Position numbers and translations under genes: made by a program. Source: Piromyces finnis finn (lineage: Eukaryota; Fungi; Neocallimastigomycota). From it: a stretch of DNA of 64,000 bases. Positions 1-64,000 of this stretch are shown piece by piece. Below the pieces are notes generated by a model, which saw only the letters and a program-made list of their open reading frames with translations, did not search any database and was not told where the DNA came from. The stretch is from NCBI GenBank assembly GCA_002104945.1, contig MCFH01000100.1:9091-73090 (forward strand). Reading direction: 5' to 3'. How positions within the stretch are numbered: position 1 is the first letter of the stretch; each line of letters opens with the position of its first letter.

Positions 1-2480
1 AATAACTAATGATTTAAAATACATCTTTTTCTTTTATTTAATTATAATAATTAGTAATCTTATTAAATAATTAAATTTTAAGAAAAGATACATTATCATA
101 TGGTTTTTATTAATTAAAACATAAACAATGTTTATTCATCATTACAATAATAATAAAATATCTTTATAATAATTATTATTTTTGTAATAGGAATGTAAAA
201 TAGTCACATTTATATTTTTAAAATTGTTGTAAAGTTTAAATACTATCAAATATTTTATAAGAATTACAAAATTATTCCGTTTTTTAATTCTAATACATTA
301 TAGTTTTATGCCCATATAAAATTTATCTTCTCCTGTTTTAATTCATTTTTAATACACACTTTTTGAATATTCGTTTAATCTAATTAATTATTAAATTTTA
401 AAAAAAAGGAAAATAAGAATTAAATATTAATATTTTTTTTAATAATTATAAAATATTAATTAATAAATAAACAAATATTAAAGCAAATTAAAATTATATT
501 ATCAACTTCACTATATACGTTCTTTTCAGATTAAAAAAGTACTTTTAATAATACGTTTTAACTCCTATCTTTGAAATTTAATAGCATTTATTGTTGTTAA
601 TAATTAAGAATAATAACTTTAATAAAATGTAATTTTATATAGGATAGCAATTGTAATAATGGTTTATAAAAGTATATATAAGAAGCATTTGTTTTCTTGA
701 TTCTTTTATTATTTTAAAATTGAATTTTATTATTTAAATCTTTTCTCAATTTAATAATCGAAAATCCAAAAATCAAAATTTAATAATACTTAAAAAAGAT
801 ATTTCTATAAAATATTTAAATATAAATTATTTAAATATATATTGTTTAAATTTAAAGTATTTAAAAGAGTAATAAATTTCATCTATATTCCACGAATACT
901 AATCAAATCAAAAATAAAATGCCAAGTTCAAATTCAAATTCCGTTTTATTAAAAGCTACTGGTGCTAAAGTTGTTGCAAATTCTATAAAATCAAAAAATG
1001 GTATAACTAAAAATAAAATTAAAAGTAACATTAATCCATATGTTACTTGTAGCTGTGTCGTTCAATGAACAACGAATCAAACTAATAAAAAAATAATATA
1101 AAGACTTATTTATAATTTTAATTTTACAAATGAATAAATAAATAAAACATTTTTTTTTACTTTTTATCAATTACTATAATTTCATAATTTTAAATATATT
1201 TTAAAATACTCTCACATGTATATATAAATCCTTTTATATAATAAATTTAAATAGTAATAAAAATTATATTTTAATAATAAAATAAAATTAAAAAGTTTTA
1301 TTCAATAATTAAAATGGATTTTTTGTTTTTCTTATTATTAATGTATAAATATTTCATTTTACTTATTTATAAAATTATTTATTAGATAAAATATTTAAAA
1401 AACATTTTTTTTTTACAGTATAAATTTAATTAAGTATAATCAATGAAATGTTAAATTAGGATTATAAAATTACCAGTAACAATAATTGTAATTATTTTTT
1501 AAATTTTATTTATATTATATAAATGTATACATTAATTATATCAAAACAAACTTAAACTTTATTACAATAAATGTTTTTTTTTATAATAAAAAGTTAAAAA
1601 TAATAATTATTAAAAATAATTAATTTAACTAATAAAGAACATTTAAAAATAAATAAAATAAGTTTTTATTTTCTCAAAATATAAAATATAAATATATTAT
1701 TTTATCTTTTCTTCTCTTTAGCAACTTTTTTCTTTTTCGTATCTTCTACTTTTCCCACTAATTAATTTTAAATTTTAATATAAAATGTGGATTATTTTTA
1801 TTTTATTTTTTTTTATATTTATTAAACTTTTTAAAAAATAACAAAGAAAACTTTTTAATTAAAAAATTGACCAATAAACATTCAAAATCAATAATTAAAA
1901 GATCTTTAAAAAAAGTTTTAACTTTTACTAAAGCACTTCTAAATGAATTGATGAATTGTTATCTTTTAATTATATAATGTTATTATTATTAATTCTTTAT
2001 AATATTTTAATATTGATAAATTGTATTTTTATAAGAATATTTAATATATTTTATTAACTAATTAATTATATTAATTAATACTTAAAGTATTAGTATTACC
2101 TAAAGTTTTCTTATTTTAATTAAGCTTTGAGTGTTTTTAATATACCATATATATAAAAATAATATATAATTATTATATATTATTATCAATATTTTAATAT
2201 CTTATTATTTATTATATATTGAATATCAATATTAAGGCATATTAAAACATTTTATAAATAGTATTAAGATTAAAAAAATAAAACATTATTTATGAAAATT
2301 GGTTTAATCATAATAATGCATTGTCACAACTATTTAATCATATTATTCATTATTTTAAGAAGAATAACTTATAATTTGAAAATGCACCCTTTTATTTAAT
2401 TATAATATAACTTGTAACCTTATTTAATAATTTAATTTTTATAAAGATACATTATTACATGTATTTTATTAACTAAAAAT
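1..2480 (+). repeat. Segmental repeat around peptide copy 1 (end of block A, block B with peptide gene, then block A again)
   Basis: 1-130 matches 33880-33990. About 130-1600 matches 33990-35500 and 18400-19680. About 1640-2480 matches 17540-18380 and 33170-33990. Confidence 0.8.
919..1068 (+). CDS. Short CaaX-terminated peptide, copy 1 (49 aa; putative lipopeptide pheromone precursor)
   Basis: ATG 919 to TGA 1068 reads MPSSNSNSVLLKATGAKVVANSIKSKNGITKNKIKSNINPYVTCSCVVQ*. It ends in CVVQ (CaaX). The frame and last 15 aa are conserved in two other copies. It is below the ORF-track length cutoff. Confidence 0.8.
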   Translation: MPSSNSNSVLLKATGAKVVANSIKSKNGITKNKIKSNINPYVTCSCVVQ

Positions 2481-4979
2481 TAAAATATGAACATATCATC
2501 TTATTATGAAAAAATATAAATACATTTAGTTTTCGTTTGTTAAATCAATGTAATTGTTTTTTAATATTTTTAATTTTATTTTTTTAACTATTAATTAATA
2601 TATAGTTAATAATACTTTTAAGAGTTAATTAATAAAATGTTTTAAAAATAAAAATTTTAATGTTTATTTTTTATTTTTGTGTTAATAAAATAGTTTTAAT
2701 TATAATATCTGTTTTAACTTTATACTTTTACATTTTTAGTATAATTTTTATTATTTAATTATTTATTTAAATTAGTATTAAATTAGTTTTGTTTGTTTCA
2801 TATTAAATATATGTATAATTAAATAGAATAATATATTAAAAATGAAAGTTAAAATACTTTTAATATTATATAGTTATCAATGATTTAAAAGGTGTTATAT
2901 ACTTTTTTTATTTTATAGAGAATCCTAAACCATTGTAATTCAAAACCTTTATAATTTATTTATTATAAAGAAATAAACAATAAATCAGTAAAAATACATT
3001 ATAATAATTAGGTTCAAGGATAATAATTTTTATATTGAATAATTTATTGTCCTTTTTTTTTTTTTTTTGTAAAAAGTATTTATTTCGAGTTTTTAATATA
3101 TATATTTTAAATATATAATTAATAATCTTTTATAAAAAATTTAAAATAAGTAATGAAATATTTTATTTTTGTTTTTTTTAATAAATAAAGGTAAATAGAG
3201 CATTTAATTATGAATTTATTATATATATAATGATTTATATATAAAGTTTTTTATTAATCATTAGCTATTAATTTAAAAATTTATTAAAAATAATATATAT
3301 TTCATTTTTTAAAAATATTATTAATATAAAAAAAATAAAACATAATGTATGGTGTCAAATAAACTTTCATGATTGTTTAATAACTATATTCATTGAATTA
3401 CTAACATTTAACCCTTTGAACCAATATTTAAATCGATCCTTTGTTACAACGGTATAATGCTAGCACTCTTGCCTATAGATTTATTACTAAACTAATCAAA
3501 AAGTAACTTTATAGAGCTACTAATGGTAAAGAATGTTTTAGTATGACAAGTCACAAAACACTTTATATATATAAAGCATAAGAACGTGATGATCTATAAA
3601 GCTATTACAAATATTCTAAAATTAATGATAAAAAGAATGTTTATTATGATCACAGCATATTCACAAGGCTTGGAATAACTCTATTAATTATCAATTATAA
3701 TGCTGAAGGTATTCTCAAAATTCGAATAGTTCATATAATTCCTAAGTTTAAATGAAGCTTATTATAGCCAATAAGTATTAACAAAATAATAAGTTTTGTT
3801 CGTATAATAAAGGTATTATTATTTAACATATTATAACAAAAATTATTAGTATTTCATAAAATATCAGTGTTGATGAGTTAAAGTACTGTATTATTTTTTT
3901 ATAATCGATTAAAAAGGCAAAAAAAAATAAATAAAAACAATTTTAATGATTTTAAAAAATGTATTGTTTATTTACAGTAGAATATAATGTGGTTCTAATA
4001 ATTAAAGTAATAATCATTAGATGATACTGAAACCTTGTATTATGAAATTATATTTTAATAAAGTAATTATTAAAATAATAACAATTAGTTTGTGTATTAA
4101 AACTTCAGGTATTTTATTTGTAAATATAAAAAGTATTTTATGTAAAAATTTTTAATTTTTTTAAAAATATTAAAGGGTTAGTATGAATGAGAACAATAAA
4201 AAGAAAAAGAAAAAAAAAACTTTCTATTAATGTTATTAATTATAAATAATTTACATAGTAGCAATGTTTACAGTGAAAACTTTCTACGAAAGAAACAAAA
4301 TTTTCAGTATTACTTTTTTACGACTTTTTAGACTATATTGTTAATACTGTAGATAAAATATTATACACTTGATCAAGTGGTATCTTGTGGGAAACTAATA
4401 CTAATGCAATAAATTATAAATACTAAAGATAACAAATTATTCAACTATGAACGTAGAATTAAATATGAAACTGATATAAATATTAAAGTTTTTTTTGTTT
4501 AACTGTGAAAATAGTATTGAATTAGAAATCGATAAAAGTGTTAATGTTTTTTTTATTGTTATTTATGATAATAAACTATACTATTTTACTATTGGTAAAA
4601 GTTATTTATAAAACTAAATTATTAATTATCTGGTCCAGTTAATGGTGGGAATGAGAAATTATTTATTGAATTTGAAGATACAGTAACAAAAATGAAACCT
4701 GATATGAATTTATTAGTTAATTTCTTTAATATTTCATTATTTCTTAATTGATATTATTAGTTTATAGCTTTAATTATTAATTATAAAATAATATTATTTA
4801 TATTAAACATCATTTATCAATTTTTATAATTAAATTATAAAATAAAAACAACAACAATAATAGTAATAATAAAATAATGATGTTGCTATCATTATAAAAG
4901 ATTTTGATTTCAAATAAATCTTCATTTTTTTAAATAATGAGATAAACCTTTCTCCATAGGTTTTTATAATCCAGATAGG

Positions 4980-5025
4980 TAATTTCTTTGAGAAATATTA
5001 ATACATTTATTTCTCAAAGAAATTA
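4980..5025. repeat. Perfect 18-bp inverted repeat with 10-nt loop
   Basis: TAATTTCTTTGAGAAATA-ttaatacatt-TATTTCTCAAAGAAATTA. Confidence 0.85.
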
Positions 5026-5519
5026 ATTTATAATTTTCAAAGTTTTTTTATTATGACTTTTCTTTTCAAAATTTCAAAAAATAATATTAATTTCAAATGA
5101 GCTTTCAGAAAAGTAGACAATAAACATTAAAATAATTATTTCATATAATATAACTATTTTGTTTAAACACAAATTGGTATATTAGTGTATATATATAAGA
5201 AAACTAAATATTTAAGCTTTTTATATTATAAATCTGTATTGCTCTTAGAAAATTTTTTTTAGCTAAAATGTTTGTCAAAAATTAGTGTAGTAATTAATAA
5301 ATATCTTATTATAAAAATAATAAAAAAAAATATTAAAAACCAATAGTACTAAACTAAATTATAAATAATTCTATTTAGTATCATTGGTTCTTTATTTGTT
5401 GGTATTCAATACCGAAAGTAAAAGTAATGTCTAATAATATTTAAAAACGGTTTTAAATAGTTCAAAGTGAATTAATAGCTATTTTTGATCGTAAGTAGTT
5501 AAGAAAGTGATTGTAATTT

Positions 5520-6650
5520 CAGAAGAATTATTGATTATTACTGTGCAGGCGGTGATACATGCACTCAAACATATGAATATGTTAAAGATGAAACCTTAGA
5601 TTCAACCGCCGGTACATTTTATTCAGAAAGTTCAATTATCAGTACTCAAGTTTCAGCTTTCGATATCTGTACAACTGGTAAAATAACTTGAACTAATACT
5701 AATGATGCAAGATTCTGTTTTGGTATTAAGGGTAGGGACAATACTCCTTTAGATATTAATATAACTACTGTTAAAAAGAAGAATATTTTTGGAATTGTAG
5801 ATAAATATTTTTGATATTACCACTGAATATGTTACTGTAAAAGTCACTGATAACACAATTGCTTTAGATAAATCTGTTCCAGATAAATTAACTGTATAGA
5901 ATTTAGTTTTTATTTGTTCCAAGTACTCATTATTAATTTTTTTTTATCTTTTTTTATTAAATAAGATTAAATAAATATTAAATTACATTTAACAAATGAT
6001 ATTTATAAAAATAGCGATAGGAGCAGAGCACAAGCAAAAAAAAATTGCAAACCAATTACTATAGGCTCAACTGATCCAACGAAATGTAATATACTATTAA
6101 TCTATTATTAATCTATTGTTAATATTAATTTTAATGATTAAAATTTGGATTCATAATAACTTTATAAAATAAATTTTTTAAAATATAAAATCATAATAGG
6201 TACTAATGGTGTTAAATATTTCCTTGCTAAGAAAAATAATAATGGATTAACTAATGATATTTCAGTCAATGATTTATATATATGTAGAACTAGAGTATGT
6301 AAATAAGCAATCAACAGTTACTGGTTATCTTTTGTATGCTGAAATCTACTACAAACTTCAATAATATATATATTAAATGTACATCAGCCGTAGGAAGAAT
6401 AAATTCTTGTACTTTATTTCCTAATTCCACTACAGGCGATAGTTGTAGTTGTAACTCTGTTAAATTAATTCAATCAACTATTGATAATTACAGAATTATA
6501 TTGAAGGTGCTGCTTTTAAAGTATTAGATACAAAAGATAAATTTATTATTAGTGCTGCTGATACTACAAATGAATTTGTTGGAGGAATAAATGGTCATTT
6601 CATTGTCATTACAAATGAAAATAATAACATTCTCTATAGCATTGGTGATA
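5520..6650 (+). pseudogene. Decayed fungal-scaffoldin-like repeat exons
   Basis: Frameshifted, stop-containing segments with Cys/Gly/Tyr repeat character, e.g. YIKCTSAVGRINSC...CSCNSVKLI, ARFCFGIKG, DKFIISAADTTNEFVGGING. Boundaries approximate. Confidence 0.5.
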
Positions 6651-6689
6651 ATTTATTTATTTATATGTAAAAGACTTTTAAATTTAAAA

Positions 6690-6925
6690 ATAGTTTAATA
6701 CCATCTTTTTTTCCATTTACAAAAAATGTTGTTTTAACATTTTCTTTTTTAAGAATATCTAATATACTTTCGGTATATAAAACATCTGGACCATCCTCAA
6801 ATGTTAATGTAATTTCTCCTGGATTACTACAATGATTATATGTTTCAATGTTAACAGCGGTTTCTGCATTAACATTATAATAACTTTATTACAATGTAAT
6901 TTAAAAAAGAGTAAACTTTAATGTA
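6690..6925 (-). pseudogene. N-terminal fragment of CE4/NodB polysaccharide (chitin) deacetylase
   Basis: Minus strand reads NHCSNPGEITLTFEDGPDVLYTESILDILKKENVKTTFFVNG (motif 1 TFDDGP-like plus TFFV-G). The preceding signal-peptide-like region is frameshifted, and the segment truncates after about 65 aa. Confidence 0.8.
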
Positions 6926-7344
6926 TATCAACTTTTTATCATAATTTTTACAATTTCTATAATAAATTTAAAATTAAAATAAAAAACCATATAATGAAAA
7001 TTACAATTATTATATTAATTATGTGGAATATAATATTTGATTATTATTGACATTATTTATTCTTAATTCATGTTTGAATGATATAAGCTAATATCAAATA
7101 ATTTATCATGCTTTATTTTTGATGAAAATAAGTGTGTAAAAGTTTCTAAATTTTAATTAATATTTATTTCTTACCAATTCACCTATTAAATGATTTTTTG
7201 ATCTTTATCGCAGTTAAATAAAATGATAATAGTAACTTTAAAAGTCTATAATTATCATTTAAGTTTTATTAATTAATATTTCAATAAATAAATTTTTACA
7301 AATTCTTAATTATAAAAAAATTACATATATCGAAGTTTACTTTA

Positions 7345-8560
7345 TTTTACTCCAGTAATAGTGTTCTCTTTATTAGTTTCATACATTGTAGTATCAATGA
7401 GATTGTAAGTTGATTCCGATAATGGTATCCCTTCTTTTGAAATACAAAGTTTCATTCTACTTTCAGTTAAGTTAATATTACCTTCATCACTTTTACCATT
7501 ACAAATTTTAGATTCATAATTTCCACATCCATTTTCATTACATGATGCTAAAGCTACTGTACTACCATATTTTATGAAACCAGAGGTAGGGGTACATTTT
7601 CCATTAACCCAATCATAAAGATAAACTGAACCAAGATCATCTGAAGTTAATGAATCAAATAAATTTAATAAATTCTTATAATATCTTCTTCATTTACTTT
7701 TTAAGGCAAAATTCCTGATTCAGTTAGTTCTTCAAATTTTTTACTTTTACGTTTATAAATTTTATTTTTTACTAAATAAGTTCCATCGTCTAATTATCAT
7801 TAATAATAAAATATTTTTTTTTCAATTAATACTGTATTCTTTGAAAATTATTTTTATTATTATAATATTTAATTTAATATATTTAAATACTAACCAACAT
7901 TTTCCTGTACTTCAGATCTTTCACATACACAATCCTCACATTCATATAAAGTATTTAAAATTGTACCGCTAACATATTGTTCTTTTCTTGAAATTATTTT
8001 CTTTTCTTAATATTGACAAAATTTTTCATCTATTTATTTTTATAATAAATATTGTTTTTTATGATGAATAATTATTTCGATTAAATAAAATTAAATACAA
8101 TTTTATATAGTATTTTTATTTTTATATGAATAGTAAACACTAGAATAATTGTTATTGAAATAAATTTTGTTTACATCACGATTTAAAACAATAACATCTT
8201 TACAAGTGGCAACAGAAGAAAAGATTGAACCTGAATTTATATTTCCATCTAAGATATAATTTTGTTTTACACCAAATTCAACACTTTCACCTTCTACAGA
8301 TAAACAAACACCATGATCTTTGTATTGTAAACTAATGTTAGTATTTCCATCACATTCAACACCATTTCCTGCTTTACTACTGGAATATGATTTAATTTCG
8401 TAATAATCTTCTTTTTTCTTCTTCTTTAGTATAAGTTACTTTAATTTAACCTTCAGTTTATTTACAAATATTACCTTTCTTACAAAGATGCATAAATAAA
8501 CTTCCTTTCCATTTCTAATTGGATTTTCAGTTTCACCAGTTAATTTAATCTCACTTATTC
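7345..8560 (-). pseudogene. Decayed scaffoldin-like repeat exons (inverted)
   Basis: Minus-strand segments VYLYDWVNGKCTPTSGFIKYGSTVALASCNENGCGNYESKIC...MKLCISKEG, LYECEDCVCERSEVQENVG and GVCLSVEGESVEFG...NYIL, with frameshifts between them. Confidence 0.6.
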
Positions 8561-8570
8561 ATTTATTACA

Positions 8571-9350
8571 CTAAATCATGATAATTCTCCTGTAAACGAT
8601 TTGGAAAATTTAATTACTTATGTAAAAAGTTTAGGATATAAATTTGTTACAATAGATGAATGTATTGGTGTAAATGCTTATCAAGAAATTGATGAAGAGG
8701 ATACTTTATTAGTTAAAAGATTAAAAGATGAATATGATGAAGATTCTTTAGTTGCCTCGGCTAAAATTTTACAATCATTAATAACATCTAGAACAGCATA
8801 CCCAAGTATTATTGAATTTCTTGAAGATTATGATGATGATGATGTTGATATTGAAGATACCACTAAAATTTTCGAAGAACCAATTACAACAACTACTACC
8901 ACTACTACTACTACTACTACTACAGAAGAAACTACTTCTACCATTACTACTGAAATATTAGGTAAGGGATACTTTATTAATAATGATAAAAAGTTAATTA
9001 ATTGTAATGGTAGTACTTGTGGAAATGTTATTAATGAAATTGGTTACTTCATAAATAATGAAACTTACATTAAATTAATAAAGGATCTGAAATTGAATGT
9101 GCCAATGCTGAAACTGTAATCGGAGATAATTGTGAAATTGGTAAATTAATTACTGGGGATATTGTTAAACTTTGTGTTGATGGTGTAAAAAATAAAGCTA
9201 TTATTATCTTCACAGAAGGTGATAACAAAAAATACTTTATCAAGGCATCTGTATTAAATACTAGTGTTAGTGAAGAATCTGAAGAATCTCAAAAGTATTA
9301 CATAATTAATGTCGCTGAAAAAGAAGTTTTAACTGAAACTGATATTACTG
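8571..9350 (+). pseudogene. CE4 deacetylase C-terminus + Thr-rich linker + scaffoldin-like repeats (fragment, one frameshift near 9070)
   Basis: LNHD...LGYKFVTIDECIG (CE4 motif 5 and end), a poly-Thr linker, then GYFINNDKKLINCNGSTC...GYFINN and, after the shift, IECANA...NCEIGKLI...VKLCVDG...KKYFI. Ends at a GT donor at 9351. Confidence 0.7.
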
Positions 9351-9401
9351 GTAATTAAATAATATTTTTAAATGGATAAAATTAATATAAAAATTATATA
9401 G

Positions 9402-9580
9402 GTAAAGCACAAAAAGAAAATATTAATGTTGCTAAATATTTAATTGAAGATAGAAAAATAAATATTAATATTAAAAATAGAAATGGAGAAATACCATTAC
9501 ATTCATGTATTCAAGGGTATGAAAATGATATAAAATATTTAATTAAATACACCAACTTAAAATATTTGAATTTAATATGA
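9402..9580 (+). pseudogene. Ankyrin-repeat fragment
   Basis: KAQKENINVAKYLIEDRKININIKNRNGEIPLHSCIQGYENDIKYLIK closely resembles AQKENVNLVKYLIENEKIDVNIQD in the ankyrin gene at 49.7-50.5 kb. Confidence 0.65.
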
Positions 9581-9662
9581 AATAATAAATTTAATAATAC
9601 ACTAGTCAAACTATCATATTATTTAAAAAATTCATCATAACGAATTAACTATCTTAATATCT

Positions 9663-10580
<918 letters not shown>

Positions 10581-10739
10581 ATAATAGTTCAGTAATTGTT
10601 AAAGCTTTAATTTTCTACTTTCAAATAATATTCTTGTTTAATTTAATTTTTTATAACTATAATTGGTATTAGAAATAATTACCATTTTAATATTCAAAAA
10701 AAAAAAAAAAAAACTTTTTATTTAATTTGGAATACTAAT

Positions 10740-11330
10740 AGTTACTAATAGATGGGATTACTAGAAAAGATTACTCTATTCGACATTTCTCTATTCGTTA
10801 TTTTTCATATTCAAAAAACTATAAATAGCTTACTATTAAAAATTATATATATTTTTTTCCAAAAGATGACAAATCTACTCCTAATATAAGAAATTTATAT
10901 TTAAGTATTTACAATATATCAAGCTTCATATGAAATACTATTCATGTAAGTATAGATATAATTTTTATCAACAAACATCACTTAAATTAAGGAATTACTT
11001 GGATTATTCCTATTCGATTCGATTATGAAAACACTACCAGAGTTGTTATTACTAGTAATAGAGTTATTCCTGACTACCCTTGTGTCTGTCCATGTTGCCG
11101 GTAGGATGAACAATCTTTTTATCATTGGATTTTAGAATGTTTTGCATTCTTTGAATATTGAACTTCTTCACTCAGCTTTCATTATGATATTTTTACCCTT
11201 TTTTATATTTATATTTTTATTTATTATTATTATTATGTCAAATCCATTATCACTTAATACAATATAAAGTAATATCACAAATTAAATAAATAAATATAAG
11301 AAGTATGTTCTCTTCCTAGTCTAAAAAAAA
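10740..11330 (+). mobile_element. Decayed non-LTR retrotransposon (LINE) 3' end
   Basis: Encodes CPCCR*DEQSFYHWILEC (C-x2-C-x8-H-x4-C zinc knuckle) and ends in an A-run at 11323-11330. Homologous to 32123-32828 but lacks its ~340-bp middle. Confidence 0.7.
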
Positions 11331-11863
11331 TAAAGTATTTTTAAAATTTATTTTTTCTGTTATCCGCGGATATTGGATTATATGTTTTCAATAAATTATA
11401 TTAATAGTAAATATCTCAGTTTACAGAAAATATTATAGTATTAAATAATGAACAAACTTTTTTAAAAATATTGAAAGAAAAAAGATTGATTATTCTATAC
11501 GAAACCCTCAACATGATACTTTTTATTTATTTATTTATTTATAATAATTATAATGATAATAAAAAAAATGAAATGGCTTTTTACAATAAAAACTAAAATA
11601 TTCTATTATATAACTATTTTTCATATTCTTTGATTTAATAAATTTATTTATACTATAGATGAATATAATATTTATTTTTAAAGAATAGAAATAAAATTAA
11701 ATTTAATTCATAAAAAATGGAAATGTAATTATTTCAAATATAATTGAATGATTTATACAATAAGCACTTGTGAAGAGTAATGTTACTCGTATCTGAAGTT
11801 TTATAATTTAGACTGCAACAAAAATAATAGATTTAGTTTAATCAATTTTAATTATATATAGTA

Positions 11864-11894
<31 letters not shown>

Positions 11895-12299
11895 TTAAAT
11901 AAAAAATATTATCTACAAAAATACTTGGAATTAATAAATAAAAGATAACAAAAGTATTCAATAAAAAAATATATATATTTATTTTCGTTTTAATTTTCAG
12001 AAATTTTAAATATATATTAAGAATTATAAATAAATTAACAATATTTTATATTTATATTTAAATTTAATAATGTTGGTACTCTTAATGCTACAAATTTTAT
12101 ATATATATACATAGAAACTAAAAAATGAGAAATGATAGTAAACATTTCTTTTAGAATGTAAGAATGGATAACTATACTCTTCAAATTAATGGGAATACAT
12201 TAAAATTATAAAACTTATTGAGAAGTATAGTAATTTCTTGCTTTCACTACCAATCATAGAATATAATAAAATAATAAATAAAATTATTAACAATTTTTA

Positions 12300-13097
<798 letters not shown>

Positions 13098-14300
13098 AAA
13101 CCAATAATAGAGGATATGTAAGATACATCTAAGCATTTTAAGTATTGATCAAATAGAATCATTTAAATTTATCTGATACATTATTACATTATTAATTATG
13201 TATACAGAAATTTTAAAAATAATTGTACAATTGTAAAACTATTATTCCACATTTTGCCACTAAATTTATTTATTGAAAATTCATAGAGAATTCTTCTTTA
13301 ATATAATTTATATATATTAAAATCTCTGGTATTACAAATTATTGTTTTTTTTGTATTTTTACCCCGGTGTTATGAACTAACGTTTATTTATATTTATTAT
13401 TCAATTTATATATTTTGGTTATTATATAATTTCTATTATTTAAAATAAATAAAATTATTATTAAATGCATATTGCTTTTAAAAAGAGCATTTATTTTATT
13501 ATATAAAAAAGACAATATTAGTTTTTATTTTTTTCCTAAAATAGAGGTTTAAAAAAATATATAAAGTCTATTCTCCATAATTGTCTTTTTTCTTTAACTA
13601 TATTAAATAGGTCAAAAATATCTTCCAATAATAAAAATAAATATAATTAATTAAATAAATAAAATAATATATGTGTATGTATATATTAATTTATATTATA
13701 TAATATAATAGAAAATATTTAAAATGGTCTTTTATAGTATGGCCTATGGCTTATTATGAATTTAATTAATACATAATATATAGTTAATATTTGAATAATA
13801 ATATTATAACCAATATGACTATATAATCAAATATCAAATATTTATAATATTATTTTCATTTTGGAAAATAATAGTACAAATTTCAAAATATTTTATATTT
13901 TTTGTTAATTATAAAAATAAATAAATAAATAACTTCTTTAATACAAAATTCAACAACACATTAACATAAACTAACATAAGCATTCCTATAAAATATATAA
14001 AATATATAAAATTTTAATCCATTATTATTTTATTTAGTAAAGAGAAATAGAATTTTAAAAGAATAAAAGTTTCTATGTTTATTTTGTTTATTTAATAGAT
14101 TATTAAAATATTTTTAAAATTACTTTCTTTTTAATTTTTAAAATTAGTTTAATTATATATATTATATATAATGTAAAGCAATTATAGTTAAATGATCCAT
14201 TTATTCATTTATACATACATTTCATAATATATTAAATAATAAAAAAATATTTATATATAATTAACTTTTTTGATCTTTTATTATATCACATTAATTAATT

Positions 14301-14320
14301 CGAGAACCAGACCGCCAGTA
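14301..14320 (+). promoter_or_regulatory. Conserved GC-rich motif upstream of homeodomain gene a
   Basis: CGAGAACCAGACCGCCAGTA, identical at 23482-23501 and 18/20 at 28012-28031. It lies 1.03-1.13 kb upstream of each homeodomain ATG. Confidence 0.5.
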
Positions 14321-15432
14321 TTAAAATTAAATCTTAATTAATTATAAAAATAATATAATTATTATTATTTTAATTTTGACATGAAATTTGAATTTCTACA
14401 TAATCTTAACTTTATTATAACCAATATTTTTAAAAAAAAAAAAAAATAAAATTTTTGGTAAAGAGTAAAACTATATTTTAATATATTAAAATACATATCT
14501 TTGAAGTTATTTTATTAAGTTTAAAACTTTAATATTATTTATTTTTTATTATTTTTTACAGTGTATAGTGTATACTATACAGCGTACTGACATAGGATTT
14601 ATTATAATTAACCATTTTAATATATGATTTTAATATTTGATTTCTAATAAAGGTTATATAATAATATAATAATCTATTTAATTATTTATTTACAATAATC
14701 GAACTATTATAATAGTTAATTCTTTAGTTCATTAAGAGTTAAATGACCGTATTGTTTATAAAATTTATTAAAAAAATTTTATTATAATTTCTTTTTCCAT
14801 TATTAATGATACTTTTAAAAACAATAAAAATAATTAAATATTACAATTAAAAATATGTTATTTTTTTATTTCAAAATATATATTGTCTGGCCTAAATTAT
14901 ATATATATTTTTTTCGAAATATTATATGATATTATTATGTAGAATGTTTCAAGTTCTTACTATTTTTCTATTAAAAAATAAACACAAAAAAGGAAATTTC
15001 ATCATATGAATATATATGTATTCTGGATATGGTTTAAAAATTTTTTTGACATTTTTTCCAAATGCATAATAATTAATTAATAAATGTAATAATATAGTAT
15101 AATATTAATTAAAAATATAACATTACACTTTATGCTTCTTAAATGATTAAAATGTTTAATATAAAATAATATAATATATAATATGTTAACAGTATAATAA
15201 AATTATTAAAGAATAAAATAAAAAATAAGCAATAAATATATTAATTAAAAAAAGTCGAATTTGAAAAAAGAATATAAAAAGATTGAATTTTGATTTATTT
15301 TAAAAACATTTATTCTTAATTTGAATTATTTATATAATTAAAAACACTCATTATATTAAAATATATTAAATAAATCAAAATACTTTAAAAAGTAATCTAT
15401 TATACTTATATTCAATATAAAAGAAAAAAAAA

Positions 15433-16722
15433 ATGAATTCAAAAGAAAGTCTTGCGAATCCCTCGAATAATTTTTTAGAATTATATAATGGCACTCCAAT
15501 TTTTAAAAGAAATTCTACATTAGCAAATAAACTTCTTAGTGATCTTATAACAAATGATTATACCGAGGTATCAAGTTTTCCTTTAATACTTCCGGAAACC
15601 AGAGAGAGAAAAAATGACTTAATTCAAAATATGAGCCAAAATTCAAAGCAGAATACTAATTCAGTAAATATTATATATTTTATTTATTATTTTATTTATT
15701 TATTTATTTATTTATAAAATATATTTTACATCATTAGTAATTATAAAAATATTAACATTCTTTAAATTTAATAATTATATATTTATATACCATTATAGTT
15801 ATTTTCAAATTTATCGTCACAAGACTCTTTTTCAATTGAAAACACAAGTCCAATATTAAATAATGCATCTTCATCACTAGTACCAATAATTGACCCCTCT
15901 TTTATTAGCTCACCATATTTATCATTTGAATTATTTTCATTTAATAATAATTTCTCTTCTTTCTATAATTCCAACTCAATTATTACTGAGTTTTGTTCAA
16001 ATTTACCTACAAATCCAAATCCAAATCCAAATCCAAATTCAAATCAAAATTCAAATCAAAATTCAAATCAAAATCAAAATCAAAATCAAAATCAAAATCA
16101 AAATCAAAATCAAAATCAAAATCAAAATCAAAATCAAAATCAAAATCAAAATCAAAATCAAAATATAAATCAAAATATAAATCAAAATATAAATCAAAAT
16201 CTATATAATCACAAAAGATCAATTAAAAATTCATATTCAAATACAATTTTAAAAGAAAATAAACAAAAAAAGAAATGTGGGAACTCAAAGGGTCGTAAGC
16301 GCCCTAATTTTTCCAATAGCGTCACCAGTATATTGAAAGAATGGCTTGAGAGCCATTCTTTCCCTTATCCTACTACTGTTGAAAAAAAGTGTCTTTGTGA
16401 AGCTACAGGTCTTACAATGGTAAGTTATTTATCATTATCAATATTATAATTATTTTATAAAATTAATATATATATATTAACAATATTTTCTTTTTTTATT
16501 TTTTATTCATGCTACATAATACAACCTATAAATGAATTTATATAATATAATTAAACATTAAAAATCTGTTTTATCTTTAGGATCAGGTATAAATTTTAAA
16601 TGATTTTAAATTACAAATTATAATAATGATATTTATTACAATTCTAATTTCTAATTATAAATTTTATTTTAATATTATAGCTTAATATCTGGTTTATAAA
16701 TGCTAGACGCCGTTATATATAA
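15433..16722 (+). CDS. TALE-like homeodomain transcription factor a (299 aa; exons 15433-15663, 15799-16419, 16581-16586, 16681-16722)
   Basis: GT-AG phase-0 introns join an open frame ending RKRPNFSNSVTSILKEWLESHSFPYPTTVEKKCLCEATGLTM|DQ|LNIWFINARRRYI*. PYP and WFINARRR are TALE hallmarks. Confidence 0.9.
16021..16200 (+). repeat. Coding hexamer repeat (CAAAAT)n giving a poly-(QN) tract in homeodomain gene a
   Basis: In frame with exon 2. It explains the spurious QI/KS/DF repeat ORFs in other frames. Confidence 0.9.
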
Positions 16723-17539
16723 TTTGATGTAATTTTATTTAAATATAGAAATAGAATATTAAAGATAATAGTTAGTATTATTATTCATTATTATATTATT
16801 ATTAAATTTTTTAATTACTTATTTATATATATTAGAACATTAACCTCTATCCTTAAAAAATTAAATAATAAACAATAAAATAGTAAAAATAATAAATATT
16901 TATATATATATATATTCTTTACAATGTAATTTTAATCAAAAATAAATATTATATAATAAAGTTATTATAGTTTACAAAATAATTATAAATACTTTTGCTA
17001 TTCATATTTGAGTGTCTTGTTTCTAATTCATTTATTTATTTATTCTTTCAATTTACAACGACTTTAAATTATTAATTTTAAAATTATTTCTAATTAAAAA
17101 ATAAAAATAATAATTTTATAATTATAAAATTTGTGGTTTTGTAATATTGAAAAAATATTAATATATATTTTTTAGTGTATTTTATACTACAGTAGGGTTA
17201 TTATATATATTATATATATCAATTATCCATTTAATATTATAGGAACATTATAATGAAAACGAAAAAAATAATAAAAATAATAAATTACATTATTAATATT
17301 TATAATGAATTATATATATAATACATATATTACTATAATAAATGTATTTTGTTAAACACATTAATTTTATATTGAAAAGAATTTATTTTCAAATAAATAA
17401 ATAAAATTAAATATATATAAAAAATAACAATAAGTAGAAATATATTGTAAATAATATCAATTTTATTTTATTAATATGAAAAATTATAAAAACTTTTATT
17501 ATTATTATTTATATAAATATTGCAAAATTAACTAGCTAT

Positions 17540-19678
17540 AAATTTATAAAGAACATTTAAAAATAAATAAATAGGTTTCTATTTTCTCGAAATACAAAAT
17601 ATAAATATATTTTTTTATCTTTCCTTCTTATACTTTTCCTTCTAATTAATTTTAAATTTTAATTTAAAATGTGGATTATTTTTATTTTATTTTTATTTTT
17701 ATATTTATTAAACTTTTTAAAAAATAACAAAGAAAACTTTTTAATTAAAAAATTGACCAATAAACATTCAAAATCAATAATTAAAAGATCTTTAAAAAAA
17801 GTTTACTTTTTACTAAAGCACTACTAAATGAATTGTTATCTTTTAATTATATAATGTTATTATTATTAAAGCTTTATAATATTTTAATATTGATAAATTG
17901 TATTTCTCTATGAATATTTAATATATTTTATTAACTAATTAATTAAATTAACTAATACGAATACTTTTAATATTACTATTAATATATTAATATATTATAT
18001 TGCTATTAAAAGTTTACTTTAAACTTAAAAGAAATGTTGAGTATTTTTATTATGCCATTTAAATAAAAATAAGATAGGATTATTAAATATTTTATAGGAT
18101 ATACCACCAATACCATTTAAATTATAATATCTTAACTATATTAAATATTAATGTCAGAGTATATTAAAATAATATATAAATACTAATAAGATTTTTTAAA
18201 ATAAAAAATAATATATGAAATCTGGTTTAACTATAATAATACATTGTTTCAATTATTAAATCATGTTATTCATAGTTTAAATATTTATATGATTTGAAAT
18301 ACATCCTTTTCTTTTATTTAATTATAATAATAATTAGTAACCTTAATAAATAATTTAACTTTTAAAAGATAACACTATCTTATGATTTTTAATTTTTATA
18401 CCCATATAAAATTTATCTTCTCCTGTCTTAATTCATTTTTAAAACACACTTTTTGAATATTCGTTTAATCTAATTAATTATTAAATTTTAAAAAAAGGAA
18501 AATAAGAATTAAATATTAATATTTTTAATAATTATAAAATATTAATAAAAATAAATAAAAGTAAATTAAAGTTATATTATTAGTTCTATTATATACATAT
18601 TCTTTTTAAATTAAATAGGAACTTTTAATAATATGTTTTAACTCCTTTCTTTTAAGATTTAATAACAATTATTGTTGTTAATAATTAAGAATAATAACTT
18701 TAATAAAATATAATTTTATATAGGATAGCAATTATAATAATGGTTTATAAAAGTATATATAAGAAGCATTTGTTTTCTTGATTAATCATTATTTTAAAAT
18801 TGAATTTCATTATTCAATCTTTATCTCAATATAGCAATCAAGGATTCAAAAAGTAGAGTTTAATAACATTTGTTAAAATATTAATAAAAATATTTCTGTA
18901 ATATATTTAAAAATAAATTATTTAAAAAAAAAGAAATATAATTTTTCTGTCTACATTTTTCGAATCAAAATGCCAAGCTCAATGTTAAATTCAGCTTTAT
19001 TAAAATCTACTGGTGCTGGTTCTGGAGCTATTACATATTCAAAACCAAGAAATAATATAACTAAAAATAAAGTTAAAAGTAACATTAATCCATATGTTAC
19101 TTGTAGCTGTGTTGTTCAATAATGAACAAAAAATCTAATTATTAAGAAAATAATTCTACCACTTATTCATAATTTTAATTTTACAAATATATAAACAAAT
19201 AAATAAAACATTTTTTCACATTTTATTAATTACTATAATTTCATAATTTTAAATATATTTTGAAATACTCTCACATGTATATAAATTCTTTTTTTATAAA
19301 TTTAAATAGTAATAAAAATTATATTTTAATAATAAAAATTTCATTTTAATAATAAAATAAAATTAAAAAGTTTTATTCAATAATTATAATAAATTTTGTG
19401 TTTTTCTTATTATAAACGTATAAATATTTAAATTCTACTTATTAAAAAGTTATCTATTAGACAAACAAGCAAAATATTTAAAAGTATTTCTATTTCTTTT
19501 TATGTGTAAAGTTTAATAAAATTATTGAATTATTAAATGATAAAAAGTAAAGTTTGGCTTACAAAATTTTTTTAAACTTTATTTATTTAATGTAAATGTA
19601 TACATTAATTGTATCAAAATGTATTGTAATAAATATATTAAAAGATAATAAAGTAGAAAAGAAATCTATAAAATATTA
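17540..19678 (+). repeat. Segmental repeat (blocks A+B) carrying peptide copy 2
   Basis: Near-identical to 33170-35507 (with an internal deletion near 18390) and more diverged from 1-2480. Confidence 0.85.
18970..19122 (+). CDS. Short CaaX-terminated peptide, copy 2 (50 aa; putative pheromone precursor)
   Basis: MPSSMLNSALLKSTGAGSGAITYSKPRNNITKNKVKSNINPYVTCSCVVQ* (ATG 18970, TAA 19122). Confidence 0.8.
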   Translation: MPSSMLNSALLKSTGAGSGAITYSKPRNNITKNKVKSNINPYVTCSCVVQ

Positions 19679-19807
19679 TTATACAAACACTATATAAAAA
19701 ATCAATTTTTAACTTTTTTTTATTCATTTTTATAATCTTAAATCCAATATTATATAATTTTAAATTTAATTATAATTTAAAATTATAAATTTGATAATAT
19801 TGAATGC

Positions 19808-21003
19808 TTAGATTTTTTTCTTTAAAAAATTAAGCATTTCGATAATTTCATCTCGATGTTTTATTCTATCTTCAGGTTTAATCATTTTTAAATATTTAAG
19901 GCATTTCTTCATTTTATTTTCTTTTATCATCTTTTTCACCTTACTTATAATGAATCTATAATCATGCTTATTTTTGCCTTTGGTTTGAATAAACTTGTAA
20001 CCTTTATATCTGTTAAGTTATATTGATACCATTAAAATATTAAAAATATATTAGAATAAATATTATTAATTTAATAATTTTAATTTTATTAATAATCATA
20101 TTTAATTAATTATATTATTATAATTAAATATTAAAATACATAAATACATAATTGTATAAATATATGCATACACATAATGATGAATTATTATATGAATGTT
20201 CTGACGGTGAATAAAAGCGTTCTTTACCTCATCATTTTGACATTTCCATAATTCTCCAAAATATCCATTTAAAATTTTATAATTATAATGAATTGCATTG
20301 TTTTGTTTAAAATAGTAGGTCAAGTATTTTTTAAAAATCATAAAACAATTTAATGGACGAGGTATTTTATTACCATATTTTCTTTTTTCATTGAAAATAA
20401 ATGATGTGTAAATGGTTGATATTTTTTGTAAAATATCTTTATCTTTCAATAAAAACTCAACATCACAATCATTCAATTCTTCCATAAAATACAAAAGATA
20501 TTCTTGATCCATTGCTTTTGCTAATCTTAATATTTCAATTCTATTTGAAGCTTGTTGAATTAATTTTCTTACTTCATTTGAAAAGTCATCATTTTCATTA
20601 GATGGAATATAATAATAATTATAATAATCAATTTTATTATTAAAAGCGTTTTTATAAACATCAATACTGATATTATTGATATTATTATTGATATTATTAT
20701 TGATATTATTGTTGATATTATTATTGATATTATTGTTGATATTAATAATATTATTAACATTTTGATCATAATTCATAAAATCATTATTGATTACTTGATA
20801 ATTAATATTTTGATTATAATTCAATTGATCGCAATTGACTAGATTGCTGATTTGGCCATTATTAATTTGACTAATATAGATTTGATTGCTATTAATATTA
20901 TTTTTCTGATTAATAATAGCTAGATAATTATTATAATTATTATAATTATAATTATTATTATTTTTTAATGTAAATTCATTATTGACTAAATTTTCATAAT
21001 CAA

Positions 21004-21048
<45 letters not shown>

Positions 21049-21382
21049 GATTGATATTATTAATATCAATAATAGGAATACAATTCACTTGGTTATTATT
21101 ATTATTTTGATAATTATTCTTGTCATATATTGTTTTCATAGTGTTATTACCAAAATTACCAAAGAGGTAGTTAGTATTAAAAGGAGGAGAGACGATGTTT
21201 AGATGGGAAGTAACCTGAATATTCTTAATACTGTTTTGAGTAAAGTTCGTCAAGGTAGGATCTAACACATCAGAGAAATTACCACTTTGAAGATTTAAAA
21301 TGGAATTATTAGAATTCTTTGCATTTAACATATCAAATTGTTGATAATTAATGTTATTAATATTATTAATATCGTAAAACAT
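19808..21382 (-). CDS. MATA/SOX-type HMG-box transcription factor a (470 aa; exons 21382-20172, 20009-19808)
   Basis: Asn-rich N-terminus, then KIPRPLNCFMIFKK...YFGELWKCQNDEVKNAF...HHY. A phase-2 GTATGC..CAG intron joins V-YKGYKFIQTK..., completing the HMG box, and the frame is open to TAA. Confidence 0.9.
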
Positions 21383-23481
21383 TTTTAATAATTTATAAAA
21401 AAAAAGTAAAAAAAAACTGTTATTTAATTGTTAATTTATTTTCTTTTTTTATTTTAAAAAAAAGTAAAGATAAAATAGAAAAACAAAAACAAAAAAAAAA
21501 AAAAAAAAAAAAACGAATTTTTATACTTTAATTTTTAACTTTTTTTGTGTCATCTATTTCTTTTAGAATAGTCCAATAATACAAAAATAAAGGTATACAA
21601 ATTTCGAAATAAATAAGATTTTAAACTATTTTTAACCTATTTAAACTTTTATTAATCAATTGTAGTTTATTTTGAAAATTAATTAATAGAAAATTTTTAA
21701 GCATTAAACTTTATTTCGGTTTAACTATATTACACAGTCGATTTTAACATTTTTAAAGCATTAGAGTTTAAATTTTAAAAACCTTTCTATTTTCAATTTT
21801 ACAATATTTAATTTTAGTTTTAAAGTAAAAAATCAATCAAATAATTAAAGTCCTTATTATGAGACATAGTATTTAAAATATAAAAAATAAAATTTAATAA
21901 GCTATTTTTATTTTTTTTACTCATGGGATACCTAACTAATTCTTGCATCAAAATATTAAAACATCAATTTAAATATTGAATTGATAAAAAAAATATATAG
22001 ATTTATAAACATTTTTTTATTTTGAATATATACTTTTAAATGGATGTTAATTTTATTCATTACCATTATTATTTTTTATGCATAATGCCTTTCTTATGAT
22101 AAATTACATGCATTATCAATGCATTATTAATACATTATATTAAATACATTTTACCATATAACATTAATAGTCAAAAAATATTTTATAAATTTTTTAAAAT
22201 AAGTTAAAATGTATTATCCTTTAGAATTATGTAGAGTAATAATATAACATTAATAAAAATAAACTTTTAACTATATTTATTGTACAATATACAATACATT
22301 TATTGTATTTAATGTATATTATTAGAAGTTGTTAATTTAGGATTTATAATTATTTCAACCTTTATTAGAGTAATGTATGATAAATAAATACATTCTATTC
22401 TAATCAAACTACATTCATTAATATATTTATATTGTGACTTAAATATATATTCCAATACAATAGGATTCAATACATTTTAATGCATTTTAATAAATATTAT
22501 AATCAATAAGACTATAATTAATATCAAATATTTATAATAATATTTTCATTATGGAAAATAATAGTACAAATTTCAAAATATTTTATATTTTTTGTTAACT
22601 ATAAGAATAAATAAATAAATAACTTCTATAATATAAAATTCCACAACACACTAACATAAGCATTCCTATAAAATATATAAGATATATAAAATTTTAATCC
22701 AATATTATTTTATTTAGTAAAGAGAAATAGTAGTTTTAAAAAAATAAAAGTTTCTATGTTTATTTTGTTTATTTAATAGATTATTAAAACATTTTTAAAA
22801 TTACTTTCCTTTCATTTTTAAAATTAATTCAATTATATATAATGTAAAGTAATTATAGTTAAATGATTCATTTATTCATTTATACATACATTTCATAATA
22901 TATTAAATTTTATATTAAATTTTTTGTTTAAAGGTTGAAAAGCCATTAATTTATTAATTATGAAAAACATCTATTATGAATTTTACTAGAATGTTTTTAT
23001 ACAGTTACCTTTACACCTTTACAATTTATTATGATTACTTTTCATAAATTAAAAGGTTCATTATAGTTATATAATTATTACTTTTATGGTATATTCATTT
23101 TAACCATAAAAATATACCACATTCAAAATAAAGAAATTATTATTATATAGTTATATTTCTTGTAATAACATAAAAATACAAAATAAAAAAAAAATTATTA
23201 TATATAAAAATATATTACTTCTATTAATGACTTAATAATATGAATATATATTTGAAATATTATTTTTTTTAAATTATATTTCAAATATTGTTTAAATAAT
23301 ATTATTTTTTTTAAATAAGAGTTCCTATTATTTATTAATATTTTTTTATTATATTTTTATATTATAGTAATGTTTCAAATTTTATTTTATATTTAAACGT
23401 ATTATTGAAATATTAAATAATAAAAAAATATTAATAAATAATTAATTTTTTTGACATTTTATTATATCACATTAATTAATT

Positions 23482-23501
23482 CGAGAACCAGACCGCCAGT
23501 A
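23482..23501 (+). promoter_or_regulatory. Conserved GC-rich motif upstream of homeodomain gene b
   Basis: CGAGAACCAGACCGCCAGTA, identical to 14301-14320. Confidence 0.5.
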
Positions 23502-24627
23502 TTAAAAGATTAAATCTTAATTAATTATAAAAATAACATTATTATTATTACTTTAATTTTGACATGAAATTTGAATTTCTACATAATCTTAACTTTATTA
23601 TAACCAATACTTTTTTAAAAAACAAAATTTTTGGTAAAGAGTAAAACTATATTTTAATATATTAAAATATATATGTTATTTAATTTACTTTAAAAACTTT
23701 AATTTTATTTATTTTTTATTATTTTTACAGTATATAGTGTATACTATACAGTGTATTAAAATAGGATGTATTATAATTAACCCTTTTAATATGATTTTTA
23801 TATTTGATTTTTAATAAAGGTTATATAATAATATAATAATCTATTTAGTAATTTATTTACTATACTCGAGCTATTATATAATTATAAGAGAAATGTATTA
23901 AAATTCATTTATATCATAACAGATAATTCTTTAGTTTATTAGAAGTTAAATGACCGTATTTTTTATGAAATTTATTAAAAAAATTTTATTATAATTTCTT
24001 TTCCCATTATTAATACTTTTAAAAATAATAAAAAAACAATTAAATATTACAATTAAAAATATGTTATTTTTTTATTTCAAAATATATATTATATGGATTT
24101 AATTATATTTCTTTTTTCTTCGAAAAATGATATGATATTGTATGGAATGTTTCAGGTTCTTACTATTTTCCTATTATGAAATAAATACAAAAAAGGAAAT
24201 TTCATCATATTTTGGATATGATTTAAAAAAAAAATTTTGACGTTTTTTCTAACTGCATAATAATAATTAATAATATATATATAAACTATTAATATTTTAT
24301 CTAATATAGTATAATATTAATAAAAGACATAATATTACACTTTATGGCACTAAAACAATTAAAAATTATAATATAAAATAATAAAATATATATAACAGTA
24401 TAATAAAATAATTACAAATATAATAAAAAATAAGTAATAATTAAAAAAAGTCAGATTTGAAAAAAAAATATAAAAGGATTGAATTTTGATTTATTTTAAA
24501 ACATTTATTCTTAATTTGTATTATTTATATAATTAAAAACATTCTTTATATTAAGATATATTAAATATATCAAAATACTTTAAAAAGAAACTCATTATAC
24601 TTATATTCAACATAAAAGAAAGTAACA

Positions 24628-25748
24628 ATGAATTCAAAAAAAAGTCTTTCGAATACCTCGAATAATTTTTTAGAATCACCTAATCCAATTTTTAAAAGAA
24701 ATTCTACATTATCAAATAAACTTCTTAGTGATATTATAACAAATGATAATACCGCTGTATCAAGTTTTCCTTTAAAGCTTCCGGAAATCAGTAAGAGAAA
24801 AAATGACTTAATTCAAAATATAAGCCGAAATTCAAGGCAGAATAATAATTCAGTAAATATTATATTTTTATTTATTGTTTTATTTTTTATTTTATTTATT
24901 TATATAACATATTTTATATTATATTTAATTAAAAAAAGTATTAACATTTTTTAAATTTAATAATTATATATTTATATACTATTATAGTTATTTTCAAATT
25001 TATCTTCACAAGACTCTTTTTCAATTGAAAACACAAGTCCAATATTAAATAATGCATCTTCAATGCCAGTACCAATAATTGACCCCTCTTTTATTAGCTC
25101 ATCATGTTTATCATTTGAATTATTTTCATTTAATGATATTTTTACTTCTTTCTATTATTCCAACTCAATTATAGCCGAGTCTTGTTCTAATTTACCTACA
25201 AATCAAAATCAAAATATAAATCAAAATTTATGTAATTACAAAAGATCAGCTAAAAATACATATTCAAATACAATTTTAAAAGAAAAAAAACAAAAAAATA
25301 AATGTGGGAACTCAAAGAATCGTAAGCGCACTAAGTTTTCCAATAGAGTGACCAATATATTAAAAGAATGGTTCTCAAACCATTCTTTCCCTTATCCCAC
25401 TATTATTGAGAAGAAGCGTCTTTGTGAAGCTACAGGACTTACAATGGTAAGTTATTTATTATTATCAATATTATAATTATTTTATAAAATAAATATATAT
25501 ATTAACAATATTTTCTTTTTATATTTTTTATTCATGCTACATAATACAACCTATAAATGAATTTATATATATATAATTAAATATTAAAAATCTGTTTTAT
25601 CTTTAGGATCAGGTATAAATTTTAAATGATTTTAAATTACAAATTATAATAATGATATTTATTACAATTCTAATTTCTAATTATAAATTTTATTTTAATA
25701 TTATAGCTTAATATCTGGTTTATAAATGCTAGACACCGTTATACATAA
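24628..25748 (+). CDS. TALE-like homeodomain transcription factor b (243 aa; exons 24628-24852, 24988-25446, 25607-25612, 25707-25748)
   Basis: Same exon structure as gene a. Ends RKRTKFSNRVTNILKEWFSNHSFPYPTIIEKKRLCEATGLTM|DQ|LNIWFINARHRYT*. Confidence 0.9.
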
Positions 25749-26660
25749 TTCTATGTACTTTTATTTAAATATAGAAATAGAATATTAAAGATAATAGTTA
25801 TTATTACTATGCGTTATTATATTATTATTAAACTTTTCAATTACTTATTTATATATATTAGAATGGTAATATCATATACTTAAAAAATTAAATAATAAAC
25901 AATATAATAGTAAAAATAATAAATATTTATATATATATATATTCTTTACAATGTAATTTTAATCAAAAATAAATATTATATAATAAAGTTATTATAGTTT
26001 ACAAAATAATTATAAATACTTTTGCTATTCATATTTGAGTGTCTTGTTTCTAAAATATATTTATTTAATAATTCATTCATCCATTTATTTATTTATTTAT
26101 TCTTTTAATTTACAACGGCATTAAACTATTGCTTTTAAAATTATTTCTAATTGAAAAATAAAATTTTATAATTATATAATATGTGGTTTTTTAATATAGA
26201 AAAGAAATTATTATATTTTTTTAGTGTATTAACTATTTTATACAACAGTGTGTATTATATATTACAATGATCCATTTAATGTTAAAGGAACATTATAGTG
26301 AAAACAAATAATAATAATAATAATAAAAATAATAAATTACATTATTAATATATCAATAATACACATATACCTATATTAAGTGTACTTTGTTAAACATATT
26401 ATTTTTGTATTGAAAAGACTACTCTTTCAAAAATAATATTAATAAATGAATATTCCAGGAAAAGAAAAAGTTTTAATATTGGATTATAATCAATTATAAT
26501 TCAATTTTAACAACAATATAAGAATTTTATGATAGTAAAAGAAAAGAATTTATTTTCAAATAAATAAATAAAATTAAATATATATAAAAAATAACAATAA
26601 GTAGAAATATATTGTAAATATTATCGATTTTGTTTTATTAATATGAAAAATTATAAAAAC

Positions 26661-26818
<158 letters not shown>

Positions 26819-28011
26819 TTTGTCTTTTATATGATAAATTAATATTTATTTCTAATATTAAAATTATTATTTTTTATTGATAATATATAATGTAAGTAGA
26901 TATTCCATTTTAGTTTTATACTGTATATTATTTGTATTACCCACCAATCCCTCTTGGGAAATAGGTAAATACTTTAAATATTGTCATTTTTATTTTGTTT
27001 TACATAATCAATATATATCAAGCATTGTCTTTTTTATTTTGCTATAAAATAAATAGCTAAAAAGGAAATATTTATGTTTAATATAGAATATCACTTGATA
27101 TAGTTTGATTTACTATAGAGTAATTATATAAAAAAAAAAAAGCAATATTATAGAAATACTTTAATATCTATCAATTTACGTATTTGTATTAATTTAATGT
27201 ATTTGTATTAAATATTTATTAGTTTATAATCAAGCCACAAATTGTATATAAGGAAGAAAATTTTTCATGGCTATAATGTATCATATGAATTTAAATAATA
27301 TTATTTGATTATACTTCATTACTAGATGCTTAGATGTACCTTCCATTATTGATTTAAATTTATTTTACACCAAATATCAAAATTTTACTTGATAATTTGA
27401 AGATGTATATAGAATAGAAAAAAGACATTTTATATTATTTTATATAGTGTATAATATAGAAATATCATAATGTAATTGTTTAATATATCATAATATAATA
27501 TAATATAAAATAATATTAAATAGAATAGAATAAAATACAAATGCTATTTTATATATATTCTATATAATTAATGAATTGCCATTATTTGATATAATATAAT
27601 AATTAAAAAAATATTATAATATATTATTTATTTTATTAAATAGATTTTTTTTTGTTTATTTACTTCATTAATAATTTTGATACATCAATTAAAAATTTGA
27701 AAAGCCATATATTTATAAACTCTGGAAAACAATTAAAATAATAAATTATACATAATTGTTTTTATACAGTCGCAATTTATAATGACCATAATTCATAAAT
27801 AAAATATTAAAATTCCGTTGTAGTTATAATAAATAATTTTTATTCAATTTATTATAATCCTATTTATATTTTATTAAATTATAATAATATTTCAAAATTT
27901 TACTTTTATTTTAAAATATGTTATTGAAATAGTAATTAAATTGTTTAATAAAATAAAGATATTTATATATAATTAACCTTGTAATCTTGTATCCCATCAC
28001 ATTAATTAGGT

Positions 28012-28031
28012 CGAGAACCAGACTGCCGGTA
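28012..28031 (+). promoter_or_regulatory. Conserved GC-rich motif upstream of homeodomain gene c
   Basis: CGAGAACCAGACTGCCGGTA, 18/20 identical to the other two copies. Confidence 0.5.
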
Positions 28032-28458
28032 TTAAATAATTAAATTTTGATTATTTTGACATGAAATTTAAATTTTTATATAATATTAGTTAAATTAAAG
28101 CCAATATTTTTTAAAAAAACAAAAATCTTTGGTAAAACGTAAAACGATATATCAATATATCTTTTGAAGTTATTTAATTTAGTTTAAAACTTTAATTCTA
28201 TTTGTTTTATTTAATTTGTTTTTTTTACAGTATATAGTATATAAGAAATAGAACGTATTATTATTAAACTTTTTTATATATGATTTTTAATATTTTAATT
28301 TAATCAAGGTTATGTAATAATCTACTAAATGATTTATTTAATGTATTCGAATTATTAAAATTCATCCATTCGATTAATGTTGTTCAGTTAAATTTCTATA
28401 TTATTTATTATTTATTGTTAATGAAAAAATTTATAATAATTGCTATTTCGCAATTTCT

Positions 28459-28477
28459 ATTACTACTACTACTACTA

Positions 28478-28576
<99 letters not shown>
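28459..28576. repeat. Compound (TAC)n(TAA)n microsatellite
   Basis: Direct reading; gives poly-Ile pseudo-ORFs on both strands. Confidence 0.95.
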
Positions 28577-29063
28577 TGGATTGAAGCATATTTCATTTTT
28601 CTTTGAAATATGTTATTATATAGAACGTTTTAAGTTCTTACCATTCTTCTCTTTAGCAATAAACACAAAAAAGGAAATTTCATTATTTGTACTTTTAATA
28701 TAATTTAAAAAAAAATTTTTTTGACATTCTTTCTAATTACATATGATAATAATAATAAATAAAATACTATTATACCTTATATAGAGTATAATATTAATAA
28801 AAGACATGACATTATATTTTATAATTATATTTTATAATATTAAAATGATTAAAAATATAATAAATAAATATATATATTAATAAAAAAGAACGAAATTTAA
28901 AAAAAAAATATAAAAGGAATGGATTTTGACTTTTTTAAAACATTTATTCTTAATTTGTATTATTTATATAATTAAAAACTTTCATTATAATAAAGTATAT
29001 CAAATATCAAACATATCAAAATACTTTAAACAATCTCAACAGAAAAAAAGGAAATAGTGAATA

Positions 29064-30566
29064 ATGTCTTCTGAAACTCCTAAATCATTTTGTGCTTCAT
29101 CTCCTTTTCCACTATCTTTTTCTGCTGTAAATAATAGAAAATATTTTATGGAAATTAGAAGTCCTCTTCCCTCCCAAAGTAATTCAATTAATCCATTTAT
29201 TACAAAAGAAAGTTTTACCAATCCCTTTGATAATTTTTTAGATTCACCTACTTGTTCTCCAGTCTTTAAAAGAAACTCTATATTATTAAATGAACTTTTT
29301 AGTAATCCCGAAATAAATTATAATAATGAGATATCAAGTAGTCCTATAGTACTTCCCACAACTAGAATTAATGAAAATCTATTTAAGAAAAATGAAGAAA
29401 ATCAGTTTAAATATATATCCCCAAAAATGTTAGAAAATAATAAGAATTTAGAGAAGAAGAAAAATGGGAAATTCAAATCAATGACAGAATTTGATAAGCT
29501 ATCAACTGAGAATAATAAAATAAGTAAACAATTTTTAAATAAAAAAGATAGCTTGGAAGGAAAAAAAAAGAGGAAGAAGAATGATTTAATTCATAATATA
29601 AACCAAAAATCAAAGCAGTGCAATAACTCAGTTAATATTAATAAAATTAAAAAAAATGTAAAAATACATATTTTATTTATTAACATAATATATTTTACAT
29701 TTTAGTTAATTGGAAAAATACTAACATTCTTTAAATTTAATAATCATGCATGTATATACTGTTTTAGTCATTTTCTTTTATACCATCAAAAGACCCTTTT
29801 TTAATAAAAAACTATAGTCCCATATTAAATAATGTACCTTCAACATCAGTACCATTAATTAACACGCCTTTACTTAGCTCACCATATTCATCATGTTCAC
29901 CATTTTTGTTTGATAATGTTTCCTCAAGTTCCGATTCCATTGTCTCAGAGTTTTATTCTAATTTTCCTTTAAATCCAAATCCAAATCCAAATTCATATCC
30001 AAATCTAAATTCAAATTCAAGTTCAAATTCAAATTCAAATTCAAATAGTTGTGAAAAATCAATCATTAGTGTAGATTCATTGTGTTCAAATTCTGTCTCA
30101 AACGTAGATAAACATAAAAGAAAATGTGGGAACTCAAAGGGTCGTAAGCGCCCAAATTATTCTCACAAAGTTACTAAAATATTGAAAGAATGGCTCTCAA
30201 ATCATTCTTTCCCTTATCCTACCATTACTGAAAAGAATCGTCTTTGTGAAGCTACTGGTTTAACATTAGTAAGTTATTAATTAATATCAATATTAATTAT
30301 TTTCATAAAATATATTTATATTAACAATATTTCTTTTTATTATTTTTCACACTACACGTCTACACAATATAAATTATAAATGAATATATAAATATAATTA
30401 AATATTAAAAATACTTTTTTTCAGATTCAGGTATATTTTAAATAATTTTAAATTATAAATTATAATAATAATACTTATTACACATTACTAATATTTTATT
30501 ATAAATCCTAATTTCATATTATAGCTCAATAACTGGTTCGTAAATGCCAGACGCCGTTATTCATAA
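29064..30566 (+). CDS. TALE-like homeodomain transcription factor c (371 aa; exons 29064-29630, 29768-30268, 30425-30430, 30525-30566)
   Basis: Same four-exon plan with a longer exon 1. Ends RKRPNYSHKVTKILKEWLSNHSFPYPTITEKNRLCEATGLTL|IQ|LNNWFVNARRRYS*. Confidence 0.9.
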
Positions 30567-31476
30567 TTTAATGTACTCATATTTAAATATAGAAATAGAA
30601 TATTAAAAAATAATTACTATTATTACTAATATTATTATTATTATATACAACTAAATTTTTATAATTATTTCTAATTATAAATAATATAGATTTATAATTT
30701 ATTATTTAGTTTATTAATTTATATTACAATATAACATTTTAATATTGATATTGATCCATTTAATATTTTATAAATAATATATTAAAATAAAAAAAAATTG
30801 TAAGAATCATTCAAAGTTTTTATATTTTCTTTTTTTTAAAAGGAACATTATAGTGTAAAAAAAAATAAAAATAATAAATTGCAAATATTAATATTTACAA
30901 TTCATTATAGAAATAGAAAAATATCGATTATACATATTTAATTATATTAAGTGTACTTGGTTAAATTTGGTATTTTTGTATTGAAAAGATTACTCTTCAA
31001 AAATAGTGATAATATAATTTTATAAATTAAGAAATATAAATAAATATAATAGTAATAATATCAATAACAATAAAAACATTAATAATAATAATTAATCACC
31101 AATAACAAAAATACAATATAAAATTTAAAATTTTTTTGTTAATATTTTACATAAACATTATTATTAATATATATATAATTTATTTAAATATTAAATAATA
31201 AAGCAAAGCTAATAATAAATATGAAGAAAATTCAAAAAAAAAAAAAAAAAATCACAAATATAACAGATAATGTAAAATATATTTAATAATTTAAAAATAA
31301 AGCTATATTAAATAGAAATAAAAAAATAGAAAGTTTTGTAAAGTTATTAAACTAAAGAAGTATAAATTGAAAAAGTAAGTTATTTTTAATAATTTCATTT
31401 TTTTGAGTAGAATAAGTAAACTAAATATAAAAAAAATATAAAGAGAGAAATATAACTTTTTTTAAAATGATTATTA

Positions 31477-33049
31477 CTTGAATCTTAAATTCATTTGATG
31501 TATTTTCATTTTCAGCCATTATTATATTTTGGAAAAACTAATAATAATAAAAACTAAAGTATTCGAAAGAAAGAATGAACCTATAATTACTATTTTTGTT
31601 ATTTTATTAATAATAACAAAATAGATAGATTAATTAATATATAAGCAATTATTTTAATTATTATTATTTATTAAAAAACTATTTATAAATATTATCTAAA
31701 TATTATAACTTAATTATAAGTTGTATTTACTGAAAACTATTAGTATAATAACATAACTTATTCCTTTTACTCTAACACAAGAAATTTCAGTATTAGCCCA
31801 ACTATCTGATGTAAATAATTGAACAATTAATAATATAGAATTAAATATATTGTCGAAATTTTCATCAGGAATTTTATTTTCAAAATTCATCTTACCAGAA
31901 AATAATTGAAATCCAAATGTGGCAAATATTATAACAAAAATAATCCAAATAATAAATAAACATAATTGTTTCAGAAAAGAATCCTTAATAACAATAAATA
32001 AAAATTGAGATTGTTTTGAGTATCTACTAATTCGTAAAACTCTCAAAGATCTTAAAATTCTAAAAACAAATAAACCATTATTAGATGTTATGATAAATTG
32101 AATAATTATTGATAGAATGGTATTCAATTCAGTGATGAAAACCCTACCAGAATTGCTATTGCTAGTAATAGAGTTACTCCTGATTGCCCTTGTGTCTGTC
32201 CATGTTGCCGATAGGATGAACAATCTTTTTATCATTGGATTTTAGAATAACCTGCATTCTCTGAATACAGAACTTCTTCACTCAGCTTTCTTGACGATCT
32301 TTTTACCCTTTTTCACAATAAATACAATAATCAATTCATCACTTACTTACTCTCTGAAATGGAAGTAAGAAAAATAATTTATAATTCTATTTTTACGTTT
32401 CTTCTTGGTGGAACTTTAGCTTATGACTATAAATCGATAAGGCGGAACAAAGACATTTGAATGAACAGCTTTACAGTTCATTGGGGTCTCATATTCCATA
32501 GGTAGTGGGTCTCTCGGCTTTTCTTACTAAAAAAAAAACCCTATCATTAGTTCATTAGTAGCTCAATGAAACTACTTTTTGATAGGTTTAGTAAGACGTC
32601 TAACGTCATCAAGAGTGCCGACGTCGTGGAACCGAATTGCAGAGTTCATTGAACATTTATGCAATTTTAATAATTATTTTATTTTATTTTATATTTATAT
32701 ATATATATATTATTATTTTTATTTATTATTTATTATATCAATATGTATTATCACCTAATATAATGTAATATCACAAATTAAATAAATACAAGAAGTGTAT
32801 TTCTTTCCAAGTCTAAAAAAAAAAAACCTGATAGAATGGTAAATATACAATCAACAATGTTGTATCCATATTGCTTTACATTACCAATGGGATTTAACAT
32901 GTTTAATTTACATATCATTTCCACTATAAATATTACAACAAATACTTTTGATAAATTGTCAATAATTTTTTTATCCTTTTCTGTACTATCTTTATTAATA
33001 CAACTGACACTAATAGTATCAACCATTATAACTATCATCATAAATGTAA
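31477..33049 (-). pseudogene. Four-domain voltage-gated cation channel pseudogene (domain II fragment only), LINE-interrupted
   Basis: Paralogous to 56245-57105 (TFMMIVIMVDTIS...FRILRSLRVLRIS...QLFTSDSW). It is truncated at both ends, frameshifted in the S6 exon, and split by the 32123-32828 insertion. Confidence 0.85.
32123..32828 (+). mobile_element. 5'-truncated LINE insertion with 13-bp target-site duplication
   Basis: TGATAGAATGGTA at both 32110-32122 and 32829-32841 (single copy in the intact channel gene); A12 at 32815-32826; encodes CPCCR*DEQSFYHWILE*...FLLGG (LINE ORF2 C-terminus-like). Confidence 0.85.
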
Positions 33050-33169
33050 TTTGAATAGAATGTAACAATAGTAGTTCTTTATCATAAATTATATTAATAA
33101 AAGTTGACATAATTATAAAATCTAAATTAACAACTCTTAAAAAGAATCTTAGAAGTGGAATCAAAATAT

Positions 33170-35507
33170 AAAATATAAATATATATTTTTCTTCTTTTTA
33201 GCAACTTTTTTCTTTTTCGTATCTTTTTTCTTTTCCACTAATTAATTTTAAAATTTAATTTAAAATGTGGATTATTTATATTTTTTTTTTTTATATTTAT
33301 TAAACTTTTTAAAAAATAACAAAGAAAACTTTTTAAATTAAAAAATTGACCAATTAATATTCAAAATCAATAATTAAAAGATCTTTAAAAAAAGTTTACT
33401 TTTTACTAAAGCACTACTAAATAAATTGATGAATTGTTATCTTTTAATTATATAATGTTATTATTATTAAATCTTTATAATATTTTAATATTGGTAAATT
33501 GTATTTTTATAAGAATATTTAATATATTTTATTAACTAATTAATTAAATTAACTAATACTTTAAATATTACTATTAATATATTATATTGCTATTAAAAGT
33601 TTACTTTAAACTTAAAAGAAATGTTGAGTATTTTTAATATGCCATTTAAATAAAAACAAGATAGGATTATTAAATATTTTATAGAAAATACCACCAATAC
33701 CATTTAAATTATAATATCTTAATTATATTAAATATTAATATTAAAGCATATTAAAATAATATATAAATACTAATAAGATTTTTTAAAATAAAAAATAATA
33801 TATATGAAATCTGGTTTAATTGTAATAATACATTGTTTCAATTATTAAGTCATGCTATTCATAATTTAAATATTAATATATGATTTGAAATACATCCTTT
33901 TCTTTTATTTAATTATAATAATAATTAGAAAACTTAATAAATAATTTAACTTTTAAAAGATAACACTATCGTATGGTTTTTAATAAATAAAAATTAAAAT
34001 ATTTACAATATTAACATATCAATACAATAATAATAAAATATCTTTATAATAATTATTATTTTTGTAATAGGGATGTAAAATAGTCACATTTATATTTTTA
34101 AAATTGATAAAAAGTTAAATACTATTAAATATTTTATTAAAATTACAAAAATTATAATTATTCCGTTTTTAAATTCTAATACATTATAGTTTTATGCCCA
34201 TATAAAATTTATCTTCTCCTGTTTTAATTCATTTTTAATACACGCTTTTTGAATATTCGTTTAATCTAATTAATTATTAAATTTTAAAAAAAAGGAAAAT
34301 AAGAATTAAATATTAGTATTTTTTTAATAATTATAAAGTATTAATAAAAATAAATAAAAGTAAATTAAAGTTATATTATTAGTTCTATTATATGTATATT
34401 CTTTTTAGATTAAATAGGAACTTTTAATAATATGTTTTAACTCCTTTCTTTTAAGATTTAATAACAATTATTGTTGTTAATAATTAATAATAATAACTTT
34501 AATAAAATGTAATTTTATGTAGGATAGCAATTGTAATAATGGTTTATAAAAGTATATATAAGAAGCATTTGTTTTCTTGATTATTTATTATTTTAAAATT
34601 GAATTTCATTATTCAATTCCTATTTCAATATAGCAATCAAGGATTCAAAAAGTAGAGTTTAATAACATTTATTAAAATAGTAATAAAAATATTTCTGTAA
34701 TATATTTAAAAATAAATTATTTAAAAAAAGAAATATAATTTTTCTGTCTACATTTTACGAATCAAAATGCCAAGCTCAATGTTAAATTCAGCTTTATTAA
34801 AATCTACTGGTGCTGGTTCTAGAGCTATTACATATTCAAAACCAAGAAATAATATAACTAAAAATAAAGTTAAAAGTAACATTAATCCATATGTTACTTG
34901 TAGCTGTGTTGTTCAATAATGAACAAAAAATCTAATTATTAAGAAAATAATACTACCACTTATTCATAATTTTAATTTTACAAATATATAAATAAATAAA
35001 TAAAACATTTTTTCACATTTTATTAATTACTATAATTTCATAATTTTAAATATATTTTGAAATACTCTCACATGTATATAAATTCTTTTTTTATAAATTT
35101 AAATAATAATAAAAATTATATTTTAATAATAAAAATTTCATTTTAATAATAAAATAAAATTAAAAAGTTTTATTCAATAATTATAATAAATTTTGTGTTT
35201 TTCTTATTATAAACGTATAAATATTTAAATTTTACTTATTAAAAAGTTATCTATTAGACAAACAAGCAAAATATTTAAAAGTATTTCTATTTCTTTCTAT
35301 GTGTAAAAATTTAATATTGAATTATTAAATGATAAAAAGTAAAGTTAGGCTTACAAAATTATTTGTTAAACTAAAAAATTTTAAGTTATTTAAAACTATT
35401 TATTCTTTATTTATTTAATGTAAATGTATACATTAATTGTATCAAAATGTATTGTAATAAATATATTAAAAGATAATAAAGTAGAAAAGAAATCTATAAA
35501 ATATTAA
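33170..35507 (+). repeat. Segmental repeat (blocks A+B) carrying peptide copy 3
   Basis: Near-identical to 17540-19678. A degenerate part of block A recurs at about 51500-51830. Confidence 0.85.
34767..34919 (+). CDS. Short CaaX-terminated peptide, copy 3 (50 aa; putative pheromone precursor)
   Basis: MPSSMLNSALLKSTGAGSRAITYSKPRNNITKNKVKSNINPYVTCSCVVQ*; one substitution (G19R) versus copy 2. Confidence 0.8.
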   Translation: MPSSMLNSALLKSTGAGSRAITYSKPRNNITKNKVKSNINPYVTCSCVVQ

Positions 35508-36580
35508 AGTAACGTATTAGTGAAATATTTATTCATTATATTGTTCGTCTTTTCTTATATTGAAATTACAGATTAAAAAAAAATAAAAAATTAATATTTT
35601 TATAATTTATGTTAAATACTAGTTGATTTATAAGTAACTGTAAAGTGTTTAATTATCCAATATTTTAGTTTTAATAAATATTTATATGTCTTTAAAAAAA
35701 CATAAGCTATTTTTTACGTATTTTTTATCAATGGGATACCTAATTCTCATATAAAAATATTAAAACATCAATAATTGAATTGATAAAAAAATTTATATAG
35801 ATTTATAAGCTTTTTTTATTTTGATTATATACTTTCTAAATGGATGTTAATTTTATTCATTATCATTATTAATGTTTATACATAATACCTTTCTTATATA
35901 TATACATTTCATTAATAAATTAATAAATATTGTAAAATAAAATTTAAATAAATGCTTTATGTTATTAACCAGAAAAAAAAATATCTAACAAAATACTTTT
36001 TCATTATTTTCTTTTTTCTTGTATAATTATTATAATTATCAAAGTTTTTTTTAACCAGTAACTATAATTAAAAAAGGCACAATTATGATTATGATTATTA
36101 TTAAAAAATCTGAAGATTGATAAAAAAAAAAAAAAAAGCGCTTTTCAATAATTTAGATTTTTAATACTATAATTTTTTACCCTAAAATTTTATAAAAGAA
36201 TTCCAATTTTTACCTAATTTTTTTTTTATTTTATTTTATTTTTTTCTTTATTCATAATTGATAAAGTTTATGATTCATTAAAGAATATAACTATTCCTTT
36301 TCTTTTTATAAACTATTTTTCTTTATTATTAATTATTAAAATAGTTTATTCTATTTTAACAAAAAAAAAAAAAGTTTTTCTTTTTTTTTTTTTTTATCCT
36401 TTTTATATTGAAAATATATAAATTTAATATCTATCTAAATGTATATATTTTCTGTTTTCTATTTTAATTAAAAATAGAAAATTTTATAATAATAAAAATC
36501 TATAATTATCCGTCAAGATATAATAAGCTTAATTTATAAAATGAAGGATAAATTTTTATTTTGTTTTTATTTTGAATTCT

Positions 36581-39136
36581 TTAATTCTTTTTAGTGGCCT
36601 TTTTAGTGACAACCTTGACAGTAGTCTTTTTAGCAGCGGCTTTTGTTGTAGTGGTTTTTTTAGTAGTGGCTTTAGTTGTGATTTTTTTGTTGGTAGTTTT
36701 AATAGTAGTTTTTATAGTAGTCTTTTTAGCGGCAACTTTAGTAGTAGTAGTAGTAGTCTTCTTAACTGGAGTAGTAGTAGCCTTCTTAACTGGAGTAGTA
36801 GTAGTAGCCTTCTTAACTGGAGTAGTAGTAGTAGCCTTCTTTACTGGTGTAGTAGTAGTCTTCTTTATAGTTGTTTTGGCGGCAGTGGTGGTCTTTTTAA
36901 CAGCTGCCTTTGTAGTGGTCTTAACGACAGGGATGGTAGTAGTGGTAGTAGTGGTAGTAGTAGTGGTGGTGGTGGTGGTGGTGGTGGTAGTAGTAGTAGT
37001 AATCTTTATAGCAGCTTTGGAAGTAGTGTTGACGACAGGAGTGGTTGTGTTATTTTCAGTAGTTTCAGGCATTTCCCAATCAATAGGATTCTTTAATTTA
37101 ATAATTTTAGCTTGACCCTTTTGTAATGGAACCCAAACAGTAATTGGATCATTACCAACATGTTCAATGGTAGCACCAGAAGGAATAGCAGAAACCTTAC
37201 CTGGAACTGTTACTGGAATAGTACAATCACCCTTACTAGCAGAGACATAAATACTAACAACCTTATTATTTTCAATAACTAATTTACTCTTAGCACCACA
37301 AGTTTCTAACTTGGCACGTTCGGTGTAAATTTCTGCTTGCTTATCAAGTTTAATAGAAATTAATGGCCAATCTACATATTTAGTGTAAAGGTTAACGACA
37401 CTTCTAGTCCAATCTTCAAGAAGAGATTCACCTAAACCATTTCCCTTTTGGAAATAACGAAGGTTAGCTTGATGGAATTGATGAGCTTCATGACGTAATT
37501 GAGTCATTAAAAGAAGAGTACGTTCACTTTCCTTTTTTAAGAATTCATTGTAATTTAATTTTCTACCATAATAACTTTCATATTGGTCATTATACATCCA
37601 AAGATTTTCTTCTCTAGTAGAACAAAAGTAATAAATTTCAGTTGGAGTACGTGGAATAATTGGGAAACCTGCTAAATGACTACTTTCATTTGTAGTATAG
37701 AATGGAAGATATGGATTATTAGTGTTAGTAATAGCCTTACGAGAAAGATCACCAGTTGCAGATTGGATACCATATTTTCTAAAGATTTCAAGAGCATCCT
37801 TGTTGTGAAGACCAGAAATTTGTGGAGTAATAATGGAAGCACCAGACCAATATTCAGTATCAACAATACCCATTCTTTTACCGATATCAATATTTAAACG
37901 AATTTCATTATCTACATCAGTTGCATGAATTTGATCTAAATTTTCGTGAGTAAATGTGTGAGAACTCCAGAAGAATTCCTTTTGAGCAGTAACATTATGA
38001 CTGAAATAGTTGAAAATTGGATCATTTTTAAATGCATTAATTTGAGCATTACTAAATTGATAATTAATTTTTGGCCAACGTTGATCACCAGTTCCTGGTT
38101 CCTTTACCCATTCTTCATCATGATAACGATTACAATCAATTTGAATAGATTGGGTGTAGTCACCACTAATCAAAATACCATTACCATTGTAGGCTAATTC
38201 AGCACGGTAAAAGGAACCCTTTGGCATAATATTTAATACATTTTTTTGGAATTCAGCAATTTTTTGGAAATCATATGGAGAAGTACGGAAAGTTTCACCA
38301 CCAGTGGTTGTTTCTGTTTCAGGATTAACTAATTCAGTACCTAAAAAGACATCATCAATATGAGGGGTGAAATAAACACGACGGAAACCATTAAATAAAG
38401 CACGAGTACCCCAAGTTAACCATAAATGATTAATAATTGAACTACTTTGACTCCAAGAACCGAGACCAAAGAAGAATCTCATGACTTCACGACCATCATC
38501 ATAAGTAGAAATGGTAGCAGCAACTTCCCCTTTTTTACCATTTTTACTGTAATATAAAAATGGACGAGTAGTCTTAGTATTAGTAATTTTAACACGGGAG
38601 AAATAAATATCATTTACGTCTAATGGAGCAGTCATCTTCACTCTAGCTTGATTAAATATAGTTTTAACTTCATCTGATTGTTCAACAATCAAGGATTGAT
38701 TACTTGAAGTTTCACCCCATTTATCGGTTGCTAGAGCAACGTCAACCTTATTACTAATATCATCTGAAATGACAACTCTACGAATACTATTTTGAGCTTC
38801 GTATTTTTCCAAGAAAGACCATTGTTCAGGAGTTAAAGCACTTACCCAACTACCATTAAGTTCATAAGTAAGTTCACTACCATTAACAACAACGAGATTA
38901 TATTTTGGTTCGTTACTTTTATTATATAAATCTAAATTACCAGTAAATGGACTAGCAGAAGAAAATTCAATAACTTCGTATGGGATACCATAAGAATTAA
39001 AATTATTTTTAATAGAAGTAATTTCAGTACCTTTTGTAGTTAAAACTAAAGCTTTCATAGTAATTTTACTACATGAAGAAACGGTAACTGCAATAGCAAT
39101 ACCGACTACTTTAAAAATTTTTGAAAAGATAACCAT
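36581..39136 (-). CDS. agd3: Secreted Agd3-like (CE18-type) polysaccharide deacetylase with Thr/Lys-rich tail (851 aa, intronless)
   Basis: Long clean ORF with an N-terminal hydrophobic signal-like segment and HIDDVFL and SHTFTHEN metal-site motifs as in Aspergillus Agd3-type deacetylases. The C-terminus has poly-Thr and PVKKATTT repeats. Family assignment is by motif recall, not a search. Confidence 0.7.
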   Translation of the reverse strand: MVIFSKIFKVVGIAIAVTVSSCSKITMKALVLTTKGTEITSIKNNFNSYGIPYEVIEFSSASPFTGNLDLYNKSNEPKYNLVVVNGSELTYELNGSWVSALTPEQWSFLEKYEAQNSIRRVVISDDISNKVDVALATDKWGETSSNQSLIVEQSDEVKTIFNQARVKMTAPLDVNDIYFSRVKITNTKTTRPFLYYSKNGKKGEVAATISTYDDGREVMRFFFGLGSWSQSSSIINHLWLTWGTRALFNGFRRVYFTPHIDDVFLGTELVNPETETTTGGETFRTSPYDFQKIAEFQKNVLNIMPKGSFYRAELAYNGNGILISGDYTQSIQIDCNRYHDEEWVKEPGTGDQRWPKINYQFSNAQINAFKNDPIFNYFSHNVTAQKEFFWSSHTFTHENLDQIHATDVDNEIRLNIDIGKRMGIVDTEYWSGASIITPQISGLHNKDALEIFRKYGIQSATGDLSRKAITNTNNPYLPFYTTNESSHLAGFPIIPRTPTEIYYFCSTREENLWMYNDQYESYYGRKLNYNEFLKKESERTLLLMTQLRHEAHQFHQANLRYFQKGNGLGESLLEDWTRSVVNLYTKYVDWPLISIKLDKQAEIYTERAKLETCGAKSKLVIENNKVVSIYVSASKGDCTIPVTVPGKVSAIPSGATIEHVGNDPITVWVPLQKGQAKIIKLKNPIDWEMPETTENNTTTPVVNTTSKAAIKITTTTTTTTTTTTTTTTTTTTTTIPVVKTTTKAAVKKTTTAAKTTIKKTTTTPVKKATTTTPVKKATTTTPVKKATTTPVKKTTTTTTKVAAKKTTIKTTIKTTNKKITTKATTKKTTTTKAAAKKTTVKVVTKKATKKN

Positions 39137-41766
39137 TTTTCTTTTTCTTTTTTTTTTTTTAATAAAATAATTCTATGTGTAATTTTTGTAATTTATTTTC
39201 TTATTTATTTATTTATTTATATTTGTTATAGTTTGTATAATTCAATTTTTTTTTTTTTAAGTGTTGGTTTGATTTTATTATTTTATTATTTATTTTATTA
39301 TATTTTATTTGTTAATGATATAATTTTATAATTAAACATTTATTGTTTTTTATAATTTTGTTTTTTTTTTACTTTTCTTTTATTAATTATTTTGCTTTTT
39401 TTTTTTTTTTCTTTCTTTCTTTCTTATTATTTACTACTTTTTTTTCATAATAAAGAAATTAAAAAAACAAAATTTTAAATTGAAGTCCAATTTCGGATAA
39501 GAAAATTTTTAACAAAAAAAAAAAAACTCCTTCCTTTTTCTTATTTATATAAATAAAAAATTTTTTTTTTTTTAATTAATCCATCTTTGTTAATATAAAA
39601 AAAATAAATAAAAAAATGAATCATTTTTCAAACTTTTTTTTAATAAAATATAAAAATTTAAAATTATAATAAATAAAGTTTAGAATCCTCTAAAAATCAA
39701 AGTTACACAAATTAATATATACAAAGTAACATGAAATATATAAATGAATAATTAAATAAATTACTATAAAATAGATCATTTATTCTATATTATATGAATG
39801 AATGTATGTAAATAAATTTCTTTAATTTGTAAATTTTTTTTAATTTGGGGTGAAAAATAAATTAAAGACTTTGTAATATATAATTAAATACATAATAAAT
39901 ATATAATCAATTTATTACAATATATATTATAGTATATATATAATTAGTTTTATTTATTTTAAAAAAATTAATAATAAATTTAAATTAGTACAAGTTTTTA
40001 AAAATTCTTTTGAAATATTGTTATAATTAATAACTGTTGGTAATGATGAGTGATAAAAGAACGTAACGATTAAAATACTAAATGATGTATACAATATTTA
40101 TAACTTATAATCTATATTATTGCGATCCATAAAGTCATCCTTTTTTTATTTAATTTATTTTTCAAACCAATTTATAAAAAAAAGAATTTCTGGATTATTC
40201 TTTAATAAAGTATATAAACTTTAATTTATAATAAAATAATTTTTATGTGTAACATATTCATATATTAATTTAAATTAAATTTAAAAAAATTTCAAATTTT
40301 TTAAAAAATTGATAAATTAAAAAAGTTTAAATATTAATAAATTTCATAAATTTCATAACCAAAAAATATTCGATAAAACAAAAGATTTTATTACAAATTA
40401 ATTTGAAATATTAAATTTAAACTTTAATTATTAATAAAATTGAATTGTTTTAAATGATCTAGACGTCGTAATAAAGTTTATTATAAAGTGGAATCAATGA
40501 TCTAGAATCGGAGGTTTAAATAAAAAAGAAAAAAAGGTAATACTCATCATAAGAGCAATAAGAGTTATTTTAATAAAAAAAAATAATAAAAAATTAAAAT
40601 TTATACATTTATACAGCAAATAATAATAAAGATATGTGTATAAACAAAAATATTGGTAATAGAAAAAGGATACCCTTTGAAAATATAAAACTCTAAAGAA
40701 CTATAAATTTATGAATATACCTTTTATTAAACATAATAATTATAATTTTTTTAACATTCATATCTTATTAATAATATTATTACATTTTATGTACTTCTTT
40801 TAAATTCATTTTATATATCTTTAAAATAAATAACATTTTAATAATAATCATAATTTTATTATTTAATATTTTTTTTTTTTTGGATATCTTATTTAATTAA
40901 AGTAACTGATTAAAAAACTTTGATAATTTAAATAATTTTAACAAAAAAATAAAAATATTATTTAATTTTGGTGTTTTTTAGGTAAAATGATGAAAACTAT
41001 TTTAAATTACCAATATTTATTAATTTATTAATGATTTATTTATATAGGAAAGGTATTATGTATAAATAATAATAATGATAATGAATAAAATCAATATCCA
41101 TTTAAAAAGTATATAATCAAAATAAAAAATGTTTATAAATCCATGTAAAGTTTTTTTTTATCAATTCAATATTTAAATTGATGTTTTAATATTTTGATGC
41201 AAGAATTAGTTAGGTATCCCATGAGTAAAAAAAATAAAAATAGCTTATTAAATTTTATTTTTTATATTTTAAATACTATGTCTCATAATAAGGACTTTAA
41301 TTATTTGATTGATTTTTTACTTTAAAACTAAAATTAAATATTGTAAAATTGAAAATAGAAAGGTTTTTAAAATTTAAACTTTAATGCTTTAAAAATGTTA
41401 AAATCGACTGTGTAATATAGTTAAACCGAAATAAAGTTTAATGCTTAAAAACTTTCTATTAATTAATTTTCAAAATAAACTACAATTGATTAATAAAAGT
41501 TTAAATAGGTTAAAAATAGTTTAAAATCTTATTTATTTCGAAATTTGTATACCTTTATTTTTGTATTATTGGACTATTCTAAAAGAAATAGATGACACAA
41601 AAAAAAGTTAAAAATTAAAGTATAAAAATTCGTTTTCTTTTTTTTTTTTGTTTTTTTGTTTTTTGTTTTTCTGTTTTATCTTTACTTTTTTTTAAAAAAT
41701 AATAAAAGAAAATAAGTTAACAATTAAATAACAATTTTTTTTACTTTTTTTAATAAATTATTAAAA

Positions 41767-42091
41767 ATGTTTTACGATATTAATAATATTAATAATATTC
41801 ATTATCAACAATTTGATATGTTAAATTCAAAGAATTCTAATAATTCCATTTTAAATCTTCAAAGTGGTAATTTCTCTGATGTGTTAGATCCTACCTTGAC
41901 GAACTTTACTCAAAACAATATTAAGAATATTCAGGTTACTTCCCAGCCAAATATTGTCTCTCCTCCTTTTAATACTAACTACCTCTTTGGTAATAATACT
42001 ATGAAAACAGCATATAGCAAGAATAATTATCAAAATAATAATAATAATCAAGTGAATTACATTCCAGTTATTGATGCTAATAATATCAATC

Positions 42092-42131
<40 letters not shown>

Positions 42132-43293
42132 TATTGATTATGAAAATTTAGTCAATAATGAATTTACATTCAAAAATAACAATAATTATAATTATAGTAA
42201 TTATAATGATTATTTAACTATTGTTAATGAGAATAATAATATTAATAACAATCAAATCTATATTAATCAAATTAATAATGGCCAAATCAACAATCTAGTC
42301 AATTGCGATCAATTGAATTATAATCAAATTGTTAATTATCAAGTAATCAATAATAGTTTTATAAATTATGATCAAAATATTAATAATATTATTAATATCA
42401 ACAATAATATCAATAATAATAGCAATAATAATATCAGTATTGATGTTTATAAAAACGCTTTTAATAATAAAATTGATTATTATAATTATTATTATATACC
42501 ATCTAATGAAAATGATGACTTTTCAAATGAAGTAAGAAAATTAATTCAACAAGCTTCAAATAGAATTGAAATATTAAGATTAGCAAAAGCAATGGATCAA
42601 GAATATCTTTTGTATTTTATGGAAGAATTGAATGAATTTGATGTTGAATTTTTAATGAAAGATAAAGATATTTTAAAAAAAATATCAACTGTTTACACAT
42701 CATTTATTTTCAATAGAAAAAGAAAATACGGTAATAAAATACCTCGTCCATTAAATTGTTTTATGATTTTTAAAAAATACTTGACCTACTATTTTAAACA
42801 AAACAATGCAATTCATTATAATTATAAAATTTTAAATGGATATTTTGGAGAATTATGGAAATGTCAAAATGATGAGGTAAAGAACGCTTTTATTCACCGT
42901 CAGAACATTCATAAAATAATTCATCATTATGTGTATGTATATATTTATACAATTATGTATTTATGTATTTTAATATTTTAATATTTAATAATAATATAAT
43001 TAATTAAATATGATTATTAATAAAATTAAAATTATTAAATTAATAATATTTATTCTAATATATTTTTAATGGTATCAAAATAACTCAACAGATATAAAGG
43101 TTACAAGTTTATTCAAACCAAAGGCAAAAATAAGCATGATTATAAGTTCATCATAAGTAAGGTGAAAAAGATGGTTAAAGAAAATAAAATGAAGAAATGC
43201 CTTAAATATTTAGAAATGATAAAACCTGAAGATAGAATAAAACATCGAGATGAAATTATCGAAATACTTAATTTTTTAAAGAAAAAAATCTAA
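41767..43293 (+). CDS. MATA/SOX-type HMG-box transcription factor b (455 aa; exons 41767-42932, 43092-43293)
   Basis: Inverted duplicate of the 19808-21382 gene (about 19698-22050 vs 41090-43403). Same intron (GTATGT..CAG), open frame, near-identical HMG box. Confidence 0.9.
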
Positions 43294-43813
43294 GCATTCA
43301 ATATTATCAAATTTATAACTAAAAATTTAATATATAATTAAATTTAAAATTATATAATATTGAATTTAAGGTGATAAAAAAAAAAAGTTAAAAATTGATT
43401 TTTTCTTTTAGGTTTAACAAAATAAACTTTTATTTGTAATACTTATTCATAAATGAAAATTATAATAAATATACTAATATAAAAAATTTTTATATTTATT
43501 TTACAATAAATAAAAAAATATGATATTATAATTTTTATAATTTTTACTTTAATGATTATAAAAAAAAAATAAACTACTTTGAAAGTAATTTTAATAATTA
43601 TTTTTTATTTATAATGTTTTAAATGTGAAGAATACTTGATTTTAAATAAATATTTATAATTAAAAAATAAGAGAACACCAAAATATAAAATAATAAAATT
43701 GTCTTTAAAGTTTATTGTTACATATATAAATAATATATCTTTATGATTATTAATAATATTTAAAATTTTATAATACGAAATGAAATTATATTAATAAATT
43801 AATAGTATATAAA

Positions 43814-45164
43814 ATGCCATCCTTGGAATCTGAGGTACATGATACAAAATGCTTTGAAAGATGAAAACATGAAGGTTCTTATTTATTATTATAATGATTA
43901 TAATATATATTTAGAAATTCATATTAAATTTCTATTATTAAATTTATATATATTCTAAGACTGTTAAAGATGATTTAAAACAACTATATCAAATTAAAGC
44001 TACAACTTCTTTATTACAGGTAATTAATGAAACCCAATAAAAAGTATTATTTTTAAATTAATTTTATATTAATAATAATAATTAATAATTCTGTTTTTAT
44101 TAATAATAAAAGCAAACTCAAATTGGTAAAGTTGTTAATCATGTTAAAAAAAATCCAAATGTTACGGATGATATTATAAAGCTTTCTAGAAAGATTATTT
44201 ACAATTGGAAACAAGATATTGAAGAAGAAAATAAAAGTATTAATCAGATTCATGTATATAATTATTTAATTAAAATAAGTTTTTATTGTTAAAATTAAAA
44301 AAAATATATATATAATTAATAATTGAATATGTTGAAGATAAATCTGAAGCAACCAAAAAGTCACTATCACGTTGTAAATATTAAAATATAAAATATGCTA
44401 GATATTATAATTTATTAATGATCATAAATAGAATATGAATTGTTGGATATTAATTTATATAAATATAATTTAAGCATCATCTCATGATTCAGTATCAAAA
44501 GATTCTGTTAATAATGCAAAAGCAACAAAACCAGAATCTAAAGCTAAACCCGAACCACCAAAAAGAACTTCAGTTACTGATGGTATTAGACTTGTATCAA
44601 CAGGAAATAAGGCTCGTGCTGGATGTGCAAATATGTTATATAAAGCTTTAGCACTTTATGAAGGTTCTAGTAAGTAATACCATAATTTATATAATACTTA
44701 GTAATAGTAAAAAGTTTCATAAGTTATGGCTATTTATTAAATATAAAATAGAAATAATGTTAAGGTAAAGGAATGAAATATATTTAATGCTTATATATAT
44801 TTTTAAATATTTATATTAATAGGTCCACAAATACTTTCCAAAAAAAGCTTCACAAATCGAAAATGAAGTTTATAAATTGTTTCAAAGTGTTGATAGCAAA
44901 TATAAAACAAAGATAATGTCTTTATATTTAAATTTAAAGGATAAATCAAACCCACAATTAAGAGAAAAAATTATTAATGATGATATTAGTGCATCAGAGT
45001 TTTGTCAAATGTCCCCAACTGTAAATTATTATAATGAATATTATTAATAGCAATACTATGTATAAATGCAATGTGTAAATAATAATTTATTTTTATTATT
45101 TATAATTATTATATAGGAAATGGCTTCAGAGCAAAAACAAGAAGAATTAAAGATAAAAATTTAA
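43814..45164 (+). pseudogene. DST1: TFIIS (transcription elongation factor S-II)-like gene, truncated and with apparent frameshifts
   Basis: Exons give QTQIGKVVNHVKK...SRKIIYNWKQD (domain I), TGNKARAGCANMLYKAL and YKTKIMSLYLNLKDKSNPQLR...FCQM-EMAS (domain II). It stops at EMASEQKQEELKIKI* with no Zn-ribbon. Apparent single-base A-run slips near 43846 and 44845. Confidence 0.75.
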
Positions 45165-45845
45165 TACAAATACATTAAATTAATACAAATACATAAATTG
45201 ATGGGTTTGTAGAACAATGTAATAAATTAATATTATAAATTTAATTTAATTCTTTTGGTTGTTAATACTATTTAATATTATTAAAAAAAGAATAAATTAA
45301 AAAATATATTATATGTATTATACATATAATATATAGAACTTATATATAATATATTATATTCTAAATTAATACATATATAAATAATGTATGAATGTATGTT
45401 AAGTAATGTAATGTAATTTACTTATAAGATAAAAAAAAAAAAGGTGCTAAATAAATATAAAGTTTATTTAGTGTGTTGTCATTTGAAAACAGAAATGGAA
45501 AATTTAAATCATAACATTATAATTTAATAATAATATATAAAATAAATATTTTATGTTATTTATTTTTAAATATAATTAATAACTAATATATTATGATAAA
45601 AGAAAAATAAGTAGAAATTGATTAAAAATAAAATAAAATAAAATTAAAAAAAAAAAAAAAAACATATGTAAGCTATATAGAAAGTAAGCAAATTAATTTA
45701 AAACAATAATATTTATACCAAGAAATATTATAATATAAAATATGATCTGAAATACAAAATTAATTTAAAAGAAGGAAAAAAAAAAGAAGCATTTTAATAA
45801 ATGATTTTATAACAATAAATTACCATTAGAATTAATTCTATAAAG

Positions 45846-46987
45846 ATGGTAGAGGACAATTCTAAAGTGAAATCAAAACTGAATTTAAAGTTAAATAAAC
45901 AAGAGCAAGTCCTGAAACGTAAAGATTCTGAAAATCTTGAGAGGTATTTTTTTTTAATTGATGTATTTCATCTATATTCTTTTCCAAAAACTAAATTATT
46001 TGTTTGAAGCAATATCAATAAAAGAAATTGCATTAAAGATTTAGATAATAAAAATGAAAGTAGTGTTGAAAATGAAAATGAAAGAAGCAATAAAATAACA
46101 AAAAAAAAAGAGGTAATTTAACTTATTAATTCATAAAAACTTCTTTCTTTATAAAATTTTTTATTATTTTTATTATTATTATTTAAAAAACAATTTATAA
46201 TTAATTTTAATAAACTTTAAAAATACTCTTAATTAAAAAGGCCCAAGGTCAGGCTTTTTAAATGAAATGGTTAACAATAGAGTTAAAAAAATTTTGACAG
46301 ATTCAAATATACAAATATACCTTTTGAAATTAAAAATGGCTCCATAGTTTTTAAAAATAGTACTGATGATAATATTATTGAAGGAGTAAACATTAAAGAA
46401 TCCAAAAAAGAATTTGAAATTTTACAGAGCAATTCAATTCATCCCCAAGTTTCAAAAGGAAAATTAAATGAAACTGTTTCGGACATATTTGATGATAATA
46501 TGAATAGATTACAAAATTTTTATAATATGTATTTAAATTCTTATAATAATGATGTAAAAGAATATCATAATACCCATGAAATTTTGTCCTTTGATGAATT
46601 CAATGAAATATCTATACCTTCTAGTATTAAATTTAAAAATACACAGAGAATAAAACTGTCTGATCAATCTTTGATTGAATGTACCTCGGAACTTTTACCA
46701 AATATTGTTCATTTGAATTTTAACATACTGACAGATTATTTTAAGTATGCACATAGTTATTCACCAATTATACAACCAACTGTCTTGATTTACTGTATAA
46801 AAAACAGAACACTATCACCTGGTCTACTTTTAACAATATATGCATTAACATTTTTATTTAGTCCCAATCAAAATAAATTACTAGCAGATTTTTATTTTGA
46901 TAAAGCAGAACAATATTTAACTTGTAATATTAGTTCATCTGATATTCAGAATGTTCATACCACTTATTTATTATCTAATTATTATAA
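45846..46987 (+). pseudogene. Fungal-specific transcription-factor (middle homology region) fragment; no Zn2Cys6 cluster seen
   Basis: YFKYAHSYSPIIQP...SPGLLLTIYAL...ADFYFDKAEQYL...DIQNVHTTYLLSNY resembles Fungal_trans. The upstream exons are broken by a frameshift or stop. Confidence 0.6.
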
Positions 46988-47114
46988 GTACTAGCAATAA
47001 GATTAATAAATAATAATTTGTAAAAAATTTTCATATATACTATCTGCATAATATTATAAATTTTATTCTAATTTCTTTTTTTATGAAAAAATATTTATTA
47101 TATAAAAAAAAAAG

Positions 47115-48893
<1,779 letters not shown>

Positions 48894-49806
48894 GGCACAA
48901 TCTCTAATTAAAATTTAAAAAAAAAAATGAAGAAAATAAAAAATCGCTTCATTCATTAAGAAAATAAAAAAGTAATTTTCAAATTTTGATTATTATGACT
49001 AATCAAAAATTGAAAAATAAAAAATAGAAAAAATAAATAAATAGAAGAAGAAGTCTATTCTCTTCTTAGACAAATAAAAAATAAAAAAAAAAATAGAATT
49101 TACACATTGATAGTGTATATAATAATAAAAAATATCATAGTAAAATAAAAGAAAAATAGAAAAATAGTAATATTTTTTTTTAATAATTCTTTAATAATAA
49201 AAAAAAAAAAATAAAATTAAAAGATAAAATAATTTGGTTCTATAATACTTTTTTTATTTTTCATTTTATTATTTTATTATTTTTTTTAAATAAAAATAAA
49301 AGCATGAAAATATTAAAATGAAAAAAAGTTTATCATTTGTATTATTAAATATTAAATACAACTAATTTTCATTATTTTTATTTGTTAAAGAGAGCAAAGC
49401 GATACTTTTTTCTTTATTAAAAAATTTTAATTTTCTTAATAATTATTTAAAAAAAAAAAAAATAAATAAAAACAAGAATAAAATTTTTTATTTTATTTTT
49501 TTTTTTTCCAATTTAAATGTTATTTTTTATATTACTTGTAATTTTAGTATATGAAATAATAAAATATTTTACTTATTTCTGTTGAATTATAAATTTTAAA
49601 AAATGTTGAAAAAAAGGCCACTTTTTAAATTTTCATTATTACTTTCAACTGCTCCCTTTTCATTTAAATATTTAATTATATTTACGTGCATAATATAATT
49701 GTGTCCTTCCATTATCATCTTGACTATTAACATCTATTTTTTCATTTTCAATTAAATATTTAACTATCTCTTCATTTCCTTGATAACATGCATAATGTAA
49801 TAGTGT

Positions 49807-50496
49807 TCATCTATTATCATCTTGAATATTAACATCTATTTTTTCATTTTCAATTAAATATTTAACAAGATTAACATTTTCTTTTTGTGCTTGACATGCA
49901 AAATGGATGATTATGTTTCCATATTTACTTTTTGTGTTTACATCTGCTCCTTTTTCAATTAAATATTTAACTATCTCTTCATTTCCTTGATAACATGCAT
50001 GATGTAATGGTGTCCATCCATTATCATCTTGACTATTAACATCTATTTTTTCATTTTCAATTAAATATTTAACTATCTCTTCATTTCCTCTATCACATGC
50101 AAAATGTAAAGGTGTACATCTATCCTTATTTTGAATATTGATATCTGCACCTTTATCAATTAAATATTTTACTATATTTTCATATCCTTTTTCACAGGCA
50201 TAATGTAATGGTGTCCAATTATTCATATCTGTAGCATTCACATTTGCCCCTCTATCAATTAAATATTTAACAATATTTTCACATCCTTTTTTACATGCGT
50301 AATGTAAAAAAGTATAACCATCCTTGTCTTTATTGTTTATTTCAAATTTTAATTCTTCAATATTGTATATAATCGGGTATATATCATTATCATCAAAAGA
50401 AAACCTTTCAGTAAAAAGAAGATTATCATTTAATGACTCATTTGAGTCACAAATAGAAAATTCATCTTCACTAATATCTGAACCATTAATATCCAT
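49807..50496 (-). CDS. Ankyrin-repeat protein (229 aa; further decayed repeats past the stop to about 49660)
   Basis: Tandem G-T-PLH-AC---G---IVKYLI---A/IDVN repeats. The TGA stop sits where other repeats have TGG and is followed by another repeat (TLLHYACYQGNEEIVKYLIENEK). Confidence 0.85.
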   Translation of the reverse strand: MDINGSDISEDEFSICDSNESLNDNLLFTERFSFDDNDIYPIIYNIEELKFEINNKDKDGYTFLHYACKKGCENIVKYLIDRGANVNATDMNNWTPLHYACEKGYENIVKYLIDKGADINIQNKDRCTPLHFACDRGNEEIVKYLIENEKIDVNSQDDNGWTPLHHACYQGNEEIVKYLIEKGADVNTKSKYGNIIIHFACQAQKENVNLVKYLIENEKIDVNIQDDNR

Positions 50497-53191
50497 ATTA
50501 AAACAATAATATAATGAAATAAAATAGGAATTATAAGTTTTTTATCAAATTATTAAACATTAATTATTTTAAAATAAATATTCTTAACTTGTATTTATAA
50601 TAATATTAATAAGAAGTAAACTTTATTTATTAAAATTTTAACAATTAATTTAATTGTAAATTTTCTTTCTTTTTTTTTTATTTTCTAAAGTCATAAATCA
50701 AAAAATGATAATTTATATAATTTTTTTTTACTAATAATTATTTTTTTTTTGTAATCTTTTATTATATTTAAAAAGAAGATTAAAAATATAATATAAAGAC
50801 CATTAAAACTATTAATAATATAATAGTAATTATTCTTTATTTATAAAAATAAAAATTATAATTATAAATACTAATATTTTTTCTTATTAATTTAATTATT
50901 TATTATATAGGTAAAAAAATTAAAATTAAAATATATTTGAAACGTCAAGAGAAAATTACAATAATTAAATAAAAATATTGGATAACAAAATACATTTTAT
51001 ATTATTAATTATACCTTAAATTATGAATAACATGACTAAGTAATTGTAACAATGTATTATTATAGTTAAACCAGCTTTCATATATAATATTTTATTTTTT
51101 GTTATTATTACTTATTTTTAATATAGAGTAAAAATATTAGAATTGATAAAAGATATTAATATAATTTATATTTAATAATGATACTAATTCATTTTATTTG
51201 GCATATTAAAAACACTCATCGTTCATTTAAAATCAAAAATAAACCTTATTATTAAAAATCATAATATTTTAATAATAATAATTAGATTAGTAATAATAAT
51301 GATTTAACTTTTTAGTTAATATATTAATAAAATAACATAATGAAAAAATTATAATTATTATTTAAAAATATTACAATGTAAAGTAAAAAGTTGTAAATTT
51401 AATAAGCAAATAAAAAAATGAATATAAAATTATAATTAACATAATTCGTAATTAATTCAATTTATAAATTACATTAAAAAATAAATAAAATAGTTTTTTG
51501 TTTTCTCATAGTATAAAATATATTTTTTTCTTCTTTTTAGCAGCTTTTTTCTTTTTCGTATCTTTTAAATATTTTTTTAATTTGATAGTGCTCCGATTAT
51601 TTTTTTTTTTTTATATTTAAAAAACCTTTTTAAAAATAACAAAGAAAACTTTTTAATTAAAAAATAATTAAATGATTTTTAAAAAAAGTTGACTTTTTTA
51701 TTTATTATACTAAAATATTTTTAAATGAATTCTTATCTTTTAATTATGTAATATTCTTACTAATCTCTATAATATTTCAATATTGATAAATTGTAATTTT
51801 TAAGAATATTTAATATATTTAGTTTTATAATTAAATATATTTTAAAAAATATACATGTATAATAATAATAATATATCTCAATAAAAAAATATAAAAAAAA
51901 AAGGTTCTCTCTATCTTTTTAAAATTCATGTGTATAACTATTCAAATTTATATAATAAAAATTTGGAATATTTATGAAAACTTAGTATTAAGTAAAAGTT
52001 CATTTTAATATGTTATATTTTTTTTATTCATTATTAAAATCCACTTTTTGTTTTACGAAAATATATATATATATAAATTCAACCAATTTTCAAATGTTTT
52101 TGTTATAAAACACTTTTAAAATATATAATATAATTATATAAATGTTGTTATGGACCTAATTTATATATATGAAAGGTTTTCATATTTTTTTAATGATAAA
52201 ATATTAATGAATATTTTATTGGTTATTATTTAATTGTAAACATGATATTTAGGTTGTTAACAGGCACAAAAGGTTTGGTTACATTAAAAGATGGTTTTAC
52301 TTCTCCAAAATTTTTCATTTGGATTTGATGTCATTTTTGTGAATAAATAATAAAAATTGGAGATTCAAACAAAAATTATCAAAAGGGTTAGATATTAAAA
52401 ATTAATTAAGGTGTATCTTTTCTTATTTACTACTACTACAAAAACATAAATAAAAATAGAATATATATTTTATGTATTAAATATTTAATAATTGATGCAA
52501 AATATGAAATTATTTTTTAACCTCATCTACAAACTCCTACTTTATTTTAATATTTAATATAAAAAAAGAATTATAATAAACTTTATTTAAAAACTTTAAA
52601 TCAAAATTAATATAAATATTAAAATATCTATTATTTAAGTATTTTCCATCATCTTTATAAATAGCACAGTCTTTTCGTATCATAGACATAAATATATTAT
52701 ATACAATAAAATATTTAAAAATACTTTTTCTTTTTAATAATAAATATTCTTTAATTTATTTAAACTAGTGAAATTTTCTCATTGATTTTTTAACTTAATT
52801 ATAATACTAAGGTTTTATGTTTCAAACATTTTAATTTCTAAATATTACAAATTAATAATATTATATTCATATATAATATAATTTATATTATAGGAATGAT
52901 TTAAGAGAAAATTACTTTGTTAATATAAATTTAAAAAATTAGCAAAATTATTTATAAATAATTTTTACTTTTATTTCTTATTAGAAAAGATGCTTTATTA
53001 TTAAAATTTAAATTGCATATAAAATTTTATATTATTTTTGGAATGATTAAATGCATCATAATTATTATTATTTTTAATTTATAAAAAATAAGCAAAATGA
53101 AAATTGACATATATATATAATTAAATTTTATACAAAAATATTTAAATTCCATTATTAATTTTTGTTAAAATAATGTATTTTTCTAATATAT

Positions 53192-56100
53192 TTAATAAAT
53201 AGTACTTTTTATAATTTCATTTTTAATAGGTGCTGATTTATTTTTATATTTTGAGGAATCTGAGTTTAAATTAGTTGTTGAATTTAATGGTAAAAAACCA
53301 TATTTTTTTAGTTTATATTTTCTTTGTAATATATATATCTTATGAATAACATTAAATGGAAGTTCTTTTGTTTCCATCCATAAAGCATCATTATGTCTTG
53401 TATAATTTTTAGAAAATATTACTTTTTTAATTATCATATGCCATCCGTTATGTTCCCAAATAGCATTCCTAACATTCAACGGTAAATCATCATTAACCCA
53501 AAAACTAGTCAGAGAAAAAAGAACATCAGTATAGGTACAATAATTATAATAAACTTTTAAATTTCTAAATAAAAGTTCAATAGGAGGCTTATTTCTAACA
53601 TATCTAATATTTTGACTTCCCCATTCAAAGTTGGATGGAATTTTAACTGAATTATACATTGCTACAACATCTTTAAATGATAAGTACCCATTTCTATCTA
53701 TATCATATTTATTCCATTCATCCGTGAAATATTCTTTTATCAATTCTATTTTATTAATTTCTTTCTGTTCTTGAAGCATCATTACAAAAGTATCCATAAT
53801 AATAGCAATAAAACTATTTACAAATATCCAATTAAAAACAATTTGTAAAGACATATAATATAAAGGCGAAATAAAACTTCCACAATTTTCATTTTCTGAA
53901 CAGAATCTTAAAGTTCTTCCAATACAATCTGACATTCCTATTGGATAATTCTCACCTATTTTTTTTTTTAACAAATAATAAAAAAATATTATTATTTTGA
54001 TATTTTTTTAAAAAAAAAACTTTTTAAAATGAAATGGGTTACAAACCTGTTGTGAAAATAAATACAGTGAGCATACTTTTTAAAAAAGTAGAAAAATTTA
54101 AATGATTATTTAAAAGCTCTGTATTATTATAATTAATATCGCCAAAGAAATAACATCCTAAAAAGGCATAGACAACTAATACTATAATCATTAACTATTA
54201 TTTATTATAATAATAAAATAATAAATTAATATATTAATTTAATATATATTAATACAATATATAATTAAAAAGCAACGCTATTTTATATTTATAATATATA
54301 ATTTATATAACTTACGAAAAGAATATTTAATAATTGTTTATAATTTATAATTATAACTTGTAATAATGCTCTTATTCCATGGGCAAATTTCAAAAAACGT
54401 CCTATTCTAAGTAATCTAATAGTTAAAAAGATATTTGATTTTTGAATGTCCAATGAAAAAATTAAGCTTAGGTAAGAAAGAACAACAATTATTAAACAAA
54501 GATTTCTCCAACGATCATGGAAGAAATTCTTGAATCCATAAGATATAAAAGATAATAAAACTTCAATAGTATAAATTACAAGAAATATATATTCAGATAT
54601 ATTTTGAATATCATTTTCTAATTGACTTTGATCAAAATGACCTAATGAATGAATGATTACATTTATTAATAATACGAAAAATATAATGGTATCATATTTG
54701 GATGATTCAAAAAAATTTCTAATTTTGATACACCATTTGTTTTTAGAATGTGGAATGTTTTTATATGGTTTTTTAGTGATTAATAATTTAACATATTCAT
54801 GAATTTTCTTTTGATTACTATTTAAATCCTAAAAATGAAAAATTAAATAAAATAATAAATTATATCAAAAAGTATTAGATTAGACAGTAAATAAAATTAG
54901 AAATTAATTAAATAAATATTTTTTAATATTTATGTAAATATATATAAATATGTAAATTAAAATTTACATTAATTCCTTTTAATATATTGGAATTTCTTTT
55001 GATACTATCATAAACTACACCCGTAATAACGGATAAAAAGATCCATCCTCCAACAATCATACTTCCTATATAATAAATAGAAGCCCATTTATTTGACCTT
55101 GGAACTCTTAATTCATTTTTACTTGAAAATCCCATGTAATAGTACATTAATTCTGGCCATCCTTCTTGATTAGCTATAATGAATGCGGTTTGTAAACTAT
55201 CAAAAATATTATCAAATCCTGCAAAAAATCCCCATAATTCTCTATTCATTTCTCTATCCCAATCGGAATTATAAAAAGTACCAGTACAATTACTAATTGT
55301 TTTAATATCTGGATCTGGATCATTGCAAGTATAGCCATCACCTGAAAATAATGAAAGTCCGATAATCGAAACAATAATCATATAGAAAATAAATGGAACC
55401 ATAACCATTACTATAGAAGGAATAGTTTTCCAAATAGCTAAAGAAATGATTCTTAGATCTTCACTCAATTTGATTAATCTTACAATTCTTAAAAGCCTGA
55501 AAACTCTAAATACCAAAATATGATTTGCAAAATCATACAAACCAATAACTGAAATAATGATGATAGATAAATCAATCCAATTTAGAGGATTTCTTAAATA
55601 AGCTTTGGAATCAATAATTAATCCTTGAGCAATTGCCTCAAAAGCAAATTCCAATACAAAGATTATACTAAAGAGAACATTTAGTATATAAACAATGGTA
55701 TTAGTTTTATTATCATAAGGTACAGTAATTATTCCTTCATTTGTCATTTCACGTTTTGGGATATCGAAGTAGAGAATAACACAACTTAACATAATAAGTA
55801 TATTAATAATTACAATATAAGATGTACTTTCAGTCAATTTTTTAAAAAAAGCAACAAATTCGGATAAACGATATTTATAATATAATCCTTTTAATCCATT
55901 TTGATGACTTAATTCTTCCATTTTCTCAACTTTACTCTTATCATTCATTTTTTTCTTTTCATTCATTTCATTAAGTAATTCCATGGAACCTTTATATATT
56001 TCTTCTTCAACAATTTTAAGATTTTCATTAATTGTCTGGAGTTTTCTTTCTTTTTCATTTCTTCTTATTTGTTCAGCTAATTCGTCACCATAATTAATTT

Positions 56101-58426
56101 CTTTTACATTAGTTTTGTTATTGCTTTGTTGAGACATTCTACGTTCTAATCTGTTTTTATTATTAAAAGAGAAACTAAAACTTGTATCCCTTGCTATATC
56201 AATAAAGCCTCCAAGAGTATTTTTAAGAAATTTTAATGTTTGAACTTGAATCTTAAATTCATTTGGTGTATTTTCATTTTCAGCCATGATTTTATTCTGG
56301 AAAGAACTAATGATAATTGAAACTAAAATATTTGAAAGAAAGAATGAACCTATAATTACTATTTTTGTTATTTTATTAATAATAACAAAATAAATAGATT
56401 AATTAATATATAAACAATTATTTTAATTTTTATTACTTTATTTTAAAAAAAATATTTATAAATATTATCTAAATATTATAATATAATTAATTTATATTAA
56501 TATTTACTGATAATTATTGGAATAATAACAAAAGCTATTCCCCTTGCTCTAACACAAGCATTTTCAATATTTTTCCAACTTACCGTTGTAAATAACTGAA
56601 CAATTGATAATATAGAATTAAATATATTGTCGAAATTTTCGTCAGGAATTCCATCTTCAAAATTCATTTTACCAGAAAATAATTGAAATCCAAATGTGGC
56701 AAATATTATAACAAAAATAATCCAAATAATGAATAAACATAATTGTTTAAGAAAAGAATCCTTAACAACAACAAATAAAAATTGCAATTGTTTAGAGAAT
56801 TTACTAATTCGTAAAACTCTCAAAGATCTTAAAATTCTAAAAACAAATAAACCATTATTAGATGCTATGATAAATTGATCAATTACTGATAGAATGGTAA
56901 ATATACAATCAATAATGTTGTATCCAGATTGTTTTACATAACCAATAGGATTTAGCATAATTAATTTACATATCATTTCCACTATAAATATTATAACGCA
57001 TACTTTTGATATATTGTCAATAATTTTTTTACCCTTTTCTGTACTATCTTTGTTAATACAACAGGCACTAATAGTATCAACCATAATAACTATCATCATA
57101 AATGTATCCCATTTATTATTATTCATAATACGATTAAATATTTTTTGACAAGAAGTAATAAATTTTGATTTTCTTAATCTTATCATAAATTTACAATTTA
57201 CAAATTTATTGATTATTTTATTAATTTTAGAAAATATTGAATTGTTTTTATTTTTTTTAATACTTTTATTAGATTTAACTATAATGGAAATTTCGTTATT
57301 ATTTATTTTAAAGTTTTCAATTGATTTTTTTATTAACTGTTGTGAACTAACTCTATATTCTTCTTCAATTTCATCAACTAAGTTGTTCGAAAAAACACCA
57401 ATAATGAGTTGTAATATAAACCAATTTCCAATGATAATAACCAATATATAATAGAATGAGCCAAAATAATTAGTTCCATCCGAAGTCATGTATAACATTT
57501 CACCCCATCCAACCTTTGTTATTATCTTTTATAAATCATTGAAAATTTATATACAATAATTTTAATATAAAATACTACGATGAATAAGATATATATTTTT
57601 ATTATTTTATTTATAAACTTACTTGAAAAATAGATAAAAAGGCATAAAAAATGTTATCAAATCCAACGGTATTATAATATGGATTATAATCTGTTTTAGT
57701 ACATGTAAAGCCTGAAGGGCATTGGTATCCTCTTGAATTTGATGTTGAACAAATTTGATTTTCATCATATACTAATCCATTTTCATTAATACATTTATAT
57801 CTTAATTTCCCACCAAAAACAAATACTCCAAAAACTCCAAAACTTACAAAAAAAAACAATGTAAAAATTGTAATATCTCGAATAACTGGTAAGGACTTTT
57901 TAAAAGCCCTAAAAATACTATTAATTCCTCGTAGCCCTTTATTAAATAATAAAAATGTTAATTTAGATTATATATACTTTTTAATTTTAATATTACATAT
58001 ATCTTTTTTTTTATTTCTTTATTTATAGATATTATAATTACATGTTATTTTTGGTAGATACTTTAATATGGAAAGTAATCGAATTGATGAAAAATTTGGA
58101 AATCCTGATAAGTACAAAATACTTACTGTTATTACTAGTAAATCATAATAAGTTTCAAATTTACTAAATATTTGAGATATTCGTATTCGTGAAATAATTG
58201 ATACTATCGCTTCAAATATGAAATAGACACAAAATATTTTATCAAAAGAAATCAAGTATTCATAGAAACCTTTTTTCTCTACTACACTATCATTTGAACT
58301 GTATACTACAATTAATAAATTCAGAAAAATTAATGTAATTGAAAAAATAGAAAAATATTTATTTTCTACTATTTTATAGCATAAATCTTGTAAACCCAAT
58401 AATTTTCTTTTTATATTTTTATTCAT
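53192..58426 (-). CDS. Four-domain voltage-gated Ca2+/Na+-type channel alpha subunit (~1510 aa; exons 58426-58042, 57936-57623, 57525-56508, 56358-54968, 54828-54316, 54194-54047, 53955-53192)
   Basis: The seven GT-AG exons sum to 4533 nt in frame. Four 6-TM repeats with Arg-rich S4s (FRILRSLRVLR, FRVFRLLRIVR, IRLLRIGR) and pore loops; the C-terminus has an EF-hand-like DIDRNGYLSFKD and an IQ-like ILQRKYK. Confidence 0.9.
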
Positions 58427-61400
58427 TATGTATAAGAATATGAAACTATTTTTTTTATTATTAATATTTTTTTATTGGAAATTCTAAATGATTTATTAAA
58501 AAGTTACATACTCTTTAAATATACAATAAATAATTTAAAATTAAACTATATTAAATTTAGAAAAAATAAAAAATAAAAAGTATACTACTTAAAAATAAAA
58601 GTAATCTATATTTAATTTTATTAAATATTCCGTTAAGAACTAAGAAATTTTAATTATTCTAAATAATATTTGGTAATTCAAACGATTAAACGATTAGTAA
58701 ATATATTAATTTTTTTTTCGTTATTATGGTTTTAAACATATATATCCATTGTAATTTTGCCTGTTTTATTTTGAAACTTTTGGAATTATGAAAACAAAAT
58801 AGAAAATAAAACTATATTATTTAAATATCAATGAGAATATGTAAAAAATGATAAAGTATTTATTAATCCCTAAATTTAATATTAATAATTATTCAGAATA
58901 TACTACTAAGAACTATTGAATCAGGCATAGAGCAAAAAATAGAAGAATTCAATATCAAATATAAGATGATATAATTGTTACATATTAATGAGTATTGTTA
59001 TTTTTATATTTATTATTATGGAATACAATTATTATAATTTTTATTCATATGTTAAATAAATACCTACTAATTAATCTAAATATTTTTTTATACTTTTTAT
59101 ATAAAAAAATAAAAAACTACTTTAAAATAAAAGTTTAGTATATTTTTTTATTTTTTGATATATTTTTCATTTAATTATATAAAATAAATTAGTTAAAAAT
59201 ATATTGATATTAAAATAAAAAAAAATATACTAAATTTTATTTTTAAAGTAGTTTTTTTTTTATTTTTTTTTATTATAAAAAGTATTGAAAAAAAAATTAT
59301 TTAGATTTAATTAGTAGGTATTTATTTAACATTATGAATAAAAATTATAATAATTGTATTCCATAATAATAAATATAAAAATAACAATTACTCATTAATA
59401 TGTAACAATTATATCATCTTATATTTGATATTGAATTCTTCTATTTTTTGCTCTATGCCTGATTCAATAGTTCTTAGTAGTATATCTGAATAATTATTAA
59501 TATTAAATTTAGGGATTAATAAATACTTTATCATTTTTTACATATTCTCATTGATATTTAAATATATAGTTTTATTTTCTATTTTGTTTTCATAATTCCA
59601 AAAGTTTCAAAATAAAACAGGCAAAATTACAATGGATATATATGTTTAAAACCATAATAACGAAAAAAAAATTAATATATTTACTAATCGTTTAATCGTT
59701 TGAATTACCAAATATTATTTAGAATAATTAAAATTTCTTAGTTCTTAACGGAATATTTAATAAAATTAAATATAGATTACTTTTATTTTTAAGTAGTATA
59801 CTTTTTATTTTTTATTTTTTCTAAATTTAATATAGTTTAATTTTAAATTATTTATTGTATATTTAAAGAGTATGTAACTTTTTAATAAATCATTTAGAAT
59901 TTCCAATAAAAAAATATTAATAATAAAAAAATAGTTTCATATTCTTATACATAATGAATAAAAATATAAAAAGAAAATTATTGGGTTTACAAGATTTATG
60001 CTATAAAATAGTAGAAAATAAATATTTTTCTATTTTTTCAATTACATTAATTTTTCTGAATTTATTAATTGTAGTATACAGTTCAAATGATAGTGTAGTA
60101 GAGAAAAAAGGTTTCTATGAATACTTGATTTCTTTTGATAAAATATTTTGTGTCTATTTCATATTTGAAGCGATAGTATCAATTATTTCACGAATACGAA
60201 TATCTCAAATATTTAGTAAATTTGAAACTTATTATGATTTACTAGTAATAACAGTAAGTATTTTGTACTTATCAGGATTTCCAAATTTTTCATCAATTCG
60301 ATTACTTTCCATATTAAAGTATCTACCAAAAATAACATGTAATTATAATATCTATAAATAAAGAAATAAAAAAAAAGATATATGTAATATTAAAATTAAA
60401 AAGTATATATAATCTAAATTAACATTTTTATTATTTAATAAAGGGCTACGAGGAATTAATAGTATTTTTAGGGCTTTTAAAAAGTCCTTACCAGTTATTC
60501 GAGATATTACAATTTTTACATTGTTTTTTTTGTAAGTTTTGGAGTTTTTGGAGTATTTGTTTTTGGTGGGAAATTAAGATATAAATGTATTAATGAAAAT
60601 GGATTAGTATATGATGAAAATCAAATTTGTTCAACATCAAATTCAAGAGGATACCAATGCCCTTCAGGCTTTACATGTACTAAAACAGATTATAATCCAT
60701 ATTATAATACCGTTGGATTTGATAACATTTTTTATGCCTTTTTATCTATTTTTCAAGTAAGTTTATAAATAAATAATAAAAAATATATATCTTATTCATC
60801 GTAGTATTTTATATTAAAATTATTGTATATAAATTTTCAATGATTTATAAAAGATAATAACAAAGGTTGGATGGGGTGAAATGTTATACATGACTTCGGA
60901 TGGAACTAATTATTTTGGCTCATTCTATTATATATTGGTTATTACATTGGAAATTGGTTTATATTACAACTCATTATTGGTGTTTTTTTCGAACAACTTA
61001 GTTGATGAAATTGAAGAAGAATATAGAGTTAGTTCACAACAGTTAATAAAAAAATCAATTGAAAACTTTAAAATAATAATAACGAAATTTCCATTATAGT
61101 TAAATCTAATAAAAGTATTAAAAAAAATAAAAACAATTCAATATTTTCTAAAATTAATAAAATAATCAATAAATTTGTAAATTGTAAATTTATGATAAGA
61201 TTAAGAAAATCAAAATTTATTACTTCTTGTCAAAAAATATTTAATCGTATTATGAATAATAATAAATGGGATACATTTATGATGATAGTTATTATGGTTG
61301 ATACTATTAGTGCCTGTTGTATTAACAAAGATAGTACAGAAAAGGGTAAAAAAATTATTGACAATATATCAAAAGTATGCGTTATAAATTTATAGTGGAA

Positions 61401-64000
61401 ATGATATGTAAATTAATTATGCTAAATCCTATTGGTTATGTAAAACAATCTGGATACAACATTATTGATTGTATATTTACCATTCTATCAGTAATTGATC
61501 AATTTATCATAGCATCTAATAATGGTTTATTTGTTTTTAGAATTTTAAGATCTTTGAGAGTTTTACGAATTAGTAAATTCTCTAAACAATTGCAATTTTA
61601 TTTGTTGTTGTTAAGGATTCTTTTCTTAAACAATTATGTTTTTTATTTGGATTATTTTTGTTATAATATTTGCCACATTTGGATTTCAATTATTTTCTGG
61701 TAAAATGAATTTTGAAGATGGAATTCCTGACGAAAATTTCGACAATATATTTAATTCTATATTATCAATTGTTCAGTTATTTACAACGGTAAGTTGGAAA
61801 AATATTGAAAATGCTTGTGTTAGAGCAAGGGGAATAGCTTTTGTTATTATTCCAATAATTATCAGTAAATATTAATATAAATTAATTATATTATAATATT
61901 TAGATAATATTTATAAATATTTTTTTTAAAATAAAGTAATAAAAATTAAAATAATTGTTTATATATTAATTAATCTATTTATTTTGTTATTATTAATAAA
62001 ATAACAAAAATAGTAATTATAGGTTCATTCTTTCTTTCAAATATTTTAGTTTCAATTATCATTAGTTCTTTCCAGAATAAAATCATGGCTGAAAATGAAA
62101 ATACACCAAATGAATTTAAGATTCAAGTTCAAACATTAAAATTTCTTAAAAATACTCTTGGAGGCTTTATTGATATAGCAAGGGATACAAGTTTTAGTTT
62201 CTCTTTTAATAATAAAAACAGATTAGAACGTAGAATGTCTCAACAAAGCAATAACAAAACTAATGTAAAAGAAATTAATTATGGTGACGAATTAGCTGAA
62301 CAAATAAGAAGAAATGAAAAAGAAAGAAAACTCCAGACAATTAATGAAAATCTTAAAATTGTTGAAGAAGAATATATAAAGGTTCCATGGAATTACTTAA
62401 TGAAATGAATGAAAAGAAAAAAATGAATGATAAGAGTAAAGTTGAGAAAATGGAAGAATTAAGTCATCAAAATGGATTAAAAGGATTATATTATAAATAT
62501 CGTTTATCCGAATTTGTTGCTTTTTTTAAAAAATTGACTGAAAGTACATCTTATATTGTAATTATTAATATACTTATTATGTTAAGTTGTGTTATTCTCT
62601 ACTTCGATATCCCAAAACGTGAAATGACAAATGAAGGAATAATTACTGTACCTTATGATAATAAAACTAATACCATTGTTTATATACTAAATGTTCTCTT
62701 TAGTATAATCTTTGTATTGGAATTTGCTTTTGAGGCAATTGCTCAAGGATTAATTATTGATTCCAAAGCTTATTTAAGAAATCCTCTAAATTGGATTGAT
62801 TTATCTATCATCATTATTTCAGTTATTGGTTTGTATGATTTTGCAAATCATATTTTGGTATTTAGAGTTTTCAGGCTTTTAAGAATTGTAAGATTAATCA
62901 AATTGAGTGAAGATCTAAGAATCATTTCTTTAGCTATTTGGAAAACTATTCCTTCTATAGTAATGGTTATGGTTCCATTTATTTTCTATATGATTATTGT
63001 TTCGATTATCGGACTTTCATTATTTTCAGGTGATGGCTATACTTGCAATGATCCAGATCCAGATATTAAAACAATTAGTAATTGTACTGGTACTTTTTAT
63101 AATTCCGATTGGGATAGAGAAATGAATAGAGAATTATGGGGATTTTTTGCAGGATTTGATAATATTTTTGATAGTTTACAAACCGCATTCATTATAGCTA
63201 ATCAAGAAGGATGGCCAGAATTAATGTACTATTACATGGGATTTTCAAGTAAAAATGAATTAAGAGTTCCAAGGTCAAATAAATGGGCTTCTATTTATTA
63301 TATAGGAAGTATGATTGTTGGAGGATGGATCTTTTTATCCGTTATTACGGGTGTAGTTTATGATAGTATCAAAAGAAATTCCAATATATTAAAAGGAATT
63401 AATGTAAATTTTAATTTACATATTTATATATATTTACATAAATATTAAAAAATATTTATTTAATTAATTTCTAATTTTATTTACTGTCTAATCTAATACT
63501 TTTTGATATAATTTATTATTTTATTTAATTTTTCATTTTTAGGATTTAAATAGTAATCAAAAGAAAATTCATGAATATGTTAAATTATTAATCACTAAAA
63601 AACCATATAAAAACATTCCACATTCTAAAAACAAATGGTGTATCAAAATTAGAAATTTTTTTGAATCATCCAAATATGATACCATTATATTTTTCGTATT
63701 ATTAATAAATGTAATCATTCATTCATTAGGTCATTTTGATCAAAGTCAATTAGAAAATGATATTCAAAATATATCTGAATATATATTTCTTGTAATTTAT
63801 ACTATTGAAGTTTTATTATCTTTTATATCTTATGGATTCAAGAATTTCTTCCATGATCGTTGGAGAAATCTTTGTTTAATAATTGTTGTTCTTTCTTACC
63901 TAAGCTTAATTTTTTCATTGGACATTCAAAAATCAAATATCTTTTTAACTATTAGATTACTTAGAATAGGACGTTTTTTGAAATTTGCCCATGGAATAAG
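54371..64000. repeat. Giant palindrome centred at about 59181 (arms at least 4.8 kb, no spacer)
   Basis: 63961-64000 is the exact reverse complement of 54371-54410. The arms match throughout, with indels densest near the axis. Confidence 0.9.
59954..64000 (+). pseudogene. Mirror copy of the channel gene (incomplete at window end, several single-base frameshifts)
   Basis: Reverse complement of 54371-58426. Homopolymer/indel slips (T8 vs T9 near 60530, near 60944, near 61388, A-run near 62372) break the frame. Confidence 0.75.

Follow-up and report, generated by a model that had tools for sequence, protein, structure and literature searches.

In Ascomycota, the a-factor-type pheromone precursors (S. 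cerevisiae MFA1/2, S. pombe M-factor, N. crassa mfa-1 and S. macrospora ppg2) are very short proteins with a canonical C-terminal CaaX box, a diverging Ser/Thr-rich N-terminus and a fixed C-terminus; they occur in several near-identical copies and are usually missed by annotation. A putative a-factor of Leotiomycetes (45-64 aa) has a similar layout, and the working criteria published for such genes are fewer than 100 aa, a divergent Ser/Thr-rich N-terminus, a conserved C-terminus and a CaaX box, in mostly unannotated ORFs (PMC10569646). Basidiomycete P/R loci (Ustilago mfa, Coprinopsis and Schizophyllum phb, Cryptococcus MFa/MFalpha) hold multiple genes for CaaX peptides of 35-60 aa among mating-type-style transcription factors, and in Cryptococcus the homeodomain and pheromone genes lie in one large locus with several identical pheromone copies (PMC2873909 for the locus type). 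Similar C-termini are found on prenylated membrane anchors: the last four residues of human INPP5A are CVVQ, and the Cys that just precedes them may be palmitoylated (PMC12450637), and RAP2C, which also ends in CVVQ, is listed as geranylgeranylated (PMC7674641). G-protein gamma subunits (PF00631) are likewise small and prenylated, with NP-aromatic a few residues before the CaaX box. Lipopeptide pheromones and Ste3 receptors have been treated as an invention of Dikarya (PMC3251606); Ste3-type receptors are reported absent outside that group, and both Ste2 and Ste3 receptors are reported absent from chytrid-grade fungi (PMC3251606; 10.1101/2024.11.25.625238). In anaerobic gut fungi, homologues of Ste6, Ste20 and Gpa1 have been reported, and a survey explicitly noted that peptide mating factors had none there (PMC6883316).

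Here we describe a family of small open reading frames (ORFs) from the anaerobic gut fungus Piromyces finnis, found in a 64,000-nucleotide stretch of contig MCFH01000100.1 (positions 9,091 to 73,090), which we refer to as the window. An earlier note, made from the sequence alone, had reported three ORFs at 919, 18970 and 34767 as an unannotated, lipopeptide-pheromone-like family; all three are present, on the plus strand, with an ATG start and 49, 50 and 50 codons, and a further copy was found elsewhere in the same genome:

919..1068, plus strand: CaaX peptide ORF copy 1, the diverged lineage; 49 aa, stop TGA
18970..19122, plus strand: CaaX peptide ORF copy 2; 50 aa, stop TAA then TGA; convergent with an HMG-box gene 980 nt away
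34767..34919, plus strand: CaaX peptide ORF copy 3; 50 aa, one Gly/Arg difference from copy 2 (L011:3001-3153)
scaffold MCFH01000056.1 (L012:12261-12413), minus strand: CaaX peptide ORF copy 4

The P. finnis genome has at least four copies of this putative small gene; tblastn found no further copy in the window. The NCBI annotation calls no gene at the window's ORF sites, in agreement with the earlier description, and an exact-sequence search of public gene calls did not return any of the four peptides.

All three window ORFs begin with MPSS and end with KSNINPYVTCSCVVQ, and C-V-V-Q followed by a stop codon is the ending of all four copies. The reading of CVVQ as a CaaX box holds, as this is a documented prenylation box (PMC12450637, PMC7674641). 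The tail of the peptide reads ...KNKVKSNINPYVTCSCVVQ, a run of basic residues and a second Cys followed by the CaaX box, with the second Cys two residues before the CaaX Cys. The last 15 residues had been described as invariant, and we found that in the three window copies even the last 21 are identical save for one I/V change. The synonymous difference and the differing stop codons noted earlier were also recovered: Val48 is GTC in copy 1 and GTT in copies 2 and 3, and copy 1 stops with TGA where copies 2 and 3 stop with TAA, the source being a 3-nt indel (CAA TGA vs CAA TAA TGA). The N-terminal part differs with the frame kept, as claimed; copies 1 and 2 are separated by three frame-preserving indels (6, 3 and 3 nt) and by 19 substitutions, giving 3 synonymous and 13 non-synonymous codons. 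About 13 non-synonymous and 2 synonymous changes and two of the indels fall in the first 29 codons, while the last 21 codons have the one I/V change; by codon position the substitutions are 8:7:4, with no third-position excess. Copies 2, 3 and 4 share 97-99% ORF identity, so the four copies amount in effect to one deep comparison, copy 1 against the rest, between two lineages.

As far as can be read from sequence, this layout fits the loose published criteria for a-factor-type precursors (PMC10569646, PMC3068285). All four copies are shorter than 100 aa (49-50 aa) with a canonical CaaX box, and a divergent, Ser/Thr-rich N-terminal part joined to a conserved C-terminal part is seen on two lineages; no cognate Ste3-type receptor was found among the window's larger ORFs or in the literature. 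An MPS start is likewise seen in Sordariomycete precursors (MPSTTTQ..., MSPSTKN...; PMC3068285), and the aromatic residue near the CaaX box that belongs to the a-factor-type criteria is also present in the P. finnis peptide (PMC10569646). In contrast to the a-factor-type precursors, the P. finnis peptide has no detectable sequence homology to them, its X residue is Gln and not Met or Ala, it carries an extra Cys two residues before the prenylated one, and it is missing the GY motif directly before the CaaX box. It also differs in being a candidate identified from sequence, and in coming from a phylum with no reported Ste3 receptor or known sexual cycle.

Several lines of evidence suggest that a real small gene, missed by annotation, underlies the three ORFs. 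Read in the sense frame, all four copies are free of internal stops, and every other frame has at least one stop across the GC-rich island in which the ORF lies (26-28% GC in the ORF, 10-15% in the 400-nt flanks). In base composition the ORF resembles the window's real genes. ORF identity exceeds flank identity in six of six copy pairs, and the flanks of the copies differ by 20-27% with the ORF still open. Indels between copies 1 and 2 are divisible by three in 3/3 cases in the ORF vs 4/19 in the flanks. When 19 random substitutions were simulated, an ORF with its stop and with Cys at -4 was retained in ~7% of trials, in a range of simulated retention of 0.07-0.14. The ORFs score 0.48-0.52 bits per codon in codon log-likelihood, inside the range of the window's real genes (0.19-0.87), and rank 2nd, 4th and 5th among 89 small ORFs that served as the null (-0.03 +/- 0.30). 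Conservation ends with the stop codon of the sense frame, and the stretch just before its ATG is disrupted by large indels that are out of frame (17 and 23-24 nt), so that the boundaries of the ORF coincide with the boundaries of constraint. From base composition we estimate that a canonical Cys-aliphatic-aliphatic-Gln end would arise by chance in roughly 1 in 10,000 ORFs of similar composition; two other ORFs in the window end in C-x-x-x, and neither is canonical.

The ORFs are embedded in a larger repeat of 1.3-2.4 kb, with 79-81% identity between copy 1 and copies 2 and 3, and 94% between copies 2 and 3. Its conserved parts are as follows:

9..1546, plus strand: repeat block A with peptide copy 1; counterparts at 18394-19678 (copy 2) and 33880-35506 (copy 3)
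311..430, plus strand: nearly invariant non-coding block, further upstream of the ATG; counterparts at ~18400-18520 and ~34197-34316
580..702, plus strand: nearly invariant non-coding block ~220-340 nt upstream of the ATG, with a TATAAAAGTATATATAAG stretch; counterparts at ~18661-18783 and ~34460-34582
1112..1311, plus strand: conserved blocks past the stop (1112-1131, 1169-1224 and 1268-1311), with AATAAA-type strings

The block at 580..702 is probably a promoter or 5' leader, and the blocks within 1112..1311 are probably a 3' UTR with the poly(A) region. Reading the conserved upstream block by eye revealed no exact match to the HMG-binding core CWTTGWW, and Rfam detected no RNA family in the window. 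The repeat bears directly on the claim that the invariant C-terminus marks a pheromone precursor. The pattern of a variable head and a fixed tail stands. The tail itself is no better conserved than the neighboring non-coding blocks: invariant non-coding runs reach 49 nt (654-702, shared by all three window copies and inside the block at 580..702), 44 nt and 41 nt, and the 40-nt run of the ORF is the fourth longest in the repeat. An invariant end alone therefore does not prove coding constraint, and gene conversion or regulatory constraint could account for part of the invariance.

Signal from RNA-labelled sequencing runs was found at copy 2. Between 18900 and 19300, 18-20% of the sampled sequence words were present in three such runs from three studies, a strandless measure in which DNA carry-over is possible, and intergenic bins near copy 2 were close to zero in RNA-labelled runs. 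One 235-nt contig assembled from an RNA run, with a depth of 3.9 and no strand, fits 18930-19164 end to end, spanning the copy 2 ORF and ~40 nt on each side. Most of the RNA contigs (94-98%) fit only partly, and depth bins, which are largely inflated by short low-complexity matches, were not taken as expression.

Searches for relatives of the peptide returned none. A word-indexed search found no match among 5.8 billion proteins, an HMM search with a three-copy profile gave zero matches among 1.84 billion representative proteins at E up to 0.001, and no match was found among PDB sequences; the best score in the ESM Atlas, 0.74, is below a useful level. Scans of JGI metagenome contigs with the peptide profile and with the HMG alignment, and a scan of IMG/VR, gave pattern matches and no confirmed relative. 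Against Pfam-A at E up to 10 no pheromone family was matched, the sole matches being sub-threshold chance ones to Ribos_L4_asso_C and CUB_M02D8; this negative says little, since the Pfam pheromone families are tiny and lineage-bound. The AlphaFold2 model of the peptide has no secondary structure, including no helix, and a pLDDT of 54. A search with the HMG gene returned two proteins from P. finnis itself and, from metagenomes, a single homologue with 55% identity. No CaaX ORF was found on the ten gut-metagenome contigs of that homologue (L001-L010), which break off at an AAT microsatellite ~980 nt downstream of the HMG gene, just short of the place where the peptide would be expected. Their 865-aa neighbor is not the window's Agd3, so they offer no synteny to exploit.

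The genes around the peptide ORFs include two HMG-box genes and three TALE homeobox genes:

15433..16710, plus strand: TALE homeobox gene 1, exons, with the WFINARRR exon at 16690
20102..21382, minus strand: HMG-box gene, first exon, tail to tail with peptide copy 2 (HMG_box, E 5e-4)
24628..25740, plus strand: TALE homeobox gene 2 (Homeobox_KN, E 3e-5)
29064..30560, plus strand: TALE homeobox gene 3 (Homeobox_KN, E 1e-5)
41767..42981, plus strand: HMG-box gene, an inverted duplicate, BCR36DRAFT_416957 (P0001) in the NCBI annotation

That peptide genes face HMG-box genes tail to tail and have TALE homeobox genes around them supports a role in cell identity or mating-like signalling. The arrangement is repeated on scaffold 56 (MCFH01000056.1), where the peptide gene converges on an HMG gene with a homeobox gene nearby, and the unit of peptide, HMG and homeobox genes occurs at least three times in one assembly, twice in the window and once on scaffold 56. 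A MAT locus is single in each haploid genome, and idiomorphic or allelic between compatible strains; the multi-copy state of the unit argues against a simple MAT locus. The likeness to basidiomycete P/R loci is similarly partial: unlike them, the window has no Ste3 gene beside the peptides, the partners are HMG-box and TALE homeobox genes, among which no divergent HD1/HD2 pair is obvious, and the cassette is repeated within one haploid assembly, with no allelic variants known. Inspection of the window's larger ORFs revealed neither STE3 nor another 7TM receptor, and the membrane proteins among them are Ion_trans channels.

Our best reading of the peptide gene, offered tentatively, is that it encodes a lipopeptide pheromone precursor of the a-factor, M-factor or basidiomycete type. 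In CaaX processing the Cys is farnesylated, the last three residues are trimmed and the new Cys end is methylated. By this scheme the CVVQ Cys would be farnesylated, VVQ removed and the new Cys end methylated. The N-terminal half, fast-changing and rich in Ser, Gly and Lys, would serve as a pro-region and be removed. What is left, an invariant tail of roughly 10-20 residues ending ...NPYVTCSC(farnesyl)-OMe, would act as the lipopeptide signal; a Ste6-type ABC pump would export it and a receptor would sense it. The mature product, its secretion and its pheromone activity are things that we purely infer. Several points count against the pheromone reading. All copies would give one mature peptide, unlike the allelic pheromones of mating types, the Lys-rich stretch and extra Cys of the tail fit a membrane anchor equally well, and Ste2/Ste3 receptors are reported absent from chytrid-grade fungi (PMC3251606).

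Textbook intracellular membrane anchors combine a Lys-rich stretch with an additional Cys ahead of the CaaX Cys. A real small gene whose product is a membrane-tethered intracellular micropeptide and not a secreted signal is a rather unlikely alternative, in which a farnesyl group on the CaaX Cys, palmitate on the upstream Cys and the Lys-rich stretch would tether a disordered chain of 45 residues, as in the tails of Ras and INPP5A. It draws on the tail itself, on the INPP5A precedent of the same CVVQ after a potential palmitoylation-site Cys (PMC12450637), and on the lack of a Ste3-type receptor known in the lineage (PMC3251606), and the coding and RNA evidence applies to it as well as to a pheromone. 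Ras, INPP5A and RAP2C share with the P. finnis peptide a second Cys upstream and basic residues before it, and the latter two share CVVQ (PMC12450637, PMC7674641), but these are tails of folded enzymes or GTPases, whereas the P. finnis tail is essentially the whole product, with no domain encoded upstream. AlphaFold2 predicted no structure or domain that could act at the membrane; the N-terminal 29 residues change fast, which is expected of a discarded pro-region and odd for the sole functional part; and the linkage to HMG and homeobox regulators would go unexplained. The tail's NP-aromatic followed by CaaX had led the earlier note to name a G-protein gamma subunit as an alternative while seeing no GGL helical core or DPL motif. 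That observation was borne out, with no helix in the AlphaFold2 model and no DPL in the ORFs (of four DPL strings in the window, all are either distant from the ORFs or on the opposite strand). Basic residues, a Cys and CaaX also recall the tail of a GTPase. The alternative itself, and with it the last exon of a small GTPase with missed upstream exons, is extremely unlikely: PF00631 gave no match at E up to 10, no PDB sequence matched, and 50 residues are too short for the G-gamma helical hairpin, which is not predicted here. There is no nearby upstream exon, the ATG stands in an AAAATG context straight after non-homologous sequence with no acceptor site, and a six-frame motif scan found P-loop and DxxGQ absent window-wide, and a lone NKxD-like motif on the minus strand, at 17467.

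It is also possible that the ORF is untranslated, a by-product of a young, partly gene-converted and not yet decayed repeat that is a promoter, UTR-like or non-coding RNA unit, with a coincidental CaaX end; we consider this doubtful. The non-coding runs (49, 44 and 41 nt), which exceed the 40-nt run of the ORF, agree with it, as do the near-identity of copies 2-4 with the one deep comparison that they leave, the mostly non-synonymous 8:7:4 substitutions, the absence of any protein relative among 5.8 billion and 1.84 billion proteins, and an antisense ORF of 42-44 aa that is likewise kept open. It does not readily account for the retention of ORF, stop and Cys at -4, seen in ~7% of simulations, for in-frame indels in 3/3 cases vs 4/19 in the flanks, or for a GC island with gene-like codon scores. 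A canonical CaaX end expected in roughly 1 in 10,000 ORFs by chance, non-canonical ends on the other two C-x-x-x ORFs of the window and conservation boundaries that match the ATG and stop also weigh against it. The antisense ORF itself is a very unlikely source of the coding signal:

903-1031, 18951-19085 and 34748-34882, minus strand: antisense ORF, with a hydrophobic N-terminus

It has an ATG start and is open in all four copies, and the assembled RNA contigs carry no strand. Its codon score is 0.25-0.36 vs 0.48-0.52 for sense, however, and its amino-acid identity 62% vs 70%; its last codons run into sequence ahead of the sense ATG that is not homologous between copies, and the ends of the copies differ as a result, and ~34 nt of the invariant block are left outside. 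Lys/Asn-rich sense codons automatically yield open, Phe/Ile/Leu-rich antisense frames.

Anaerobic gut fungi are not known to have a sexual cycle, a mating-type locus or a peptide pheromone. A broader proposal, which we regard as unlikely at present, is that Neocallimastigomycota, a group considered asexual and without peptide mating factors or Ste2/Ste3 receptors, signal through a farnesylated peptide whose genes adjoin those of HMG-box and TALE homeobox regulators, and that a receptor of a different class reads it, with the repeated cassettes as the core of a cryptic mating or cell-identity system. If that were true, lipopeptide pheromone signalling would either predate Dikarya or have arisen independently. 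A multi-copy CaaX peptide gene between HMG-box and TALE homeobox genes provides a concrete, synthesisable candidate molecule, and the candidate peptide may be a handle on hidden sexuality, on communication by zoospores or hyphae, or on a new receptor class in the lineage; since these fungi degrade biomass, being able to breed them would also have practical value. Should the product be a membrane-anchored micropeptide instead, it would still represent an unannotated gene family, and an example of the small ORFs that are missed in genomes of 15-20% GC.

Three short open reading frames (ORFs) ending in a CVVQ CaaX box lie on the forward strand of the window, at exactly the positions and lengths that an earlier note had described from the sequence, and a fourth copy was found on another P. 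finnis scaffold. tblastn detected no further copies within the window, and public annotation calls no gene at any of the four ORF sites.

CaaX peptide ORFs
919-1068, forward strand: copy 1, 49 aa
18970-19122, forward strand: copy 2, 50 aa
34767-34919, forward strand: copy 3, 50 aa
L012:12261-12413 (scaffold 56, MCFH01000056.1), minus strand: copy 4, same tail as copies 1-3

Copies 1-3 share the N-terminus MPSS and terminate in KSNINPYVTCSCVVQ, the final 21 residues matching except for one Ile/Val; copy 4 has three additional N-terminal replacements and an unchanged tail. The described GTC in copy 1, GTT in the other copies, was also recovered, as were the different stops, which we traced to a 3-nt indel.

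The invariant C-terminus stressed in that note is indeed fixed, but it is a weak argument alone, as non-coding parts of the surrounding repeat contain stretches of 49, 44 and 41 nt that are identical in all three copies, and the 40-nt run of the ORF is only the fourth longest. Beyond the tail, several signals favour a coding gene. The sense frame is free of internal stops in 4/4 copies, with at least one stop in every other frame; ORF indels measure 6, 3 and 3 nt, whereas only 4/19 flank indels are divisible by three (about p = 0.02); and identity is higher in the ORF than in the flanks in all six pairs. Constraint starts four bases 5' of the ATG, where a stretch disrupted by indels of 17 nt and 23-24 nt gives way to conserved sequence, and extends as far as the stop codon. 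In simulations with 19 random substitutions, ~7% of runs retained the ORF together with its stop codon and the -4 Cys. The ORFs form GC islands of 26-28% where the adjoining 400 nt on each side have 10-15% and the window 14-29%, and their GC3 is 10%. Codon log-likelihood, trained on the large genes of the window, was 0.48-0.52 bits per codon, compared with 0.19-0.87 for its real genes and a null of -0.03 +/- 0.30 from 89 ATG-ORFs of 35-80 aa, among which the three peptide ORFs take 2nd, 4th and 5th place.

Substitutions between the two lineages fall 8:7:4 across codon positions and alter 13 codons non-synonymously and 3 synonymously, almost all of them within the first 29; the head thus evolves without constraint or under diversifying selection ahead of a fixed tail. 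Because copies 2-4 are 97-99% identical in the ORF and the flanks of copy 1 differ from theirs by 20-27%, this is a single deep comparison, not three. On the opposite strand, an overlapping ATG-ORF of 42-44 aa whose N-terminus is hydrophobic (903-1031, 18951-19085 and 34748-34882, minus strand; also in the L012 copy) is likewise open in 4/4 copies. Given its lower codon score, its non-homologous divergent ends and the 34 nt of invariant block lying outside it, this antisense ORF is probably just the mirror image that Lys/Asn-rich codons usually produce.

Sequence words of the region occur in one DNA and three RNA-labelled sequencing runs of this organism, which come from three studies. At 18900-19300, 18-20% of sampled words were present in the RNA runs, with intergenic bins 18285-18678 and 21437-21830 near zero. 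Among RNA contigs placed on 17300-23200, one of 235 nt matches 18930-19164 end to end, covering the entire ORF and ~40 nt either side; it departs from copy 2 in seven places, one of them the Gly-to-Arg change of copy 3, and it matches none of copies 2-4 exactly, so its source is a further copy or another strain. For two other RNA runs the contig match starts at 18904, with dissimilar sequence upstream. The peptide ORF is likely transcribed, a grading we keep because the assembled contigs are strandless, of low depth and mostly fit the AT-rich stretch only partly.

The ORFs are embedded in a dispersed repeat.

Repeat units
9-1546, 18394-19678, 33880-35506: block A, carrying the peptide ORFs
1632-2488, 17546-18391, 33161-34002: adjoining block B, ~0.85 kb, no conserved ORF
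50955-51376 / 51426-51876: partial inverted pair of block B
311-430 and 580-702 (counterparts ~18400-18520 / 18661-18783 and 34197-34316 / 34460-34582): conserved non-coding blocks

At copies 2 and 3, block B lies upstream of the peptide block; at copy 1 it occurs on either side. Partial copies are found elsewhere, and the unit may represent a mobile element or else the margin of a duplicated cassette. The conserved non-coding blocks are 96-100% identical between copies, the remaining flanks only 60-80%; a TATA-like string is present in one of the blocks, ~220-250 nt 5' of the ATG. Either a regulatory function or gene conversion could account for these blocks.

The larger ORFs of the window code for an ankyrin protein, a deacetylase of Agd3 type and three pieces of Ion_trans channels, and gene order (Agd3, HMG, ankyrin, Ion_trans) is that of scaffold MCFH01000100.1 (73,090 bp, GCA_002104945.1), to which the window belongs.

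Other features
15433-16710, 24628-25740, 29064-30560, forward strand: three paralogous TALE (KN-type) homeobox genes in tandem orientation
20102-21382: HMG-box gene, tail to tail with peptide copy 2 (HMG_box E 5e-4, intron-cut)
41767-42981: its inverted duplicate
36581-39136, minus strand: complete Agd3-type galactosaminogalactan deacetylase (CBM87, CE and C-terminal domains; long Thr/Lys-rich tail)
54923-57498 (minus) and 61072-63448 (plus): inverted duplicate Ion_trans pieces
31714-33164, minus strand: additional Ion_trans fragments adjoining peptide copy 3
10195-10491 (plus) and 12387-12623 (minus): inverted ORF pair sharing identical heads and tails around a poly-Tyr stretch (TAT microsatellite) that makes up almost the whole of each

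The deacetylase, found here in an anaerobic gut fungus, has peptide copy 3 on one side and the second HMG gene on the other. Two P. finnis proteins, one of them encoded on MCFH01000100.1, match the first HMG-box ORF (20102-21382) at 91-95% identity; with 1.8 kb of surroundings the gene occurs twice, inverted (19696-21500 vs 43404-41648, 91.6% identity), and its long ORF extends beyond a probable splice donor, the annotated proteins having another C-terminus after ...IHHYVY. Each TALE homeobox is intron-split ahead of WFxNARR; the PYP motif was not found in the first gene, which may be degenerate. On scaffold 56 the peptide again converges on an HMG gene with a homeobox gene close by. The sole foreign HMG homologue found (55% identity) is on gut metagenome contigs L001-L010 (ENA ERZ2724xxxx / JGI 33000xxxxx) of a second anaerobic-fungus-like organism, all ending at the same AAT microsatellite ~980 nt downstream of the HMG gene, at the expected place of the peptide.

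Pfam at E up to 10 gave no G-gamma, pheromone or other meaningful match to the peptide; PDB sequences, the ESM Atlas and protein libraries of 5.8 billion and 1.84 billion returned no relative, and Rfam no match. An AlphaFold2 model has no secondary structure (pLDDT 54). The window lacks P-loop and DxxGQ motifs throughout, the only NKxD-like and DPL strings found in it are on the opposite strand or distant from the ORFs, and the ORF opens with an ATG of its own (context AAAATG). On these grounds we rejected a missed GTPase exon and the G-gamma subunit that the note had offered as its alternative. We found no publication on a CaaX peptide gene in Neocallimastigomycota, and Wilken et al. (2019, PMC6883316) report no peptide mating factor homologues in these genomes.

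CVVQ as a prenylation box is documented: human INPP5A ends in it, where it is described as the farnesylation site and a Cys immediately upstream as a potential site of palmitoylation (PMC12450637), and RAP2C likewise, listed with a 20-carbon (geranylgeranyl) group (PMC7674641). The proposed pheromone-precursor pattern agrees with working criteria for finding a-factor-type genes (PMC10569646), the peptide having fewer than 100 aa, a canonical CaaX, a Ser-rich diverging head with a non-diverging tail, several copies and no place in the annotation; some Sordariomycete precursors start MPST or MSPST (PMC3068285). The pattern is not exclusive, however, since the Lys-rich stretch and second Cys ahead of the CaaX form a classic intracellular membrane anchor, making a membrane-tethered intracellular micropeptide a serious, if less likely, rival. 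Equally serious, and of the same likelihood, is a non-translated ORF of the dispersed repeat.

Chytrid-grade fungi are reported to lack Ste2/Ste3 receptors (PMC3251606; 10.1101/2024.11.25.625238), and the window encodes none. Unlike a mating-type locus, the cassette is multi-copy within one assembly, and all copies would give one mature peptide. For these reasons, together with the anchor-like tail and because no relative from another species was reached, our preference stays tentative. Even so, the build of the peptide and its suggestive HMG/TALE company make the precursor of an a-factor-type lipopeptide signal the likeliest single interpretation. Translated CaaX products are prenylated, trimmed and methylated, and a translated CVVQ product would be predicted to follow this course, most likely with a farnesyl group, as X is Gln.
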